The notes under the pieces are model-generated. The model had not been told where the DNA came from. It was given only the letters and a program-made list of their open reading frames with translations, and did no database searches. A stretch of DNA of 64,000 nt from a virus. The stretch spans positions 55,467 through 119,466 of IMG/VR virus record IMGVR_UViG_3300032073_000003. The stretch is one strand, 5' to 3'. Numbering within the stretch: position 1 is the first letter of the stretch; each line of letters starts with the position of its first letter. This document shows, piece by piece, positions 1-64,000 of this stretch. The translations under genes were made by a program, and so were the position numbers.

Positions 1-1659
1 ACTATTTTGATCAAGCATAATTACTGTACCTAATTCATCTACTAATATATCTGCAATTTGATTATTTACAATATTGTATCCAATTTGATATGGTTTCATT
101 AAATCAATTAAAGCTGTAGACTTTGTATTTCTATCTGAAAATACTGAACCTTCTATAGGTATTTTACATCCATATAAACTACTTTCACCTTTAAATTGAA
201 ATTTTAAAGGTCCCATATTATTTTTATTTATACCAATATAAATTGGAGCAAATCCTCCTGGATTATTCATACCCCAAAAAGATGGAATATTTGGTCCAAT
301 TTTTACACCACCCCAAGTTTCATTAATCCAAATCCAATCTATATGTTCACCAAATAATAAATTATTTTTATCTTTGTTTTTAAATAATCTATTATCATAT
401 ATTGGTTTATCTGTTATTTTATAATCTTCAGATATAATTTCATTTGTTACTTCTCCTTCTTCAGTAATTTTAGTTAAATGTCCTACTTTTCTTTGAGATT
501 TCCAATATGTAGTTGTAACTCTTAATAAATATGCAGTACCTTCATCTTGATAATCTTCACTTTCACCTAAGATTTGAGTTACTATATCAGAACCATCTAA
601 TATATTACCACTCATAAAAGATGTATATTGTCTATATGCAAGTGATGGCATATTAGTATTCCATTCATGAGATTTTGTAGCATCATAAAAAGAACCATCA
701 TTTTGCTGACCTCCAATGTTATATCCAGCAGATCTTATTGGATATACTGCCTCTAATGCTTCATGTTGTTCTTCTGTAAGTATATGACCATATTTATCTA
801 TTACATCTGATACTGTAAGCATATCAGTTTTACCAGCCCAATTAGAATCAGATATATATCTAATATCCGGAGACTTATGGTAAAATGTAAGTACTGGGTT
901 CCATAATTCAACATCATAATCATCTTCCATCATGTGAAAGTGCCAAAATTCTCTATCTGTAATAAGCATGTCACGGAAAGCTCTTTCTTCCAATTCATCC
1001 ATACGGAATCTTTCTACATCTACTTTATGTTGATGATCGGCCCATTGTTCTATCATTGACCTATAATCTTTTTTAAAGAATTGTTCAATTTCAGGTAATG
1101 ATTTTAAACTTTCAGGTTGTAATTGTTGTTGAGCTTCTTCTGAATTAGGGTCTAATCCTTGTTCAAGCATTGCCGCTAACATTTTAGTTGCAGCATCTGC
1201 CATTAAAGTTTGTTCTACTTGACCTTTTTTTTGCTCAAGCATTTCATTATAAGAATAATCATCAACAGCTCTGTAACTTAATCTAGAAGATCTTTTAGCA
1301 AATTCAGCAGTAAGTACATTAACAACATTAGGAATAATTGGATAAAATTTTAGCTCTAATGCAGATTCATCTTCTTTAGTTAAAAGTTCTACTACATCTC
1401 TATATTCATTATCTTCTTCAATTATATAATCAGATCTATCTATAATACCTTTTGCAAGTTTGTAGTTTTTCATTAACCTTCTTGCATTTCTTCTGATTTG
1501 TTTTAATCCTTGCCATTCTAACCAATCCATGTTCCATGCCGCCCATTCTTCATCTTTACTTTTTTTTGGTAAAAACTGTAAAGGTTGAGTAATACTACCC
1601 ATTCTATTTTGCTTTACTTTAGCACCTTTTTTAAGTTGCATTGCATTAAGTACTTGCAT
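1..1659 (-). CDS. Portal protein, crAss-like (3' part runs off the window start; not in the ORF track)
   Basis: Manual translation from ATG at 1659: MQVLNAMQLKKGAK...WNMDWLEWQGLKQIRRNARRLMKNYKLAKGIID...LKFYPIIPNVVNVLTAEFAKR; last codons at the window edge read DELGTVIMLDQNS. These are crAss-like portal motifs, directly downstream of TerL. Confidence 0.9.
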   Translation of the reverse strand, partial: MQVLNAMQLKKGAKVKQNRMGSITQPLQFLPKKSKDEEWAAWNMDWLEWQGLKQIRRNARRLMKNYKLAKGIIDRSDYIIEEDNEYRDVVELLTKEDESALELKFYPIIPNVVNVLTAEFAKRSSRLSYRAVDDYSYNEMLEQKKGQVEQTLMADAATKMLAAMLEQGLDPNSEEAQQQLQPESLKSLPEIEQFFKKDYRSMIEQWADHQHKVDVERFRMDELEERAFRDMLITDREFWHFHMMEDDYDVELWNPVLTFYHKSPDIRYISDSNWAGKTDMLTVSDVIDKYGHILTEEQHEALEAVYPIRSAGYNIGGQQNDGSFYDATKSHEWNTNMPSLAYRQYTSFMSGNILDGSDIVTQILGESEDYQDEGTAYLLRVTTTYWKSQRKVGHLTKITEEGEVTNEIISEDYKITDKPIYDNRLFKNKDKNNLLFGEHIDWIWINETWGGVKIGPNIPSFWGMNNPGGFAPIYIGINKNNMGPLKFQFKGESSLYGCKIPIEGSVFSDRNTKSTALIDLMKPYQIGYNIVNNQIADILVDELGTVIMLDQNS

Positions 1660-1664
1660 AATTT

Positions 1665-3872
1665 TTATTTAATATTTTTAAATGCAGATCTTTTAGAAGA
1701 CCTTCTTTTTATACTTCCTTTACCACCCATATGTCTAAAAGGACTCTTAGTTAATTTAAACAAATTTTCTGACTTTTGCAAGTTTTTAGCAGCCTCGTCT
1801 CTAACTGTTCTTTTGTTATACCCTCTATTAGAGTGTTGAATTTTCATAAAACCTACTAAAGCTGCAAATGATACTAATCTATCAGTGTTAACTCCTTCTG
1901 CATACTCTCTCATTTCTTTGATTAACATTGGATCAGGTATTCTTTCAATTCCATAAGTAGTTTTTACTACAGTACCATCAGGTTTAGTTTCTTGATCTAA
2001 TTCTTCTTTAGTATATTCTATAGCATAACTAAGAAGGTGTCCTTTAAATAGTATTCCTGTATTTTTCCATCCATACTCCTGGAAAACGTTAGCATTAGAA
2101 CCAAGATCTTTTAAAAACATAATCTGACCTTTTGGAACAAGATATCTTTGTTTTTTTCTATGTATCATGTATTGTATAAATAATGATATATTATTTTCAA
2201 CTAATGCCCATGCATTATACCATTCTATAATTAATTCTAATCGTTTATGTGTTTGATTTATATCATCATACCTACCACACCAAGCTGCAACAATCTTATC
2301 TTGTTCTATATATGTTTCAGTTTCTGTACCATTTACATTAGTTACTTCAACAGGTGCTTTCATTATGTAAATAGAACATAAAGATTCTGAAGTAGTTGTT
2401 TTTCCTTCTGATACAGGGTCAATAGAAGCATAATAAGTTTTAGCAAATACTGGATTTTTTATAGGTCTTTCCCATACTACAAGACACCCTGTTTTATCTT
2501 CTGTTTTTTTCTTAATTGGAAATTCTGTTATAGGACGTTTATTACTTTTTTTTACGGCAGGTTTTCCATCAGCATCAGCAAAAATATCTAAAAACTCATA
2601 ACCATATTCTTTTTCTTCTATTCTTCTTTCTTGTGCAGTAAGTAAATGAGGAGGGAATACAGATACAGTTCTATGTGCAAATGCTTCTTTAATATTTCTT
2701 GGATGTTGAGATATTCTTAATTGATAATCTTCTGGTGCTAATTCTTTTTTCCAATCTTCAAATTGTTTGTTTAATGCTTCAAATGCATCTTTAACTTTAG
2801 AATTACCATGATCATCAATATGAGGAGGCATTGACCATTGTTCTGGAATAAAAAGTCCTGACAAACCTTCAGTACCTTTATCATCTATTAAATCTGTTTC
2901 TATTGCATATATGTCAGATGCTATAGGATTTTGAATCATTTCTTTTAACGGATTACATTGAGACAAATCACCTACTGATCCAGCAGCTATAAACATACCA
3001 GTTGTAGTAAGACCCGATCTCATTGCAGGTCTCATATACTCATATGTTTTATTCATTTTAGGTGCAATACCTGCTTCTTCATGAAAGAAGTATTTTACTG
3101 GACCACCTACACCATTTGTTGGATCTTTCTCAAATGACATACCTTGTATAGTTCCTTTAAGACCAACTTCAGTTTTACGATCACCCTTTCTAACTTCAAT
3201 TTTTTGTTGCCACATCATAACTTTATCTGGTGACATTGGTCTATACCAAGCAGTATGTTCATTTAAAAATGCAGAATATTCTTGTAAAAATTTCCAAGAT
3301 CCTTTTTCATTTATATAATCTTTTAAACTAGCTCCTATTTTTAATGTAACACCTGGTTCAAACCATTGCTGATTTATTAATTTAGCCATATGATAATAGG
3401 ATGATGCTATCTGACGTTTCTTTAATATAGCAACATGTTTATAATTTAATTCTGCTAATAATTCATATAATGCCATATGATATTGGGCATCTCTAATATC
3501 AGCAAAACCAAATTTTTGTATTTCTTTATTAAAAATTGGTAAAAAATTTAACCACATGTAATATTCTCTTGCAAGAAACCAAATGTTATCTTTATCTTTT
3601 ATAATAACACCTTTTCTACATTTAGCTTTTTCATTGTCCCAATATTTTATAAAGTCACTGGATTTAAAGGGAGCTGTACAATATACTCCATCAGTTTCAA
3701 ATTTTTTAGATTGTTCAATAAATATGTTACTTGTAAGTTCGTTGAATAAATATTCTCCAGGTTGTTTAAATATATTTTTGATAAACTCAGCGAAGTCTTC
3801 TCTGGATTCAAAACTGGTAACTGTCCATTTTTCGTTTTCATAAGTTGGTATGTTTTGATAAATTTCACTCAT
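1665..3872 (-). CDS. terL: Terminase large subunit
   Basis: 735 aa; Walker A-like ILKKRQIASSY, Walker B YFFHEEAG, C-terminal RNase H-like nuclease (ASIDPV...TDRLVS); adjacent to portal. Confidence 0.95.
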   Translation of the reverse strand: MSEIYQNIPTYENEKWTVTSFESREDFAEFIKNIFKQPGEYLFNELTSNIFIEQSKKFETDGVYCTAPFKSSDFIKYWDNEKAKCRKGVIIKDKDNIWFLAREYYMWLNFLPIFNKEIQKFGFADIRDAQYHMALYELLAELNYKHVAILKKRQIASSYYHMAKLINQQWFEPGVTLKIGASLKDYINEKGSWKFLQEYSAFLNEHTAWYRPMSPDKVMMWQQKIEVRKGDRKTEVGLKGTIQGMSFEKDPTNGVGGPVKYFFHEEAGIAPKMNKTYEYMRPAMRSGLTTTGMFIAAGSVGDLSQCNPLKEMIQNPIASDIYAIETDLIDDKGTEGLSGLFIPEQWSMPPHIDDHGNSKVKDAFEALNKQFEDWKKELAPEDYQLRISQHPRNIKEAFAHRTVSVFPPHLLTAQERRIEEKEYGYEFLDIFADADGKPAVKKSNKRPITEFPIKKKTEDKTGCLVVWERPIKNPVFAKTYYASIDPVSEGKTTTSESLCSIYIMKAPVEVTNVNGTETETYIEQDKIVAAWCGRYDDINQTHKRLELIIEWYNAWALVENNISLFIQYMIHRKKQRYLVPKGQIMFLKDLGSNANVFQEYGWKNTGILFKGHLLSYAIEYTKEELDQETKPDGTVVKTTYGIERIPDPMLIKEMREYAEGVNTDRLVSFAALVGFMKIQHSNRGYNKRTVRDEAAKNLQKSENLFKLTKSPFRHMGGKGSIKRRSSKRSAFKNIK

Positions 3873-4390
3873 TATGAGTCATATGCTAATCCTAAACCTC
3901 CACGTACTCTTGATGATTGCTCATCTTGAAGATCTTTATAAGCTCCTTTAAATGACGATCTAATTGCTTCAAAGTCTTTTGCAACTGCACGTATTTGAGA
4001 TATATTACCATCTCTACCATCTGTAATTTGAGTATTTTCCATATACTTTGCTAATCTATCTAGCATAGTTGATATACCTTTATATGCTCTTGATGTTGGT
4101 GTCTCATACATTCTTTGACAAAATTGTAATGCTGTAAATATATCTTCATCTTCAGTAGAGAACTCTACATTAAGTTGATCTAATATTAAACTCTCTTTAT
4201 CCATTTCTGGAGTAAAGAAAAAAGGATTAAGATCAGGATTTGGACAACACATGTAAAATAAATACTGATATATTTTTAAATATTCTTCAGGATAATTATC
4301 CATTATATCTTTTAAAGCTTTTAAAGTAAAGCAATGTTCTGTAGGTATTACAGTTCCGTTTTTCACATCAAATAGTCTAGTTAAAATCAT
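3872..4390 (-). CDS. Conserved crAss-like protein upstream of terL (possible small terminase subunit)
   Basis: 172 aa helical protein abutting the terL start; the TerS role is inferred from position only. Confidence 0.45.
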   Translation of the reverse strand: MILTRLFDVKNGTVIPTEHCFTLKALKDIMDNYPEEYLKIYQYLFYMCCPNPDLNPFFFTPEMDKESLILDQLNVEFSTEDEDIFTALQFCQRMYETPTSRAYKGISTMLDRLAKYMENTQITDGRDGNISQIRAVAKDFEAIRSSFKGAYKDLQDEQSSRVRGGLGLAYDS

Positions 4391-5217
4391 TTCTTTTTTA
4401 TTTTATTTTTATTATCATTTAAAAAATAAAAAATGGATAAAACTTCATCTATTAAATATGGGACAGGTATTATGTCTACAGCTTTAACAATAGGATCTCC
4501 ATTTTCATCTTTTTTACTTATTGGATAACCCCATTTATCTTCACCTTCAACTTCAAAGGAAATATGGTTTAAAAAAATCTTACCAGGTTTTAGTTTAGGA
4601 TTATGCTTTAATATAATATACATATAAATACTCAGTTGTAAGGCATAATGATTAAAATTACAATCATCTAAATTTGAAATTGGAGCTAACATTTTTTCAG
4701 AAACACCTTCCCAATTTACATATGATTTCATTTTAATTTGCTTATTAGTCTTATAGTCAATTATATTAACCTTACCATTAACTACTTCAACTAAATCAGA
4801 TTGACCACAAATTCCTTTTGATCTTAAATAAACCATATGTTCAGGATATACACCTGATTCTAATTTTTGTGAAGGTGCAAACTTTGTCCCTTTTTTTGTT
4901 TCTATAGGTTTAAATACTGGAACAGTTACCCCTTCTCTTTCTATTGACGCAAAAGAACATAAATCAGCTTCTCTTTGGTCATGATAAAATGACCCTAAAT
5001 CAGTAGCACGTTTTGATTCATTATTCCATATTTCTTTTATAAGCTTTGGTTCAATACCAAACCATTTTGATTTTTTATTTTTACTAACTTTTTTTGCAAC
5101 AGCATTTGCATCAAATGGGTTTTTAAAATAAGAAATTAATGTAGTTACACTTACCCAATCTATTTTATCATCATCAATACTTTTATAACTATGGTCATCT
5201 GCATTAAATACTATCAT
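4387..5217 (-). CDS. PD-(D/E)XK (Cas4/RecB-like) exonuclease
   Basis: Motifs CGQSDLV...IIDYKTN and HYALQLSIY. Confidence 0.85.
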   Translation of the reverse strand: MIVFNADDHSYKSIDDDKIDWVSVTTLISYFKNPFDANAVAKKVSKNKKSKWFGIEPKLIKEIWNNESKRATDLGSFYHDQREADLCSFASIEREGVTVPVFKPIETKKGTKFAPSQKLESGVYPEHMVYLRSKGICGQSDLVEVVNGKVNIIDYKTNKQIKMKSYVNWEGVSEKMLAPISNLDDCNFNHYALQLSIYMYIILKHNPKLKPGKIFLNHISFEVEGEDKWGYPISKKDENGDPIVKAVDIIPVPYLIDEVLSIFYFLNDNKNKIKKK

Positions 5218-5507
5218 AATTCTTCTAATTTATCTTCTTCTTCAACTGTAACAATAGCCTTCCATTTATATAAAGGACAATCTGATGCAAGTGATCTTGT
5301 TTTAAATCCTAAAGAACATCCGCATTCATTACAACATGGACCTGTACCTTTTACAGCACATTCATCACCCTTACTGGGACAATCATTACATATATTATAT
5401 CTTAGTGTAGCAATTTCTTCTATTGTTTCATCTCTTATGACTGAATTAGTCATCCCCTCTAGAATTGCTTTTCTGTTTTGCCAAATTAATTTTAGAGTAT
5501 TTTTCAT
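5214..5507 (-). CDS. Small Cys-rich metal-binding protein
   Basis: CNDC...C...CCNECGC...CPLYKW pattern. Confidence 0.6.
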   Translation of the reverse strand: MKNTLKLIWQNRKAILEGMTNSVIRDETIEEIATLRYNICNDCPSKGDECAVKGTGPCCNECGCSLGFKTRSLASDCPLYKWKAIVTVEEEDKLEEL

Positions 5508-5853
5508 TTTTAAATTCTTGTCTACTTTTTAACTCTTTTTCTATTTTTACGTTTACCTTTTTTAATCGTTTTAATTTTTCCTCAATACTCTTTTTATTAT
5601 GATAAGCACCAAATGTAGAAGTATCATGGTTATCTAAAACTTTTTCATAATGGGGAATTGCATTTTTAACTTTTTTCATTTTAAGTACAAAATGACCAAG
5701 ACCTTCAACATTTAGTCTTAAATCTTCTATACTTGACATTCTTTTTTTTAATGTCTTATAATAAAAATGCACTAAATCATCTACAAGTTTTTCTGAACAT
5801 TCAAACTCATCTGTTATTTCTCTATATAAACTACTTGCTTTTTTCGGTATCAT
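5446..5853 (-). CDS. HU/IHF-like DNA-binding protein
   Basis: N-terminal helices followed by LNVEGLGHFVLK (HU-type xxGFGxF beta-turn); ATG chosen at 5853. Confidence 0.65.
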   Translation of the reverse strand: MIPKKASSLYREITDEFECSEKLVDDLVHFYYKTLKKRMSSIEDLRLNVEGLGHFVLKMKKVKNAIPHYEKVLDNHDTSTFGAYHNKKSIEEKLKRLKKVNVKIEKELKSRQEFKNEKYSKINLAKQKSNSRGDD

Positions 5854-6211
5854 TTGAAACAAGTTTATAGTCTAATAAAATTATACCTTTAGTCTGAATT
5901 TTTAAATTTGGATTAAGTGTAATAATTTTTTTATTAGATTTATCTTTAATAACTAATTTATTTTTCTCAGCTTTGTTTATACTATTTCTTACAGTTTGAG
6001 GTGATTTGAAAATCCAATCCTCTTCTGAAGATGCGTCTAAACAAAAATTACTAAGTTCTATAGGTTCATTAAAACTTAAAAGAGTTAGGCAATTTAAATC
6101 AGATTCACTCATTGTTATACGATTTATATAACAATGAGTTAGAATCTGAAATTTTACAATTTCCCATTTAGGCAACTTTACTTTTTTTTGTACTTGATTT
6201 ACAAGTGCCAT
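5831..6211 (-). CDS. Hypothetical protein (possible winged-helix)
   Basis: 126 aa ORF; SPQTVRNSINKAEKNKLV resembles a recognition helix plus wing. Confidence 0.5.
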   Translation of the reverse strand: MALVNQVQKKVKLPKWEIVKFQILTHCYINRITMSESDLNCLTLLSFNEPIELSNFCLDASSEEDWIFKSPQTVRNSINKAEKNKLVIKDKSNKKIITLNPNLKIQTKGIILLDYKLVSNDTEKSK

Positions 6212-6522
6212 TACTCTTTTCTTAATTTTTTACTTTTACCAGTTGGTGCTTTAGTTTCTGGTTTAGTTTCGGGTTTAGGGTGTGACGGAGTTAATTGTTC
6301 ATCAGACTCTTCTGGTCCTTGTACTGCAGCCATCATATTTGCATATTGTATCTGCATATTAGCTCTTTTAAATCTTGATTCTTCTACTTCAGTGAGTAAT
6401 TTTTCATACTCAGCTTGTGACTTTAAATAAGGAAGAGATTTTTCATAAAATTCTTTCATTTCATCTCTTCTTGACTCTAACTCTTCTGGAGTTAATTGAT
6501 CTTCTAGTTGTTGGTTATCCAT
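6211..6522 (-). CDS. Hypothetical coiled-coil protein
   Basis: 103 aa ORF with a heptad-like charged helix. Confidence 0.6.
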   Translation of the reverse strand: MDNQQLEDQLTPEELESRRDEMKEFYEKSLPYLKSQAEYEKLLTEVEESRFKRANMQIQYANMMAAVQGPEESDEQLTPSHPKPETKPETKAPTGKSKKLRKE

Positions 6523-6545
6523 AATATGTTATTTTATATTTAACA

Positions 6546-6553
6546 CAAATATA
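6546..6553 (-). promoter_or_regulatory. Bacteroidota sigma70-type -7 box (TATATTTG)
   Basis: Matches the TAnnTTTG consensus, 24 nt upstream of the ATG at 6522 and just past a terminator; the same 8-mer recurs at 14876 and 15485 with similar spacing. Confidence 0.6.
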
Positions 6554-6584
6554 CTAAAATAGTTTAAATATCTAATGTTTAAAC

Positions 6585-6618
6585 AAAAAAAATCTAGATA
6601 TACAATATACCTAGACTT
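6585..6618 (-). terminator. Intrinsic terminator after the lysis cassette
   Basis: Minus strand TCTAGGTATA-TTG-TATATCTAGA followed by a T run. Confidence 0.65.
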
Positions 6619-6638
6619 TATTATGAGTTAATATTTAA

Positions 6639-6797
6639 TTATCTATTTTTTACAGTAAAATTTAAAATAGTTAATGCATAAAAATCTCTTTGATGGTCAA
6701 TTTCAATTGATAAAATATCTAATAAAGATATTTTAATTCTTAAAATAAATGTTTTATAATTTGGTTTATATTTCTTCCAACCATTTCTAAATTTCAT
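6639..6797 (-). CDS. Small hypothetical protein (52 aa, below the ORF-track cutoff)
   Basis: MKFRNGWKKYKPNYKTFILRIKISLLDILSIEIDHQRDFYALTILNFTVKNR; ATG 2 nt after the amidase stop. Confidence 0.6.
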   Translation of the reverse strand: MKFRNGWKKYKPNYKTFILRIKISLLDILSIEIDHQRDFYALTILNFTVKNR

Positions 6798-6799
6798 AA

Positions 6800-7513
6800 T
6801 TAAACACTTTTAGTTTTTTCTATTTCTAGTATCATCTCAAAATGAATTTTTGCTATTCTATCTCTACCATCTTCTGAAAGTAAATATTTATGACAGTTAT
6901 CAGAGTTAGTCATAAAGAAGTTTTCAGATAGTATTGCAGGCATTACTGTTTTTCTTAATACCCAAAAATTAGATTCCTTATCTGCATCACCATCACGAGT
7001 ATCTTTTCTCATTTTTTCATCTGGAAATTCAGCTGCTGCATTCTTTGCTAAAACAGATGCTATTAGGTCTGATTTTGTTTCACCTTCTGATGTATAAACA
7101 GACCAACCATTTGCTGATTCGTCACTAAATCCATTAGCATGAACAGAAACATAAATACAAGGTTTACCACCCTTATCATATTCTTTTCTCCAAATATCAT
7201 TAGCTTTATCAGTACGTTCAGATAAAGGTACGTCTTCTTGTGTATCAACTAAATTAACACACTCAATTCCTGCATCAGTACATAATTTCATTAATCTATC
7301 CACAATACCTCTATTAAATTCACCTTCATATAGGATTTCTCCATCAGGCCATAAAGGTGATCTTTTACCTGCTGTTTGATATACACCATCTATAATACCA
7401 CCATGACCATTATCAAATAACCAAATATAGTTTGATTCAGATGTAGAAGGTTTAGGGGTTACATTAACCTCATACTTAGCTCCACAATTAGGACATTTTA
7501 TATCTTTACTCAT
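6800..7513 (-). CDS. Endolysin, N-acetylmuramoyl-L-alanine amidase (Amidase_3) with N-terminal CxxC
   Basis: Zn/catalytic motifs DNGHGG, YEGEFNR, SVHANG, ILSENFFM. Confidence 0.92.
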   Translation of the reverse strand: MSKDIKCPNCGAKYEVNVTPKPSTSESNYIWLFDNGHGGIIDGVYQTAGKRSPLWPDGEILYEGEFNRGIVDRLMKLCTDAGIECVNLVDTQEDVPLSERTDKANDIWRKEYDKGGKPCIYVSVHANGFSDESANGWSVYTSEGETKSDLIASVLAKNAAAEFPDEKMRKDTRDGDADKESNFWVLRKTVMPAILSENFFMTNSDNCHKYLLSEDGRDRIAKIHFEMILEIEKTKSV

Positions 7514-7522
7514 TATTTTTTT

Positions 7523-7969
7523 TTAAAACGGTAAGATTTTTTTTATATAAAATCCTACACCTATACCACACATTAATACTAACCACCACATTCTACCAAC
7601 AAATCTTAAAAAAGGACTAGATTTATTTTCAGCTTTTGTTTGTTTAGTTTCTTCTTTTTCTATTCTAACCTTAGCTTTTTCTTTTATTCTTATAGTATCT
7701 CTAATAAACTTATTTTCTATTCTAATTTCTCTAATAGTTTTTGGAATATACACATCCTTATAAAAAACTATAGTATCTTTAGATGTAAAGAATTTTTCAT
7801 AAACTATAGTATCATGTCTTATTACTGGAATAGAGTCAATTGTAGTTACTTGAATTGTATCTGATTTAACTGTTTCTTTAAGACCTTTTTTTAATGCTTT
7901 AGTGTAATGCCATTTAGCAGAGCAATTAGATAGTAATATTGATATAATTATTAAATATACTAATTTCAT
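7523..7969 (-). CDS. Lipoprotein with C-terminal TM helix; unimolecular-spanin candidate
   Basis: Lipobox LLSN-C at residue 16; C-terminal MWWLVLMCGIGVGFYI; next to the endolysin. Confidence 0.6.
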   Translation of the reverse strand: MKLVYLIIISILLSNCSAKWHYTKALKKGLKETVKSDTIQVTTIDSIPVIRHDTIVYEKFFTSKDTIVFYKDVYIPKTIREIRIENKFIRDTIRIKEKAKVRIEKEETKQTKAENKSSPFLRFVGRMWWLVLMCGIGVGFYIKKILPF

Positions 7970-8145
7970 TTTTTTGGATTAATACCAATCAATGAATCTT
8001 TTGAACGTAAAAAAGTTAACCCCCATCCAAACATAATAACAACTTCTTCCATTGGTTTTTCCATGAAATAAAGTACACAAGCACCAATACATATTAATGC
8101 GCCTAATATAGTAGTTACGAGACCACTTTTAAATAATCTTTCCAT
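7966..8145 (-). CDS. Holin candidate (59 aa, two hydrophobic segments; not in the ORF track)
   Basis: MERLFKSGLVTTILGALICIGACVLYFMEKPMEEVVIMFGWGLTFLRSKDSLIGINPKK; ATGA overlap with the downstream lipoprotein gene. Confidence 0.6.
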   Translation of the reverse strand: MERLFKSGLVTTILGALICIGACVLYFMEKPMEEVVIMFGWGLTFLRSKDSLIGINPKK

Positions 8146-8146
8146 T

Positions 8147-8476
8147 TTATTTATTTATTAATATATCTAATTTACCGTTTATTGTACTAATGCCAAGTTT
8201 TACTTCTGTTATTTCTGCATTAATAGCATCAAGTTCTGTTTTATTTTTTTCTTCAGTTTTTTCTGTTCGAGTATGAATTGCTGTAAATTTTTTAAACATA
8301 ATACTTTCATTTTTTTCTAGATCTTTTTTCATCTGTCTAATCTTTGCATCCATTTCTTTATCATGTACTATCATCTTCCAATAAAAACCAACAGCAGCTC
8401 CAACTCCGGTAACAATATATATAACATCTTTTAATGCAAATGTTGCATCCATTGCTGTAATCTGTAGTAAATCCAT
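8147..8476 (-). CDS. Single-TM coiled-coil membrane protein (holin/antiholin/i-spanin-like)
   Basis: TM segment VIYIVTGVGAAVGFYW followed by a long coiled coil; first gene of the lysis cassette. Confidence 0.5.
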   Translation of the reverse strand: MDLLQITAMDATFALKDVIYIVTGVGAAVGFYWKMIVHDKEMDAKIRQMKKDLEKNESIMFKKFTAIHTRTEKTEEKNKTELDAINAEITEVKLGISTINGKLDILINK

Positions 8477-8496
8477 CCCTTCTGTTTTTTATATTT

Positions 8497-10347
8497 TTAA
8501 AATTGATAACCGTTTAATACAAATTCTCTTACTAAAATATCATTAGGGTTAGAAGTTCCTCCCGTATTAAAGGATTCAAATTCTACATCAAATACATCTC
8601 CAAATGTAGCTTGACCTATAACACTGAATGTAAAACTTTGTGCTCTACCTTGTCTTATTTCAGGGTATCCTATTGCATCCGTAATAGCTGTTCCATTAGA
8701 ACGCAACCTACAAGCTATGAATCCATCACCTGACATTTCAACTGTTCCTGAGACAATTACCATGAAATTTGCATCCACCTTTGAGTTGTATTCAAGAGAG
8801 CAATTTGCTACATTCGTTATTACCCTTGTAACCAAAGGAAATGTTGGAGCATTTGTGAAAGCACCTGTATCTATGTTTGCTGCTGCTAATACTTGTGGGT
8901 TTGTAGTTCCCGTATTTAAATCATTTAAGTTTCCTACAATAGACATGGTTGCCTTAGCATTACCATTTTGAATACCTTGATTAGCTTGTATTATTGTGCT
9001 ATTCTGAATATCATAATCAAAGTTTGCTACAACACCTGTAGTTAAACCAATGTCTATTCCAGTATTTGAAGCAATAGTTCCAAATCCAATAGTAGCTGAG
9101 TTACTTATATCAATGCCGTTCTGAGTTTGTTGAGGATGAATAACACAACCGGAAATATTAACAGCACCAAATCCATTTCCCCCTCCATTATCAAGTAATT
9201 CTATCATAGATACAGTAGCGTAACCACTTGGTGTAGGTAAACTTGTTTCATCAAACCACCTTACATACTCGCAAGAACTAATTTGTAATTTAGATACGTT
9301 TTTAAATTGACAACCTATTGTAGTTGCCTCAACATACCATACTAATGTATTTTGGATATCTATTAAATCAAATCCTTCTATATACCAAACATCAAAACAG
9401 TTTCTAAACTGACAGTTAATAATAGTTAATACTTTATCTCTTCCTGCATTATAGTCAGGCTGATTGTAATTAACTGCTCTTAGCACAACATCACCTCCTG
9501 TACTATTTGTAGATGAAAGTTTTAAATTTGCTAATTGAAAATTTACATCAGTAACAGTTATAAAATCTCCTGCACCTGCAGCTCCTGTATAAGTTAACTC
9601 ATCAAGATCTCTATCCCAACCTACAATAGCAATATTAGGATTAGTAATATCTAATCTATTTGTGCAATTAACATTACCTCTTACAAAGTATGCTGTATTA
9701 GCTGCTAAAGTTATAACACCTCCTACGGCAGTACCAAAGTCAGATTCTTGTGATACCTCAACCATATTAGTTGAGTTAATAGTCGGTGTGAATACACTAG
9801 ATAAAGGTGTTTGATAACTAGGTATAACTCCCGGACCATTAGATGTTAATACATCACCTATTGTACCTGGAGTTAAATTATCATAATTATTTGCACTAGT
9901 AGCATGTATAATATCTCCAGTTGCTGCAGTATTTGGGAATGATGCTGTACTCCAATCTGCCGTTGTTGCATCACTTCTTAAAAATGTACCAGCACTTCCT
10001 ATAGGTATTCTTGTAGCTGTATCATTTCCTGTTGCTACTACTAAATCCCCTTCTACATCCCATATTGGATCAGTAGCTACATCACCTCCTCCACCAGCAC
10101 CAGCAGTTGTTTCTTTCCAAACAGCAGCTCCTACTGTAGCATCTACTAATTTATATGACTTATCTGCTGTAACATCAGTCCATTCAGAACCTACAGCATA
10201 ACCAGATGCAGAATCATCAGTTACTGCTGGAGCAACAGTTGCTGTCCAATTATTTTGTAATACAGCTGAAGTAGTAGCATCTACATCTGAATGCACAGTT
10301 ACTGTACCTTCTATGCCTGATATTATTGGTTGATTTCTTTCACTCAT
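8497..10347 (-). CDS. Tail fibre/spike with probable parallel beta-helix
   Basis: 616 aa; N-terminal fibre modules (APAVTDDSASGYAVGSEW; GDLVVATGNDTATRIPIG); repetitive I/V/N-rich beta-helix-like core. Confidence 0.75.
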   Translation of the reverse strand: MSERNQPIISGIEGTVTVHSDVDATTSAVLQNNWTATVAPAVTDDSASGYAVGSEWTDVTADKSYKLVDATVGAAVWKETTAGAGGGGDVATDPIWDVEGDLVVATGNDTATRIPIGSAGTFLRSDATTADWSTASFPNTAATGDIIHATSANNYDNLTPGTIGDVLTSNGPGVIPSYQTPLSSVFTPTINSTNMVEVSQESDFGTAVGGVITLAANTAYFVRGNVNCTNRLDITNPNIAIVGWDRDLDELTYTGAAGAGDFITVTDVNFQLANLKLSSTNSTGGDVVLRAVNYNQPDYNAGRDKVLTIINCQFRNCFDVWYIEGFDLIDIQNTLVWYVEATTIGCQFKNVSKLQISSCEYVRWFDETSLPTPSGYATVSMIELLDNGGGNGFGAVNISGCVIHPQQTQNGIDISNSATIGFGTIASNTGIDIGLTTGVVANFDYDIQNSTIIQANQGIQNGNAKATMSIVGNLNDLNTGTTNPQVLAAANIDTGAFTNAPTFPLVTRVITNVANCSLEYNSKVDANFMVIVSGTVEMSGDGFIACRLRSNGTAITDAIGYPEIRQGRAQSFTFSVIGQATFGDVFDVEFESFNTGGTSNPNDILVREFVLNGYQF

Positions 10348-10403
10348 AATTTTATTTTTAATCTATTTCTGCGTATGTCTTATTATTGTGCATTTTTATT
10401 ATT

Positions 10404-12545
10404 TTAAGGTGTGTCTGTAACTCTGTCTACTGATTCCATATTGTAACTCAAAGCGTCATTATATGAATTAGGTGCATTGCCTACTCTGTCCTCAATAGTC
10501 ATTGCATTTGAGATACCACCACCACTATAATTAGGTGCTTCACCTACTAAAGAATCTACTGTCATTGCATTTGATGTTCCGTTATTACTTCCTACGTTAT
10601 CAGGTACTGTCCAATCAGTTCCGTTGAATGAAGCATCTTCACCCATTCTGTACCAATAATCTGGGGAAAGACTTGTCAAGTCATTAGGAACTCCACCATT
10701 ATATATGCTAGACAAGTTAGCTGATTGGTCGTTATCCCATACTGCAAATTCATCAATGCTGCCATTAAATCCTGGGAATGTACCTCCTCCTCTATTACCT
10801 ATATATCTTAAAGCTCCGTTATACAAACCTCCTACCCTTTTATATCTAGAATCAGTTGTGGAATTTACTTCGTTAGCTCCATCTGTAAAACATCTTATTG
10901 TTTGGTCAGCACCATCTGGATTGAAAATAATTAATATGTGATGCCAGTCACCATCTAAGACATTACTAGAAAGTAAATGATAAACATTGTTTATGTTTCT
11001 CCAATAGAGGCTACTGTTTTGAGCAGTCCAAAGAGTGTGTAAGTTGTAAGAATCGGCACTAAATAAATTTTTTGCTCCTGGTGCTTGAGCGCTTCCTTTT
11101 ATCCAAAAGGAAAAGGTAAACTGACTGCCATTAGCTACAGTAGAGCTTGCCCCTAAGTCTATATAGTCATCTATTCCGTCAAAAGCAAAACTCCTTTTAC
11201 TGTAATTAGTTAATGCTGAATTGTCAACTAACCAATTACTTGTAAAGTTAGCTTCTTCTCCCATTTTATAGTGTGCTACTGCTCCGCTTGGTAGTGTTGT
11301 AGGTTCTCCGCTACCATCCCATAAATCACCAATAGGAATAACAGAATTGAAAATTGAAACTTCGTCAATATTTCCATTGAATAAATAACTCGGCAATGAT
11401 GTTGGTTCTGAGAAACAACCGATAGTTAAAGTTCCACTTCCATAACTTAAAATAGATGTGCCAGCCGAAGGACTCCCAACTGCAACCCCATCGACATACA
11501 AGATAACTTCACTACCATCGTAAGTACCTACTAAATGATGCCAATTATTATCTAATACTACTCCACTCGTTGCGCTTGTAACTGTTCCCGTAACATCTGT
11601 TTTTATTGCAAATACTACTTTATTTAGTGCAGTAGTTACATAAAAACCATATGCATCCGCTCCTCCAGTTGGTCCGTCTTGACTGATTATCCTAGTGAAA
11701 GCAGAATTTGCGGAACCTTTTATCCAACAGCTTACCGTTATAATGTTTGGTTTTAATGCCGCGCTATTTCCACAATCTACATAGTCATCCACTCCATCAA
11801 ACTCAAAACTATAATTTGAAACTTTGTCTTTGTTCTCATTGTTAGGTAGTAACCACTGTGGTGACTTGTAATCCCCATTATCTCCCATTCTGTACCAAGC
11901 TACTGGAGAAAGTGGTGTTAAGTCTGTTGCCTTTCCACCATTGTAGATAGCTAAAGCATTCTCAGAAGAAAGTTCTGTATTAAAAATAGCCCATTCATCT
12001 TGTTTGCCAGCGTAAAAATTACTTGCAAAATTATTACCGCTTATATAAGCAGCCTGAGAAACTTGAATAGTGCTGTTTTGTAAATTATCTTGTGTTATTG
12101 TAATAGCTTGACTCACTCCATTTTTATAAATGGTTATACCACTTGCTAAACCACTACCGTCATAAGTTACTACTACGTTAGTCCAAACGTTTGGAGGTAT
12201 AACAGAACCAGTTCTAGTTATTATTCTTTTCCTTGTGGAGGTAGAACCACTATTTGTATTGTATAGGTTAAAATATAAAAAATTATCACCAGTTCCGGGG
12301 GAATTAAGATACATTAAAATACCTCTACCACTAGCGTATTTAGTAAATAAATAATCACTACCATTAACTGCATCGGGGTTTACCCAAAAGGAATAAGAAA
12401 AAGCATCTGTATATTCAAAGTTAATTCCATTGCCTATATCAACATATTCATCCACTCCATCAAATGCAAGTGAATATGTATTGCTGAAAGAGGATGCTGG
12501 AATAGCAATATTAAATGGACTATTTAGAGCTCTTGTTGCTTTCAT
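10404..12545 (-). CDS. Tail-associated protein with three LamG (concanavalin A-like) domains
   Basis: Three repeats starting FxFDGxDxYxD and ending W/HY(R/K)MG, with W-H/N...TYDGS and IDE motifs. Confidence 0.85.
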   Translation of the reverse strand: MKATRALNSPFNIAIPASSFSNTYSLAFDGVDEYVDIGNGINFEYTDAFSYSFWVNPDAVNGSDYLFTKYASGRGILMYLNSPGTGDNFLYFNLYNTNSGSTSTRKRIITRTGSVIPPNVWTNVVVTYDGSGLASGITIYKNGVSQAITITQDNLQNSTIQVSQAAYISGNNFASNFYAGKQDEWAIFNTELSSENALAIYNGGKATDLTPLSPVAWYRMGDNGDYKSPQWLLPNNENKDKVSNYSFEFDGVDDYVDCGNSAALKPNIITVSCWIKGSANSAFTRIISQDGPTGGADAYGFYVTTALNKVVFAIKTDVTGTVTSATSGVVLDNNWHHLVGTYDGSEVILYVDGVAVGSPSAGTSILSYGSGTLTIGCFSEPTSLPSYLFNGNIDEVSIFNSVIPIGDLWDGSGEPTTLPSGAVAHYKMGEEANFTSNWLVDNSALTNYSKRSFAFDGIDDYIDLGASSTVANGSQFTFSFWIKGSAQAPGAKNLFSADSYNLHTLWTAQNSSLYWRNINNVYHLLSSNVLDGDWHHILIIFNPDGADQTIRCFTDGANEVNSTTDSRYKRVGGLYNGALRYIGNRGGGTFPGFNGSIDEFAVWDNDQSANLSSIYNGGVPNDLTSLSPDYWYRMGEDASFNGTDWTVPDNVGSNNGTSNAMTVDSLVGEAPNYSGGGISNAMTIEDRVGNAPNSYNDALSYNMESVDRVTDTP

Positions 12546-12547
12546 TA

Positions 12548-12808
12548 TTATACTATTTCTTCAATAGGTTGACTCCATTCAAGAGTAGACATTAATTCTA
12601 ATATTGCGTGATGATCATAAGTACCTACCGGAACAACAGTATTATCCATTATGAAAGTTGGAGTATAACCATCTTCCCACTTAATAACAAACTGCGTATC
12701 GTCTAAAGATTTTCTAATAGTAGATGCTGAACTTTGTGCTACTTGGCTAAAGTCTATTAAGCTAATATCTGTTAAGTTAATTACTGCGTATGTTTTTGTA
12801 TTATGCAT
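12548..12808 (-). CDS. Small protein between LamG tail proteins
   Basis: 86 aa ORF tightly packed between the two LamG genes. Confidence 0.55.
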   Translation of the reverse strand: MHNTKTYAVINLTDISLIDFSQVAQSSASTIRKSLDDTQFVIKWEDGYTPTFIMDNTVVPVGTYDHHAILELMSTLEWSQPIEEIV

Positions 12809-12826
12809 TTTTATATTTTTTTAAAA

Positions 12827-13639
12827 TTATGTTGGAACATCTGTTTCAATACGACTTGCTGTCATATTAATCATTGTACCGTCATTACTATTAATACCAT
12901 GATCAATAATTGTTGGAAAAGTATCTCCATCTCCCATTCTCCACCAATTAGATGGGCTTAAAGATGATATGTCATTAGGAACACCAGTTCCATAAATTGA
13001 AGTTACATCTGCTTGAGTTAATGAACTATTAAATATAGCAAATTCATCAATATTTCCACTATAGGTTCTAAAGTCATTTCCAGCATTTCCTCCTATAACT
13101 CCGTTAAAGTATCCAGTTCCTAATGTTGTAGGAAAATCAGTACCTGTTTGCTCTGGTGGAAAAAGTTCAAACGATAAAGTAACAGGACCTCCATTAATGT
13201 AAAGTTTAATCTTATCTGAATTTGTTAATCCAGCACCATCAAAAACAAATGCATAATGAAACCACGACCCATCTGTTATAAATGAAGGTAAAGATGCTTT
13301 AGGATAATAAGCTTCAAAACTACCAAAAGAGCCTCCAAATAACCTAAACATTAACCCTCTAGTATTGAGAAATTGGATAACCAAAATACCACTACCACCT
13401 TGGTTTGGACCTGTAGAAAGCTGAGTAGCCATTAAAAATCTTGAATTTAAAAAACCATTTGGTTCAGTACCCTCATATTTACACCAACCTGAAAAACTAG
13501 CATTTGAAGCTCCATCTAATGCGGATAAATTACCTACACTAATATAATCATCAGTATTATTGAAATATATACTTTTACTACTAGAAAAAGGTTCTGCTAT
13601 TTCTATTTCAAAATTGTTATTTCCTCTTTGGATAAACAT
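12827..13639 (-). CDS. Single-LamG-domain tail-associated protein
   Basis: SIYFNNTDDYISVG...WFHYAFVFDG...IDEFAIF...WWRMGDG. Confidence 0.85.
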   Translation of the reverse strand: MFIQRGNNNFEIEIAEPFSSSKSIYFNNTDDYISVGNLSALDGASNASFSGWCKYEGTEPNGFLNSRFLMATQLSTGPNQGGSGILVIQFLNTRGLMFRLFGGSFGSFEAYYPKASLPSFITDGSWFHYAFVFDGAGLTNSDKIKLYINGGPVTLSFELFPPEQTGTDFPTTLGTGYFNGVIGGNAGNDFRTYSGNIDEFAIFNSSLTQADVTSIYGTGVPNDISSLSPSNWWRMGDGDTFPTIIDHGINSNDGTMINMTASRIETDVPT

Positions 13640-14019
13640 TATAGTTCTCTATTGTCTATTAAAATTAAAGTATTAGCATCAAGCACTAAGAATCCTACGT
13701 CATTTAATGTACCTGGAGTAGTTGAAAATCCACCATTACCAGCATCTGTTACATAATAGTATTCTCCTACCGTATAACCATGTGCATTTGATACAAAAAA
13801 TCCAGTAGTCTGTACTTTTATAATATCAACACTAACTATCTCAGTTACAAACAATGCTTTTTGCTTATTAATATCTGTTGCATTTGAAGGAAGTAAATCA
13901 CCTGTAGTTGTGTCAATATATATAGCCATTAACTTATCTGTACCGGGCAGAATTAACCCATGAGCAACCTTAGTTATTGTTGCTGTTGTTGTATTTTTTC
14001 TTGTTACTGTTGCAAACAT
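13639..14019 (-). CDS. Putative virion structural protein
   Basis: 126 aa, T/G/V-rich, within the tail-fibre cluster. Confidence 0.5.
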   Translation of the reverse strand: MFATVTRKNTTTATITKVAHGLILPGTDKLMAIYIDTTTGDLLPSNATDINKQKALFVTEIVSVDIIKVQTTGFFVSNAHGYTVGEYYYVTDAGNGGFSTTPGTLNDVGFLVLDANTLILIDNREL

Positions 14020-14020
14020 A

Positions 14021-14608
14021 TTACGTAAGTATATCTACATACACTGTAGCAGAACCGTTACCATTGTAATCTATGTCTGGCAATGTATCATTGTTAAATT
14101 CAAAAGATTGTGACCAACCATCTGGTCTTACAACACTATTTATTGACCCTCCTGACCCATCTATAAAAATAGTTGCAGCTTTACTTCCTGCAGGTATTGT
14201 TCCTGCTCCTGTAGTAGAAGATGAGGTTAATGCTGTAGCAACTGAAGCTGTGTTAGCTTCAACTAGTAATTGAGTTGCTTCTGTAGCACCTCCTCCTCCT
14301 GTTATATAAGTTATAGTACATCCACTATAATCTGCAGGATCTGGAGTTGTGCTACCAGGTTCATAATATTGAACACTAGTGAATCCTCCGGTAACAGTAT
14401 CAAAAATTCTAATTTCAAGTCTTACTATATCTCCTGCTGGTGGAACTGGTCCAGAACAAGAAATATTTACTAATTCAGCCTCATATTCTTTCCCACCTGT
14501 TACAATAGAAGCAGCAATTTTATCTAACCCCAACAATACTTTATATTGCCAGGGCCAATTATTACCTTTGAGACCACTATTTTTTAAGTTCCCAATGCTA
14601 TTTGACAT
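14021..14608 (-). CDS. Putative tail fibre/structural protein
   Basis: 195 aa; N-terminus SIGNLKNSGLKGNNWPWQYKVL resembles crAss-like fibre N-termini; G/T/A-rich. Confidence 0.55.
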   Translation of the reverse strand: MSNSIGNLKNSGLKGNNWPWQYKVLLGLDKIAASIVTGGKEYEAELVNISCSGPVPPAGDIVRLEIRIFDTVTGGFTSVQYYEPGSTTPDPADYSGCTITYITGGGGATEATQLLVEANTASVATALTSSSTTGAGTIPAGSKAATIFIDGSGGSINSVVRPDGWSQSFEFNNDTLPDIDYNGNGSATVYVDILT

Positions 14609-14614
14609 AGTTTA

Positions 14615-14854
14615 TTATTTTATTACATGAACAGAACCGCCTGGTTTACTGTATAAATCTCCTACTTTTAATCCAGCTGCTAAAGCTGCAGTATCATCTG
14701 CATATTCTCTAGAGGATATTAGGGATCCAGAATCTAGTAAAAATTTCTTTACTGATCTGTTAAGATATTGGTACATTTGAGTCAGTTTAGATCTGTACTC
14801 AGGCATAGTACCTGTTGCATTATCTGCATTTTCAAATTCTTTTAAAGTTGCCAT
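14615..14854 (-). CDS. Small structural protein with a fibre-type C-terminal motif
   Basis: YADDTAALAAGLKVGDLY motif, typical of phage fibre C-termini. Confidence 0.5.
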   Translation of the reverse strand: MATLKEFENADNATGTMPEYRSKLTQMYQYLNRSVKKFLLDSGSLISSREYADDTAALAAGLKVGDLYSKPGGSVHVIK

Positions 14855-14875
14855 GGTATAAATTTTAATTAGTTA

Positions 14876-14883
14876 CAAATATA
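14876..14883 (-). promoter_or_regulatory. Bacteroidota sigma70-type -7 box (TATATTTG)
   Basis: 22 nt upstream of the ATG at 14854, just past a terminator. Confidence 0.6.
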
Positions 14884-14905
14884 ATATACAAAAAAATATT
14901 GAAAT

Positions 14906-14937
14906 AAAAAAATCCCTAGACTCTCATCTAAGGATTT
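14906..14937 (-). terminator. Intrinsic terminator after groES-like gene
   Basis: Minus strand AAATCCTTAGA-TGAGAG-TCTAGGGATTT plus T run. Confidence 0.7.
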
Positions 14938-14963
14938 ATATTCATAAACTTAATTATATTAAG

Positions 14964-15242
14964 TTACCATACAATTGCTATAGCTGTATCAGGAATTAAT
15001 ATTCTCATTTTCCCATCAATTTCTATTTTTTCTCCAGACTCTAGTGCATATGATTGAGCATATACCATATCTCCTTTTTTAAGTTTTTCTACTTCATTTC
15101 CTACTGCAAATACTTCTAATTTTTCCCATTTTTTCATAGCTGCTGCCATAATTGCTTCTTCATCTTGTGCAGAAATTTCAATTTTAGACTTTTTTAAATC
15201 TGGAATTGTAATTAAAACTCTTTTACCTCTTAAACTCTTCAT
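14964..15242 (-). CDS. groES: GroES-like co-chaperonin
   Basis: 92 aa; L-x-G-x-RVLI, mobile-loop region, VFAVG...LKKGDMV...IEIDG...I-A-I pattern. Confidence 0.75.
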   Translation of the reverse strand: MKSLRGKRVLITIPDLKKSKIEISAQDEEAIMAAAMKKWEKLEVFAVGNEVEKLKKGDMVYAQSYALESGEKIEIDGKMRILIPDTAIAIVW

Positions 15243-15259
15243 GTAATAGTTTTTTTAAG

Positions 15260-15463
15260 TTATGCTTCATAACTTTGATTTGACATAATAGGTTCTTCTA
15301 CTGTTGCATTATCTACAGAAGGATGGCTATCTTTTAATATTAACTCTAATTTTATTTTTTCTAATAATCCTACTAAAGCTAGATTACCATAAGCTTCATC
15401 TTTTACTTTAACTTCTAATCCTTCTTGTTTTACCTCGATAGATAATAATACTGTATTCTCCAT
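15260..15463 (-). CDS. Hypothetical protein
   Basis: ORF; ATG at 15463 preferred because a -7 box lies 22 nt upstream. Confidence 0.55.
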   Translation of the reverse strand: MENTVLLSIEVKQEGLEVKVKDEAYGNLALVGLLEKIKLELILKDSHPSVDNATVEEPIMSNQSYEA

Positions 15464-15484
15464 ATATTTATTTTTTATTTTATA

Positions 15485-15492
15485 CAAATATA
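15485..15492 (-). promoter_or_regulatory. Bacteroidota sigma70-type -7 box (TATATTTG)
   Basis: Third identical copy, 22 nt upstream of the ATG at 15463. Confidence 0.6.
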
Positions 15493-15611
15493 TAAATTTT
15501 ATTTATTTAAACTATAAAACTTTAAGTGTATTAATTATATATAGTGATAAAAATATAAGAAGTAAATAAAGACCTAATACTAGCCATTTTCCATTTTTTA
15601 TATCGTCCTTA

Positions 15612-16409
15612 TTATTTTTCACCGCTTAACATTCTATATTGTAATAAATCTTGATACGTTTTATTGTTAATTTTAAATGGTTGACGACAATCTTTTTCTC
15701 TACAACGCATAAAATGCTGTATTGTTCCAGCAGTTGTAGTATATGTTTTATTAATGCCTACATAATTAGATCCACATTCTGGACATCCATATTTAGGACC
15801 CCCTCTAGCTACTGAATAATTAAATTTATTTCTAGCATATGGTCTAAGCTTTTTATATATTTCCTCTAAGGTCACCACATCTCCATCACAATATTTATGC
15901 ATATGAGCTAACGCTTTAGGATCTTTTTTAAATATTATATTCATCCAAGTTTCTATCCCACCCGGATCTAACTTTAATGTTAATCCAAAATACTTAGCTA
16001 CTTCAGCTAGTTTATTAGACGGGAGGCTTAAATACTTCTTACACATTTTTAAAGTATCTATCATAACATAAGTATCTCGCATTTCTAACCCATGAAACAA
16101 AGCTCTAGTACGTATCCATTTAATATCAAACCTATCTCCATTATGAGCTACTATCTCATCTGCTTTATCTAATACTTTAATAAATTTCTCTATTAACTCT
16201 TTATCGCATTGTTTATTTAAACCCCAATCTAAATGATGCACCTTCTTAAGTCCTTCCCATTTCCAAGAGATAGTCATTATCTGAGCATAATTAATAATCT
16301 GATGTGGTAATATATTTTGGTTATAACCAGGTTTCCAAAAATGACCTTCGCAAAATGATGTCTCAATATCATAGAACAATCTCTTTCTAGATCTTCCTTT
16401 AGTTCTCAT
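15612..16409 (-). CDS. DEDD (RNase H-like/YprB-like) 3'-5' exonuclease with C-terminal Zn ribbon
   Basis: FYDIETS, AHNGDRFD, IDTL, YCDGDV motifs; CPECGS...C...C; ATG at 16409. Confidence 0.85.
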   Translation of the reverse strand: MRTKGRSRKRLFYDIETSFCEGHFWKPGYNQNILPHQIINYAQIMTISWKWEGLKKVHHLDWGLNKQCDKELIEKFIKVLDKADEIVAHNGDRFDIKWIRTRALFHGLEMRDTYVMIDTLKMCKKYLSLPSNKLAEVAKYFGLTLKLDPGGIETWMNIIFKKDPKALAHMHKYCDGDVVTLEEIYKKLRPYARNKFNYSVARGGPKYGCPECGSNYVGINKTYTTTAGTIQHFMRCREKDCRQPFKINNKTYQDLLQYRMLSGEK

Positions 16410-16745
16410 GTGTTGATTATTGGTTAACAATTGAAGCTAAACTTTTGAACAAACTCTTAAGCTTCTTTAACATTGATTTATAATAATATACAAAAAAAAG
16501 ATGAGGATTGCAAAAGTACTACTTCTGTAGGAGGGTTATTACCCCCTCTGTGGTATCATCCATATTTCTAAACTATATATTTCAAGTTGTATACTTTAGG
16601 TTGTGGTGAGGCCTTAATAAAATGATCCCGGGGTCTGCCAACAAGTTGGTCACCCCCCTTTGTTCTACAAGATCATTTTTCATATTTGCTCATACAAATC
16701 TTTTTTTTCTGCTGGCAAAAAAACATCTGCCTGAACAAACAACAG

Positions 16746-16759
16746 CTAACCCTGAACTG
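16746..16759 (+). promoter_or_regulatory. Repeated early-promoter candidate CTAACCCTnnACTR, copy 1
   Basis: CTAACCCTgaACTG, 40 nt before the ATG at 16786. Confidence 0.6.
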
Positions 16760-16785
16760 GCATAGTAACCATTAACATTAATACT

Positions 16786-17097
16786 ATGAAATTTATCAGA
16801 GACAAATTTATAACAGATAATGTCTTTATCTGTTTACAAGAAAATGAACGCTTTGTCACATTTTATTGTGCCAAACACAAACCTTTCACCAAACCTGTTG
16901 GTTATGTTGAAAGAATGTTTGACATTCCTGAGTTTAAGAACTCGGAATTTCATACTAAAGATGCAGAGGATGAATCCTCTCACATCTGTTTTACCATATC
17001 ATATAAGTATTGGACTGGGTCCAAACTTGATGATAACGGTAAACCGTATCAAAATCTCTCAATCAAAGATTGGGATTTTATGGAAGAAGACTCTTAG
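16786..17097 (+). CDS. Early hypothetical protein
   Basis: 103 aa ORF between promoter motif and terminator. Confidence 0.7.
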   Translation: MKFIRDKFITDNVFICLQENERFVTFYCAKHKPFTKPVGYVERMFDIPEFKNSEFHTKDAEDESSHICFTISYKYWTGSKLDDNGKPYQNLSIKDWDFMEEDS

Positions 17098-17111
17098 TCT
17101 TCTTTTTTTTT
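17084..17111 (+). terminator. Intrinsic terminator
   Basis: AAGAAGAC-TCTTA-GTCTTCTT plus T run, overlapping the stop codon. Confidence 0.7.
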
Positions 17112-17145
17112 CCTTGTACAAATAACTTGATTTCCCTCTCTTTTG

Positions 17146-17159
17146 CTAACCCTTCACTG
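17146..17159 (+). promoter_or_regulatory. Early-promoter candidate, copy 2
   Basis: CTAACCCTtcACTG, 41 nt before the ATG at 17187. Confidence 0.6.
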
Positions 17160-17186
17160 ACACTGTATAACTAAAAAACAGATATT

Positions 17187-17564
17187 ATGGTACAAGAAAC
17201 TAAATGCATTAACATTGACGGCAATCAGGTAATAGACTTAACTCCTGATTATAACAGACCACTAGCACTGGTTGACTTAACAGTTCTTAATAAACTTACT
17301 GATTTACTACCTAAAGGAAACTTTACTAGTATCAGACATGGTTTAAGAGGACAAATAATGGATACTAATAACTTACAGGAACTTGTAAAGGTTGCTGAAG
17401 ACTTTGTTACATTTCACAATTCCGTAAACCTCATAAGAGAGGTAAGCTCACGTGAACTGAACACAAAGGAACAGGAAACTACAGAACCTAAAGTTATTGG
17501 TAAAATAGACCTAGGAAACTTGGACAATAATTCTTATGAAAAGAATGAATCATTTGCTCCTTGA
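17187..17564 (+). CDS. Early hypothetical protein
   Basis: 125 aa ORF in a promoter-gene-terminator cassette. Confidence 0.7.
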   Translation: MVQETKCINIDGNQVIDLTPDYNRPLALVDLTVLNKLTDLLPKGNFTSIRHGLRGQIMDTNNLQELVKVAEDFVTFHNSVNLIREVSSRELNTKEQETTEPKVIGKIDLGNLDNNSYEKNESFAP

Positions 17565-17587
17565 TTAGGATTACTAACAATTAACTG

Positions 17588-17619
17588 GAGACATGTTACT
17601 AATAAAGGTAACATGTTTC
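17588..17619 (+). terminator. Terminator-like hairpin
   Basis: GAGACATGTTAC / GTAACATGTTTC, 12-bp stem, followed by pyrimidine-rich sequence. Confidence 0.65.
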
Positions 17620-17645
17620 TTGTTTCTTATAATCCCTTTTTTTTT

Positions 17646-17659
17646 CTAACCCTCAACTA
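17646..17659 (+). promoter_or_regulatory. Early-promoter candidate, copy 3
   Basis: CTAACCCTcaACTA, 49 nt before the ATG at 17695. Confidence 0.6.
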
Positions 17660-17694
17660 GACTTGTTAACATATAAACTAATAACTTAAACATT

Positions 17695-18132
17695 ATGGCA
17701 AATTTAAAAGCTACAAGAAGTGGAAACTATGTACGTAAAGATGGTGACCACAAAGGCAAAACATTCTTTACGTATGACATAACTGGGTCTAAAGAAGACA
17801 TGAAGAAATTCACTGATTCCCCAAACTTTAAACTGTATCCAAGACACAGTGCAACTGGAGTACCACAGATACATACAATGTACATGGACCCGTTACGTAA
17901 ACAGAATCCACTGTATCAGAAACAAGATGGCAGCTTTACGTTGGACCAATCTGAGACAAGAGATGACTTGGGAGTGTTACAAGCACTGAGAGAACAGGCA
18001 CCTGAATTGGTTGCAGGTTTCACAGCCGTGGTACTGGAAAAGTCATTTGGAACACCAAAGGCTACAAGTATGCTTGCACCTGAACCTGTAACTGTAACAG
18101 GTAAAGAGGCAGACTTGACTGACGTGAGCTAG
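17695..18132 (+). CDS. Early hypothetical protein
   Basis: 145 aa ORF, relatively GC-rich for this genome. Confidence 0.75.
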   Translation: MANLKATRSGNYVRKDGDHKGKTFFTYDITGSKEDMKKFTDSPNFKLYPRHSATGVPQIHTMYMDPLRKQNPLYQKQDGSFTLDQSETRDDLGVLQALREQAPELVAGFTAVVLEKSFGTPKATSMLAPEPVTVTGKEADLTDVS

Positions 18133-18145
18133 ATTACTAGAACAA

Positions 18146-18176
18146 TAACAGGATACATATAACGTGTATCTTGTTA
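18146..18176 (+). terminator. Terminator-like hairpin
   Basis: TAACAGGATACAT / GTGTATCTTGTTA, 13-bp stem with two G-U pairs. Confidence 0.65.
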
Positions 18177-18200
18177 CTTGTTTCACAATCCTCTTTTTTT

Positions 18201-18214
18201 CTAACCCTCTACTA
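18201..18214 (+). promoter_or_regulatory. Early-promoter candidate, copy 4 (no ORF directly downstream)
   Basis: CTAACCCTctACTA; followed by a CAACAC-TAAA-GTGTTG hairpin and T run. Confidence 0.5.
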
Positions 18215-18595
18215 GAACTGTATGCAACACTAAAGTGTTGTGTTTTTTTGTAATGTGATTAGTATTAAGTATAATACTATTGTATATTGCAAAGGGTTAC
18301 AGAGTTATTTCTATAGAAGTAGTAGAGTATTGGTTACTCCATACAAATAACAAAATGTAATTCATTGATATTTAATGTTTTAGTCACATGTCTACAGTAC
18401 GTGGAGACAAATAAATTAAATACTCTAAATAATTAACAGAAAACACTAAGTTTTTAGTGTTAATGTGTGTGTTATAGTGTTATTGAGTGCTAAACTACTC
18501 CACTATCTATACTCTTGTGTAAACTTACATAAATACCTTAAAACATCTATTACTATTAATATATATAGCTAACTTATAACTAAATACAAGAAATT

Positions 18596-18820
18596 ATGAA
18601 ACAGATTACTTACTATGGTATTGGTGATATAATACCTTTAAAGCTTATTCAGTCTATTAATGATTACTATAATGAAGTAGGAATTAATAGCTTCTGGGAT
18701 TTTATTTATCATGGAGGTTTCCCAGAATATGTAGAAGCGTATATTCATCCGTCTGATGATATGCGTGATACTCCAATGTTTAACGAAATACAACAAGCAT
18801 ATATTAGTGCTTATGTATAG
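18596..18820 (+). CDS. Hypothetical protein
   Basis: 74 aa ORF with an A-rich translation start region. Confidence 0.6.
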   Translation: MKQITYYGIGDIIPLKLIQSINDYYNEVGINSFWDFIYHGGFPEYVEAYIHPSDDMRDTPMFNEIQQAYISAYV

Positions 18821-19067
18821 GAGATGTCTTTACTCCTTTCTTTAAAGACAATTAAATCTAATTACTTCATTCTAATATGCTGAATAGACCTGACTAGTCT
18901 TTAACAAGAATGATTATGTAGTTATATATATCTGTTAGGACATACCAAAAACCTTTAGCAAGTTTTGTAGTCCGTTAGCCTTATATCTTTCCTATGTTGG
19001 TAGCTTAGTGGAGAGATTATATTTATACAACTAAATTCCTACGAAGTTCTTTCTTATGTTTTACGAG

Positions 19068-19102
19068 AAAAGATTATGCAAGTAGGTGCGTAATCTTTTT
19101 TT
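19068..19102 (+). terminator. Strong (possibly bidirectional) intrinsic terminator
   Basis: AAAAGATTATGCA-AGTAGG-TGCGTAATCTTTT plus T run. Confidence 0.75.
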
Positions 19103-19117
19103 ATAAATATTTATTAT

Positions 19118-19162
19118 TCAATAGAGAAATGAGTCAAGCAATACCAATAAGCACTCTATTGA
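19118..19162 (+). ncRNA. Stem-loop D1 (putative small RNA)
   Basis: TCAATAGAG/CTCTATTGA, 9-bp perfect closing stem; the same stem closes element D2. Confidence 0.35.
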
Positions 19163-19171
19163 TATATATAT

Positions 19172-19251
19172 GCCATTAAAGCTCTTTTAAGAGTTAGATG
19201 ACACGTCTAAATAATATGACAGGGTAAGTTTGAATCTTACTAGTGGCACCA
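19172..19251 (+). tRNA. tRNA-like element with encoded CCA; anticodon arm non-canonical (pseudo-tRNA or tRNA mimic)
   Basis: Acceptor GCCATTA/TAGTGGC + A + CCA; D stem GCTC/GAGT; T arm GTAAG-TTTGAAT-CTTAC; anticodon hairpin TAGATG-ACA-CGTCTA lacks U33. Confidence 0.6.
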
Positions 19252-19304
19252 AAAAAACCAAAACATCAGTTCCTATTTAAACTATAAATAGAGAAGTTGT
19301 GTAC

Positions 19305-19367
19305 CAATAGAGTTTGAAATTACAATCAGGACAATTATACTGACCGTCCGTAATTTGGTCTCTATTG
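19305..19367 (+). ncRNA. Stem-loop D2 (putative small RNA)
   Basis: CAATAGAG/CTCTATTG outer stem, AAATTAC/GTAATTT inner stem. Confidence 0.4.
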
Positions 19368-19384
19368 TTAAGCAACATAAAACC

Positions 19385-19412
19385 AAGGAGTGTGTCTTCG
19401 GATGCACTCCTT
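19385..19412 (+). terminator. C(UUCG)G-capped hairpin; terminator or 3' stabiliser
   Basis: AAGGAGTGTGTC-TTCG-GATGCACTCCTT followed by T. Confidence 0.7.
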
Positions 19413-19440
19413 TAACATGTAACCAATAAATAACAGATAT

Positions 19441-19683
19441 ATGAATGCAAAAATGATTACATCAGAAAAAGTTAACAAAGTAATTACAATTGAAGATTGT
19501 AAAGAAATGAATTCAGTTAATTCTCAATTAATTGAATTAACTCAAACACTCTATAAAAAAGAGTTAACATTTAAACAAATTAATAAGATATGTGCTATGT
19601 CTTATTTAGATAAATTATGGTTAATAGCACAATATAAAGTTGATCTTAGAATAGATAGTTTACCGGATTTATCTAATCTATAA
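19441..19683 (+). CDS. Hypothetical protein
   Basis: 80 aa ORF. Confidence 0.6.
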   Translation: MNAKMITSEKVNKVITIEDCKEMNSVNSQLIELTQTLYKKELTFKQINKICAMSYLDKLWLIAQYKVDLRIDSLPDLSNL

Positions 19684-19686
19684 TCA

Positions 19687-19745
19687 TTACAAACATAAAA
19701 AGTTCCTATTATATAAACATAGACAAAAATACTTTTCGTTTGTAA
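19687..19745 (+). ncRNA. Structured RNA motif, copy A
   Basis: TTACAAAC/GTTTGTAA outer stem, ATA/C internal loop, AAAAGT/ACTTTT stem, apical CTAT/ATAG. Confidence 0.6.
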
Positions 19746-19751
19746 CTTTAT

Positions 19752-19813
19752 CAGAAAGACATAGAAAGTTCCTATTTAAGCTATAAATAAGAAAAATACT
19801 TTCCGTCTTTCTG
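19752..19813 (+). ncRNA. Structured RNA motif, copy B
   Basis: CAGAAAGAC/GTCTTTCTG outer stem, ATA/C internal loop, GAAAGT/ACTTTC stem, apical TATTTA/TAAATA; compensatory changes relative to copy A. Confidence 0.6.
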
Positions 19814-19925
19814 TGTTAAAATACCATTTCAACTTCCCAAGGGTTGACAGTTTTATACTGAGTATTGAGGGGCACACTTATTATACACTTATTATATATT
19901 TATTAAACACTTAAAAAACAAAAAA

Positions 19926-21716
19926 ATGAAAGAAATTAAATTGTTTGGCAAAGCACTAAACACAAAAAACGTTAGTCCAATTGAAGTAAATGAATTAGCA
20001 ACTGTAAAAGGATATGTAGTACATCCTGATTGTTGTAATGAAAGAGTAATGACATTTTTGTCATCTATTCCTAATAATTACAATACTAGTTTTTACGCGT
20101 CTGTTGCAGATGTTGTAGAAAAGGATAGAACTGAATTACTTATAGATCAGATTTTACATTATGCATCTACATATGGTACTGAATATGCAGGTCAAGTATT
20201 TGTTCCTAATGAAAACTTTGGTCTTATTGATGAACCTATAATTGATTTTAGTGATTGTAAAGTTATTGAACCTATTACTGTAGAAGAGATTACTGAAAAA
20301 ATTACTCAATTATTGTCTTCTGGTATTGCAATGAAACAAGATACATTAACTAATATTTTTGATTTGATTTCTGAATTCTTTATTGATATAAATCCTGAAG
20401 ATGTTAAGAATATTGAAGCAAAAATGATGTTATTTAATTTATTAGGTGTTTTACCTAGTAATCCTGAAGAATTTGTTAGATTGATGATATATAAATTAAC
20501 TGATTCTACTCTTGTTATTAAGAATAGACAATTAATTAATAGTATTAAACATCAACAAGATAATCAACAAATTATTGGAGTTTGTGATGATATAGAGCAA
20601 TTTGGATTAGAAAAGTTATCTTCTGTTTTCTTTAGATATAAACCAATTTTTCTTGCATTAAGAGGTTTAAGTTCTGATGCTCGTAAGATTACTAATAAAT
20701 TAAGAAAACTTGCTAATAAACATCATAAACCATTTGTTTCTGGTTATTGGGAAACTATTCTTAGTAAAGATACTTTAGAGGTTAATGAATTTCTAAAAAA
20801 ATCTAAAGACTTATCTAACTTTAAGTTAGTAAGGTTGATTAAGGCTATTGATGGAAAACTTACAGATACTGAATCTGAATTCTTTCTTATCAGAAATGGT
20901 AAAAGTTTTATTAAAGATACTACAGATAATGTAAAAAATGATAAAACTTTACTTTGGATGAAAAGTATGTTAGAAATTACTCTTATTCAAAACATTTCAG
21001 AAAAAGTTAATGGTAAAACAATAAAATTACCTGATAATATACGACTATCTATTCCTACTTCAGAGAAAACATATGTAGGTAATATACCATTTGGTAGCTA
21101 TATCATTCCTTCAAAAAGTAATTCTGTTTTTGGAATTAATTGGTTTGGGGAAGATGGAGCTCAAGATTTGGATTTATCTTACATATCTTTAACTGGTAAA
21201 AAGTATGGATGGAATGATCGTTATAGTTCAGATACAAATGATATTGTTTATTCTGGAGATATGACATCTGCTAATCCTGAAGCTTGTGAATATATGTTTT
21301 GTAAAAATGGTCTTGAAAATGGAATTATATCTGTTAATGTATATAACGGAAAAGATAATTCTAAATATAGATTTTTTATTGGTCAAACTAATAATGATTT
21401 TACTGTAAGTAGTAATACTCCAGATGAAAGCATAATAGATTTTTCTACATCATTAAAAATTACAGGTGAAGCCTGTATTGGATTTTATATAGATGGAAGA
21501 ATATATTTTGCAGATTTAAATCAAGGTTCATCTTCAGTTAGTCGTATAACACTAAATACTCAAAAAATGATTCAGTATTTTATTGATACTAAAGATTGTT
21601 TTTTGTATTGGGATAATATATTACCAATGGCAGGTGCTAATATAGTTACTGAAGGTAAATGTGATATTGATTTAAGTAATGGTGACGTTACTGAAATAAT
21701 ATCATTATTAGCATAA
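19926..21716 (+). CDS. Large protein: alpha-helical N-terminal region plus C-terminal TerD-like domain (possible divergent Ro/TROVE-TerD fusion)
   Basis: C-terminal GINW...DLDLS...GWN...YSGDMTS...ACE follows the TerD W-x-DLD...(H/Y)SGD...E pattern; N-terminal QILHYxxTYG and FRYKPIFLAL motifs. The TROVE assignment is inference only. Confidence 0.55.
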   Translation: MKEIKLFGKALNTKNVSPIEVNELATVKGYVVHPDCCNERVMTFLSSIPNNYNTSFYASVADVVEKDRTELLIDQILHYASTYGTEYAGQVFVPNENFGLIDEPIIDFSDCKVIEPITVEEITEKITQLLSSGIAMKQDTLTNIFDLISEFFIDINPEDVKNIEAKMMLFNLLGVLPSNPEEFVRLMIYKLTDSTLVIKNRQLINSIKHQQDNQQIIGVCDDIEQFGLEKLSSVFFRYKPIFLALRGLSSDARKITNKLRKLANKHHKPFVSGYWETILSKDTLEVNEFLKKSKDLSNFKLVRLIKAIDGKLTDTESEFFLIRNGKSFIKDTTDNVKNDKTLLWMKSMLEITLIQNISEKVNGKTIKLPDNIRLSIPTSEKTYVGNIPFGSYIIPSKSNSVFGINWFGEDGAQDLDLSYISLTGKKYGWNDRYSSDTNDIVYSGDMTSANPEACEYMFCKNGLENGIISVNVYNGKDNSKYRFFIGQTNNDFTVSSNTPDESIIDFSTSLKITGEACIGFYIDGRIYFADLNQGSSSVSRITLNTQKMIQYFIDTKDCFLYWDNILPMAGANIVTEGKCDIDLSNGDVTEIISLLA

Positions 21717-21723
21717 TTCTTAT

Positions 21724-21752
21724 AGGTAGGGTGTAAAAACCCTATCTTTTTT
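21724..21752 (+). terminator. Intrinsic terminator
   Basis: AGGTAGGGT/ACCCTATCT plus T run. Confidence 0.65.
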
Positions 21753-21763
21753 ATAAATTTAAT

Positions 21764-22198
21764 ATGATTACAATGAAAACAAAAGAAAAAGCAATTATTG
21801 TTGATGTAGATGGTACATTAGCAGATATGAGAGGTATCAGAGGACCTTTTGATTGGAATAAAGTTTTACTAGATAATCCTCATCAAGATGTTATTGACCT
21901 TGTTAAAGATTTAGCAAGTCTTAAAAAATATAAAATTATCATTACTACAGGTAGAGATGGTTCTTGTATGCAAGATACTGTTAAGTGGTTAGATAAATAT
22001 AAAATTCCTTTTGATGATTTTTATATGAGACCTGAAGGTGACTTTAGAAAAGATAACATTATTAAGTCTGAAATCTATATGGATTTTATCAGACCTAAAT
22101 ATGATGTTAAATTTGTAGTTGATGATAGAAATCAAGTTGTTGATATGTGGAGATCATTAGGTTTACGTGTATTACAAGTAGCACCAGGAGACTTTTAA
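21764..22198 (+). CDS. HAD-family polynucleotide 3'-phosphatase (T4 Pnk/PseT C-terminal-domain-like)
   Basis: IVDVDGTLA (DxDxT), TTGR, MRPEGDFRKD..IK, VVDDRNQVVDMWRSLGL motifs. Confidence 0.9.
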   Translation: MITMKTKEKAIIVDVDGTLADMRGIRGPFDWNKVLLDNPHQDVIDLVKDLASLKKYKIIITTGRDGSCMQDTVKWLDKYKIPFDDFYMRPEGDFRKDNIIKSEIYMDFIRPKYDVKFVVDDRNQVVDMWRSLGLRVLQVAPGDF

Positions 22199-22202
22199 TA
22201 CT

Positions 22203-22276
22203 AGGGTAGTGATTGTATACCGTGAAATTCGGAGTTATGAAATGTAGCAAACAGAAAACCTTTCACTACCCTTTTT
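22203..22276 (+). ncRNA. 10-bp inverted repeat enclosing 50 nt, then a T run (structured leader or small RNA)
   Basis: AGGGTAGTGA (22203-12) / TCACTACCCT (22263-72). Confidence 0.35.
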
Positions 22277-22291
22277 ATAAATTAATTTAAT

Positions 22292-23119
22292 ATGATTACA
22301 ATGGAAGAAGTTACAATCATAGATGGAAAAACTTTGTATAATGAAAAATATAAATTTTTATTAGAACAAGATGTAGAATATCAAAAATTGAAATTCTATA
22401 GTGGACAAATACATAGTTTTGAATATTCTAGTAAAAAAATAACAAGTACTCATATTTATTGGAGTACTTCTATTAAAACTCCAATGTTTGAAAATAACAA
22501 ATTATTTTTTAAACATAAAAATACAAGTGGAGCTTCTTATGACAGAAAAACTAAAAAAATTAAAATTTGGTTTGGACAAAGTATAAGAGACTTAAATTCT
22601 AATCTTCGAGTTGAAATATTTTGTCATCTTATTCCTTGGTTTATATCTTCAAATGATTATACAATTAGACAAAATTATATAACTATAATTACTAATGGTA
22701 TATTAAATAGAATGATAAAAGGCTCTATTAAATGTAATGAAGATATAATAAAAGCATTTTGTAAATATAATCCTTATCGTACATTTAATTTAGATACTAA
22801 AAAGTTAAATATAGTATTATCAGAAACATCTTATATAAATTTAAGACAGTTTAAATATGTATTTTTAGCTTCTGAAAATCCTAACGATGTAGTAGATTTT
22901 ATGTATAATAATAGAAACTCTACATCTCCCTCTTATATTACTGATCATATAGAAATTAGTAAATTAGCATTATCTATAGGAGAAAAAATTAATATTTACT
23001 GGAATAACACTAAATATACTAATAAACATGTTAGTTTTTTAGAACAGAAAAAAGATTTGGAAATTATTTATTCACATTTATTGAGTATAGAAAAACCAAA
23101 AGAAGATTTACCTTTTTAA
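22292..23119 (+). CDS. Hypothetical protein
   Basis: 275 aa ORF, very AT-rich. Confidence 0.7.
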   Translation: MITMEEVTIIDGKTLYNEKYKFLLEQDVEYQKLKFYSGQIHSFEYSSKKITSTHIYWSTSIKTPMFENNKLFFKHKNTSGASYDRKTKKIKIWFGQSIRDLNSNLRVEIFCHLIPWFISSNDYTIRQNYITIITNGILNRMIKGSIKCNEDIIKAFCKYNPYRTFNLDTKKLNIVLSETSYINLRQFKYVFLASENPNDVVDFMYNNRNSTSPSYITDHIEISKLALSIGEKINIYWNNTKYTNKHVSFLEQKKDLEIIYSHLLSIEKPKEDLPF

Positions 23120-23160
23120 AAATAGTATATCTAAGATATGCTTTTCCATAAATGGAATAT

Positions 23161-23186
23161 GGGAGTGATTTATTTCACTCCCTTTT
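23161..23186 (+). terminator. Intrinsic terminator
   Basis: GGGAGTGA-TTTATT-TCACTCCC-TTTT. Confidence 0.7.
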
Positions 23187-23278
23187 CATTGTTAGCTATA
23201 TATTATTAAATATTATTAATTTATGTAATAATATCAATATAAATATTATATATTTATCAAAATATCTAGTATTAAATA

Positions 23279-23503
23279 ATGCTTTATCAGCTTCCAAACG
23301 GAAAAGTCATACACATCTCTATAGAAGAGTATCTTGAATTAACAGATGAAGATATACAATATCTTATGTCTTTAGATTATGGTGAGCATATTACAGATCC
23401 TTTTAGTGGTTCTGCATTAAAGAAAAACACTAAATCAAGACGTTCTGACTTCAATCAAGAAGATATAGACGAGAATTTATCAGATAATCTATTTGATATA
23501 TAA
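23279..23503 (+). CDS. Conserved crAss-like small protein
   Basis: MLYQLPNGKVIHISIEEYL N-terminus, acidic C-terminus. Confidence 0.65.
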   Translation: MLYQLPNGKVIHISIEEYLELTDEDIQYLMSLDYGEHITDPFSGSALKKNTKSRRSDFNQEDIDENLSDNLFDI

Positions 23504-23639
23504 AATTTCTTAACAATTTGAATACGTAGTTTATAGTCTAGAATTTAAACTACTACTTACCTTAACTTGAGTACTTAAGGATATAGCAAAACAGACACTC
23601 AAACAATCAATTATTTATTTATTTATTAAAAATTAAGTT

Positions 23640-24122
23640 ATGAACTCAAAAGTAACAGTATTAGCCGATGAAGCAACAGGAAGTGTTGTTAATGTTTCAA
23701 AAAATAACCCTGATTACGGATATATCCGCGTAGAACAGATCAGAACTATGATTGATGATAATGGTTTCTTACGTAGAAAACCAGTATCTGCATTAATCCC
23801 AGGAACTGTAGAAGAACTACAAGCAACAGGTTTCTTTGCTGGACAACAATTAGATGGTAAAATTGTAGTACAAGAATCACTTGAAGCATTTAATGAAAAA
23901 GAACCAACTCGTGATCTTAAAGTTGCAGGTGAAACAGGTATAGTATGTACATTAGGTGGATTACCAATTTACAGAAGAACAAAAATGAGTTTCAATGGAA
24001 ATTCTGAAGATTCACTTATCAAACATGATAACATTGAAGAATTACGTCAAGCATATCAAAGTGCTAAACCTAATTCTGATGTTATGGCAGAAGCTGGTAA
24101 GAATACAGAATTTAGTGTATAA
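23640..24122 (+). CDS. Conserved crAss-like protein (possible ssDNA-binding protein)
   Basis: 160 aa, beta-rich, followed by its own terminator; the SSB role is tentative. Confidence 0.45.
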   Translation: MNSKVTVLADEATGSVVNVSKNNPDYGYIRVEQIRTMIDDNGFLRRKPVSALIPGTVEELQATGFFAGQQLDGKIVVQESLEAFNEKEPTRDLKVAGETGIVCTLGGLPIYRRTKMSFNGNSEDSLIKHDNIEELRQAYQSAKPNSDVMAEAGKNTEFSV

Positions 24123-24140
24123 ACATTAAATTAAAGGTTA

Positions 24141-24167
24141 AAAAGGGGAATGTAATGTTCCCCTTTT
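24141..24167 (+). terminator. Intrinsic terminator
   Basis: AAAAGGGGAA/TTCCCCTTTT stem. Confidence 0.75.
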
Positions 24168-24191
24168 ATTTATTTATGAATTAAAAATTGT

Positions 24192-24683
24192 ATGATTAAT
24201 ATGGAAAAGCTTAAAAAACAGATCAAGAATTATCAAGTATATGGTAGTAAAACATATATGGAATATGAACAAGATAAATATTCAAAATATCAAAATTATT
24301 TATATAAAAGAGCTTTATATGGATTAAAAAGTCTTCCAAAAGAAGAAATAGAACAGATGTGTGATAGAAAAAAAAGAAGAATCAATAGTGTTCATTACAG
24401 AGCACAAGGTGTATTAAATATAGTAAAACAAAAAATTACTATTAAATATACAAATGAATTTTTTAAAACATTTTTTTCACATTCTAAATTTGCTAAAGAT
24501 ATAATTGAATATGAAGAAGTAGATAAAAATTTTAAAAATCAATTAAATTTTAAAGATTTATCATTGTCTAAAGATAGTATAGTTAGTATATTTATTGAAG
24601 AAGGAATTCTACCTAAAAACTTTTTAAATTTAACACAAAAACCAATAGGGTTACCAAATTTAAAAAATGAAAGTAAAGCTTAA
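24192..24683 (+). CDS. Hypothetical protein
   Basis: 163 aa basic ORF. Confidence 0.65.
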   Translation: MINMEKLKKQIKNYQVYGSKTYMEYEQDKYSKYQNYLYKRALYGLKSLPKEEIEQMCDRKKRRINSVHYRAQGVLNIVKQKITIKYTNEFFKTFFSHSKFAKDIIEYEEVDKNFKNQLNFKDLSLSKDSIVSIFIEEGILPKNFLNLTQKPIGLPNLKNESKA

Positions 24684-25077
24684 AGAATGTGATGGTTGTC
24701 AAAAGACAACTGTCATATGGAAGAACCATGAGGGATTTAGATACTGTAAGTATTGCTGGAGTTGCCATTCTAGTAACAAAAAGTCACAGAAACCAATTAA
24801 ATCTGTTACCAGAGTCCCTCGGGTTTCTTCTAAAAGGAAAAAGAAAGATCAAGAGTATCTTAGATTAAGAAAAAGATATCTTACAGAAAACCATTTATGT
24901 GTAGTAAATGTAAAAGGTTGTACTAATAGTGCAACTGATGTACATCATACATATGCTGGTAGTAATAGAGAAGCATTTTATTTAGTTCAAAGTACATGGT
25001 TACCCGTGTGTAGAAATTGTCATGATTGGATTCATGCAAATCCTGCAGATGCTAGAACAATGAAATGGTTAAAATAA
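24667..25077 (+). CDS. Zn-finger/HNH-like nuclease
   Basis: CxxC...CxxC N-terminus; C...C...ATDVHH...CRNCHDWIH. Confidence 0.75.
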   Translation: MKVKLKECDGCQKTTVIWKNHEGFRYCKYCWSCHSSNKKSQKPIKSVTRVPRVSSKRKKKDQEYLRLRKRYLTENHLCVVNVKGCTNSATDVHHTYAGSNREAFYLVQSTWLPVCRNCHDWIHANPADARTMKWLK

Positions 25078-25087
25078 TTTAAATATT

Positions 25088-26185
25088 ATGACAAAAAATG
25101 AAGTTCAATTAAAAGCCCTTAAAGCAACAGACAATAAACAAAGATGTGGAATAGTATTAGGTACTGGTGTAGGTAAGACATTAATTGGTCTTAAACATAT
25201 AGAAAAAAATACTACTAGTCTTATGAAAGTATTAGTAGTAGCACCAAAAAGAAGTATATTTAATTCTTGGATAGATGATGCCGGTAAATTTAAAATGAAA
25301 AATTTATTAAAACGAATTACATTTTGTACTTACTTAAGCATTAATAAACAAAACCCTGATGATTATAATGCTGTTTATTTAGATGAATGTCATAGTTTAT
25401 TAAATAATCATAGAGGATTTCTTCAATTATATAAAGGTAAAATTTTAGGTTTAACAGGTACACCACCCAAGCGAGAATATTCTGAGAAAGGTAAATTAGT
25501 TAATGAATTTTGCCCAATAGTATTTACTTTTAAAGCAGATGATGCTATTGAAAACAATATTCTTAATGATTATCAAATAATAGTACATCAAATATCTTTA
25601 TCTAATGATAAAAATTATTTTGTTAAAATGAAAAACAAAAATCCTTGGAAAACAAGTGAATATTTAAATTACAATTATTGGTCTGGAAGAATTGATCAAG
25701 GTTCTGGTAATATGCGTATGCTTAGAGTTATGAGAATGAAAGCAATGATGGAATATCCAAGTAAAGAAAAATATACAAAAATCTTACTTAATAATATTCC
25801 AACAAAATGTATAGTATTTGCTAATACTCAAGATCAATCAGATAGATTATGTAAACATAGTTATCATAGTAATAATCCTAATTCAGAAGATAATTTAAAT
25901 GCATTTAAAGAAGGAAATATAAATAAATTATCTTGTGTTTTACAATTAAGTGAAGGTATTAATATTCCTAACTTAAGACAAGGTATTATTATGCATTCTT
26001 ATGGTAATGAAAGAAAAGCAAGTCAAAGAATTGGTAGACTTTTAAGATTAAATCCAGATGATAAAGCTATTGTGCATGTACTTTGTTATATGAACTCAAT
26101 AGATGAAAAATGGGTTAAAGATTCTTTAGAAGGATTTGACCAATCTAAAATTTTATGGAAAGATTATAAGGTAGGCTTGAGCTAA
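25088..26185 (+). CDS. Superfamily 2 (DEAH/UvsW-like) helicase
   Basis: GTGVGKT, LDECH, GLTGT, LSEGINIP, QRIGRLLR. Confidence 0.92.
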   Translation: MTKNEVQLKALKATDNKQRCGIVLGTGVGKTLIGLKHIEKNTTSLMKVLVVAPKRSIFNSWIDDAGKFKMKNLLKRITFCTYLSINKQNPDDYNAVYLDECHSLLNNHRGFLQLYKGKILGLTGTPPKREYSEKGKLVNEFCPIVFTFKADDAIENNILNDYQIIVHQISLSNDKNYFVKMKNKNPWKTSEYLNYNYWSGRIDQGSGNMRMLRVMRMKAMMEYPSKEKYTKILLNNIPTKCIVFANTQDQSDRLCKHSYHSNNPNSEDNLNAFKEGNINKLSCVLQLSEGINIPNLRQGIIMHSYGNERKASQRIGRLLRLNPDDKAIVHVLCYMNSIDEKWVKDSLEGFDQSKILWKDYKVGLS

Positions 26186-26214
26186 CCTTATAATTTTTTA
26201 TTATATTATAGTAT

Positions 26215-26469
26215 ATGATTAATGATAAAACACATAAATTAGTTTTAATTGATGATAAAACACATGATTATGGATATGTTATAGCGTCTTTGATGAAATA
26301 TTGTGAACATAATATTTTACAAGCTGAACAATGTACACTTATAACAGATAATGTAGGAAGATGTACTGTCAAAGAAGGTACTTTTTTAGACATGATGGAA
26401 ATTAAAACATCTTTAGAAGAATTAGAGTTAATAACAGAAATTGAAAATTATGAAAGTTATATGCACTAA
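26215..26469 (+). CDS. clpS: ClpS-like Clp protease adaptor
   Basis: LVLIDDKTHDYGYVIASLMKYCEHNILQAEQCTLITDNVGRCTVKEG matches the Bacteroidota ClpS pattern. Confidence 0.8.
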   Translation: MINDKTHKLVLIDDKTHDYGYVIASLMKYCEHNILQAEQCTLITDNVGRCTVKEGTFLDMMEIKTSLEELELITEIENYESYMH

Positions 26470-26764
26470 TTCAGAAGGTAAACCTAGTAATATTTCATTT
26501 GATGAATGGATACAAGAAGGTGAAGTTTATACAGTTACTGCAATTGATAGAATGGGACTTCAATTTGGTAAATTAGGTTTTAAATTAGAAGAAATAAAAC
26601 TTACAGATAATTCATTCCCTTATGAATATTATGATGCTGAAAGATTTAGACTTATAGAAAACACAGGAACGTTAGAAACAATAAAAGAAATGTTTGACTC
26701 TTTAACTGAATTAGAAGAGGAATTAAATTTTAGTGAAGAAGACGCAGATTTAAGTAAAATATGA
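26450..26764 (+). CDS. Hypothetical protein
   Basis: ORF from ATG 26450 (MKVICTN...). Confidence 0.65.
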   Translation: MKVICTNSEGKPSNISFDEWIQEGEVYTVTAIDRMGLQFGKLGFKLEEIKLTDNSFPYEYYDAERFRLIENTGTLETIKEMFDSLTELEEELNFSEEDADLSKI

Positions 26765-27069
26765 AAGACTACACTCAAGAAGAAGTGCTTAAGTCTTTAT
26801 TGAACATCAAAAAAAAATCCAGAAAAAGAGAATTAGTAGATAAAAGAAGCTATCTAATAAGTATTCTTGCTTTTAAATTTAACCTAACAGAATATGAAAT
26901 AGCTGATCTTACTGGATTTAATAGAAATACTGTTCATTATAATAAAAATTTACCAGTTAGATTACATAAAGATTTTCAATATATGGAAAATGTTTATTCA
27001 CTTGCGCAAAAATATCCATTTGATCACAGTGAAATTGTAATAAAGGAATATAATTATTATAAAATATAA
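26761..27069 (+). CDS. HTH protein resembling the DnaA C-terminal domain
   Basis: RELVDKRSYL...LTEYEIADLTGFNRNTVHY. Confidence 0.55.
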   Translation: MKDYTQEEVLKSLLNIKKKSRKRELVDKRSYLISILAFKFNLTEYEIADLTGFNRNTVHYNKNLPVRLHKDFQYMENVYSLAQKYPFDHSEIVIKEYNYYKI

Positions 27070-27073
27070 AGAT

Positions 27074-27316
27074 ATGGGACACATGAAAGAAATGTATATT
27101 AATATATGCAATGCAAATAATGGAGAAATACCATACGATTTAACAATATCTGATATAGCTTTAATGAAAGATTTAGAAGTTTATGAATGGTATAGTTACT
27201 GTAAATACAAAAAAGAAATAGGAAATATAAAAGTATATATAGATAAACAAGAAATCTATGATATAGAAGATTTTACTACTACAAGATGGAAACATCAAAA
27301 AAAATACAAAAAATAA
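27074..27316 (+). CDS. Hypothetical protein
   Basis: 80 aa ORF. Confidence 0.55.
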   Translation: MGHMKEMYINICNANNGEIPYDLTISDIALMKDLEVYEWYSYCKYKKEIGNIKVYIDKQEIYDIEDFTTTRWKHQKKYKK

Positions 27317-27318
27317 TA

Positions 27319-27735
27319 ATGGTACAATTTAAAAATGTAAAATTAAAAAAACTTGTACATAATATATGTGAAGAACATTATAATATTTGTAATATTACCG
27401 ACACTAATTTAGGTTATTTATGGTATATGTATTACAACGGAAAGTATAAAGGTTATTTTAAACCTTTTATATTTTTAGCTGAAATTAATTTATTAGTAAA
27501 ATTAAATTATCTTACAAAAGATGAAAAATCAAATATTATTCAACTTATGGTTAGTACAGATAATGATAATATGATTATAGCTGGTTTTAGTGTAGAAACG
27601 TTAAGAGATCAAAGAATTAAAGATTTAGGTGAGTATACTCAAGATAATGATTTATATAAACATATAAATTATAGTAATGATGTTATTAAGCCTGAAGATT
27701 TTTTAACTACTCTTGCTCAAGATGTAAAAATGTAA
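27319..27735 (+). CDS. Hypothetical protein
   Basis: ORF; ATG 27319 follows the previous stop. Confidence 0.6.
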   Translation: MVQFKNVKLKKLVHNICEEHYNICNITDTNLGYLWYMYYNGKYKGYFKPFIFLAEINLLVKLNYLTKDEKSNIIQLMVSTDNDNMIIAGFSVETLRDQRIKDLGEYTQDNDLYKHINYSNDVIKPEDFLTTLAQDVKM

Positions 27736-27738
27736 ATT

Positions 27739-27984
27739 ATGAAAAATAATACAATTTCAAAATTAGAAAATCATTTAAATGATCAAATTAAAAGATTTTC
27801 AAAATTTCCTGATGAATATACTGCAGGACGTATAGATGCTTTAATAAGAACTAAATTATTTCTTAATGAATTATTAGAATCAAATTATGATTTTTTAGAT
27901 GAATTAGTGAAATTACATTCTAATGATCAAATTTTAGGTAAAAAAATTAGAAAATTAATAAATGAAAAAAATAAAAATTCTTAA
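27739..27984 (+). CDS. Hypothetical protein
   Basis: 81 aa ORF. Confidence 0.55.
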   Translation: MKNNTISKLENHLNDQIKRFSKFPDEYTAGRIDALIRTKLFLNELLESNYDFLDELVKLHSNDQILGKKIRKLINEKNKNS

Positions 27985-28330
27985 AATATTATTAATACTA
28001 TTACCAATAATTGGTATTAGTCAAACTAAACAAGAAGTATATGATTACTTAATAGAGATTAATTGTAAACATCCTAAAATAGTAACAGCTCAAGCTATAC
28101 TAGAAACAGGACATTTTAAATCTTATAGTTGTAAAAAAAGACATAATTTATTTGGATTAAGGTATAATCATAAGTATCTTATTTTTGATAACTGGAAAGA
28201 AAGTTGTGATGCTTATTTATCTAAAATACAATACAAATATAAAGAAGGTGACTATTATATTTTTCTAAATGAATTAGGATATGCTACTGATCCTGATTAT
28301 ATTAATAAAATTAAAAATATAAAATTATGA
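27962..28330 (+). CDS. Secreted glucosaminidase/FlgJ-like peptidoglycan hydrolase
   Basis: Signal peptide (…LLPIIGIS|Q); AQAILETG, NLFGL, YATDPDYINK motifs. Confidence 0.85.
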   Translation: MKKIKILKILLILLPIIGISQTKQEVYDYLIEINCKHPKIVTAQAILETGHFKSYSCKKRHNLFGLRYNHKYLIFDNWKESCDAYLSKIQYKYKEGDYYIFLNELGYATDPDYINKIKNIKL

Positions 28331-29187
28331 AAGTAAAATCTGTAGTAAGAAAGAGTATGAAAATTAGAGAGTCTGGAAGAAGTTCTGATTATATCACACC
28401 TTCTTTTGGCTATGGTTGTTTATTTAATTGTTCATATTGTTATATGAAAAGACATTTGCCTAAAGGATTAACAGTAGCTAATAATCCAGGAGACATATTA
28501 ACTAAAATAAACAATCATGTTTATTTCTTAGCAGATGTAAAAAAACCTAATCAAACTCATAGTAAATATGTTACATATGATATAAGTTGTAATGAAGACT
28601 TTGCGCTTCATTCTAAACATCATAATTGGAAATACATATTTGAGTTTTTTAAAGATCACCCAAAAGCATTAGGTACTTTTGCAACTAAAACTATTCCTAT
28701 AAAATTTTTAGAATTTGACCCAAAAAAGAAAATAAGAATAAGATTTAGTCTTATGCCTCAGAACATAGCTGATAAGCTAGAACCAAACACTGCTAAAATC
28801 ATAGATAGAATAAAAGCTGTTGATGCTTTTATAGAAGCAGGTTATGATGTTCATTTAAATTTTTCACCAGTTGTAGTTTATGATAAGTGGTTAGAAGATT
28901 ATGATTTACTGTTTAGGATGTGTAACGATTATATAGAAAATAAAGAAGAAGTTTTATCTGAAGTTATATTTTTAACACATAATGCAAACAAACATCAGTA
29001 TAATTTAGATAATAATTTAGATGGTGAAGACTTATTGTGGACACCAGAGAATCAAGAAAATAAAACATCTCAGTACGGTGGAGTAAACATAAGGTATAAA
29101 CATAATCTTAAAAGACAGTACATAAAAGAATGGTATGCACTGCATACTAAAATTATACCTTGGAACACAATCAGATATATATTTTAA
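28327..29187 (+). CDS. Spore photoproduct lyase-like radical SAM enzyme
   Basis: GCLFNCSYCY (CxxxCxxC), DISCNEDF, RIRFSL, HLNFSP motifs. Confidence 0.85.
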   Translation: MKVKSVVRKSMKIRESGRSSDYITPSFGYGCLFNCSYCYMKRHLPKGLTVANNPGDILTKINNHVYFLADVKKPNQTHSKYVTYDISCNEDFALHSKHHNWKYIFEFFKDHPKALGTFATKTIPIKFLEFDPKKKIRIRFSLMPQNIADKLEPNTAKIIDRIKAVDAFIEAGYDVHLNFSPVVVYDKWLEDYDLLFRMCNDYIENKEEVLSEVIFLTHNANKHQYNLDNNLDGEDLLWTPENQENKTSQYGGVNIRYKHNLKRQYIKEWYALHTKIIPWNTIRYIF

Positions 29188-29189
29188 AA

Positions 29190-29597
29190 ATGAATACACA
29201 AGACTTTCAACTAATATCAACACATCCTATTAAGAAGTCTGACTTAGGATTTCATGGAAACTTATTTGGAGGAAAACTATTAGCCTGGTTAGATGCAGCT
29301 GGAGCAGCATTTGCTTCTCAGGTATGTGATAGTCCAAGAATGGTAACTATAAAAATAGATGAATGTCTATTTAAAAGAGTATCTAAAGAAGGTCAGCTTC
29401 TAAAGATATACGGTAAGGTTCATGCGTTTGGAAATACATCAGTAACCCTGCTATTAGAATGTAGAGCTCACAATGTATATACAGGAAAGCAAACATCAGT
29501 GCTAACAACTAATATAAAGTTTGTTAGAATAGATGAGAACGGTGATGCTATACCAATATCTGATAGAGTTAAGAATAAATTAAACCAAAACAAATAG
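29190..29597 (+). CDS. Hotdog-fold acyl-CoA thioesterase (YciA-like)
   Basis: DLGFHGNLFGGKLLAWLD...VT...F.RIDENG. Confidence 0.88.
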   Translation: MNTQDFQLISTHPIKKSDLGFHGNLFGGKLLAWLDAAGAAFASQVCDSPRMVTIKIDECLFKRVSKEGQLLKIYGKVHAFGNTSVTLLLECRAHNVYTGKQTSVLTTNIKFVRIDENGDAIPISDRVKNKLNQNK

Positions 29598-29599
29598 TT

Positions 29600-29791
29600 A
29601 TGCCAGATATAAGTATGTGCAAAAACGATAAATGCAAGTTCAAAGAAGACTGCTTTAGATTCACAGCAATACCAAGTGAATTTATGCAGGTTTATGGAGA
29701 GTTTGACTGCAAGGATAAGGATGGAATAGACACATTCTTTTGGAGGAATGGTATACCAAGTGTTAACCCTAAAAATAAAGAAGATGAATAA
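29600..29791 (+). CDS. Small Cys-rich phage protein
   Basis: MPDISMCKNDKCKFKEDCFRF. Confidence 0.65.
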   Translation: MPDISMCKNDKCKFKEDCFRFTAIPSEFMQVYGEFDCKDKDGIDTFFWRNGIPSVNPKNKEDE

Positions 29792-29936
29792 CCCATTTAG
29801 AAAAAATGAATTAGAACAAATGTTAGAGTTCATTAAAGAGAATCCCCACGTATTGAATCCAATAGGTGCAGAAGGTAAGATTACATCAAGTCCATTAGTG
29901 CAATACATATTAGAAAGATTGCATGGATTAGACTAA
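29784..29936 (+). CDS. Small hypothetical protein
   Basis: ATG 29784 overlaps the previous ORF end (MNNPFRKNE...). Confidence 0.55.
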   Translation: MNNPFRKNELEQMLEFIKENPHVLNPIGAEGKITSSPLVQYILERLHGLD

Positions 29937-29943
29937 AGCAAAT

Positions 29944-30192
29944 ATGACTGAACAAGAATTAATATCACTAGGCTTTAAAAAGAACACAGAAGAAGATCTT
30001 GATGGATCATTTTACTACTACACGCTAGACATAGTAGAAGGACTATATTGTATTACAGATGCAAGTGATGAGGTTGAGAATGATGAATGGACTGTAGAGT
30101 TAAGCTTTGATTGTATCCCAAGAATAAAGTTCAGGGATGTTAAGTCACTGACTGAGCTAATTAATTTATTAAACCAAAACAAAGATGAGTAA
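29944..30192 (+). CDS. Small hypothetical protein (paralogue of 31430-31699)
   Basis: MTEQELISLGFKK...FYYY vs MTEKELIKLKFKK...FYFY; both contain S.EVE...W. Confidence 0.65.
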   Translation: MTEQELISLGFKKNTEEDLDGSFYYYTLDIVEGLYCITDASDEVENDEWTVELSFDCIPRIKFRDVKSLTELINLLNQNKDE

Positions 30193-30325
30193 GGAAAAAC
30201 TTGTTGGTATGATATGTAAAGAGAGGTTGCAAACTCTTGAGGAAAATCCACCCCGTTGCCCGTACAGTAAGGGAATAAAGAAAGTCCTCACACCTTATTC
30301 ATTTATTAAAACAAAACAAAGATGA
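30185..30325 (+). CDS. Small hypothetical protein (46 aa, below the track cutoff)
   Basis: MSKEKLVGMICKERLQTLEENPPRCPYSKGIKKVLTPYSFIKTKQR, between two junction repeats. Confidence 0.5.
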   Translation: MSKEKLVGMICKERLQTLEENPPRCPYSKGIKKVLTPYSFIKTKQR

Positions 30326-30513
30326 GTAAAGCATATGAAAACTCATACAATTTATTAATGGGAGAAACAACCTATGAAGAATTATCTAAAGATGGTATGT
30401 TTTTGTTACCAAAGAATCATGAAGACCCTAGAGTTACAATGCAGTATTTTGAGGAAATAGAAGATTATGATAAATGTATAAAGATTAGAGATAAACAAAA
30501 CAAAGATGAGTAA
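30322..30513 (+). CDS. Small hypothetical protein
   Basis: 63 aa cassette ORF. Confidence 0.65.
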   Translation: MSKAYENSYNLLMGETTYEELSKDGMFLLPKNHEDPRVTMQYFEEIEDYDKCIKIRDKQNKDE

Positions 30514-30688
30514 GATTTCACTATTAGAGTTCTATACTAAATACTTTAAAGTAAATGGCAAAGAACCTACTATAACAGATAAGGATGAATGGTTACTTGA
30601 AAATTTAGAGAGTGGCAATATACAAAGAGTATGGACTCGTAAATATGGGTGGCAATACAAACAATTAAACCAAAACAAAGATGATTAA
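30506..30688 (+). CDS. Small hypothetical protein
   Basis: 60 aa cassette ORF. Confidence 0.6.
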   Translation: MSKISLLEFYTKYFKVNGKEPTITDKDEWLLENLESGNIQRVWTRKYGWQYKQLNQNKDD

Positions 30689-31001
30689 TAGCGGTAGAGA
30701 ATGGGACTGGATGTATGATTTAATTAAAAATGAAAAAGAAATGGCAAAAGATACAAGAAATGAAATAAAAGTAAAGCATCCTGAATATGGACATGTTATA
30801 TTTCACGGTGCAACAGCAAGACAAATAGAAGTATTAGAAAATCTTAGTGATAATTGTACATTAACAGAAGATGTTTTAGCACAAAATAAAATGTTAGGAG
30901 ATATGGTTAGAGATCAAGATAAAATAATACAAAAATTAATAGAAGAAATAAAAGAACTAAAAAAGAATGGAGAAAATCCTTATATTGATTATTTAACCTA
31001 A
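30681..31001 (+). CDS. Hypothetical protein
   Basis: 106 aa, C-terminal coiled coil. Confidence 0.55.
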   Translation: MINSGREWDWMYDLIKNEKEMAKDTRNEIKVKHPEYGHVIFHGATARQIEVLENLSDNCTLTEDVLAQNKMLGDMVRDQDKIIQKLIEEIKELKKNGENPYIDYLT

Positions 31002-31014
31002 TAAAGTTAAAATA

Positions 31015-31185
31015 ATGGAAAAAGATTTAGAAAGTTATAAAAAAATAGATTTTTCAAAAGAATATATGTATAAAAATAAAAAAATATACATTACTCATGA
31101 AACTAAAGATTATATATTATGCTCATTTAGTGATGATAAAAAATCTATCTTTAAATTAAATAAAACTGAATTTAGTTTTAAATAA
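31015..31185 (+). CDS. Small hypothetical protein (56 aa)
   Basis: MEKDLESYKKIDFSKEYMYKNKKIYITHETKDYILCSFSDDKKSIFKLNKTEFSFK. Confidence 0.5.
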   Translation: MEKDLESYKKIDFSKEYMYKNKKIYITHETKDYILCSFSDDKKSIFKLNKTEFSFK

Positions 31186-31429
31186 AACAAAATGAAAATG
31201 AGTAGAGAAAAAAGTTATAAAAATAAAGTTAAAAATGCTTCTAAAATTGTTAAAGTAAACGATGATTTTGAAAAAGCTATTGAAAAACTTTGTAAAAAAT
31301 GGAATGTAAAAAAGACAAAAAATGGGATCAAGTAGAAAATCTAGAAAAGCATATAACTTAGCATGTATAAGCTTATTATTACATGTTATTACAATATTAT
31401 ATTTAATATTAAAAGCAAATGTATAAGCT

Positions 31430-31699
31430 ATGACAGAGAAAGAATTAATAAAATTGAAATTTAAAAAAATAATTATTACTAATGAAGAAAGTAATAATGG
31501 ATATGATTTTTATTTTTATCAAAAACAATATTGTAATGATCTTACTTTATATAGTACAGATAGTCTTGAAGTAGAAGATAATATTTGGAAAATTTCTACA
31601 TGGGAGATTCCTGCAATAAATATAATAACAAAAAAAGATTATAATGCTTTTATTAAAATTTTAGATATTATAATTTGTGATAATATAAATATTGAATAA
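31430..31699 (+). CDS. Small hypothetical protein (paralogue of 29944-30192)
   Basis: Shares the MTE.ELI.L.FKK N-terminus with the 29944 ORF. Confidence 0.65.
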   Translation: MTEKELIKLKFKKIIITNEESNNGYDFYFYQKQYCNDLTLYSTDSLEVEDNIWKISTWEIPAINIITKKDYNAFIKILDIIICDNINIE

Positions 31700-32052
31700 T
31701 GTTTAGTGGAAAATTTATTAAAAAAGATGGTAAATTAATTTACGATAGTCCTAAAGATAAAATATCTTACGATATATTTATTAATAAAATACCCGAAGGA
31801 CAAAAAGTTGAAATGTATATAGATCTTACAGATGTAGATAAAAGTAAAGCTCAATTAGCAAAAGTACATGCATGTATTAGAGAATTAGCAAAAGAATCTG
31901 GTAATACATTTGACGATATGAAAAATATAATTAAAGATGAATCTGGACTTAAAGATAAATCTTTTGCTGATTGCAGTAAAACAGAATTAATGCTTGCTAT
32001 TGAAGCTTGTATTGATATAGGAAGAAATCATTTTAATATGAATCTTAATTAG
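31699..32052 (+). CDS. NinB-like hypothetical protein
   Basis: KSKAQLAKVHACIRELAKESG...MK..IK pattern. Confidence 0.5.
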   Translation: MFSGKFIKKDGKLIYDSPKDKISYDIFINKIPEGQKVEMYIDLTDVDKSKAQLAKVHACIRELAKESGNTFDDMKNIIKDESGLKDKSFADCSKTELMLAIEACIDIGRNHFNMNLN

Positions 32053-32362
32053 ATTTAGGTTCTTCATAACCTTTATCACCTGGTTCAAGAATTTCTTTTT
32101 CTATATATAAATTCTTATCAGTAGCTTGTTTCTCTATTTCAGCAAGTATAAGTATTACAGTATAAAATGCTCGTTGTGTATCATCAAGATTTTCATATTT
32201 ATCATTCATGATTTTCTTGAAATACTCATCACTATTTTTCATTTCATTAATATCCATACTATTAAGAATAGTAAAAGATGCAGCTTTAGCCATTAAATAA
32301 AAACTTTTATTTACTTTAATATCTATTAAAGCATCGTCTTTTAACTCTTTTACTTTTATCAT
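32045..32362 (-). CDS. Hypothetical protein, lone minus-strand gene in the plus-strand block
   Basis: 105 aa; fills a gap with no plus-strand ORF; codon use resembles the other genes. Confidence 0.65.
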   Translation of the reverse strand: MIKVKELKDDALIDIKVNKSFYLMAKAASFTILNSMDINEMKNSDEYFKKIMNDKYENLDDTQRAFYTVILILAEIEKQATDKNLYIEKEILEPGDKGYEEPKSN

Positions 32363-32393
32363 AAAATATAATTTTTACAAAAATAAGAAAAAA

Positions 32394-33080
32394 ATGAACT
32401 TAGAAGAAATTAAACTTAAATTATTTGAAAAATTAAAACCCAGCGGATGGGATAGAGTGTTTAAATCTTTTATATTTAGTTCAGATTTTGATAAGATATT
32501 AACTGATCTTTGGAATCTAACTACAATAGATAAAAGATTTACACCACCTATAAAAGATATATTTAAAGCTTTTGAAGAATGTCCTTATGACAAACTTAAA
32601 GTAGTAATCATAAGTCCAGAACCATATCCTCAATTAGGTATTGCAGATGGTATAGCTTTTAGTTCTTCTAAAACTAATAATTTACCAACTGCGTTGCAAT
32701 ATATGTTTAAAGAATTAAACAGAACTCAATGGGATAGTTTTGATCCAGATCTTAAAAGATGGTCTAATCAAGGAATTTTAATGCTTAATACAGCTTTAAC
32801 AGTTCAAGTAAGTAAAAAAAATACTCATTATGAAATTTGGAAACCATTTACCGCATATTTATTAGATTGGTTAAATAATTTTAATACTGGATTAGTTTAC
32901 GTATATGTAGGTAAAAAAGTTGAAGATTGGTCTGAAGTTACTAATGATAACAATCATAAACTTTTTGTTAAACATCCTACGTCTGCTGCATATAATGGTG
33001 GAGAATGGGATTGTAACAATATATTTCAAAAAATATCTACTTTAACACAAGAAATTAATGGTGAATTTATAAAATGGTAA
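32394..33080 (+). CDS. ung: Family-1 uracil-DNA glycosylase with an altered catalytic loop
   Basis: FKAFEECPYDKLKVVI, ADGIAFS, QGILMLNTALT, HP motifs; GQDPY is replaced by SPEPY. Confidence 0.85.
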   Translation: MNLEEIKLKLFEKLKPSGWDRVFKSFIFSSDFDKILTDLWNLTTIDKRFTPPIKDIFKAFEECPYDKLKVVIISPEPYPQLGIADGIAFSSSKTNNLPTALQYMFKELNRTQWDSFDPDLKRWSNQGILMLNTALTVQVSKKNTHYEIWKPFTAYLLDWLNNFNTGLVYVYVGKKVEDWSEVTNDNNHKLFVKHPTSAAYNGGEWDCNNIFQKISTLTQEINGEFIKW

Positions 33081-33670
33081 TTATGACAGAAATATTTAAT
33101 TTAATGACTAAAGAAGGACTAACTCCAAATTGCTTTTATGTTTTATATTGCATAAAAGAAAAAATTGTTCCTACAGATATTATAAATAAAAAATTAGAAT
33201 GTAAAAAATTAATTAATCAAGAATGGATAACACCAGATTTGCAATTAACTAACAAAAGTATTATCTTTACAACTAAGGTTGACGGATATTTTAAAAAATC
33301 TAAAAAGAAAACTTCTAAAAACTTAATGGGAAATAATTTTATGCAAAATATAGATGCATATGTCAAAATATTCCCTAATAAAAAATTATCATCTGGTAAA
33401 TATGCTAGAATACCTGCTAAAAGTTTAGAAAATGGATTTAGATGGTTTTTTGAAAATTACAACTATGATTGGCAAACTATTTTTACAGCTACACAAAAGT
33501 ATGTAAATGAGTACGCAACTAAAAATTATGAATATATGAGAAATTCTCAATATTTTTTAAGAAAACAAAATATAGATAAATCTTGGAATTCAGATTTAGC
33601 TGTATATTGTGAATATTTAAATGATATTCCTGAAAATGATGAAAATCCATTTGAGGAATTAATAGTATAA
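33074..33670 (+). CDS. Conserved crAss-like replication-associated protein
   Basis: 198 aa, directly upstream of the DnaB-like helicase. Confidence 0.5.
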   Translation: MVIMTEIFNLMTKEGLTPNCFYVLYCIKEKIVPTDIINKKLECKKLINQEWITPDLQLTNKSIIFTTKVDGYFKKSKKKTSKNLMGNNFMQNIDAYVKIFPNKKLSSGKYARIPAKSLENGFRWFFENYNYDWQTIFTATQKYVNEYATKNYEYMRNSQYFLRKQNIDKSWNSDLAVYCEYLNDIPENDENPFEELIV

Positions 33671-33680
33671 ACAAAATAAT

Positions 33681-34688
33681 ATGCCAAAACTTTTTGAAGG
33701 TGCAAAGCACTTATTACCAGTTAGTGAGAGAGAAAGTTTAGAAAAAGGTCTTATTAAAATTAAAGCAAGAAGAGAAGGTAAATTACCCGCTTTACTTAGT
33801 TCTTGGCCTAAATTTAATGATGCCTTTTGTGATGGGCTTGAATGGAAAACAATTACAGTAGTAGGTGCAAGACCTGGTACAGGTAAAACACTTTTTTTAG
33901 ACCAATTAGTTTCTGATATTGTTGAAAAAAATACTAATCAAGTATTTAGAGTTCTTAAATTTCAAATGGAAATGGTAGATGAAACTAGTGCTATAAGAAA
34001 ATTTAGTTTAATTACAGGTTCTGATTATAATACATTAATGAGTAAAGATGGAAAATTAGTAGATAGAAATATTTACGATAAATGTGTGCAATATTATCAT
34101 CAAACTTCTAAGAGTGATATTATAAATGTAATTTATGATGTATGTACTGTTAAAGAAATGTGCGCATCAATTCATTATGAATTTGAAAGACATAAAAAAA
34201 AAGATGGTACATATCAAAACATGGTTGTTACTATAGATCACTCAGCTTTATTTGCAGTTGATTATGGTCAAAAAGACAAATTTGGAATGTTAGGGGCATT
34301 AGGAGAAGCATTAACTATGATGAAAAAGAAATATCCTGTTGCATTTGTAGTATTAAGTCAATTAAATAGGAATATTGATGACCCTAAAAGACAAATAGAA
34401 GGTACTTATGGTAATTATGTTTTAGATTCTGATATTTATGGTTCAGATGCTTTATTACAGCATGCAGATATTGTAATGGGTATAAATAAACCTTCTATAA
34501 GAAAAATAAGAAAGTATGGACCTGAAAAATTTATTATTGAAGATCCAGATACTTTAGTATTTCATTTTTTAAAATCAAGAAATGGTACAGTCAGAACTAG
34601 TTTCTTTAAATTAGATAGACAAACCATGAGGATAATAGAAATGAATACACCAGCAAGAGAAACAATAAAAACAATGAACCAATATTAA
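33681..34688 (+). CDS. dnaB: Replicative DnaB-like (SF4) helicase
   Basis: VGARPGTGKT, FQMEM, VTIDH, LSQLNR, GSDALLQHAD, KSRNG. Confidence 0.92.
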   Translation: MPKLFEGAKHLLPVSERESLEKGLIKIKARREGKLPALLSSWPKFNDAFCDGLEWKTITVVGARPGTGKTLFLDQLVSDIVEKNTNQVFRVLKFQMEMVDETSAIRKFSLITGSDYNTLMSKDGKLVDRNIYDKCVQYYHQTSKSDIINVIYDVCTVKEMCASIHYEFERHKKKDGTYQNMVVTIDHSALFAVDYGQKDKFGMLGALGEALTMMKKKYPVAFVVLSQLNRNIDDPKRQIEGTYGNYVLDSDIYGSDALLQHADIVMGINKPSIRKIRKYGPEKFIIEDPDTLVFHFLKSRNGTVRTSFFKLDRQTMRIIEMNTPARETIKTMNQY

Positions 34689-34698
34689 ATAATATGAA

Positions 34699-35313
34699 AT
34701 GAGTAGTTTAAGAAAAGAAAAAGAACGAGAGTTTTATACATATCATATGGATACTTTTAAAGCAATAGGTATTGCTGATCCATTTTTTACTATTAAAACT
34801 GCCTTTTTTAAGAAAGGTAAATATGGTAGACAATGTCAATTTTTTGAATGGGAATTGAGAAAACAAGAAGATATATATATTGAATTTTATGATAATGTTT
34901 ATGATGACAATGGTAAAAATAAAAATATGATACCAATGAATGAGGATAGACAATTATTTAAACTTAAATATAATCCTTATTATGAAGAAGAACATGATAT
35001 AATTGAAGGAACTGATTATCAAGGTAATCCTGATAGAAAATATTTAATTCCTATAAATGAAATGTCTGTAGTATTAAAAAGTGGTCAAGAAATTAGCTAT
35101 TCTTTATATGAAAAAAGAAAAGAAGATGCTAAATCAGAAATTCCTGAATTACAAAAATCTACTACATTATTTCCTGATTTTGAGCAAGAATTTGCATTAA
35201 AAAAGGAAGATGATAATAAAGATTCTGATTTAAAAAGTGTATTATTAAAACTAAGTCATGAAATATCTAACTTGAGTAGTATTTTAGAGGCTAAAATCCA
35301 TAAATTAAAATGA
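34699..35313 (+). CDS. Conserved hypothetical protein
   Basis: 204 aa ORF in the replication operon. Confidence 0.65.
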   Translation: MSSLRKEKEREFYTYHMDTFKAIGIADPFFTIKTAFFKKGKYGRQCQFFEWELRKQEDIYIEFYDNVYDDNGKNKNMIPMNEDRQLFKLKYNPYYEEEHDIIEGTDYQGNPDRKYLIPINEMSVVLKSGQEISYSLYEKRKEDAKSEIPELQKSTTLFPDFEQEFALKKEDDNKDSDLKSVLLKLSHEISNLSSILEAKIHKLK

Positions 35314-36032
35314 GTACAATAGTATTACCAACAAAAAAAGTAAAGGCTGAAAGAGTTAATCCAAAAAGATTATTAGTTTATTCTAAACCCAAAACAGGTA
35401 AAACAACCGCATTTGCAGGTTTAGAGGACAACTTAATATTTGATTTAGAAAACGGAGCCGAGTATGTAGAAGCATTAAAAATAAGTATTTCTAGTTTACA
35501 AGAATTATTAGATACAGGTAAAGCCATAAAAGAAAAAGGTAACCCGTATAAATATGTAACTATAGATACAGTAACAGCATTAGAAGAAATGATAATGCCA
35601 CTAGCTATAAAATTATATAAAAAAACACCTATGGGTAAAAATTTCTCTGGAGACAGTGTAATTACATTACCAAATGGTGCAGGCTATTTATATATTCGTC
35701 AAGCATTTTTTCAAGTTTTAGATTTTATTGATACATTAGCACCTACAATTATTTTATCTGGTCACATTAAAGATAAAGTTGTAGATGATAAAGGAGATAT
35801 GGTTATGTCTGCAAATATAGACTTAACAGGAAAAATAAAATCTTTGATTTGTGCAAATTCTGACGCAATAGGATATATGTATAGAAAAGGTAATCAAACT
35901 ATCATGTCTTTTAAAAGTAATGATGAAGTTACTTGTGGTGCTCGTCCAGAGCATTTACGTAATGAAGAAATAGTAATTACCGAAATGATTGACGGTGTTG
36001 TAAAAACATCATGGGAAAAAGTGTTTATTTAA
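35310..36032 (+). CDS. Sak4/AAA_24-like recombination ATPase
   Basis: YSKPKTGKTT, FDLENG, TIDTVT, ILSGHIK. Confidence 0.85.
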   Translation: MSTIVLPTKKVKAERVNPKRLLVYSKPKTGKTTAFAGLEDNLIFDLENGAEYVEALKISISSLQELLDTGKAIKEKGNPYKYVTIDTVTALEEMIMPLAIKLYKKTPMGKNFSGDSVITLPNGAGYLYIRQAFFQVLDFIDTLAPTIILSGHIKDKVVDDKGDMVMSANIDLTGKIKSLICANSDAIGYMYRKGNQTIMSFKSNDEVTCGARPEHLRNEEIVITEMIDGVVKTSWEKVFI

Positions 36033-36053
36033 TAATTAAAAAAAAAGAAGAAG

Positions 36054-36734
36054 ATGGCTTTAAGTACAGAAGACTTAGGAACCGGATCTGGATCTGGTTT
36101 ACCAAAAACAATTAGTCCAGGAAATAATGTGTTAAAAATTAACAATGTAACTCTTGATGAGTTTAAATTTATTGATAATGCTTATCACTTAACATTACAT
36201 GTAGAAAGTAAACCTATTGACGGATTTGAAGGTTTTATGATTGATCGTAATAATCCTGATGCAGGTAAATATAGTGGACAAATTGGTAGAATTAAAGCAA
36301 GTCAATATGCATTTGCTGATGGTGAAACTAAATCAGGAATTAAAATTCAAAGAGATAAATCTATTTTAATATTTTTACAAAATCTTTGTAAAACATTAGG
36401 AATTAATGATTGGATGTCAAAACAACATAATCAACATGAAACAATTGAAGATTTTGTTCAAGCGTTTAATAATGATAAACCATTTAAAGATGTATATCTC
36501 GAATTTTGTGTAGCAGGTAAAGAGTATATGGGTAAAACAGGATATACTAATTATGATATGTGGTTACCAAAAGCACAAGGTGGAAAATATGCTACAGGAA
36601 CAGTTGATAGTGGAAAAGTTATTACTTATAATGAAGATATTCATTTAAAGAAACTTGAAAATAAACCAGTAGAAACTTTTGGAGATGAAGATTTTTCTAA
36701 ATCACCATCTAACTCAGATTTCTCTTTAGACTAA
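36054..36734 (+). CDS. Conserved crAss-like protein (possible SSB partner of the Sak4-like ATPase)
   Basis: 226 aa with an acidic/aromatic C-terminal tail (DFSLD); follows the Sak4-like gene. Confidence 0.5.
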   Translation: MALSTEDLGTGSGSGLPKTISPGNNVLKINNVTLDEFKFIDNAYHLTLHVESKPIDGFEGFMIDRNNPDAGKYSGQIGRIKASQYAFADGETKSGIKIQRDKSILIFLQNLCKTLGINDWMSKQHNQHETIEDFVQAFNNDKPFKDVYLEFCVAGKEYMGKTGYTNYDMWLPKAQGGKYATGTVDSGKVITYNEDIHLKKLENKPVETFGDEDFSKSPSNSDFSLD

Positions 36735-36747
36735 TAAATTAAGTAAA

Positions 36748-36772
36748 GGGGAAAATCTAAGTGGTTTTCCCC
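36748..36772 (+). terminator. Terminator-like hairpin
   Basis: GGGGAAAA/TTTTCCCC. Confidence 0.55.
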
Positions 36773-36793
36773 AAACTTTTAAATTTTTAGTCT

Positions 36794-37771
36794 ATGATTT
36801 CTACAAAAACAATTATATCTGACCTTAATGACATACCTAGAGAATGGGTATTTGAATATTATTTAAATCTTACTGAAAGATTATCTGGTCAAAGTCTTAA
36901 AATAAAATCTATTTTTAGCGGAAAAGATAAAGTACCTTCAATGTGTATATATATTGATTCTAATAATAGATATAAATTCAAAGATTTTTCATCGGGATAT
37001 GGTGGAGATGGTTTGAATTTGGTTATGTATTTATTTAATTTAGGAAGTAGAGGTAAAGCTTCATTTAAAATCATGGATGATTATAATGAATATATTTCTA
37101 ATAATAGTTATATACCTTTAGAATACAAACCTGAAAGTAAATATGCAGTTTCTAATTATGAAATTAGACATTGGACAACATTTGACAAATCTTATTGGCA
37201 AATTTATAAATTAAATTCTCATTTACTAGGAGAATATAATGTTTACCCATTATCATTTTATCAAATGACTAAAGAAGATGATGGTAGAATATTAGATTCT
37301 ATAACAATTAATGGTAATTTTATTTATGGATATTTTAGAGAAGATGGTTCTTTATATAAAATATATACTCCTAAAAATAAAGATAATAAATTTATTAAGG
37401 TAAAAGATTATATACAGGGAAATGACCAAATAAAATTTGAATCTAAATATCTTGTTATACTATCCTCTCTTAAAGATTTAATGTGTTTTAAATTACTAGA
37501 AATTGGTAATACTGAATGCATTGCTCCAGATAGTGAGAATAGTGTAATTCCAACTAATCTTATGGAAACCTATATAAATAAATTTGATAAAGTATTTGTA
37601 CTATTTGATAATGATGAGCCTGGTATTAAATCTGCTCAAAGATATCAAAAACAATATGGATTTGATTTTATTAATCTTGATATGTCAAAAGATCTTTCTG
37701 ATTCTATTAAAGATACTAATATAGAAACTGTTAGAGAAGAAGTATTTAAATTACTAAAAAATAAAATATGA
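36794..37771 (+). CDS. dnaG: DNA primase (Toprim, crAss-like)
   Basis: FKDFSSGYGGD, SSLKD, APDSE, LFDNDEPG, KDLSD motifs. Confidence 0.9.
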   Translation: MISTKTIISDLNDIPREWVFEYYLNLTERLSGQSLKIKSIFSGKDKVPSMCIYIDSNNRYKFKDFSSGYGGDGLNLVMYLFNLGSRGKASFKIMDDYNEYISNNSYIPLEYKPESKYAVSNYEIRHWTTFDKSYWQIYKLNSHLLGEYNVYPLSFYQMTKEDDGRILDSITINGNFIYGYFREDGSLYKIYTPKNKDNKFIKVKDYIQGNDQIKFESKYLVILSSLKDLMCFKLLEIGNTECIAPDSENSVIPTNLMETYINKFDKVFVLFDNDEPGIKSAQRYQKQYGFDFINLDMSKDLSDSIKDTNIETVREEVFKLLKNKI

Positions 37772-38196
37772 ATTGGTTATATGAAGCAAAAGAATTTACA
37801 GATGATATGATTCCTGACAAAGCTATAGGTTTTGTTTATGAAATGGAAGCAATTATTGATGGTAAATCTATGCGTTATATAGGTAAAAAAAACTTTTATA
37901 GTAATAGAAAAAAAAAGTTTGGTAAAAAAGCTTTAGCTGCAATAACAGATAAAAGAGTTAAGAAATATGAAATAGTCACTAAGCTTAACTATATAAATTA
38001 TTATAGTAGCAATGATATTTTAAAAGCAGCACATAAGGCAGGAATTCCTATTAAAAGATATATACTTAAAATATGTTACTCTAAATCTGAGTTAACATAT
38101 TATGAAACTAAATATCAATTTAACAAAGAAGTTCTAGAAAGAGATGAATACCTAAATGGAAACATATTAGGTAAATTTTACAAATTTAAATCGTAA
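37768..38196 (+). CDS. GIY-YIG nuclease (T4 endonuclease II-like)
   Basis: GFVY...YIGKK, YYSS, YYET...N.NI. Confidence 0.75.
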   Translation: MNWLYEAKEFTDDMIPDKAIGFVYEMEAIIDGKSMRYIGKKNFYSNRKKKFGKKALAAITDKRVKKYEIVTKLNYINYYSSNDILKAAHKAGIPIKRYILKICYSKSELTYYETKYQFNKEVLERDEYLNGNILGKFYKFKS

Positions 38197-38202
38197 ATAT
38201 TT

Positions 38203-38619
38203 ATGAAAGAATCAGATATTATGGGAGCTTTGTTTGAGCTTCACCAAGCAGGTATTAAAGGAATAAATATATATTATGAAGGAAGTGGAGATAGTGGATA
38301 TATTGAAAGTTCAGTTTATACAAAAGATGAATTATCTGACAATATAGATGATGCATTTGATGAAATACAAGAATTAGATTCATGGAGTAGTACAAACAGT
38401 GATATAAGAAAAGATTTCCCGAATCTATGGGATAAATTAGAGAGTTTTGCTGATGAAGCTATATTAAATAATATAGAAGATTGGTGGAATAATGAAGGTG
38501 GTTATGGTAATTTATGCATAATAGTTCCTTCTGGTAAATATAAAGTATATAATAAAATACGTTATACTCAAGTAGAGGACTACTACCATGAAGGTGAACT
38601 ACTTGAAAAAGCAGATTAG
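38203..38619 (+). CDS. DUF6878-like protein
   Basis: YEGSGDSGYIE and DWWNNEGGYG motifs. Confidence 0.6.
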   Translation: MKESDIMGALFELHQAGIKGINIYYEGSGDSGYIESSVYTKDELSDNIDDAFDEIQELDSWSSTNSDIRKDFPNLWDKLESFADEAILNNIEDWWNNEGGYGNLCIIVPSGKYKVYNKIRYTQVEDYYHEGELLEKAD

Positions 38620-38621
38620 TT

Positions 38622-38963
38622 ATGGCACATCCAATGTTACATGCTAAATCATCTGTAAAAAAATGGGGTGGTATACCTGAAGATTATATTCATATACATG
38701 AATGGTTTGATGCAACTAAAGCCTGGATTGGTCATAGTAAGCATAGAATGTTTAGACATCATAGTGAAGGTATATTTGAATGTGAACAATATTTTGGTAA
38801 ATCATTTACAAATTCAGATGGTAAAACTGTATATACTAGATATGTTGGAGAACAACATGTTAAAGAAGATTGTAATAATTACATACCTTCCGCAAAAGAA
38901 TGGGTGGATAATATAAATACACCGACAAAATGGATGATTAAAACTTTAAAAATTGAAGACTAA
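38622..38963 (+). CDS. DUF6915-like His-rich protein
   Basis: MAHP..HAKSSVKKWGG..EDY..IH.WFD, HR..RHH.EGIF, EQHV.ED. Confidence 0.7.
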   Translation: MAHPMLHAKSSVKKWGGIPEDYIHIHEWFDATKAWIGHSKHRMFRHHSEGIFECEQYFGKSFTNSDGKTVYTRYVGEQHVKEDCNNYIPSAKEWVDNINTPTKWMIKTLKIED

Positions 38964-39355
38964 TGATTTTTGATAAAGAAGAAACACGTAATTTATTAAA
39001 TATGTTAAGATCACCAGATGCTGATAATCATATTATAGCATTTGAATCTTTAAACAACATAGATTATAAAAACTATACTGGTGAATTAATTGTAATGTAT
39101 AAATACTCTGGACATAAATTAGAGTATTGGCAAGAAAAATGTCTTAAAGGATATGAATATTTATTAAAACATGTTCCTGATTATCAACTTACAAGCCCTA
39201 AAACTTTAAGTTTAATTAAAGATAAAAAAGGATCTAATGCTTCAATAGAAATATTTATGGAATATTTTATTAAAGATATGACACAAATGTTAGAATCAAT
39301 TGGATACCCTACAGATGCTTTTGAAATTAATATAAAATTAAAAGAAAATGGATAA
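38963..39355 (+). CDS. Hypothetical protein
   Basis: 130 aa ORF. Confidence 0.6.
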   Translation: MIFDKEETRNLLNMLRSPDADNHIIAFESLNNIDYKNYTGELIVMYKYSGHKLEYWQEKCLKGYEYLLKHVPDYQLTSPKTLSLIKDKKGSNASIEIFMEYFIKDMTQMLESIGYPTDAFEINIKLKENG

Positions 39356-40529
39356 ACAGAGAAGTTTAAGTAAAATTGGTAAAGAATTAATGTTGAAAGA
39401 ACCTTATTATGGGTTCTTTCTTATTATGCTTAATAAATTGTGGAGTAATAAACTCCCTACAGCAGGTGTAAGTAAACAAAATATAAACTTCCAGCTTGCT
39501 ATTAATCCTGAATTTTGGGAGAGTTTATCTGAACAACATCAGATGGGGTTATTAAAGCATGAGTTATTACATATTGCTTTTAATCATCTTACTACATTTA
39601 GTATGTTTCAAGATAAAAAACTTGCTAATGTTGCAATGGATATGGAAATCAATCAATATATAGATAAAGATTGGTTACCTGAAGGTGGTATTGATATTGA
39701 TACTTATGCACCTGACTTAGATCTTGATAGAAGAGCAGGTAGTAGATATTATTATAATAAATTAAAACAATTTCAAGAAGACAAAGATCAAAATGGAACT
39801 TGTGGATGCGGTAATATGGATAGTTTGTTAGAAAATATAGAAAATGGAGATGTTCCTGATCATAGTACTTGGGAAGAATTTGAAAACTTACCAGAAGCTG
39901 AAAAAAAGTTAGTTGAAAAACAATTACAAAAAATTCTTAGTGATGCTAAAGAACAAACTATTAAAAAACAAGGAACTATTCCAGGTGAAATAGAAGATGT
40001 AATTATTATTGAAGAAATCTTACCTCCTAAATTTGATTGGAGAGGGTTTATTAGAAGATTTACAGGTGTAAGTACTAAAGTTTTTACTAGAAAAATTAGA
40101 AGAAAAGAGAATCGTAGATTTGAAGCTAATCCTGGTCTTAAAATAAAAATGAAACAGCATATGCTATTAGGTATTGATACTTCAGGTTCTGTAAGTAATA
40201 GTGAACTTAAAGAATTTATGAATGAGATAAATCATATTTATAAATGTGGTGTAGAAATAACTATAATTCAATGTGATACTGAAATTAAATCTATAACAGA
40301 ATATAAAGGTAAAAATGATTTAGAGATAAAAGGAAGAGGTGGAACTTATTTTGATCCCGTTATAGAATATTTTAATGCTAATCAAAGAAAATATACTAGT
40401 CTTGTATATTTTACTGATGGTGAAGCAACAGCATATGTAAAACCTCGAGGTCATGTATTATGGGTTTTATCTGAACAATCTTATTTAAATAAAGATTTAC
40501 CAGGTAAAGTAATAAAATTAGAATTATGA
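39348..40529 (+). CDS. Metallopeptidase-like + vWA domain protein (DUF2201 family)
   Basis: LKHELLH (HExxH); MIDAS GIDTSGS, IQCDT, GRGGT, FTDG. Confidence 0.88.
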   Translation: MDKQRSLSKIGKELMLKEPYYGFFLIMLNKLWSNKLPTAGVSKQNINFQLAINPEFWESLSEQHQMGLLKHELLHIAFNHLTTFSMFQDKKLANVAMDMEINQYIDKDWLPEGGIDIDTYAPDLDLDRRAGSRYYYNKLKQFQEDKDQNGTCGCGNMDSLLENIENGDVPDHSTWEEFENLPEAEKKLVEKQLQKILSDAKEQTIKKQGTIPGEIEDVIIIEEILPPKFDWRGFIRRFTGVSTKVFTRKIRRKENRRFEANPGLKIKMKQHMLLGIDTSGSVSNSELKEFMNEINHIYKCGVEITIIQCDTEIKSITEYKGKNDLEIKGRGGTYFDPVIEYFNANQRKYTSLVYFTDGEATAYVKPRGHVLWVLSEQSYLNKDLPGKVIKLEL

Positions 40530-40696
40530 TTTGTTGTATATGCAAAGAAGAAGTAAATGAAAAATATGGAAATAATCCTCAACCTGTTAAACAGAGTGGA
40601 AGATGTTGTAATGATTGTAATTACACGGTAGTAGTACCAACTAGAATGAACCAATTATTATTATTAACAAGTAAAGAAGAAAAAGAAAATGACTGA
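40526..40696 (+). CDS. Small Zn-finger protein (56 aa, not in track)
   Basis: MICCICKEE...GNNPQPV...GRCCNDCN; overlaps both neighbours. Confidence 0.65.
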   Translation: MICCICKEEVNEKYGNNPQPVKQSGRCCNDCNYTVVVPTRMNQLLLLTSKEEKEND

Positions 40697-41861
40697 TCAA
40701 ACACAATTAAACGTAGAAGAATTAAAAGATTTTATCAAGCATATGGTTAAAAATAACCAACATATACAAAGCGAAGGTAAAGTACCTGTAGCAATTAATA
40801 TAGAAGGTGATGCTGGTCTTGGTAAAACTTCTGCAATTATGCAACTTGGTAGTGAATTAGAAATGGAAGTTGTAAAGTTGAATTTATCTCAACTTGAGGA
40901 ATTAGGTGATTTAGTTGGATTTCCTGTTAAAGAATTTCAAATACAAAATAAAGAAGGTAAAACTACTTGGATTAATGAGTCTCAAATAAATGCGGCAAGT
41001 GCAAAAGGATATAAAGTAATTAGTAAAAGAATGTCTCATGCTGCACCTGAATGGATTGAAGGTAAGGGTGAAGGTGGATTTTTAATTCTTGATGACTATA
41101 CTCGTGCTGATGCAAGATTTATGCAAGCAACTATGGAAATCTTAGATAGACAAGAATATGTTTCTTGGAAACTTCCAAAGAACTGGCATGTAATCTTAAC
41201 TACTAATCCAGATAATGGTGATTATAATGTTACTAGTCTTGATGTAGCTCAGAAAACTAGATTTATTTCTGTTGAATTAAAATATGATTCTGACGTGTGG
41301 GCTAAATGGGCTGAACATGCAAATATAGATGGTAGATGTATAAACTTTATGTTGATGCATCCAGAATTGGTAACTCAAAAAGTTAATCCAAGATCTATTA
41401 CTACATTTTTTAATGCTATTAGCTCTGTTGAAAAATTTGATGAAAAGTTACCTTTAATTCAGATGATCGGAGAGGGTTCTGTAGGTGTTGATTTTAGTTC
41501 TATGTTTACTATGTTCATTAATAATAAACTAGATAAGATTATTATGCCTAAAGACATCTTAGAAAAAGATGAACAATATGTATTGAATACTCTTATTAAT
41601 GCTGTTGGTCAAGATGACGATTTTAGAGCTGATATTTCTAGTGTTATTGCAACTCGTGTAATTAACTATTCTTTAGCTTTAGCTGAGAAAGGAGTAGTAG
41701 GACAACCGATAATTGACAGATTATCTTTACTTTCAACAGAATGTGATGCGTTTACAGATGATCTTAAATACTATATGGTAAAAGAGATAGTAAATGGAAA
41801 CAAACCTAAATTTCAAAAAATGATGATGAATCAAAAGGTGGTGAAGATGGCTGTAAAGTAA
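40689..41861 (+). CDS. MoxR-like AAA+ ATPase
   Basis: GDAGLGKT, LILDDYTRA, LTTNP, LDVAQKTRF, PRS. Confidence 0.88.
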   Translation: MTDQTQLNVEELKDFIKHMVKNNQHIQSEGKVPVAINIEGDAGLGKTSAIMQLGSELEMEVVKLNLSQLEELGDLVGFPVKEFQIQNKEGKTTWINESQINAASAKGYKVISKRMSHAAPEWIEGKGEGGFLILDDYTRADARFMQATMEILDRQEYVSWKLPKNWHVILTTNPDNGDYNVTSLDVAQKTRFISVELKYDSDVWAKWAEHANIDGRCINFMLMHPELVTQKVNPRSITTFFNAISSVEKFDEKLPLIQMIGEGSVGVDFSSMFTMFINNKLDKIIMPKDILEKDEQYVLNTLINAVGQDDDFRADISSVIATRVINYSLALAEKGVVGQPIIDRLSLLSTECDAFTDDLKYYMVKEIVNGNKPKFQKMMMNQKVVKMAVK

Positions 41862-41918
41862 ATCAACCGTAGAAGGTTTCCACTTTAAAGAATCAAAATT
41901 ATAATTAAAAACAAATCT

Positions 41919-41940
41919 AAAGGGGGGTAATTCCCCCTTT
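41919..41940 (+). terminator. Intrinsic terminator
   Basis: AAAGGGGG/CCCCCTTT stem. Confidence 0.7.
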
Positions 41941-41957
41941 ATTTATTATTAATAAAT

Positions 41958-43247
41958 ATGGAAAGAGGATTTAAAATAGATTTAAGTGTTGATTATGACA
42001 CTAATCTTATAGAAGGAATAGAAATTACAACTTTTATTGTTAATAATGATAAAGGTAGTATATTAAATATTACTGATAATGTATATACTCCTGTAAATGG
42101 AGACAGATTTTACTTTTTACCAGGTGTAAGTGTACCAAGAGTAAAATTAAAAGATTTAAGTGCTAACTATGGTATTAAAAGTACTAGAAATTTAGAAGAT
42201 GCAACACATATATTTGCTAGTAAACATACTATAGATAAAGTATCTGATTCTATATGGACTTATAGAATACCTACAGAATCTATTAATAAATTATATAAAC
42301 ATATAAAAGAACACCCTGATGTAGATGATTATTATTGTGAAAAACTTGACGCAGCATTATTAAATAATGAATGTGATCATGTTTATTTAGATTATAGTAC
42401 TGCAAGTATTTTTAGAAATTGTGAAGGTGAAATATTTGAAGAAATACGTGAAGAAGAGAATGTTTCAAATTTATTAAAATCTAGTAATTATATGTATACT
42501 ATTAACGACAGTTTTGTTAATGAGATTTTAGAAATAAATACTCTTAATTTACCTATTCTTAATGAGTCTGAACTATTAACTTATATTAATGGAGAAGATG
42601 CTACTGTAATAGATGAAGAAGTATATATGCAACTTGAAAATATGTTTAAAAGTTCAGATGAAGATAATACAGTATTAGCTATGGAAATTATGGCTAACTG
42701 TAACTATGTAGATAGTTTATTATATTTAGAATTACTATTTAAAGAGCATTCTTATTGTATGGAACGAAGTAGAACTAAAAATCATATTAATTTTAAAAGT
42801 TTACTTGCTTTTTTAAATAAAAATAAAAATCATATGAACACAGAAATTGATCAAATCGTACATTCTTTAAAAGGATATGGAGTTTTAACTATTGATAAAC
42901 TTAATTATATTTTAAATAAATATAGTGATGAAATAAACCGTCATGGTAGCACGAATATATTTAAAGTAAAAACTATAACGTTAAATGAAGAGTACCTACA
43001 AGGTCTTAATGTTAATTTTAAATATGAAACAATAGAAGATTTTATTCCAGTTAAACTTGAAGAAGAGGTGATGGATAATATTCCAAATGAAGATATTTCA
43101 AAAGATGATTCTTCCAATGAAGACACTACAGATGCATTAGAAGTTAATGAAGATACTGTAGAAGAAATAGATGATATAAACACTCCAGTAGAGTCCCTGG
43201 AAATAAACACAAATGAAAATGATGACGACAAATTTGAATGGTTCTGA
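41958..43247 (+). CDS. Conserved crAss-like protein with a BRCT-like segment and acidic tail
   Basis: FYFLPG...KLKDL...TRNLEDATHIF resembles BRCT; D/E-rich C-terminus. Confidence 0.55.
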   Translation: MERGFKIDLSVDYDTNLIEGIEITTFIVNNDKGSILNITDNVYTPVNGDRFYFLPGVSVPRVKLKDLSANYGIKSTRNLEDATHIFASKHTIDKVSDSIWTYRIPTESINKLYKHIKEHPDVDDYYCEKLDAALLNNECDHVYLDYSTASIFRNCEGEIFEEIREEENVSNLLKSSNYMYTINDSFVNEILEINTLNLPILNESELLTYINGEDATVIDEEVYMQLENMFKSSDEDNTVLAMEIMANCNYVDSLLYLELLFKEHSYCMERSRTKNHINFKSLLAFLNKNKNHMNTEIDQIVHSLKGYGVLTIDKLNYILNKYSDEINRHGSTNIFKVKTITLNEEYLQGLNVNFKYETIEDFIPVKLEEEVMDNIPNEDISKDDSSNEDTTDALEVNEDTVEEIDDINTPVESLEINTNENDDDKFEWF

Positions 43248-44256
43248 AGCTTTAAAAAAGTTTTATGAAAATAAATTTTATTTTAGTTATAGTGGTTTAA
43301 ATAAACTGCTATATTCTCCGGCAATGTTTTATAATCATTATGTGCTTAATGAAAGAGAAGACCGTACTGATGCCCACCTTGTAGGAGGTAGGGTTTTACA
43401 TTGTCTTTTATTTGAACCTGATACATATGATGATAACTTTACATCATTACCGGGTAAATTACCCACAGATAGTCAAAGAAAAATTATTGATATTATTTTT
43501 AAAAATCATTTGGAAATTAAAAATGAATCATTAACTTTGGATGATTACTCACAAGATATACTTACACAATTACTTTACGCAAATCTTTATCAATCATTAA
43601 AAGATACCAAAGATGGTACTGGTGATGAGAAACGTTTAAAAAAGATTCTTACACAAGAAAATAAAGATTATTTTGAATTTCTTAAACAAAGTCAGAATAG
43701 AACTGTAGTAGATTCACCAACTTTAGATAGCTGCAAAGTGCAAGTGGAAATACTTAAAAATAACGATGATGTTAGAGCTTTATTACAACTTGACAAAACT
43801 GAAGAAGATACTCACATAACAGTTTATAATGAATTACGTCATAAAATGGATCATGATAAATTACCCTTTGGTTTACATGGTATCATAGATAATGCTGTAG
43901 TTGACACTGATTCTAAAACAATATTTATTACAGACTTAAAAACAACTGGTAAATCAGTTGGAGATTTTCCCGATGCTGTTGAATATTATAGATATTGGAT
44001 ACAAGGAGCTATGTATTTTATGCTTGCTGCTGATAAATTTCTAAAAGATTTACCTGAAAAAGAAACTTGGGACATAAAAGTTACATTTATTGTAATAGAT
44101 AAGTATAACTTAGTATATCCTTATCAAGTTTCAGACAAGACGATGCGTGCTTGGAATGAAGATTTTATTGATATATTAATGACAGCAAATTGGCATTATG
44201 ATAATAAAAGATACGATCTACCTTACAAGTTAGCAAAAGGTAACTTTAAATTGTAA
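43213..44256 (+). CDS. PD-(D/E)XK exonuclease (RecE/ExoVIII-like)
   Basis: FSYSGL, GRVLHCLL, HGIID, ITDLKTT, YWIQGAMY. Confidence 0.85.
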   Translation: MKMMTTNLNGSEALKKFYENKFYFSYSGLNKLLYSPAMFYNHYVLNEREDRTDAHLVGGRVLHCLLFEPDTYDDNFTSLPGKLPTDSQRKIIDIIFKNHLEIKNESLTLDDYSQDILTQLLYANLYQSLKDTKDGTGDEKRLKKILTQENKDYFEFLKQSQNRTVVDSPTLDSCKVQVEILKNNDDVRALLQLDKTEEDTHITVYNELRHKMDHDKLPFGLHGIIDNAVVDTDSKTIFITDLKTTGKSVGDFPDAVEYYRYWIQGAMYFMLAADKFLKDLPEKETWDIKVTFIVIDKYNLVYPYQVSDKTMRAWNEDFIDILMTANWHYDNKRYDLPYKLAKGNFKL

Positions 44257-44264
44257 AATGTAAT

Positions 44265-44867
44265 ATGGCTTTAACTTCTATTTATAGTAAATATTTCCAA
44301 AAATCTAAAGTGTTTATATATCCACTTTTAGGTATTAAAAGAGGTTTAAGTGTAGTTCCTAAAGAAACGTATATTTCTTGGGAAGGACATTGTAAACCTG
44401 AAGATATGAAATTAATATGTGTGTATGATTATAGGGAAGATGAAGAATATAAAAAAATAGAAAAAAATATTCTTCTTGAACATAATAGATTATCTGATTA
44501 TACAAAAGTTAAAGCTGAAGTTGTTATTACGTTTGATTTTTCTGATTTAGATCATGATTGGTTTCATTTTATAAATGGTAGATACAGTCAACTAGAAACA
44601 AAAATCAAACAGAAAATTTTAGGATTTTTTGATGTGCATGGAGGTAATTATGCCTATATGCAAAGTTATTTATTACCTGAAAAATATTATGACAATTATT
44701 CAGAAATTTTAGGTGTAGACATAGAAACTCTTAAAAATGTTACAGAATTATGTGATAAACCTAATCTTAATAAAGAAAATTTAATTTTAGATATTGCTGA
44801 TTTAAATAATATACAAGAGAATAATTTATTAAATTTGTCAAAACCAAATAAAAACAATACTATATGA
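44265..44867 (+). CDS. Conserved hypothetical protein
   Basis: 200 aa ORF. Confidence 0.65.
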   Translation: MALTSIYSKYFQKSKVFIYPLLGIKRGLSVVPKETYISWEGHCKPEDMKLICVYDYREDEEYKKIEKNILLEHNRLSDYTKVKAEVVITFDFSDLDHDWFHFINGRYSQLETKIKQKILGFFDVHGGNYAYMQSYLLPEKYYDNYSEILGVDIETLKNVTELCDKPNLNKENLILDIADLNNIQENNLLNLSKPNKNNTI

Positions 44868-45232
44868 GTAAATCAATGATACTTGTTAAATCAAGTTGGC
44901 AAGATGGTGTAACTTTTAAAATGATGCCGATAGAAGAATCATGTCCATATGTAGAATGCATATATGATCCGGAATCTAAAGTTTTTGTAGTTATATCAAA
45001 AATTATAAAAACTAGTTTGCATATGTTACCTAAATTGGATGATTACGGTCAACCAATGACAGGTTCTAAAGGGAAAAAGCAAATTAGAAATAAAATTGAA
45101 GTATTTCAAGAATTTTATATTGAAGAAAAAGATGCAATTGAAGAATTAGTAAATCTTTTTGCAATAAATTCAGATACATTTGAATACAAAAATTTTATGA
45201 AAGAAGAAAAAGAAAAGGAAAGTAAGAAGTAG
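44864..45232 (+). CDS. Conserved hypothetical protein
   Basis: 122 aa ORF. Confidence 0.65.
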   Translation: MSKSMILVKSSWQDGVTFKMMPIEESCPYVECIYDPESKVFVVISKIIKTSLHMLPKLDDYGQPMTGSKGKKQIRNKIEVFQEFYIEEKDAIEELVNLFAINSDTFEYKNFMKEEKEKESKK

Positions 45233-45251
45233 TAATAATTTACAATTAAGG

Positions 45252-45283
45252 AAAGAGGATAATTAATTTTATCCTCTTTTTTT
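45252..45283 (+). terminator. Intrinsic terminator
   Basis: AAAGAGGATAA/TTATCCTCTTT plus T run. Confidence 0.7.
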
Positions 45284-45320
45284 ATCTAAAAACGGGGGAA
45301 CAGCTTAACTGAACTAGCTT

Positions 45321-47255
45321 ATGAGAACACATTGGGTAATGGACTATGAAACAATGGTTAATTTATTTGTAGCCGTGTTTCAAGATTATGTTTCTAACGA
45401 AACACATATTTTCAAAATACATTCTTCATTAGATAACGATATCAAACCTTTAATTAAATTTCTAAAAAGAAATAAAAATTTAAAAGAAAAACATATTTCT
45501 TTTAATGGTTTATCATTTGATTCTCAAATTACTCAATTTATTTTGAGTAAATCTGGAGCATTATTAAAAATGGATCAAGCTGATATTGTTAATGCTATTT
45601 ATAATGTAGCACAAGAAACAATAGAACTTAGTAATTCAAATGAATTTTCTAAATATCCTGAATGGAAATTGAGTATAGATCAAATTGATGTATTTAAAAT
45701 AAATCATTGGGATAACCGTGCTAAAAGAACAAGTTTAAAATGGGCACAATTTAGTATGGACTGGCCTAATCTACAAGATATGCCGATACACTTTACTACT
45801 AAAGTAAATAGTAAAGAAGAAATTGATATGATTACAAATTATTGCATTAATGATGTTGAATCAACTAAGAAAATTTTACATTTATCTAAACCGTTAATTA
45901 ATGTAAGAAGAAACATTAAAGAAAAATATGGTTTAAATTGTACAAACTTTTCAAATACAAAACTTGGTTCTAAATTATTACTAGGTTTATATTGTAATGC
46001 AACAGGTAAAGACAAACAAGAAGTTAACGATTCTAGAACTTATAGATCTGGAATTAATGTAAAAGATATATTATTTGATTATATATCATTTCAAACTGCA
46101 CCGTTTCAATCTTTCTTAGATAAACTAAAAGATAAAGTAATATATAATACAAAAAGTGATTTTAAATTTAAATTAAAATTTAAAGGTTATGATTTTCATT
46201 ATGGTGCAGGTGGTATTCATCAATGCATAAAACCAGGTAAATACCATGCAGATAATGATATAATTATTAAAGATTTAGATGTAGCATCTCTATATCCTAG
46301 TATAGCTTGTATGAATAATATGTCTCCTGCTCATTTAGGAAATGAATTCTTCGAGGTTTATAAAAAAGATATTGTTGATGTTAGACTTGCTGAAAAGCAA
46401 AAATCTAAAGAAGACAGAGATGTTGCTATTATTGAAGGATTTAAAGAAGCAGCTAATGCTTCTTATGGTAATAGTAACAGTGAGTATTCTTGGTTATATG
46501 ATCCTCAATATACTATGCAAACAACCATTAATGGTCAGTTATTATTAAGCATGCTAGTTGAAGATTTATTAATTAATATACCAGAGTCAGTATTGTTACA
46601 AACTAATACAGATGGTGCTACTTTTCAATTCAATAAAATGTACTTGGATAAGTATAATGAAATATGTAAAGCTTGGGAAGAAAAAACTAAACTTGTATTA
46701 GAGTTTGCCGATTATAGTGATATGTATATTTGGGATGTAAATAATTATATTAGTGTATATACAAATGGTAATGCAAAATGTAAAGGTAGATTTGAGTGGG
46801 AAGATTTGCAAAATCATAAATATACTCATTTACATAAAAATAAATCTCACTTAATAGTAGCTAAAGCTATATATAATTATTTTGTAAACGGAATAGACCC
46901 TGAAGAGTATTTAAAATCTAATACTAATATTTATGATTACTGTGCTGGAGTTAAAATTAAAGGAAATTGGACATTTTATAGATCAGCAATAGAAAACGGA
47001 ACATATATTAATGAAGCTTTACAAAAAACTATTAGATATTACATTTCTAATAAAGGATCTAAAGTTTTAAAGATTAATAATTTAGATAAAAGAGAAATAC
47101 AAATAGAAGCGGGAAAATGGCAACAAACTATTTTTAATACATATATAGAAAAGCCATTTGAAGAATATGATATTAATTATGATTACTATCTAGGAAATAT
47201 CAAGAAAGAAATTGAAACCCTAGAACCTAAATTTAAACAATTAAAATTATTTTAA
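45321..47255 (+). CDS. polB: Family B DNA polymerase
   Basis: Exo DYET, SFNGLSFD, YCINDV; pol DLDVASLYPS, KEAANASYG, TINGQL, NTDG. Confidence 0.95.
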   Translation: MRTHWVMDYETMVNLFVAVFQDYVSNETHIFKIHSSLDNDIKPLIKFLKRNKNLKEKHISFNGLSFDSQITQFILSKSGALLKMDQADIVNAIYNVAQETIELSNSNEFSKYPEWKLSIDQIDVFKINHWDNRAKRTSLKWAQFSMDWPNLQDMPIHFTTKVNSKEEIDMITNYCINDVESTKKILHLSKPLINVRRNIKEKYGLNCTNFSNTKLGSKLLLGLYCNATGKDKQEVNDSRTYRSGINVKDILFDYISFQTAPFQSFLDKLKDKVIYNTKSDFKFKLKFKGYDFHYGAGGIHQCIKPGKYHADNDIIIKDLDVASLYPSIACMNNMSPAHLGNEFFEVYKKDIVDVRLAEKQKSKEDRDVAIIEGFKEAANASYGNSNSEYSWLYDPQYTMQTTINGQLLLSMLVEDLLINIPESVLLQTNTDGATFQFNKMYLDKYNEICKAWEEKTKLVLEFADYSDMYIWDVNNYISVYTNGNAKCKGRFEWEDLQNHKYTHLHKNKSHLIVAKAIYNYFVNGIDPEEYLKSNTNIYDYCAGVKIKGNWTFYRSAIENGTYINEALQKTIRYYISNKGSKVLKINNLDKREIQIEAGKWQQTIFNTYIEKPFEEYDINYDYYLGNIKKEIETLEPKFKQLKLF

Positions 47256-47256
47256 C

Positions 47257-48576
47257 ATGCCAAGAAAAATTGAAAATACAACAAAAGCACACTTAATTAG
47301 TGTGCCTCTTCCTCAACATGCTGCTACTTATACTGTAATTAGTCATCAGTTTGTAATGGATTATGCAACACAACAATTGATTGCTGCGGGATTTAATATT
47401 TCTGATGAGATATATAGATGTACTGCAGACGGGCAAATTGCTCAAGGTGTTTATAGACTTAATTATAACAAAGATCCTGAATTATCAATGATGTTTGCTT
47501 GGACTAATAGTTACAATAAGCAAGTTAAATTTAAATGTGTAGTAGGGGGATATGTTAATAACACTGGTTCAGTAATGATTTCTGGTGATATTGGTAATTG
47601 GGTAAGAAAACATACAGGTACTGCAGACACGGAAACTAAAGATACTATAGATGATTATATTGCTAATGCAAATATGTATTATGATCAGTTGTTATCTGAT
47701 AAATTATGTATGGAAAAAATAGACCTTAATAAAAGAAAACAATCTCAATTATTAGGATGTCTATTTGCAGAATATGAAATTCTTACTACTGAACAAGCAA
47801 GTATGGTTAGAGACCAAATGAAAAAACCTTTACATGTATTTACAAGTTCAGATAGCTTATGGGCATTTTATAATTATGTAACAATAGCTCTTCAAAAATC
47901 ACATCCTAGAACTTGGATGGAAGATCAGAGAATTCTACATTATTTTATATCTACAGTTGGGAATTTTCAAAAAGTAGCTGCACCAGTAACACCAGTTGCA
48001 GTCTCAGAAGTTGAAGAAGATACAGATGAAGACACTGAAGAATTTGTAGATCCAAATCAAACATCAATTTTAGATCAGATTGATTCAATAGATGTAGAAG
48101 AAGTTGACAAAGAAGTTGGTGAACTTATAGTTACCGGAGATGCTGCACTTAGTGCAGAAGAAAATGTAGTTGATCTTGATGCTGAAGAAGATTCTGAAGA
48201 AGATGTTACATCTGATAATGGCAGTGATTGGGATATAGATAAAGCTAAAGAAGTAGAATTTCCACAAACAATTGATCTTGATGCTGAAGAAGATAATGAT
48301 TGGGACAAGTTAGAAGAAGCAGGCGTTATTAAAGAAACACCTGTTGTTAAAGCTAAAGATACAGAACCTTTTCCTTTAGAAGAGGCTACTGAAGAAGAGA
48401 CTACGGAAATGCTTTACGGTGTAGATAATGGAGATATAGAAATAACTAATGCTCCTATTAATATACTTGCTAAAGAAGAAGTTATAGAAAGTGAATTTGC
48501 AAAAGAAGACAATTTCAATCTAGACTTTAGTGAAGATACTAATGAAGATCAGGATTCAATTCCTGACTTTTTTTAG
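47257..48576 (+). CDS. DUF932-like domain plus a long acidic C-terminal region
   Basis: N-terminal Y..ISH, MFAWTNSYNK, RKHTG; roughly 180 aa D/E-rich tail ending IPDFF. Confidence 0.6.
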   Translation: MPRKIENTTKAHLISVPLPQHAATYTVISHQFVMDYATQQLIAAGFNISDEIYRCTADGQIAQGVYRLNYNKDPELSMMFAWTNSYNKQVKFKCVVGGYVNNTGSVMISGDIGNWVRKHTGTADTETKDTIDDYIANANMYYDQLLSDKLCMEKIDLNKRKQSQLLGCLFAEYEILTTEQASMVRDQMKKPLHVFTSSDSLWAFYNYVTIALQKSHPRTWMEDQRILHYFISTVGNFQKVAAPVTPVAVSEVEEDTDEDTEEFVDPNQTSILDQIDSIDVEEVDKEVGELIVTGDAALSAEENVVDLDAEEDSEEDVTSDNGSDWDIDKAKEVEFPQTIDLDAEEDNDWDKLEEAGVIKETPVVKAKDTEPFPLEEATEEETTEMLYGVDNGDIEITNAPINILAKEEVIESEFAKEDNFNLDFSEDTNEDQDSIPDFF

Positions 48577-48595
48577 TTATAGTTAATGTTAACAT

Positions 48596-48627
48596 AGGGG
48601 GCCCTCACGGGTCCCCTTTTTTTTTTT
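48596..48627. terminator. Terminator at the convergence of the plus and minus modules
   Basis: AGGGGGCCC-TCAC-GGGTCCCCT followed by a long T run. Confidence 0.8.
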
Positions 48628-48772
48628 AATCCCAATTTATTTGTATACTTATTATTGTAAGAAATAATTCAAATGTATGAAAAGATTCTTTTTCATCAGG
48701 TTCTAAGTAACTCCAACCTAACAAACATCTTGAATGCGGCCAGGTAATAAATATATTTACATCGTATCCCAT
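48626..48772 (-). CDS. Small hypothetical protein (48 aa, not in track)
   Basis: MGYDVNIFITWPHSRCLLGWSYLEPDEKESFHTFELFLTIISIQINWD; TAATG overlap with the giant ORF. Confidence 0.55.
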   Translation of the reverse strand: MGYDVNIFITWPHSRCLLGWSYLEPDEKESFHTFELFLTIISIQINWD

Positions 48773-51700
48773 TATCTTCCTACTCTTTGTGATTTCATCA
48801 TATTTTGCATAGTATATTCTGGATCATCAGTAGAACCTGTACGACCAAATGTTTTATATATTTTTGCCCATATCTTAAGGTCTCCTTTTTCTTTAAAGCT
48901 CATTGTACCTACATCTCTTTTGTATCTATCCATTTCAGAAAATGTTATAAAATCTAAAACATCTCCTAGTATATCTGCATAAAGAACTATAGTATTATAC
49001 CAAGCACTTGTAGTTTGAGTAATCATTTTAGTATAATCATCCATACCTAAATTAAGTCCTTTTACAGATGGTAATGGAACAAATGCAGAGGATTCAGCTT
49101 GTACACCAAGCATTAATAATAACATATGATTACTTATAAACCCATAAGTATTAAATGTATCTTGACTCAATGAACCTGATCTCTTTTTAATTTTATTCCA
49201 TTTTTCATCATCTTCTGGATCAAATCCAAATATCATCATTGCAAGTAAACTTAATCCTATTACAAATAGACCTTCTCCTGCCATTTTTCTTAATGATACT
49301 TTTTCTTCTGTAGATAAGTAAGCTGCATCTCTAGTTCCTGATTTTATTGTTTTTACCATAGCTTGAAAAGCAGTAAGATAAAATCCTTTACCATAAGATC
49401 CCGTTGCCCAATCGTATCTTTCACCACCTCTTGTCCAAGTTAACGTTTTAGAATCATAACCAAATCTATTCATAAACATTGGAGTAAACCATTTTCTCAT
49501 AAAGAAAAACATTCTGTAAATAAGTAACTTATTACCTTCAGATTGACCCATTTTATCATATGTACCAAATAATTTACGAGACGTACCTTGAATTCTATTT
49601 TTTAATCCAAGAAATTTTTCTGATTTAGCAATAATTATTTCTTGACCGTCTTCTAATTCTACAGTAGTTTTAATTCTATTTTTTGCTTTAAGTTCTTCTA
49701 CAGGTAAATAATATTTTTTAGCTATTTCTTCTAACGTTTCTCCTCTTTGATATTCATGAAATACTGGTAGATTACTCCATCCTGGATGAACTCCTGGTTT
49801 TAATCTAATAATACCTTCCGCATCTTTTTCCCAAGCTTCTTCATATCTCATTGTTTTTTTAGTACCATCAGTAAGAATTTGATCTACTTTTTGACCAAAC
49901 ATAAACGATCCAAACAATGCAACAGCAACTTGCATTTCACCAAACTTCCTATGCATATACATCCACTCAAAATTTGCTAAATCTTTTACTAAAGATCTTT
50001 CTATTTCTCTACCAAACTCATCTTTTGATTTAAATGTAGGATCAAATATTTGAATTAATTGAGTAGATTTAGAACCCGGTCCAGTTTGATAAATACCTTT
50101 AGTGCTCCATTCTAACATTGATCTTTCTGCCCAAGGTCTAGCAAGTGCAAAATCTTTAAGTGTGATAAATTCAGCTCCTATGCCTTCAAGAAGAACTTGA
50201 ACATATGCTCCATATTTGTTTTTTAAATCTGATGGAATATTCAAAGCTAAACTACCCATTGCAGATAAACCTTGTAAAGATTGCATCCATTTACCAAATA
50301 CAGGATGTGTTTCTTCAATACCTTCTACCATTCTACCATAATACTCTCGTTCAATTAAAGATTTTACTTGACCTAATCTATTATTAGTAGAAAACTTTTT
50401 CTTAGCTTTTTGCAGATTACCTTTAAGATTCCATACGTTTTTATCAAACTTTTCTAATTCTTTAGGTTCGTTAGCAGGATCTTCTAATGTCTCCAAGACA
50501 GAATTAACAAGAGGTAAGCTTTCTAAAAGTTTAGACTGAGTTTGCACGGACAATGCATACTTAAATATATTTCTAAATATATCTGCATCCGTTATTTCAT
50601 GATCTAAATTATATATACCAGATACGGGAATATAACTTATTTGATTACCATTAAGATCTGTATTTACTAAGTTATTCTTAGCATCATAATTAAAATCTAA
50701 TTCTGCATCATTAGATGACCTACTAAAAGATTGCTTAAGCCATTCTTTAGTATTTTTACCTAATTCAGAAAATCTACTACCATAAGTTCCTTTTTGCATA
50801 GCTTGCCAAATATCACCTCTTTTTGTAGAGTATCTTGGCATATCTAAATATAACTTACTATAGTTACTCATACCTTCTTGGTTTTGCAAATGATACTCTT
50901 TAATTGTTTCAAGTAACTTATACTCTGCATTATTAGAAGCTTCCATTTGAAAGTAACGGTTGTTTATAAATCTATCATCTTTAGCACTATATTTTTCTCC
51001 TGGTTTATATAGTCTTGGTAATGGTTGATTTTTATTATCTATATAAGTACCTACATAATCGGCTTTTTTAGCTCCAAATGGTATAGTTCTGTATTCATCT
51101 TTAACTTCACGTCTTGAATGTCTAATTCCAGGAGCTCCTTTTAATAAAATTGGCTCACCTGTATTTTTATCAATAATTTCTGTAAAGTTTATATAACTTT
51201 CATCTGTCGGTGTGGAAACATTATTAGCAGCTGTTCTTTTATAATATGTCTCATAAGCTTTAGTTTCTTTATTCCACTTTTGTATAGTAAAGTGATTTAA
51301 ATTAAACCATTCTGCTAATTTTTCATCTTCTTCTAATAATTCTTGAAAATCATCTGCATTTACTCTCTCCTCAACATCTTCTTCAGATATTTGTTTAACT
51401 TCAAGTCTGGATAGATTATAATTCAATGTTTCCATATAATATATAGTAGGAATCTTTTTAGTTAAAGATGATAGTTCAGATATAATCTGTTCTATTCTTG
51501 TCACATCTGATGCAGATATGCCAGATTCTTGTACTTTATCGAGTAAATAAAAATATCTATCAGACTCAGGACTTCCTTGTTCTAATCTACCAGCCGATGC
51601 TTTTTGAGATAAGTCATAAAGCTCATCAGCATTATCTTTACTAAGACCTGTTCTAGCATCTGTGCTAGATCTAAAGTCAGAAATTTCTTGTTCTAAATTT

Positions 51701-54700
51701 TTAACTTTTATTAGCTTATCATTACCCATATCAGAACTATTAGGTTCTCCAGATTGATCTTTATAAGTATAAACTAATTCTCCAATTGTTTGATAAGCTC
51801 CTGCTATATCAAATTGTTCTTTACCATCTTCTTTTATTCTTTCTTGTATTTCTCTAAGTTCTGTAAGTAACGTATTTCTTTTTTCCCAATACTCAGGATC
51901 AATATCCATTCTAAGATTTTGACGTTCCCATTTTTTCATTTCACGTTCATACTCTTCATCACCTGAAAAAATATTTTTAGTAGCTAGAAGATCTACAATC
52001 TCATTATATGCACTTTGCAATGATGCATCTACAGGTCTCCACTCATAAAAATCTCTTGTTGCTTCTCTATGTTCTTGAAGTATTTTAGCTATACTTAAAT
52101 CATAAACATTATTAGCTTCATCATCTACTTTAGGTGTGCCATCCTCATAAGTAAGAGCAAATAATTGCTGATACTCTCTATATGCTGCTTGAATAGTTGA
52201 GTATTCCTCAAATCTTTCAAGCTCATTTTCCATAGAATTTACCAAGTTATTATACGCAGCTAATTTTTGCTTTCTTACATAGTATGCTAATTTACCTACC
52301 TCAGATTGTTTAAAAATATCATCCTTTTCATAAAACTCAGGAACGAAATCCTGCCACATATAGTCTCTTTTAAAAGTATCAAACTCTAATTGTGCAGTAG
52401 CTATTTTATCTATGTCTTCAGTTTTCTTTGCTTCTTCTAAGTTATAATCTAATAAATCATAATGGTATCTATAATCTTTATGAGCCCCGTGATATGACCA
52501 TATTTTTTTCTCAATAGGTTTACCAGTTTCTTTATCTACCCAAAATACAGTATCTAAAAATCCCATCTTTTCTCTTAATTGTGCAGAGTTTAATTTACTA
52601 AATCCTACAGCAGGTAAAAGTCTTTCAAGTTTTTTTCTAAACTTCATGGATTTTTCCCATACTATATTTTCGACTTGAGACTTTTCATTTTCTATAAACA
52701 TAGCTAATGGACCTGTCACAACATCATTAGAAGAACTATAGCTTTCTAACCATCTATTAAACCAAGTTACATCTTTTGCTCCTCCAGTAAGTGCTTCAGT
52801 TATTTTATCTTTATCAATAACTAAATCTTTATACTCTTGTAAAAAGCCATCTAATATTTTTTTAGGAACTCCTTTTTTAACTAACTCATTAATATCTTCT
52901 TCTTTAAGTTCTTGAGTAGTTACTTTATAATAAAGATCGTTTACAGCTTTTTCTAATTGCTCCGGTCCAAATGCTTTTTTTAATGCAGTACCAAGATTAG
53001 TTTTTAATCTATCCTGAACATACTCTGACATATATCCTGTAATTTCAACATAAAACTGTACATCATTTGTTTTAAGTAAATTAGCAATGTTAGTATTAAC
53101 CCTAGTAATATTCTGTACTATCTCATTTAGGTTTAAATAAAATGGATTACTAGTATCCATCATTTTACCATCCATATCTAACAACCCATTTATTTCCTCT
53201 ACCATTTTTAACCAGGCTTGAGAGTTTTGTTTGTATAACATTAATAAAGCTACAGTACTTCTATTATTAATATTAGCTTTATTAATTTTAGATATATTAG
53301 ACAGCATATTTTTTAACATGCTATTAGTAGTATCCAAAGTATTTACTAATGCAGTTGCTCTTTGAAGATCTGCATCTAATGATTCTTTTGCCGCGTCTAA
53401 TGCATTTTGAATCTTTTCATTCTCATCAAATCCTTCTACTTCTGTATTAAGGTAATCTTTAAGTGTGTTAGTTACCTCTCTTAAATATCTTGTAGTTCCT
53501 TTTTGGAATAATGTTTCTTTTAACATTTTTTTAGAGACCGTGTCTCCTTTAAAATTTTCAGCCTCTGTTAAAATTTTCTTATTAGTATCATAAATTTGAT
53601 CTACAATACCCTGCATGGATTCTTTATCTGAAAACTTCTCCAGTTCTTTAGCCCTAGCTAATACATCCCTTCCAAACATTACAATATCTTCTTCCTTAAG
53701 TTTACTAGGAATATCAATCTCAACCTGTCCTTCTAAAAGTAAATCAGCTAATTCTTCTATAGAAGTATCCACATTTATTTTAGACACTTTTACTTTACTA
53801 CCAAAAATACCTCTAAGGATTTTTTTGATTGCGGCCATTACGTTTTGTATAAACTTGTCAAAACCTTCAGTATTAATCTGATCGTTCATCTTGTTTATTG
53901 CGGATAATTGTAATGCGTAATTAATTACCTCTTCTTTAAAGAAATCTGAATTTTGATCTAATTCAGGATACTGAGATTCTACATAAAATTTTATTCCTTG
54001 ACCTTCTTCAGTTCCTATAGCTTGTTTATATAGTTTCTGAAATAGAATGTTATTTTTCATTCTTAATCCTTGGAGTAATGGATGTCCGAATTCGTGTATT
54101 ACTGTTCTAGGACTTATGTTTTCACCTACTAAATAAACTGTACCTGCGTAATAGAATCCAGCTTCTCCGTTATATTTAACAGCTCTATTTTTTAATATAT
54201 CTGCTGCTTCCTCTTTATTAACATTTTGGTAATTAACATTTAATCCGAGAGCTAGTCTTTGTGATAATGCTTCAGCTAGTTGTTTTGATCTTTGATTATT
54301 GAGATCATTTACATTTATATCTACAAGAGGGGTATTTCTATACTCCCAAGCAGCCTTATCTATATCAGTATCAACACCTGGTTCTTTTACTCTAGGTGTA
54401 AATGTGTAATTTTCATCTTTATTTAAAAAGCTTTGTTCAATAAAGTAATATACATCATCTAGTAAAGAAGAATTTTTGATACCAAATAATTTAAATATTG
54501 CGTCAATTACATCTTTTAATAAACTACTTTTTTTATTATATATCCCTGGTATCTCTGAAAGAGTTTTGGCAAACATTGGATTACCAAGAGCTTCAGATAC
54601 AAATTCAAATAAATTAGATAGTCCGTACTCAGCATTTCCTGTTAATTGTCCATTATCAAAAGATATTTTACCTTCTGCATGTAAGTCTAATACTTTTTTA

Positions 54701-56193
54701 TAAGTATTTTCTAACTTACGTATATTTTTAATTTCTTCTGAAGTAAGATTTTCTACTATATAGGTTTCATCAAGTTCCGGTTTCATTAAAGATTGGGGAG
54801 CAAGTCTTTCAGGATGTTTTTTATATAAAGATTTATTATAATGATCATTTAAAAAATATTTTCTTAAATAAGGCACTGAAAAATGATGTGCAAGTTCATG
54901 TAAAAGAATGTGTTCTTTACTACCAGGACCTTTATAGCTAACATTTATAACTCCATTTTCCCAAACTCCTCCACCCATAGACCATATTGCAGGTTGTACA
55001 GATGAGCTAGGATTTATAGCATCTATAGTTTTTTTATGACTTAAAAATACATTAGCTAAACTTTTCCATACTTTACCAGGACCTTCTTTAGTTGCTATTT
55101 CTTCTAATATTCCTTTTACACTTTCTCTATATTTTCTAGCCTCCTCTTTTTCCTTAAGTACTATTATATTTTTTTGTACAGTATCAGAATCAAAGAATGC
55201 TTCTCTTCGTGCTAATTCATTATTTACTAGATCAACTATTCTACTATTAAAATCTTCAGGAGCTATTGTTTGATAATTAAGTAAAGTTTCATATTTCTCC
55301 AACATAGCATTAGCACCATGAAACACTTGTCTGGCCCTTTCAATATTAGATGCTTTGTTGCTTCTTGCATTGAAATTTGCTTTATAATATCCTAATGCTT
55401 GCTTTATAGATTTGAAACCTGTTTCTTCAAGTTTAAATAAAGCAGGAAATGCTCTTTCTGCTACTTCTAATTGCTCTGATGTATATTCATCTAAAGATCT
55501 ATTATTATAATTTTTTAAAAAACTATCAAGTAAATTTTTAATACCATATGCTTTATCACTATTTCTACTAGCATCTTCAAGAGAGTCCTTAGTTTCTTTT
55601 ATCTTGTTTGTTAAAAAAGATCTAATATATTCACTATCATTAAGACTTTCATTAAGCTTGTCTATGTTTGTAATTGTATAAGGAAGTCCTATTAATTTTA
55701 TCAATTCTTCAAATACATCATCTAAATACTCAGATTTCTTAACTTGACTAGGTAATTTCTTACTGGTATAAGCTCTAACTTTAATCTTTAATTTATTCTC
55801 TATTAAATTAGAAACTTTTTCTACTTCTGATATGTATCTAGACTTATTCTCACTATATATATCAGGATCTATAACTAAATTAAAACCTTTAGTTTGACGT
55901 TCATCAAATTGTTCTTGCAACCTATCAAATAAAACTCCATTTGGTACTGCTCTATAAGTTGTACTTTTAGCATCTCTTCTATATGTAGATTTACTAGGTT
56001 CAATATTTTCAGATCTATTAATACTAAATAATTTTTCACCGTATGTATCTAAACCATATTTAGTTTGAGCTAAAATAGTTAATTGATCATTAAGTTTATC
56101 AAAAAGATTTCTATCAATGATTTTTCTTACATCGTTAGTTGCACCTTCTTTTTCTAAATATTTTATTGAATTTACTTTTACTTCACAAGCCAT
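48772..56193 (-). CDS. Giant virion cargo (ejection) protein with two zincin-like HExxH motifs, a LysM domain and C-terminal hydrophobic helices
   Basis: 2473 aa; HELAH (54886-54900), HEFGH (54082-54096), LysM-like about 49631-49757, C-terminal GLFVIGLSLLAMMIFG; adjacent to the virion RNAP as in Crassvirales. Confidence 0.85.
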   Translation of the reverse strand: MACEVKVNSIKYLEKEGATNDVRKIIDRNLFDKLNDQLTILAQTKYGLDTYGEKLFSINRSENIEPSKSTYRRDAKSTTYRAVPNGVLFDRLQEQFDERQTKGFNLVIDPDIYSENKSRYISEVEKVSNLIENKLKIKVRAYTSKKLPSQVKKSEYLDDVFEELIKLIGLPYTITNIDKLNESLNDSEYIRSFLTNKIKETKDSLEDASRNSDKAYGIKNLLDSFLKNYNNRSLDEYTSEQLEVAERAFPALFKLEETGFKSIKQALGYYKANFNARSNKASNIERARQVFHGANAMLEKYETLLNYQTIAPEDFNSRIVDLVNNELARREAFFDSDTVQKNIIVLKEKEEARKYRESVKGILEEIATKEGPGKVWKSLANVFLSHKKTIDAINPSSSVQPAIWSMGGGVWENGVINVSYKGPGSKEHILLHELAHHFSVPYLRKYFLNDHYNKSLYKKHPERLAPQSLMKPELDETYIVENLTSEEIKNIRKLENTYKKVLDLHAEGKISFDNGQLTGNAEYGLSNLFEFVSEALGNPMFAKTLSEIPGIYNKKSSLLKDVIDAIFKLFGIKNSSLLDDVYYFIEQSFLNKDENYTFTPRVKEPGVDTDIDKAAWEYRNTPLVDINVNDLNNQRSKQLAEALSQRLALGLNVNYQNVNKEEAADILKNRAVKYNGEAGFYYAGTVYLVGENISPRTVIHEFGHPLLQGLRMKNNILFQKLYKQAIGTEEGQGIKFYVESQYPELDQNSDFFKEEVINYALQLSAINKMNDQINTEGFDKFIQNVMAAIKKILRGIFGSKVKVSKINVDTSIEELADLLLEGQVEIDIPSKLKEEDIVMFGRDVLARAKELEKFSDKESMQGIVDQIYDTNKKILTEAENFKGDTVSKKMLKETLFQKGTTRYLREVTNTLKDYLNTEVEGFDENEKIQNALDAAKESLDADLQRATALVNTLDTTNSMLKNMLSNISKINKANINNRSTVALLMLYKQNSQAWLKMVEEINGLLDMDGKMMDTSNPFYLNLNEIVQNITRVNTNIANLLKTNDVQFYVEITGYMSEYVQDRLKTNLGTALKKAFGPEQLEKAVNDLYYKVTTQELKEEDINELVKKGVPKKILDGFLQEYKDLVIDKDKITEALTGGAKDVTWFNRWLESYSSSNDVVTGPLAMFIENEKSQVENIVWEKSMKFRKKLERLLPAVGFSKLNSAQLREKMGFLDTVFWVDKETGKPIEKKIWSYHGAHKDYRYHYDLLDYNLEEAKKTEDIDKIATAQLEFDTFKRDYMWQDFVPEFYEKDDIFKQSEVGKLAYYVRKQKLAAYNNLVNSMENELERFEEYSTIQAAYREYQQLFALTYEDGTPKVDDEANNVYDLSIAKILQEHREATRDFYEWRPVDASLQSAYNEIVDLLATKNIFSGDEEYEREMKKWERQNLRMDIDPEYWEKRNTLLTELREIQERIKEDGKEQFDIAGAYQTIGELVYTYKDQSGEPNSSDMGNDKLIKVKNLEQEISDFRSSTDARTGLSKDNADELYDLSQKASAGRLEQGSPESDRYFYLLDKVQESGISASDVTRIEQIISELSSLTKKIPTIYYMETLNYNLSRLEVKQISEEDVEERVNADDFQELLEEDEKLAEWFNLNHFTIQKWNKETKAYETYYKRTAANNVSTPTDESYINFTEIIDKNTGEPILLKGAPGIRHSRREVKDEYRTIPFGAKKADYVGTYIDNKNQPLPRLYKPGEKYSAKDDRFINNRYFQMEASNNAEYKLLETIKEYHLQNQEGMSNYSKLYLDMPRYSTKRGDIWQAMQKGTYGSRFSELGKNTKEWLKQSFSRSSNDAELDFNYDAKNNLVNTDLNGNQISYIPVSGIYNLDHEITDADIFRNIFKYALSVQTQSKLLESLPLVNSVLETLEDPANEPKELEKFDKNVWNLKGNLQKAKKKFSTNNRLGQVKSLIEREYYGRMVEGIEETHPVFGKWMQSLQGLSAMGSLALNIPSDLKNKYGAYVQVLLEGIGAEFITLKDFALARPWAERSMLEWSTKGIYQTGPGSKSTQLIQIFDPTFKSKDEFGREIERSLVKDLANFEWMYMHRKFGEMQVAVALFGSFMFGQKVDQILTDGTKKTMRYEEAWEKDAEGIIRLKPGVHPGWSNLPVFHEYQRGETLEEIAKKYYLPVEELKAKNRIKTTVELEDGQEIIIAKSEKFLGLKNRIQGTSRKLFGTYDKMGQSEGNKLLIYRMFFFMRKWFTPMFMNRFGYDSKTLTWTRGGERYDWATGSYGKGFYLTAFQAMVKTIKSGTRDAAYLSTEEKVSLRKMAGEGLFVIGLSLLAMMIFGFDPEDDEKWNKIKKRSGSLSQDTFNTYGFISNHMLLLMLGVQAESSAFVPLPSVKGLNLGMDDYTKMITQTTSAWYNTIVLYADILGDVLDFITFSEMDRYKRDVGTMSFKEKGDLKIWAKIYKTFGRTGSTDDPEYTMQNMMKSQRVGR

Positions 56194-56194
56194 A

Positions 56195-59100
56195 TTATGA
56201 ACATTTAAATGGATCTTCTTCTAATTCTAATTGAATTAATATTTCTTCATCAGTGATACCTTCAGTTTCACCAATTAATTCTGCTACTTGATTATACATA
56301 GTTGAACCAGGATTAACATACTGAAATTCTTCAAATAATCTTTTGCTTAAATATACAAATAATTCTTCGGGCATGGTTTCTTTATTACCAAATCCATATT
56401 CAGGAAAAGCTATTTTTCCATTTTTTTCTTGAATTTCTTTAACTACATTAATTCTTTTTTCCCAAATAGATTTTAACAAATCATATTGACTTGATGGTAA
56501 TTCTACTTTTTTACCATTTTGTACATGACTATATAAATCTGTAGGAAAGTTTATAGACATATTTGGAGCTTCTGACATAAAATACGAAGACCCTCCTAAA
56601 ATAGTATTATTTTCTATCTGTTCAGGTCTTATTTCAAATACACTTGTATTATGTAAAAAGACTATGTCATTATTATTCTTAGTTATATTTGAATAATAAT
56701 ATGAATTTTTAGCATTTTTATCATTATATGTATAAACATTAGATTCATCAGTAAGCTTGACACCAATTCTTTTTTCTTCAACTTCAGTATCCATATTAGT
56801 AGAATCTAATTCAACTCCAGTATCTTCAACTTCACTAGTTTGATCACCTAACTCACTTCTCACTTTCATTAAGATTCTAGGAAACTCTGTACCCCATTTA
56901 CTCTTGTCTTGCGTGTGTGTAAAAGTGGCATTACCTGTAGCTAACAAACTTTGTAAAGCTTTTGGGTTTTGTTTAAAAGATTCTATTAAAATATCTTTCA
57001 TTACAGTAGATGAATCTTTATCCCATTTAACTGTTTCTAATCCAGTTATTTTTCTACCTAAAGCTTTAGCTTGAGCACCTGTAATATTTCCTCTTAATTG
57101 TTCTGTTATTTTTGTATTGTTTGTATTTGAAGGAGCATATGCGGTTTTTGTTGCTTGAAACGCTGCTTCAACTGTTTGATAAGTTTCCCCAGCTACAGTA
57201 AATGGTCTTTTAGCAAAATTACTTAACTCAGCATTTTCATTAGTTCCTGCATATATATTTATTACCTCACTAGTTTGTGGTTGAGATACTTTAGCTTTTT
57301 TAACAGTTTTAAACTCGATATCAGATATATAATCTTTATATCTCTTTCTATTAATATTGTTAGAATTATTTTGTCTAGTAAACATAGTGTAAAAATCATC
57401 TAATACTTCTTGACCATTTTTTTCAAGAGCTGAAATAAAATCTTTAGATTCATTTTCTAGTATAGATAAAAATTCAGTATAGTCAACTACATTTGTAAAG
57501 TTTAACTTTGTTTTATTTAAACCTGTTTGTAAAAAACTATAAAGATTTAAGTATTTAAACATGTTACTTATTCTTAAATTTTCAACTGGATCTTTAACTT
57601 TAGCATATCCAGGATCTGATAGCTTTTTTAGATCACTAGTATAAAGATTAGATTTATCAGTATCAAAATCTTTTTCTGCTAAGTATATATTATAAACACC
57701 ATCTTGTTTACCACCATCTAATTTTAATTTATTTAATACAGGATACGTTTTTGCTAAATCAGAATTTTGATTTATCATATTCATAAATCTAATAGCAAAT
57801 GCATTTTCATCACTTTCAAATAAATGAAATAAATTGAATGAATTATCTAATGCTTTAACAGCTATTAATTTTTCATAAGTATATCTTACTGCTTTTTCTT
57901 GTGTTAAATCAGGTAAAAGTTCTTTAGTATTTTTAAGCTCTTCTTGAAAAGATTTAGCTTTAGCATATTCTTTAGTAAGAGGGTTTAAACTTCTTATATA
58001 TTCACGTTGAGATACAAATTTTAAATACTCATTAAAATTAGTTTCTGAGTTATTCCTAAACGTTGAAGGGTGTAATGGATATAATCCACGTTCTTCATAA
58101 GAATTTTTTACATCAGAATCTTTTTCCCAAGCGTTTTTTCTAAACTCTTTTTTAAGTTGTTTCATATCCATATATAAAACACCATCTTTTACAAATGCAC
58201 CTCTATTAAGATATTTAATTAATTTAGTAGGTACTTTTGTTTCTAAATCTAGAGATAAAAAATTATTTTTATTATCATATTTTCTTATTGTATTTTGTAA
58301 TATATAACTAACAATGTCATTTCTAAATACATTACTAAACATTTCAATATTTTGACCTGGAAATAAATAATCAATATCTTTTCTTATTGCTTCTTTTCTA
58401 CCAATTAAGTAATTAGTAATTTCAGGATGAAATCTTAATTTAAATAAAGGTTTACTTATAGCAAGTACTAAAGGTCCATTAAAAAATGACTTAAGAATAG
58501 TATTACTTTTCATATTATTTACTATCTCCAACGGCACTCTAGAGTCATTTTGTAAATCAGATAGATTTGCTTCTGTTTGCTCTACATCAGATATAGTAGA
58601 TTTAGTACTTGTATCAGGATTAGATGACATTTTAAGAGCTGTATAACCACCAATTTGCTGTTCTAATTCTAAATAATGTAAAAACATTGCTTTTGCCATG
58701 TCACTTTTAGAATCATCATTTTGAATAAGAGTTAACATATCAGATTCTGTAAAGTATTTTTTAGTCTTATTTGAAAAATAATCATCATTTAATTGTTTAG
58801 ATTTTTTATATCTATCTTGATTTTTACTTCTATGGGATAATTCTTTTGATTTAAAGTTTTTACGTATAACCTCAGTAGCTGCATTATATTTAGCTAAATA
58901 TGGTGATTTTATAGTTTTACCAAGTACATCGGCATATGTTGATAAAAATAAACGTTGCTCATTTACATAGTCTCTTACTAAAGGATTTGATACAAAATAT
59001 ATTGCTTCCTTAACAGGTACTCCAGATTTAATAAGATATAATAATGTAGGTGCTACTTCATAGTTACCTTGAATAAAAAATACCCAGGCATCTTTTTCAA

Positions 59101-62100
59101 CATCTACCCATCCATTCATCATTTGAGATATAACATCAGCAACTTTATTAATACCATCAACATCATACATATCTGATACAGATATAACATCATTACCATC
59201 TTTATCAGTCATTACATTATGTCTGAGTCTCATGTTACTTGTTCGTTCTTCTCCTTTTACAGTTTTATAGGTATCGGGCATATATGCTCCAATAGCATTC
59301 ATAATTACATTAAATGTATTTTCAATTGCACCAAGACCTAATGTCTTTTTACCTACAATGTTTGATTCATGCTTATATATATTATATAAGGCTTCTAAAA
59401 CTCTAGTAGGACTAATTTGACTAGTTTCCTTAGTCATTTTATTTTTCTTAGGGTTATATTTAGAAACATGTTTAGCAAGTTTATCTGCAATATCTTTTAA
59501 TATAAATGTACCATTAGGCATAATAAGTGATGCGTAGTTATCTGGTAATTCTAATATTTCTTTAATATCATTAATAAGTTCATTTTCTAATGCTGCCTTT
59601 TGAATTTTTACAGTGTTAAAAAATTCATCAGTACCTCTAAGATCTCTTATAAATTGTAAATCATCACCTAGTCTTTTGACTACTGTTCCATCCTCATTAA
59701 GAGTATTCATAAAAATTGTCAACTTATCAATATCAAAATCACCACCAGATTTAGCAACTATTTCTGCGGGAGGTACTATAATATTTCCTGCTTGTGGAGG
59801 TAAGAATTCAAATACTTCAGCAAATTCCATAGAGTTAAGACCTTGAACTGGTATTCTAACACCTACTAATGTTATTGCTCTTCTGTTAGCTCCATTATTA
59901 GCATCTAACCAAGAATCATCTTTAATTTTTTCATTTAATCTTTCTAAAGATTTGTCTATATTAAGACTTTTTGATGGAAATGTAACAGCTCCTATTCCTG
60001 TAAATTGTTTTGCTTTACCTTTTATATAAGCATTATATTGTCTTTCCGCATCTTTTTTATTTTTAACTACAATTATATCTAAATTATCTCCATCCTTGGA
60101 TTTTAAAGTTGCATGAGAATAATAATCTCCTAATATTTCAATCCCTTGATAAGTACCTCCTTTAATTCGTTTTCCTTCTTTATCATCTAGTATAAGACTA
60201 GATTTAATTTCTGGAGTAAGTTCAGATTCTAAAATAAAAAGTTTAGTATCTCCTTTTGTACTTTTTAATTCAGAAAAAGCCATATCATATATAGGATCTG
60301 CATCATATACACCTACATTTTCACCATTTTCATATTCTAAATTAAATAGGTTATAATAAGTACCTTGCATAGCTATCATAACTTTAGATGCTGCAGTATA
60401 TCCATTTGATTTTCTATGATATGCTGGTAACTCATAAGTTGCAGATGCCCATTTAGCTATTTCATCTTTAGTTGCATTTTTAAATTGAGGATTATTAATT
60501 TGGTTTTTAAACATTCCTACTGATACTTGAACTAAAGGTTCTCCAGCAACTTTTTGTTTAATAACTCTTTTATTAACCATTGAAAGAATTAACTTTTCTA
60601 TTTTAGCAGCTTCAGGATGGAAAGATAAATCATGTTGTAATTTACTTGTATTATCAAATACATCTATAAATTCAATTAAATCATCACTTAAAACATCTTC
60701 TCTTTCAAGATTTGTTCTAATCATGTTTAATAATTTACCTATACTTGACTTATCTTTTGCTCTATATTCTCCTGGAGTAGTTTCTTCATAACCCATTTCT
60801 TCAAGAAGTTCTAACTTAAGCAAGTCAGTATATTCTTCTACATGGTCTATATAACGTTTAACTCTTTCATTTGTAATTTCTTCATATTTAGTAGATTTAA
60901 TTACACCTCTTTCATAAAGACCTTCAAGAATTAACTTACGTAACTGAGTAGAAAATATAGTTTTACCTTTATATTCTGAATTAACTTCTGTCTGATTCTT
61001 TAAAAACTCAGCGTATATTGTATTTACTGTAAACTCAGAGTCTTTATTAAAGCTACCATCTTCATTAAGTACAACATCACCTGTTCCTATATGAGATACT
61101 TTAGAACCTGATTCCATTAATACATAATCTATTTGATCTTTTATCATTTTTTGATGTAAATCATATAATGGTGTTCCTTGTTTTGCCACACCTGGTATTA
61201 AAGGAGCTAATGAAAATTTATGAAATGAATTTACAGGTAATCCGGTAGATTCTATATTACCAAAATATTGTAACTTATATGAAGGGAAAAATTCTACTGT
61301 TTCCTCAACAGTAAGTTCTTCTCCTTTAGATATTTTTCTGTATAATCTTTCTTGATTGTCACTCCAATTAGATTCAGCTTCTTTTAATTGTCTATATGCT
61401 TCAATTGAAATCCACCCTTGACCATCTGCAATTTCCATTTTATTATATTCCTCTGCAGCTGTATCTGATATAGTTTTAGCTATTTTTTTATTTTTAGTTC
61501 TTTTATAAACACTATCGTAAATAACTTCTTTATATTCTTCATACATTTTTGAAGGCATTACCATTTCTTTTATAATAGCTGTTTTTAAAGTACCATCATA
61601 ATTTCTAGACTCAAACCCCATTCTATCAGCATAATACTTTTTTAAAGAACTAAGATATATTTGTGCTCTTCTATCAGCACGAAATCCTTTACCACCAGAT
61701 GATAAACCAGCATTTCTTTTATGAAATTCTTCTTTTGCATGATTATACTGCACAAGATCTCCATAAGCTAGAGTAACAGTTTCCATTTTATGTATAAAAG
61801 AATTATATGTATATGCTTTTATTAATGCTTCTTCTATATCTTCAATAGTTAATTCTGGATTGGTAACTGCTAATCTATTAATTAATCTCTCATCAATATA
61901 TTTAGCATCTTCTAATCTATTTATATTTTCATTAGTATTTTCAGTAAAATATTTAGATATATCGTTTTGGATTAACTCTCGTAATTCATAATTTTCATCT
62001 AATGCATCAATAAGATCAAATATACCAGACTTATCTTTAGATGCTTCATCTAATATATTATATAACTTTTCTTGAGTTGACTCAGTTAACATATCATCAA

Positions 62101-64000
62101 ATGCGGTAAGTGCTTGACCTGCCATGACAGTTGTTCCTTTCTCATCTTTTCTTTTTACCTCTCTATTATAACCAGCATATTCTTTAAACTTATCTATATT
62201 TTGCTGAAATCTAACTATTCTGTTAGCTTCTGCAGCAAGATAACCTTCAATAATATCATATGATTTTATTTCTCCATCACTATAACTTAAGAAAGATTCT
62301 ATATCTACATAAAGCTTATTTTCTTTTTTGCCATTATAAGTTTGTATAGTGCCGTCTACAGACATTCCTAATGCTGTATTTTTAGAAGCATGTCTCATAA
62401 ATTCTTCAACTCCATTCAATAACATTGTATGAATTTCTTGTAAAAATTTACTTGTTGCATCCATAGAAGCTGTACTAGTTCCTGTAGAATTCTTTCCTTT
62501 TTTTATTGTTTGAGTACCTGCTACATGTTGTAAAGTAATTTTAGTATCTGATAATTTTTCACCATATGTACTTGACATAGGATCTAAATCAAAAATAGAA
62601 TTTAAAAGTTTTGAATATGGACTAAATGTATTATTAGCTTCATTTAACCATCTCATATGTTTAAATCTACCATTAATATCAGCAGCATCAGTAGTTAATT
62701 CTTGCCAGTTTTCAGCATAATTAATAGCAGTAACAATTCTTGTAACTGTATTATCAACCATATGTTCCCATACTCTATTTCCCTCTGGTGTTTGTACACT
62801 AAAGTTTGAATAACCATCAGAAAACATATTTTGTATTTCAGCTAATGATCTAATTCTAGCTGACACATCTTCACTTTGTTCTTTATCTTCTCTAAGAGAT
62901 TCAGGTAATCCTTCCATTAACATTGTTAAGGGATCTTTCTTAAATTTTAAAACGTCAGGACTATTACTTTTATTTACAATTTTAACTACCTCGTACATTC
63001 TGTCCACACCAAACAAAGTGCTAAAGGGATTTTCAGTACTATTTATTATTTCTTTAATAGCAACACTGGATTCATCTAATACGACTCCAATAGCTTTTAA
63101 GAATTCATTAGCTTTTTTATAATTAAATGAACCTTTTACTCCAAAATCTTTAACAATCTTAGCAGTATTTAATAAGTTAACCCCTAATTCATCTTTTTCT
63201 ATATAAGGATTTACTTTACTATCTGCAGTTGTAAAATTAGATTTCCAATCTCTAGTAACTTGATATACATCAAAACTAGCTTTTGCTAATCTAGTTTCAT
63301 AATTACCATCTTCATTTTTACTTAAATTTAATTGTATATACGGTATTCTAGGTTTTTTAAAATCTTGCCAAAAAGCAGTTTCTAATTTAAACTCTTCTCT
63401 AGATGAGTATTCAGGTCCTTGTAAAACTCTAAAAGGATTTGGTAACACATCTAATAGTTGTTGAAGTTCTGGATAGTTTACACTACTTTCATATATTCTA
63501 ACATACATATCCATATCATCATACGAACCTTGTAATATCTTAGCAAGTTTATTCCAAGTACTAATAGTATCTTGTAATTTTGGTAATCCAAATTGACCTC
63601 GTACTCTAACAGCCTCTTTATTTTCAACAGACGTTTCAAATAAACTAGCTAATAGCATCATAGTTTCATCTTTAGCTAATTTAAAAGATGAGGTGCTATT
63701 ATCATCTTTTAGCTTAAATAAACTACTTTCACTAATGTTAGTAGGATCTTCTATTTCTATATATTGATCTTTTAATATATTAAATCTTGTTTTTTCTAAA
63801 TGATAAGATATTACATTGTCTTTTTTACCAAGATCAAATACATCATTTGGACCAATATAATTATCTGTTATTTTTTCTAATAATTCTAAATCTTCTAAGA
63901 AACCAGGTTCTGAAAGTAAATCTAAATCTTCTTGTAACTTTGATACATATGCTAACCTAAGTCTTTCAAATTTATCATATATATCTCTATATAATTCTTT
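56195..64000 (-). CDS. Virion-packaged RNA polymerase (crAss-like two-barrel RNAP) with an inserted NADAR domain; 5' end outside the window
   Basis: Catalytic GGDFDIDK (59726-59740), RIPVQG and ADGQG motifs. I checked the frame from 63661 to 64000 and found no stop, so the track's MML start is internal (at least 2601 aa in the window). Confidence 0.92.
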   Translation of the reverse strand, partial: KELYRDIYDKFERLRLAYVSKLQEDLDLLSEPGFLEDLELLEKITDNYIGPNDVFDLGKKDNVISYHLEKTRFNILKDQYIEIEDPTNISESSLFKLKDDNSTSSFKLAKDETMMLLASLFETSVENKEAVRVRGQFGLPKLQDTISTWNKLAKILQGSYDDMDMYVRIYESSVNYPELQQLLDVLPNPFRVLQGPEYSSREEFKLETAFWQDFKKPRIPYIQLNLSKNEDGNYETRLAKASFDVYQVTRDWKSNFTTADSKVNPYIEKDELGVNLLNTAKIVKDFGVKGSFNYKKANEFLKAIGVVLDESSVAIKEIINSTENPFSTLFGVDRMYEVVKIVNKSNSPDVLKFKKDPLTMLMEGLPESLREDKEQSEDVSARIRSLAEIQNMFSDGYSNFSVQTPEGNRVWEHMVDNTVTRIVTAINYAENWQELTTDAADINGRFKHMRWLNEANNTFSPYSKLLNSIFDLDPMSSTYGEKLSDTKITLQHVAGTQTIKKGKNSTGTSTASMDATSKFLQEIHTMLLNGVEEFMRHASKNTALGMSVDGTIQTYNGKKENKLYVDIESFLSYSDGEIKSYDIIEGYLAAEANRIVRFQQNIDKFKEYAGYNREVKRKDEKGTTVMAGQALTAFDDMLTESTQEKLYNILDEASKDKSGIFDLIDALDENYELRELIQNDISKYFTENTNENINRLEDAKYIDERLINRLAVTNPELTIEDIEEALIKAYTYNSFIHKMETVTLAYGDLVQYNHAKEEFHKRNAGLSSGGKGFRADRRAQIYLSSLKKYYADRMGFESRNYDGTLKTAIIKEMVMPSKMYEEYKEVIYDSVYKRTKNKKIAKTISDTAAEEYNKMEIADGQGWISIEAYRQLKEAESNWSDNQERLYRKISKGEELTVEETVEFFPSYKLQYFGNIESTGLPVNSFHKFSLAPLIPGVAKQGTPLYDLHQKMIKDQIDYVLMESGSKVSHIGTGDVVLNEDGSFNKDSEFTVNTIYAEFLKNQTEVNSEYKGKTIFSTQLRKLILEGLYERGVIKSTKYEEITNERVKRYIDHVEEYTDLLKLELLEEMGYEETTPGEYRAKDKSSIGKLLNMIRTNLEREDVLSDDLIEFIDVFDNTSKLQHDLSFHPEAAKIEKLILSMVNKRVIKQKVAGEPLVQVSVGMFKNQINNPQFKNATKDEIAKWASATYELPAYHRKSNGYTAASKVMIAMQGTYYNLFNLEYENGENVGVYDADPIYDMAFSELKSTKGDTKLFILESELTPEIKSSLILDDKEGKRIKGGTYQGIEILGDYYSHATLKSKDGDNLDIIVVKNKKDAERQYNAYIKGKAKQFTGIGAVTFPSKSLNIDKSLERLNEKIKDDSWLDANNGANRRAITLVGVRIPVQGLNSMEFAEVFEFLPPQAGNIIVPPAEIVAKSGGDFDIDKLTIFMNTLNEDGTVVKRLGDDLQFIRDLRGTDEFFNTVKIQKAALENELINDIKEILELPDNYASLIMPNGTFILKDIADKLAKHVSKYNPKKNKMTKETSQISPTRVLEALYNIYKHESNIVGKKTLGLGAIENTFNVIMNAIGAYMPDTYKTVKGEERTSNMRLRHNVMTDKDGNDVISVSDMYDVDGINKVADVISQMMNGWVDVEKDAWVFFIQGNYEVAPTLLYLIKSGVPVKEAIYFVSNPLVRDYVNEQRLFLSTYADVLGKTIKSPYLAKYNAATEVIRKNFKSKELSHRSKNQDRYKKSKQLNDDYFSNKTKKYFTESDMLTLIQNDDSKSDMAKAMFLHYLELEQQIGGYTALKMSSNPDTSTKSTISDVEQTEANLSDLQNDSRVPLEIVNNMKSNTILKSFFNGPLVLAISKPLFKLRFHPEITNYLIGRKEAIRKDIDYLFPGQNIEMFSNVFRNDIVSYILQNTIRKYDNKNNFLSLDLETKVPTKLIKYLNRGAFVKDGVLYMDMKQLKKEFRKNAWEKDSDVKNSYEERGLYPLHPSTFRNNSETNFNEYLKFVSQREYIRSLNPLTKEYAKAKSFQEELKNTKELLPDLTQEKAVRYTYEKLIAVKALDNSFNLFHLFESDENAFAIRFMNMINQNSDLAKTYPVLNKLKLDGGKQDGVYNIYLAEKDFDTDKSNLYTSDLKKLSDPGYAKVKDPVENLRISNMFKYLNLYSFLQTGLNKTKLNFTNVVDYTEFLSILENESKDFISALEKNGQEVLDDFYTMFTRQNNSNNINRKRYKDYISDIEFKTVKKAKVSQPQTSEVINIYAGTNENAELSNFAKRPFTVAGETYQTVEAAFQATKTAYAPSNTNNTKITEQLRGNITGAQAKALGRKITGLETVKWDKDSSTVMKDILIESFKQNPKALQSLLATGNATFTHTQDKSKWGTEFPRILMKVRSELGDQTSEVEDTGVELDSTNMDTEVEEKRIGVKLTDESNVYTYNDKNAKNSYYYSNITKNNNDIVFLHNTSVFEIRPEQIENNTILGGSSYFMSEAPNMSINFPTDLYSHVQNGKKVELPSSQYDLLKSIWEKRINVVKEIQEKNGKIAFPEYGFGNKETMPEELFVYLSKRLFEEFQYVNPGSTMYNQVAELIGETEGITDEEILIQLELEEDPFKCS

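Follow-up and report, generated by a model that had tools for sequence, protein, structure and literature searches.

Tandem copies of a conserved motif head the plus-strand arm of an uncultured crAss-like phage and form a candidate phage-specific promoter array

A four-unit array and its small genes

The window analysed here is a 64,000-nucleotide stretch of an uncultured crAss-like phage (positions 55,467 to 119,466 of the 119,466-bp IMG/VR record IMGVR_UViG_3300032073_000003), and it carries the core CTAACCCT in four copies, heading the first small genes of the plus-strand arm and hereafter labelled units 1–4. The features of the array, its flanks and the polymerase gene are as follows, in window coordinates.

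16485–16494, minus strand: box TTTGTATATT of the TTWGTATATT class, after a T run and facing the minus-strand arm
16517–16530, minus strand: CTACAGAAGTAGTA, left member of an inverted pair that faces outward and brackets the array; conserved in relatives L010 and L011
16746–16759, plus strand: unit 1, the first unit, core motif CTAACCCTGAACTG (25.8 bits); conserved in L010 and L011
16786–17097, plus strand: ORF1, 103 aa, ATG 40 nt past the start of the unit 1 motif; no Pfam or PHROG family
17082–17115, plus strand: terminator-like hairpin (17082–17106) and T9 at the end of ORF1 (fold z −2.4)
17131–17159, plus strand: unit 2, pyrimidine tract TTTCCCTCTCTTTTG and CTAACCCTTCACTG (27.2 bits)
17187–17564, plus strand: ORF2, 125 aa, ATG 41 nt past the motif start; no known family
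17587–17620, plus strand: terminator-like hairpin of 14 pairs after ORF2 (fold z −4.8)
17631–17659, plus strand: unit 3, AATCCC-T9 and CTAACCCTCAACTA (20.9 bits)
17695–18132, plus strand: ORF3, 145 aa, ATG 49 nt past the motif start
18146–18176, plus strand: terminator-like hairpin of 13 pairs after ORF3 (fold z −6.0)
18187–18214, plus strand: unit 4, AATCCTC-T7 and CTAACCCTCTACTA (18.8 bits), the last unit, non-coding
18222–18250, plus strand: hairpin (18222–18243) and T7, about 21 nt past the unit 4 core; position conserved in relatives
18251–18595, no strand assigned: AT-rich non-coding stretch after the array, with a TAGTAT/ATACTA inverted repeat
18311–18324, plus strand: CTATAGAAGTAGTA, right copy of the bracketing pair (2 copies vs 0.07 expected)
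56195–64000, minus strand: giant ORF of more than 2600 aa with the motif DFDID, running off the end of the window and of the record

A search with the motif written as CTAACCCTNNACTR (CTAACCCTnnACTR) finds four exact matches, every one of them on the plus strand (16746, 17146, 17646 and 18201); shuffling gives a mean of 0.03, and none of 100 shuffles reaches four. The whole 119,466-bp record holds these four matches only (16746–18214). An earlier note on this DNA, made from its letters, had claimed the four copies and named their frequency against background as a check; it had also claimed a spacing of 40–49 nt from motif start to ATG, a terminator hairpin and pyrimidine tract ahead of copies 2–4, and a layout in promoter-gene-terminator cassettes at the start of the arm. 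All of this is borne out by the counts above and by the order, spacing and folding of motifs, hairpins and ORFs in the list.

A weight matrix trained only on other phages and then scored on this genome gives the four sites 19–27 bits and the next best site in the genome 13; shuffled genomes give 1–8 matches at 9 bits or more. The weaker look-alikes that the earlier note placed at 18569 and 45304 did not hold up, scoring 4.6 bits and below 0 bits, at chance level. With two mismatches allowed, CTAACCCTnnACTR falls to background (9 found vs 7.45 expected). TAACCCT as a general signal was rejected; elsewhere in the genome it occurs within coding sequence, and these occurrences share no context.

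The information profile across units shows a contiguous conserved block of approximately 26 nt, with an invariant core of 8 nt inside it. Unit 1 has no CCCTC-T tract, and an A-run/T-run lies 25–45 nt upstream of it. No DNA hairpin was found when the four units were folded on both strands: the minimum free energies lie between 0 and −1.9 kcal/mol, z between −0.65 and +1.25, and three units are entirely unstructured. The hairpin after unit 4 has compensatory changes in relatives, with 6 of its 10 pairs changed on both sides. Megablast of the array region against GenBank phages gave no match, and an Rfam search of 16300–18700 gave nothing at E ≤ 1.

The three small genes fall into cassette families of very different spread. 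ORF1 belongs to F6, confined to the closest relatives, ORF2 to F4, optional among arrays, and ORF3 to F1, the penultimate cassette in nearly all arrays. Between relatives, cassette content varies at the repeats: F1 is common, the first cassette is F2, F3 or F6, and F4, F5 and singletons are optional. The model of ORF3 (pLDDT 77.7; good for residues 1–110) predicts a small beta-barrel with helices and an acidic tail, for which Foldseek found nothing at E ≤ 0.001 and the best VIA-align hits were generic small barrels at a Z of 3.6. Where the AT-rich stretch lies here, relatives have dense TAGTAA/TAGTAT/ATACTCAATACT repeats.

The polymerase gene and a second class of boxes lie on the other arm. 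DFDID sits at about 59740 in the ORF at 56195–64000, and the tblastn relatives of this ORF are crAss-like phages only; the claim of the earlier note that it encodes the virion RNA polymerase is thus upheld, its sequence marking it as a homologue of the crAss-type virion enzyme. CrAss-like phages inject an RNA polymerase of unusual structure, a two-barrel enzyme related to the RNA-interference polymerases. The terminal repeat of the record falls inside this ORF and is probably an assembly overlap. TerL was found via PHROGs and is approximately 25% identical to Crassvirales TerL; the Pfam TerL model gave no match. The second promoter-like box, TTWGTATATT, occurs at 8 intergenic sites, 15–85 nt before start codons, all on the minus (structural/polymerase) arm and none in the array, and some copies match the Bacteroidota −7 element TAnnTTTG. 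By its sequence it appears to be a separate, host-like promoter class, and it is the likelier counterpart of the tripartite host-type motif of crAss-like middle and late genes (Drobysheva et al.).

Arrays and polymerases in related phages

Arrays of 3–9 units, all on one strand, are present in approximately 35 related viral contigs. A unit reads, in order, hairpin, pyrimidine tract (CCCTC-T run), CTAACCCT, 32–56 nt and the ATG of a small orphan gene. The 26 distinct arrays retained for layout analysis have a stable upstream hairpin (z ≤ −2) in 83 of 87 non-first units. The spacing from core to ATG is constrained and the distance to the upstream hairpin is variable. A credible ORF almost never follows the last unit; a hairpin and T run do, and this hairpin covaries. 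In last units the CCCTC-T tract lies about 14 nt from the terminator T run, yet is attached to the core.

Most arrays came from searches with the motif itself, so the set carries an ascertainment bias. A search by ORF3-family proteins, which does not depend on the motif, retrieved 27 loci, 6 new contigs among them; arrays are present in all 27, with no opposite-strand matches, and the core is unchanged although ORF3 identity drops to 21–40%. A second pattern scan that included the upstream tract gave no additional array-bearing lineages. In the early regions of phi14:2 and crAss001 there is no matrix match and no analogous repeat array, which weighs against the promoter reading given below. 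A scan of 185,579 prokaryotic species genomes turned up the extended motif only once, in an antisense coding region of Serpentinicella, and this match was judged to be chance.

Homologues of two further proteins were also followed. None of the homologues of the neighbouring exonuclease (75–87% identity) has an array; L117, the only one with enough upstream sequence, lies in a co-directional block of genes of a different phage, and these homologues therefore have no bearing on the question. For the relatives of the 596-aa protein, L008 and L009, the retrieved sequence does not extend to an array.

The array-bearing near-complete relatives that were tested (G001, G005 and G006) encode the DFDID polymerase at 73–87% identity, and two large contigs with a single chance match to the pattern have neither array nor DFDID polymerase. 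Three other polymerase lineages have variant cores at the same genomic position: TCAACCYT, in G010–G012, which corresponds to one well-supported polymerase clade (100/99); CTAGCCYT, in G013; and ATAACCTA, in the lineage of G019, where ATAACCTATTAC occurs seven times and the polymerase is 46% identical. The core CTAACCCT is kept in G014 and G015 though their polymerase (64%) is as divergent as in the TCAACCYT clade. The core variants track polymerase lineages, but they track equally all else in those genomes, hosts included, and the independent core changes seen number only 2–3.

What the motif may be

We favour, at a probability of roughly 55%, the reading that the CTAACCCT block is a phage-specific early promoter, read most likely by the virion-packaged DFDID polymerase; the interpretation of the earlier note, that the motif is the recognition sequence of this enzyme, is thereby supported in part. 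The sequences themselves show the motif, how its units are built, that they are conserved and confined to one place and one strand, that the core varies by lineage, that arrays co-occur with the polymerase and that the other arm uses a distinct box class; from these observations we infer promoter activity, the position of the start site and the reading polymerase. In the mechanism we propose, four tandem promoters would stand at the head of the plus-strand arm, each composed of the CTAACCCT block and the upstream CCCTC-T-run tract (missing in the first unit). The two-barrel RNA polymerase encoded on the minus strand would enter with the DNA and recognize a contiguous, unstructured, pyrimidine-rich sequence, as opposed to a bipartite sigma-type promoter or an N4-type hairpin, with start sites expected between a few and about 20 nt past the core. 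Units 1–3 would each express one small orphan gene, closed by an intrinsic-terminator-like hairpin; unit 4 would yield a short transcript only, of about 35–45 nt, stopping at the conserved hairpin and T run. A literature search for a published promoter of a crAss-type virion polymerase, or for the motif string, gave nothing relevant.

An unlikely alternative is that the promoter is read by the host RNA polymerase, through an alternative sigma factor or because it is an atypical promoter of the primary sigma factor; TTTG before the core would then be the −33 element and the AT-rich sequence downstream a weak −7/−10. TTTG does stand immediately before CTAACCC in many units, and the study of gp66 of phi14:2 found no common motif upstream of the early transcripts (10.1101/2020.03.07.982082), so that a conserved motif need not be that of the virion enzyme. 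Against this layout, conservation is highest where the spacer would be, and the G before the core is replaced by T in about 40% of units. The mismatch to the Bacteroidota −33/−7 consensus reported in the earlier note is also real: no TAnnTTTG lies between any unit of the window and its ATG, TTTG-N17–21-TAnnTTTG occurs in no intergenic region of the genome, and no TAnnTTTG or TATAAT-type box stands at a fixed distance downstream of the core. The genome has a separate host-like box, on the other arm only, and the near-complete absence of the extended motif from prokaryotic genomes likewise speaks against a host signal. A condition-dependent sigma factor would, moreover, be unusual for immediate-early expression. 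Sigma-70 promoters are not enriched in the array region (19 found vs 24.4 expected), and no sigma-70 region 2 or region 4 domain was found in the phage. A search for a T7-like polymerase (PF00940) gave no match in the phage, but control genomes were equally without a match.

It is doubtful that the motif is instead a cis element other than a promoter, such as a 5′-leader or processing signal, the operator of an early regulator, or a homology patch for cassette exchange. Such an element would suit the co-orientation of motif and genes and their fairly fixed distance to the ATGs, as well as the change of cassette content among relatives precisely at the repeats, and the half-site TTAACTT resembles the ‘epsilon’ leader of T7 gene 10. 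The strong terminator-like hairpins between units oppose it, because they oblige each gene to have a start signal of its own. No gene that could be translated or processed follows the last unit, and none precedes the first; the motif is not a palindrome and keeps to one orientation, unlike typical operators; and the invariant CTAACCCT lies outside the epsilon-like part, which L146 replaces by TAT. Exchange at repeated promoters, as in the PeSLs discussed below, is compatible with promoter function. Very improbable is a third alternative, in which the motif would be the distal part of a composite terminator of the early polymerase (hairpin, T run, CCCTC, T run, CTAACCCT): non-first units do come after hairpins and T runs, but unit 1 of the arrays keeps the core with no preceding gene or terminator, the tract of last units goes with the core and not with the terminator T run, and it is the downstream ATG spacing that is constrained and the upstream hairpin distance that varies.

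The promoter reading can be carried further, to a joint reading that we regard as improbable. On this view a crAss-type two-barrel virion polymerase would have, in the CTAACCCT block, the first promoter to be defined for its class, recognized as an unstructured pyrimidine-rich sequence and co-evolving with the enzyme (CTAACCCT, TCAACCYT, CTAGCCYT, ATAACCTA), and the non-coding last unit would be devoted to expressing a hairpin RNA about 40 nt long, which would prime or activate replication, or switch transcription, at the adjacent iteron-like AT-rich field, like the promoter-coupled primary origin of T7.

For the RNA polymerase that crAss-like phages inject, an enzyme for which the literature searched describes no promoter specificity, the arrays supply a candidate start signal that is precise and can be tested. 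The clade offers a sharp 8-nt core, a fixed layout and natural variants of one or two bases that go with polymerase lineages; the variants are ready templates for specificity-swap experiments, and the host-like box on the other arm is an internal control. Should the host polymerase read the motif, the finding would shrink to an unusual class of host-type promoter.

Comparison with known phage systems

The promoters of the T7 family have a contiguous consensus of about 23 bp, are read by the single-subunit polymerase of the phage, and are spread over the genome, where they serve the middle and late classes. The array resembles them in its contiguous conserved block (about 14–26 nt) and in lineage variants of the kind seen among T7, T3 and SP6 promoters. 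The early promoters P1–P3 of coliphage N4 are DNA hairpins in which a GC-rich heptamer, centred at −11, lies between inverted repeats; they are extruded through supercoiling, stabilized by SSB and used by the injected virion RNA polymerase, a T7-like single-subunit enzyme (PMC4496689). Initiation by that enzyme resists rifampicin. In N4 as in the present phage, the early region opens with a small number of phage-specific copies that lie in tandem and point the same way, with hairpin terminators and no host sigma consensus, and in both the reader would be a polymerase delivered with the DNA, a proposal from sequence in the present case. Unlike in N4, there is no promoter hairpin on either strand, and the candidate enzyme is a two-barrel DFDID polymerase.

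Closer in its enzyme is the Thermus phage P23-45, where a virion two-barrel RNA polymerase fused to the tape measure is paired with AT-rich pre-early promoters (10.1101/2022.12.01.518664). There, too, a conserved motif that precedes the first genes goes with a virion two-barrel polymerase, and this motif occurs only in relatives with the virion enzyme (10.1101/2022.12.01.518664), a parallel that we draw here. The P23-45 motif is AT-rich, however, the polymerase architecture is different, and its start sites and ChIP were measured, as opposed to the sequence evidence used here. The promoter-early stem-loops (PeSLs) of T4-type phages, whose strong early promoters fit the sigma-70 consensus and come with an upstream AT-rich stretch and a Shine–Dalgarno sequence (Arbiol et al. 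2010, PMC2839356), share with the array a stem-loop terminator joined to a promoter-like unit before small orphan genes, repeated many times in a plastic region where relatives gain, lose and replace genes between repeats; the present arrays thus show the exchange of early orphan genes at repeated regulatory cassettes, as with PeSLs. Another trait of PeSL cassettes is that recombination between them forms encapsidated mini-circles. A genome has about 50 PeSLs at scattered places (PMC2839356), whereas the units described here number 3–9 in one place, and their motif fits neither the sigma-70 nor the Bacteroidota −33/−7 consensus.

Early transcription has been studied experimentally in phi14:2, which has a homologous DFDID polymerase and the same genome layout, but whose early region is without a CTAACCCT-type site or an analogous array. 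Its polymerase, the subject of the only experimental study of such an enzyme, showed activity on single-stranded DNA only, and its early genes are rifampicin-resistant, which was attributed to the virion polymerase (10.1101/2020.03.07.982082). Close to the start of its early arm there are non-coding stretches with high transcription (10.1101/2020.03.07.982082), a further point of likeness. In crAss001 the earliest genes (0–10 min) include that of a TROVE protein (PMC8375218); in the present phage, the plus-strand arm headed by the array also carries an RNA cluster and a TROVE-like protein.

The motif array and its genome setting

The window makes up the final 64 kb of a 119,466-bp viral record. 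The pattern CTAACCCTNNACTR matches four times in it, always on the plus strand (shuffle mean 0.03), and a search of the whole record found no further match. The four copies reported in the earlier note are thus recovered, far above background frequency genome-wide and with none outside the array.

16786–17097, plus strand: ORF1, preceded by unit 1 (core at 16746)
17187–17564, plus strand: ORF2, preceded by unit 2 (core at 17146)
17695–18132, plus strand: ORF3, preceded by unit 3 (core at 17646)
18201, plus strand: core of unit 4, non-coding
56195–64000, minus strand: polymerase ORF, DFDID present

The motif starts 40, 41 and 49 nt before the three ORFs. Units 2–4 are each preceded by a terminator-like hairpin (fold z −2.4, −4.8 and −6.0) and a pyrimidine tract ending in a T run; both the spacing and this layout are as first read from the sequence. 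A short hairpin with T7 comes 21 nt after unit 4, and beyond it lie some 350 nt of AT-rich sequence without genes. Trained solely on other phages and applied to the 119 kb, a weight matrix gives units 1–4 scores of 25.8, 27.2, 20.9 and 18.8 bits; the runner-up, within coding sequence, reaches 12.9 bits, and shuffled genomes give 1–8 matches at 9 bits or more. Two weaker look-alikes proposed earlier, at 18569 and 45304, score 4.6 bits and below 0, respectively, and so gain no support.

The gene layout is of the crAss-like phage type. A long minus-strand block holds the terminase (1665–3872, PHROG 6681) and, upstream of the window, the major head protein; the plus-strand replication arm spans 16786–48576 and is followed by two giant minus-strand ORFs. 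The sole divergence point of the genome lies at 16431–16785. By tblastn, the catalytic part of the polymerase ORF matches 81 records, from crAss-like phages only, among them Bacteroides crAss001-type phages and Cellulophaga phi14:2. Because these matches are at 21–38% identity and TerL is ~25% identical to Crassvirales TerL, the virus belongs to a distant, uncultured crAss-like lineage. Neither a region 2 nor a region 4 domain of sigma-70 is encoded in the genome. The polymerase ORF runs past the record end, so the annotated ‘direct terminal repeat’ is probably an assembly overlap. At its C terminus, this ORF (56195–63661, minus strand) carries a YbiA/NADAR-like domain (residues ~2124–2258; PDB 2b3w, E 8e-7; PHROGs 1017 and 652).

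Arrays and core variants in relatives

Two loci reached through the ORF3 protein (L010 and L011, 61–69% identity) have four units each, in matching places. Scanning IMG/VR for the exact pattern gave 102 stretches, of which about 45 hold same-strand CTAACCC clusters; once redundancy is removed, these make 26 distinct arrays of 3–7 units. This set is ascertained by the motif itself, and its arrays share phylogeny and are not independent. Because of that ascertainment, retrieval was repeated independently of the motif, with an alignment of ORF3-family proteins as the query. It yielded 27 loci, 6 on new contigs, and all 27 carry an array of 3–7 weight-matrix matches on the gene strand, with none on the opposite strand.

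Non-first units share a consensus that runs, in order, hairpin, T run, CCCTC, T5–6, G or T, CTAACCCT and TAACTT; the CCCTC-T tract is missing from first units. Stable hairpins (z ≤ −2) lie within 77 nt upstream of 83 of 87 non-first units, and the core stands 32–56 nt before the ATG in coding units. Across the 26 arrays, a credible ORF almost never lies downstream of the last unit, and the hairpin that follows this unit keeps its position among relatives, with double-sided compensatory changes in 6 of 10 pairs. At L146, the locus farthest from the window (40% identity in ORF3), eight CTAACCCT units have T(T/A)TAT in place of nnACT; as the downstream half is replaced there, the 8-mer CTAACCCT is the invariant part.

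Three near-complete array-bearing relatives (G001, G005 and G006) encode the DFDID polymerase at 73–87% identity, and in the 99% complete G005 all five pattern matches fall inside the array. Two large contigs with a single chance pattern match have neither array nor polymerase. We also examined the head of the replication arm in relatives chosen for more distant polymerases. CTAACCCT is kept in G015 and G014 (polymerase 64% identity); G010, G011 and G012 (65–67%) have ATCAACC(C/T)T after the same CCCTC-T tract, and G013 (63%) has CTAGCC(C/T)T, then TAACTT. In G019 (46%), seven units of a T run plus ATAACCTATTAC stand at the arm head (L226, G019:C1:56001–76000, minus strand), following hairpins and 35–45 nt before ATGs; the final two are non-coding, with hairpins in place of genes. 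In a polymerase-fragment tree, the genomes with TCAACCYT group together in a single clade (100/99 support) and CTAACCCT is scattered across the rest of the ingroup. Such lineage-specific cores are the pattern expected if polymerase and promoter drift together; the pattern comprises only two to three changes, however, and all else in these genomes has an identical phylogeny.

Readings of the motif and neighbouring signals

We consider it very likely, from sequence comparison, that the motif functions as a promoter. That the injected polymerase reads it is the best-supported assignment, with a probability of roughly 0.55. The earlier note had made this proposal; the motif, its layout and its co-occurrence with the polymerase stand, and promoter activity and the enzyme are what we infer. 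A literature search found no published definition of a crAss-type virion polymerase promoter.

An RNA-level leader role fails to explain the non-coding last unit, and a terminator-only role fails to explain the first. A sigma-70 or Bacteroidota primary-sigma promoter is contradicted by the lack of a −7 or −10 element at fixed distance, as already noted for the −33/−7 consensus, and by conservation that peaks at the would-be spacer. An N4-type promoter is ruled out, the block being structure-free on both strands and the enzyme not T7-like. No known RNA family matches either, Rfam giving nothing at E ≤ 1 for 16300–18700. In a scan of 185,579 prokaryotic species genomes, the extended motif had a single match, within an antisense coding region.

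A second, promoter-like sequence class, TT(T/A)GTATATT after a T run, is common to upstream regions of the minus arm. It occurs eight times between genes, each time on the minus strand and 15–85 nt before a start codon, with no intergenic plus-strand copy genome-wide; examples are:

16485–16494, minus strand: intergenic copy in the divergent region
14883–14892, minus strand: intergenic copy
6548–6557, minus strand: intergenic copy

Some copies read GTATATTTG, fitting the Bacteroidota −7 element TAnnTTTG. Two unrelated upstream signals are thus in use, a host-like box on the structural and polymerase arm and CTAACCCT, which is restricted to the head of the plus arm.

Several further elements flank the array. 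The window holds just two copies of the 14-nt element CTAYAGAAGTAGTA (0.07 expected), at 16517–16530 (minus) and 18311–18324 (plus), as an outward-facing inverted pair bracketing the whole early array. Relatives, L010 and L011 among them, conserve the element, and the copy on the left is found 23 nt upstream of the minus-arm box TTTTTTTTGTATATT. The pair could be an operator or boundary element. L010 and L011 also conserve a GC-rich block at 16606–16665 (GAGGCCTTAATAAAATGA...CCCGGGG...TTGGT..CCCCCCTTT) in the otherwise AT-rich divergent region, and L146, L018 and L046 have GGGGTACCCC-type palindromes or C-rich runs ahead of the first unit; the block may act as an insulator or a packaging site, or belong to an origin. 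Beyond the last-unit hairpin, relatives such as L015:1–460, L062:4290–4700 and L044 are densely packed with short repeats that face either way (TAGTAA, TAGTAT and ATACTCAATACT), and the window has TAGTATTA/TAATACTA at 18260–18279 within non-coding 18251–18595. This iteron-like AT-rich field may be an origin or operator field.

Cassette genes and comparison with known phages

Clustering of the cassette proteins gives one universal family, ORF3, always penultimate. The first cassette comes from any of three alternative families, two other families are optional, and several proteins are singletons, so that what distinguishes relatives between the repeated signals is the presence or identity of whole units. 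The model of ORF3 (17695–18132, plus strand) combines a small beta-barrel at the N terminus with two long helices, a disordered linker and, at the C terminus, an acidic tip, an outline reminiscent of single-strand-binding proteins; no fold match backs this likeness. Next to the array, the exonuclease at 15612–16430 is 81% identical to one (L117:3998–4780) that lies among co-directional genes in a phage of unrelated appearance, a sign that the gene may move between phages.

In phi14:2, transcription of the entire replication arm is early, resists rifampicin for the most part and is attributed to gp66, and two long intergenic regions near the head of the arm are very highly transcribed; that study reported no shared motif upstream of the early transcripts (bioRxiv 10.1101/2020.03.07.982082). 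An array followed by a non-coding stretch would agree with an immediate-early role. In crAss001, a short gene set including a regulator and a TROVE protein is on at 0–10 min (PMC8375218). The long intergenic region adjoining the crAss001 TROVE gene contains 5–6 copies of a ~24-nt repeat, TTGAAGTAAsTCTaT..ACAC (96170–96770; L115:4170–4770). The whole-unit differences between repeated signals resemble those of the PeSL cassettes of T4-type phages (PMC2839356), from which the present array differs in that its putative promoter is not of host type.

What the first reader, a model, noticed from the sequence alone, without database searches (positions are those of the whole stretch)
19118..22272. 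Candidate phage RNP / RNA-repair module: ncRNA cluster + TerD-fused protein + Pnk-type 3'-phosphatase
Seen, in order on the plus strand: stem-loop D1, a tRNA-like element with CCA, a partial third copy of the A/B motif, stem-loop D2, a UUCG hairpin, an 80-aa ORF, motifs A and B, a small three-way junction, the 596-aa helical + TerD-like protein, a stand-alone HAD phosphatase, and another long-range stem. Knowledge: T4 Pnk/PseT phosphatase heals 2',3'-cyclic phosphate ends of tRNA cut by anticodon nucleases. Ro60/TROVE proteins, with Y RNAs, co-occur with RNA-repair genes, and TerD domains occur fused to varied stress/conflict domains. Inference: the N-terminal ~370 aa are a divergent Ro/TROVE-like toroid, and the locus is an anti-ribotoxin or RNA quality-control system. 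No RNA ligase is visible in this window.
Basis: inference. Interest (0 to 1): 0.8.

Follow-up and report, generated by a model that had tools for sequence, protein, structure and literature searches.

The report
Phage hairpin RNAs with TerD-domain partner
Two small folded RNAs in front of an unannotated 596-residue phage gene belong to an uncatalogued RNA family that sits beside this one protein family in phages, bacteria and an archaeon, so the pair is probably an undescribed RNA-protein particle that resembles Ro60 with its Y RNAs in plan but not in parts.

Summary
The window is part of a complete 119-kb crAss-like phage genome. Most of the listed features exist, but only some are conserved.

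- The motifs are instances of a covarying hairpin: outer stem, AUA/C internal loop, 6-bp inner stem, invariant UCCUAUU.
- My covariance model finds this hairpin on the gene's strand, usually 10-150 nt upstream. It does so in 33 of 46 distinct phage loci and 53 of 58 prokaryotic loci that encode a homologue.
- In reverse, 15 of 22 model-positive stretches from a blind pattern scan carry the gene on the same contig. None of 97 model-negative stretches do.
- Long forms of the hairpin enclose a whole tRNA or a tRNA-like insert.
- No Rfam, Pfam or PHROG family covers the RNA or the protein.

The protein's C-terminal part has a TerD fold (Z 9.6). The N-terminal helical domain is not detectably TROVE.

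The Pnk-type HAD phosphatase is real, but it is adjacent in only a few lineages. The genome has no RNA ligase, kinase or tRNA. Other phages place Rnl1, a phosphoesterase-kinase fusion, a CCA-adding enzyme or RlaP beside the gene.

The scan has noted the same pair on at least eight other genomes.

The parts
19685..19747 (+). Hairpin RNA copy A: outer stem ACAAAC/GTTTGT, AUA/C internal loop, inner stem AAAAGT/ACTTTT, loop beginning UCCUAUU
   Evidence: Model R1 scores it 62.4 bits, E 3e-12. Fold z -3.1. It is a row of alignment A8, whose pairs covary.
19751..19814 (+). Hairpin RNA copy B: outer stem CAGAAAGAC/GTCTTTCTG, AUA/C internal loop, inner stem GAAAGT/ACTTTC, loop beginning UCCUAUU
   Evidence: Best-scoring instance of model R1: 73.2 bits, E 5e-15. 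Fold z -5.2.
19815..19925 (+). Leader between the hairpins and the start codon. 19815-19880 is about 95% identical to relative L006. No significant fold. Role unknown.
   Evidence: Alignment with L006; fold z +0.1.
19926..21020 (+). N-terminal helical domain (residues 1-365) of the 596-aa protein. It has many invariant polar residues: H78, Y79, Y83, N162, R237, K239, N257, H267 in both alignments, plus E164, N324 and K326 in the closer set A1. The fold matches no solved structure clearly.
   Evidence: Alignments A1 and A4. AlphaFold2 pLDDT 82-86. Best structural matches are ARM/HEAT-like pieces at Z 7.0 or less. No Pfam, PHROG or NCBIfam hit.
21111..21569 (+). TerD-fold beta-sandwich (residues 396-548) of the same protein. 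D414, D416, S443-G444-D445 and E455 are invariant; E452 nearly so.
   Evidence: VIA-align Z 9.6 to 2qz7_B and 8.2 to 2kxt. Foldseek probability 1.0 to 3ibz. Invariant columns.
21570..21716 (+). C-terminal helices of the 596-aa protein (residues 549-596)
   Evidence: Secondary structure of the model.
21724..21747 (+). Terminator-like hairpin plus T-run between the 596-aa gene and the phosphatase gene
   Evidence: Terminator scan; fold z -3.5.
21764..22198 (+). Stand-alone Pnk-type HAD 3'-phosphatase with no kinase domain. It is a lineage-specific neighbour, not a conserved part of the pair.
   Evidence: PF25109 E 5e-49. It matches only positions 158-295 of phrog_505. Adjacent to the partner gene only in L006, L014/L016 and L230.
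22203..22275 (+). Long stem (10 bp) enclosing two small hairpins, followed by UUUU. Probably the terminator of the phosphatase gene.
   Evidence: Fold z -3.3. Conservation not tested.
19268..19290 (+). Partial copy of the 5' half of the motif (AGTTCCTATTTAAACTATAAATA). It has no 3' partner and the model does not score it.
   Evidence: CAGTTCCTA is kept in L006.
19441..19683 (+). 80-aa ORF directly upstream of the hairpins. A homologue is found only in L006 (57% identity). Function unknown.
   Evidence: No family hit.

Best explanation
The conserved unit is a two-part module: one or more copies of a small structured RNA, plus a roughly 600-residue protein made of a novel helical domain and a TerD-fold domain.

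The RNA has a closing stem, an asymmetric AUA/C internal loop, a 6-bp stem, an invariant single-stranded UCCUAUU and a conserved U-AC on the return strand. Its apical part is free to vary, from about 20 A-rich nucleotides up to a complete tRNA.

I infer that the protein recognises this invariant 'handle'. It would then form a ribonucleoprotein in which the variable apical part, in some phages a tRNA or tRNA mimic, is presented or sequestered. That is the plan of Ro60 with Y RNAs (YrlA), built from unrelated parts.

In this crAss-like phage, two short hairpins are probably co-transcribed with the gene in the early/replication arm. In phages the module is recruited to tRNA arrays and RNA end-healing or end-sealing genes, so its likely field of action is tRNA/RNA damage control or tRNA handling during infection. 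The neighbouring Pnk-type 3'-phosphatase is an optional accessory.

Shown: the RNA structure, the RNA-gene linkage and the domain folds. Inferred: binding, particle formation and the biological role.
For: 1. RNA structure.
- In a MAFFT alignment of 24 instances the inner helix is 100% paired, and 4 of its 6 pairs change on both sides. The covariation score is 0.587 against 0.243 in shuffles (0 of 500 reach it). Slid controls pair in 37-47% of cells against 84% observed.
- In 83 model-aligned instances all 15 pairs show double changes and the inner helix is 99% paired.
- UCCU and the bulged C are 100% invariant.

2. Linkage from gene to RNA.
- 63 hits at E<0.01 in 666 kb, nearly all on the gene's strand. 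33 of 46 dereplicated phage loci, and the window, have a copy within 600 nt of the gene, in 1-6 tandem copies.
- 53 of 58 loci from prokaryotic genomes also have one. These include a Methanobacterium MAG and Ktedonobacter racemifer DSM 44963.

3. Linkage from RNA to gene.
- A blind scan with a 14-base pattern gave 119 stretches, of which 22 are model-positive.
- Of those 22, 11 carry the gene in the stretch and 4 more carry it on the same contig.
- None of the 97 model-negative stretches carries it.

4. The RNAs are not only leaders of the gene.
- Copies lie downstream of the gene (L009; L044 with 5 copies; S-CRM01 3 nt after the stop codon).
- Copies also lie far from the gene, inside tRNA arrays on the tRNA strand (L015, L021, L127, L159).
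- Long forms enclose a tRNA. L127 3600-3725 wraps tRNA-Leu with an encoded CCA. L043 5822-5886 scores 42.6 bits with the Rfam tRNA model, inside copy 5789-5908.

5. Phage gene context.
- The next gene downstream is Rnl1 (L038, L043), a Metallophos+AAA_33 fusion (L027, L033), a CCA-adding enzyme (L053), RlaP (L058), a DNA ligase (L050) or HAD_PNKP (window, L006, L016).
- Within three genes on either side: RlaP in 4 loci, and Rnl2.
- The gene sits inside tRNA arrays in the cultured phages S-CRM01 and S-CBWM1.

6. Protein.
- The model is confident (pLDDT 85.7). It shows a TerD fold at Z 9.6 and a helical domain with many invariant basic and polar residues.
Against: - No experiment shows binding; co-location is the only link between the RNA and the protein.
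- In many loci the nearest hairpin ends only 9-40 nt before the start codon. That also fits a cis-acting leader.
- In cellular genomes the neighbours are housekeeping genes and no RNA-repair family is among the 25 most frequent. The tRNA/repair role may therefore be phage-specific, or wrong.
- This phage has no tRNA, no RNA ligase and no polynucleotide kinase.
- The helical domain has no recognised RNA-binding fold.
- My first set of instances was partly chosen for inner-stem complementarity, which inflates the pairing in A8. The five rows added by sequence alone, and the 59 further model hits, pair equally well.
Confidence: 0.6

Rival explanations
1. The hairpins are purely cis-regulatory leader elements of the gene. 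They could be an autoregulatory operator bound by the protein, or a ligand- or tRNA-sensing switch. They would control its translation or transcription and have no life as separate RNAs.
For: They are on the same strand as the gene and mostly upstream. In more than 20 loci the nearest copy ends 9-40 nt before the ATG. In the window no terminator is predicted between hairpin B and the gene.
Against: Some copies lie downstream of the gene (L009, L044 with 5 copies, L217, L219, S-CRM01). Some lie tens to hundreds of kb away inside tRNA arrays (L127, L068, L159, L165). Up to six occur in tandem, and some inserts are whole tRNAs.
Confidence: 0.17
2. The motif is a leader-trailer module of special precursor tRNAs, with short 'empty' derivatives. 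The protein would be an enzyme that processes, modifies or protects these precursors. It would be a tRNA maturation factor rather than a Ro-like particle.
For: In the long forms, UCCUAUU lies 3 nt before the 5' end of a complete tRNA, and the return strand follows its CCA. The gene lies in tRNA arrays. The helical domain has many invariant His, Tyr, Asn, Arg and Lys residues, as an active site might.
Against: About 75 of 83 instances are short forms without any tRNA. The window's phage and most Bacteroidales loci have the pair but no tRNA in the hairpin. No nuclease or transferase fold is detected.
Confidence: 0.13
3. One reading: the protein is a divergent Ro60/TROVE ring fused to TerD, and it forms an RNA-repair operon with the upstream tRNA-like element and the Pnk-type phosphatase.
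For: The plan is helical domain plus C-terminal metal-binding-type domain plus adjacent ncRNAs. Phage Ro60 9l5y_B gives the longest single alignment to the N-domain: 127 residues, Z 5.3. The HAD is of Pnk type.
Against: The TROVE HMM finds nothing in the genome. Z 5.3 is within the noise for helical repeats. The Ro-binding motifs of Y RNAs (GNCGAAN0-1G, GGUCCGA; PMC4201824) are absent, and Rfam gives no Y RNA hit. The tRNA-like element is not conserved. HAD adjacency is rare. The genome has no ligase.
Confidence: 0.05
4. The locus is a Ter-type stress or exclusion module. TerD would sense a nucleoside-like signal or Ca2+, and the HAD phosphatase would help make that signal, as in bacterial ter operons. 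The hairpins would be incidental.
For: Ter systems combine TerD with HAD phosphoesterases, and they occur in jumbo phages (PMC7824862, section 3.4.10). The TerD fold is confirmed.
Against: No TerB, TerC, TelA, PRTase or vWA partner was seen in the neighbour tallies. The HAD is the Pnk subtype and is rarely adjacent. This reading does not explain the near-universal RNA linkage.
Confidence: 0.03

Closest known systems
Ro60 (Rsr; TROVE + vWA) with Y RNAs, especially bacterial and phage YrlA/YrlB (Chen et al. 2014, PMC4201824; phage Ro60 structure PMC12135203, PDB 9l5y)
   Same: - A protein of about 550-600 aa with an N-terminal helical domain and a C-terminal metal-binding-type domain.
- It is encoded next to 1-6 tandem small RNAs.
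- Each RNA has a closing stem carrying a conserved asymmetric loop and an apical part that can mimic tRNA.
- It occurs in phages and bacteria, and in phages beside RNA ligases and end-healing enzymes.
   Different: - No TROVE sequence match and no clear ring-fold match (Z 5.3).
- A TerD beta-sandwich stands in place of vWA.
- The RNA handle (GC-AUA-stem-UCCUAUU...U-AC-stem-C-GC) differs from the Ro-binding motifs, and no Rfam model finds it.
- Some long forms hold a complete tRNA, not only a mimic.
TerD/TerZ/TerE tellurite-resistance proteins (PF02342; PDB 2qz7, 2kxt, 3ibz)
   Same: Residues 396-548 have the same beta-sandwich fold: Z 9.6, rmsd 2.9 over 134 residues. Acidic and Ser-Gly-Asp positions are invariant. 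From my memory of the TerD Ca2+ sites, not checked here, these lie where Ca2+ binds.
   Different: The Pfam TerD HMM does not match at E<=0.01. The domain is fused to a 365-residue helical domain. There is no ter operon context.
T4 PseT/Pnk and the phage heal-and-seal tRNA repair pathway (Pnk + Rnl1/Rnl2)
   Same: The neighbouring 144-aa gene is the Pnk phosphatase domain (PF25109, DxDxT intact). In other phages the partner protein sits next to Rnl1, Rnl2, a phosphoesterase-kinase fusion, RlaP or a CCA-adding enzyme.
   Different: In this genome there is no kinase domain and no RNA ligase, so a complete repair pathway is not encoded. The adjacency is not conserved.
MXAN_6230/SCO0854 family RING-domain proteins of Actinomycetota (Prok-RING_4)
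   Same: The ESM Atlas structure search aligns 519 residues at TM 0.66, normalised by the query. This suggests the same helical + TerD-like body.
   Different: Those proteins are about 990 aa and carry a RING finger that is missing here. I made no sequence-level test. My search for longer relatives found none.

Membership tests
Ro60/TROVE | Match to the TROVE profile (Pfam PF05731) | tested here: not met
   No Pfam family for the ORF at E<=0.01. PF05731 against all six frames of the complete genome gave no match at E<=0.01, while two control genomes rang.
Ro60/TROVE | Closed ring of HEAT-like repeats | tested here: inconclusive
   N-domain model alone (pLDDT 82): phage Ro60 9l5y_B reaches rank 44, Z 5.3, rmsd 4.2 over 127 aligned residues. 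The best rows are ARM/HEAT pieces at Z 7.0, all within the noise for helical proteins.
Ro60/TROVE | C-terminal vWA domain with MIDAS site | tested here: not met
   The C-terminal domain is a TerD-fold beta-sandwich (Z 9.6).
Y RNA / YrlA | Ro-binding motif (GNCGAAN0-1G or GGUCCGA) and a match to the Rfam Y RNA models | tested here: not met
   The handle consensus is GC-AUA-RNNNGU-UCCUAUU. cmscan at E<=1 or E<=0.5 gives no Y RNA hit in the window region or in five related loci. The motifs are taken from PMC4201824.
Y RNA / YrlA | Encoded next to its protein partner; closing stem plus tRNA-like apical domain | tested here: met
   This is met as an analogy of plan, with a different protein.
TerD (PF02342) | TerD beta-sandwich fold | tested here: met
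   2qz7_B Z 9.6, rmsd 2.9, 134 residues. 2kxt Z 8.2. 3ibz Foldseek probability 1.0.
TerD (PF02342) | Match to the Pfam TerD profile | tested here: not met
   No Pfam hit at E<=0.01.
TerD (PF02342) | Ca2+-binding acidic motifs | tested here: inconclusive
   D414, D416, S443, G444, D445 and E455 are invariant and E452 is nearly invariant. I did not check residue by residue that they correspond to the TerD Ca2+ sites.
T4 Pnk-type HAD phosphatase (for ORF 21764-22198) | HAD_PNKP profile match and the DxDxT nucleophile motif | tested here: met
   PF25109 E 5.4e-49, covering profile positions 2-143 of 143. 'VDVDGT' at residues 13-18, and 'VVDDR'.
T4 Pnk (bifunctional) | N-terminal P-loop 5'-kinase domain | tested here: not met
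   It matches only positions 158-295 of phrog_505. There is no AAA_33 match anywhere in the genome.
tRNA (for 19172-19251) | Recognised by ARAGORN or the Rfam tRNA model | tested here: not met

The most novel reading that the evidence does not exclude
This RNA-protein pair is a widespread, previously undescribed ribonucleoprotein system of phages, bacteria and archaea. It would be a functional counterpart of Ro60/Y RNA that arose independently. Its conserved RNA 'handle' would dock a TerD-domain protein, and its exchangeable apical module (a hairpin, a tRNA mimic or a real tRNA) would determine what the particle acts on. Phages would use it in the conflict over tRNA integrity.
Probability: 0.45. 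Interest if true: 0.88.

Novelty: categorically new. Interest (0 to 1): 0.82.

Why it matters
If the protein does bind these RNAs, this is a new ribonucleoprotein family. The protein family alone spans about 1,300 clusters at 50% identity. It occurs in crAss-like phages, jumbo phages and cyanophages, in gut Bacteroidales and Fibrobacter, and in at least one archaeal MAG.

It would be a second, independent solution to the Ro60/Y-RNA design. It would also give a function to one of the commonest 'hypothetical proteins' inside phage tRNA arrays, and assign a first nucleic-acid-related role to a TerD domain.

The long forms that wrap whole tRNAs suggest a way of presenting, protecting or gating tRNAs. 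That bears on how phages cope with host anticodon nucleases.

The pair is present in cultured phages (S-CRM01 g174, S-CBWM1 gp22), so it can be tested directly.

Tried and rejected
- **Family searches.** Pfam, PHROGs and NCBIfam on the 596-aa ORF gave no hit. Sequence and profile searches against PDB chains gave nothing meaningful.
- **N-domain fold searches.** Foldseek on PDB gave no match at E<=0.001. VIA-align against 48,161 chains gave only helical-repeat pieces at Z 7.0 or less. I therefore cannot name the fold. Absence of Ro60 among the top rows is not proof of a different fold.
- **N-domain profile search.** The profile against 1.84 billion representatives returned only the close family in the 150 rows shown, so the remote tail (TROVE or not) could not be inspected.
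- **Longer fused forms.** None found, which is weak evidence.
- **HAD linkage.** I tested the phosphatase as a conserved partner and rejected it: 2 of 59 phage loci, plus L230.
- **tRNA-like element 19172-19251.** ARAGORN and Rfam reject it, and it is not alignable in L006.
- **The hairpin as an intrinsic terminator.** Rejected: the loop is 30 nt or more, and the U-rich 3' side is itself paired.
- **A DNA-level element.** Unlikely: the orientation is strictly strand-specific and G-U pairs are kept.
- **A known ribozyme or RAGATH motif.** No Rfam hit overlaps it.
- **A first search pattern** (GTTCCTATTWWANMYATA) was too strict and found nothing.
- **Conserved block 18821-19106.** RNAalifold on four sequences gave no convincing structure.
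- **Closed or unavailable sources.** The Burroughs & Aravind 2016 RNA-repair survey is not held in the library, so I could not check whether it mentions this protein.

Full report
**Setting.** The window is bases 55467-119466 of a complete 119,466-bp virus record with direct terminal repeats. The terminase and the replication genes identify a distant crAss-like phage. The finding lies at the start of the plus-strand early/replication arm, downstream of four promoter-like CTAACCCTnnACT repeats. The whole genome has no tRNA gene and no Rfam family at gathering threshold.

**The observation.** The ORFs are as described.
- The 144-aa ORF is a Pnk-type HAD phosphatase: PF25109, E 5e-49, with DxDxT intact. 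It matches only the C-terminal half of the bifunctional kinase-phosphatase family phrog_505.
- The 596-aa ORF has no Pfam, PHROG or NCBIfam match.
- Of the RNA elements listed, hairpins A and B, the UUCG hairpin and the stem after the phosphatase gene fold far better than shuffles. D1, D2 and the 'three-way junction' do not.
- The 'tRNA-like element with CCA' folds as a cloverleaf (z -2.2). ARAGORN and Rfam reject it, and it cannot be aligned with the nearest relative.

**The protein.** An AlphaFold2 model built on 31 homologues is confident: pLDDT 85.7, pTM 0.81.
- Residues 396-548 are a TerD-fold sandwich: VIA-align Z 9.6 to 2qz7_B and 8.2 to 2kxt; Foldseek probability 1.0 to 3ibz.
- Residues 1-365 are helical. 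I folded this domain alone on 40 sequences (pLDDT 82). It matches only ARM/HEAT-like fragments at Z 7.0 or less. Ro60 of Thermus phage phiLo comes at rank 44 with Z 5.3.
- The TROVE profile finds nothing in the genome.
The TROVE part is not supported by sequence and is inconclusive by fold.
- The family is large, at 1,332 clusters at 50% identity, and nearly all members are unnamed.
- BFVD holds full-length look-alikes in Campylobacter and Lactobacillus phages. The ESM Atlas points to a structural resemblance (TM 0.66) with actinobacterial MXAN_6230/SCO0854 RING proteins.

**The phosphatase is not a conserved partner.** Among 59 phage loci that encode a homologue, a HAD_PNKP gene follows only in L006 and L014/L016, and in one Campylobacteraceae MAG contig. 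A terminator-like hairpin separates the two genes in the window. The complete genome lacks Rnl1, Rnl2, RtcB and a P-loop kinase.

Even so, other lineages put other nucleic-acid end-processing genes in the same place.
- Rnl1 in L038, L042/L043 and L017.
- A calcineurin-like phosphoesterase fused to an AAA_33 kinase in L027 and L033-L035.
- A CCA-adding enzyme in L053, RlaP in L058 and three further loci, Rnl2 once, and a DNA ligase in L050.
- The gene is also embedded in tRNA arrays in many phages. These include the cultured cyanophages S-CRM01 (g174) and S-CBWM1 (gp22), where it is annotated 'hypothetical protein'.

I did not compute a genome-wide background, so this association is qualitative.

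**The decisive result is the RNA.** In every case a 3' segment was complementary to the four variable bases before it.
- A MAFFT alignment of 24 short instances gives this structure: an outer stem, an AUA/C internal loop closed by G-C and C-G pairs, a 6-bp inner stem, then UCCUAUU, an A-rich variable loop and U before the return strand.
- The inner helix is 100% paired and four of its six pairs change on both sides. The covariation score is 0.587 against 0.243 in shuffles (0 of 500 reach it). Sliding the partner columns drops pairing from 84% to 37-47%.
- A covariance model built from this alignment finds 63 hits at E<0.01 in 666 kb. Nearly all are on the gene's strand. 33 of 46 dereplicated phage loci plus the window have a copy within 600 nt of the gene, as 1-6 tandem copies.
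- On 83 model-aligned instances all 15 pairs show compensatory changes and the inner helix is 99% paired. UCCU and the bulged C are invariant.
- In 58 loci from prokaryotic genomes, 53 have the hairpin, again on the gene's strand and mostly 20-150 nt upstream. The loci come from Bacteroidales, Fibrobacter, Muribaculaceae, Saccharibacteria, a Methanobacterium MAG and Ktedonobacter racemifer. Their neighbours are ordinary chromosomal genes. The conserved unit is therefore the RNA plus the protein, nothing else.

**The reverse test.** A blind scan of IMG/VR with GCATANNNNGTTCCTATT gave 119 stretches, and 22 of them are model-positive.
- 11 of the 22 carry the gene in the stretch.
- 4 more carry it elsewhere on the same contig.
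- 5 are on fragments that are 4-46% complete and lack it.
- 2 were not checked.
- None of the 97 model-negative stretches has the gene.

**Separate RNAs or a leader?** Many proximal copies end 9-40 nt before the start codon, which would suit an operator. Several facts argue against a purely cis role.
- Copies lie downstream of the gene: L009, five in L044, and 3 nt after the stop codon in S-CRM01.
- Copies lie far away inside tRNA arrays on the tRNA strand: L015, L021, L127, L159 and L165.
- About one instance in ten carries a large insert. In L127 3600-3725 the handle encloses a complete tRNA-Leu with encoded CCA, and UCCUAUU lies 3 nt before its 5' end. In L043 the insert scores 42.6 bits with the Rfam tRNA model. 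Others carry T-arm-like GGTTCGAATCC hairpins.

This modular plan, a conserved closing 'handle' with an exchangeable and often tRNA-like apical part, encoded in tandem next to a helical-plus-metal-domain protein and sometimes next to RNA ligases, is the plan of Ro60 with YrlA/YrlB (PMC4201824). The handle sequence differs from the Ro-binding motifs, and no Rfam model detects it.

**Conclusion.** The locus contains a member of an uncatalogued RNA-protein pair.
- I commit to the reading that the protein binds the handle and forms a particle that acts on, or with, tRNA-like RNAs. In phages it would be deployed with tRNA arrays and repair enzymes (confidence about 0.6 for the partnership, lower for the role).
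- The Pnk-type phosphatase is a lineage-specific accessory. In a genome with no ligase or kinase it may equally serve nucleotide or DNA-end metabolism.
- The tRNA-like element, D1, D2 and the UUCG hairpin are not supported as parts of the system.
- Nothing in the held literature links TerD to RNA ligases or tRNA arrays in this way.

**Earlier notes of this scan.** After I reached this reading, I found that the scan holds at least eight earlier reports of the same pair on other genomes. They agree with it, but they are not independent evidence.

Noticed in passing
window 18821-19106: A non-coding block of about 280 nt is 95-100% identical to the relative L006/L061, although the flanking proteins are only 57-81% identical. 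Its 25-mer TTTCCTATGTTGGTAGCTTAGTGGA is also exact in two other viral contigs (L060, L062) that show no partner gene in the fetched stretch. The block ends in a hairpin plus T-run (19071-19106). It is probably another ncRNA. Four sequences gave no convincing consensus fold.
   Followed up: partly
window 16745-18222: Four copies of CTAACCCTnnACT, each preceded by a hairpin plus T/C-rich run and three of them 40-49 nt before consecutive small ORFs. They occur nowhere else in the 119-kb genome apart from one 1-mismatch copy (C1:25488). They are candidate early promoters. The fourth (18201) is followed at once by a terminator-like hairpin at 18222-18243.
   Followed up: partly
window 21753-21778 and 22281-22306: A 26-nt repeat, 92% identical, covers the ribosome-binding region and the first codons of the phosphatase gene and of the next ORF (275 aa). 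Both proteins begin MITM.
   Followed up: no
L127:3600-3725; L129:4422-4548(-); L150:615-740; L043:5789-5908: Long forms of the hairpin enclose a complete tRNA or a tRNA-like gene. The conserved UCCUAUU acts as 5' leader, and the return strand follows the 3' end.
   Followed up: partly
L044:189-259: RAGATH-1 hammerhead ribozyme match at 56.1 bits (gathering score 56.3). It is in a phage that also carries five tandem hairpins downstream of the partner gene.
   Followed up: no
L027:9143-10246, L033:9089-10189; A3 tally: In jumbo-phage loci the module lies beside an NMN-adenylyltransferase-Nudix fusion. Microbial PARG genes appear upstream in three loci. This hints at NAD/ADP-ribose counter-defence genes in the same neighbourhood.
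   Followed up: no
L230:6822-7142: A Campylobacteraceae MAG contig has a homologue of the window's HAD phosphatase (E 4e-36) directly downstream of the partner gene. This is a third, distant lineage with that adjacency.
   Followed up: no
window 48772-63661 (-): Two adjacent ORFs of 2473 and 2488 aa. They were not examined. crAss-like phages carry giant virion proteins in this range.
   Followed up: no
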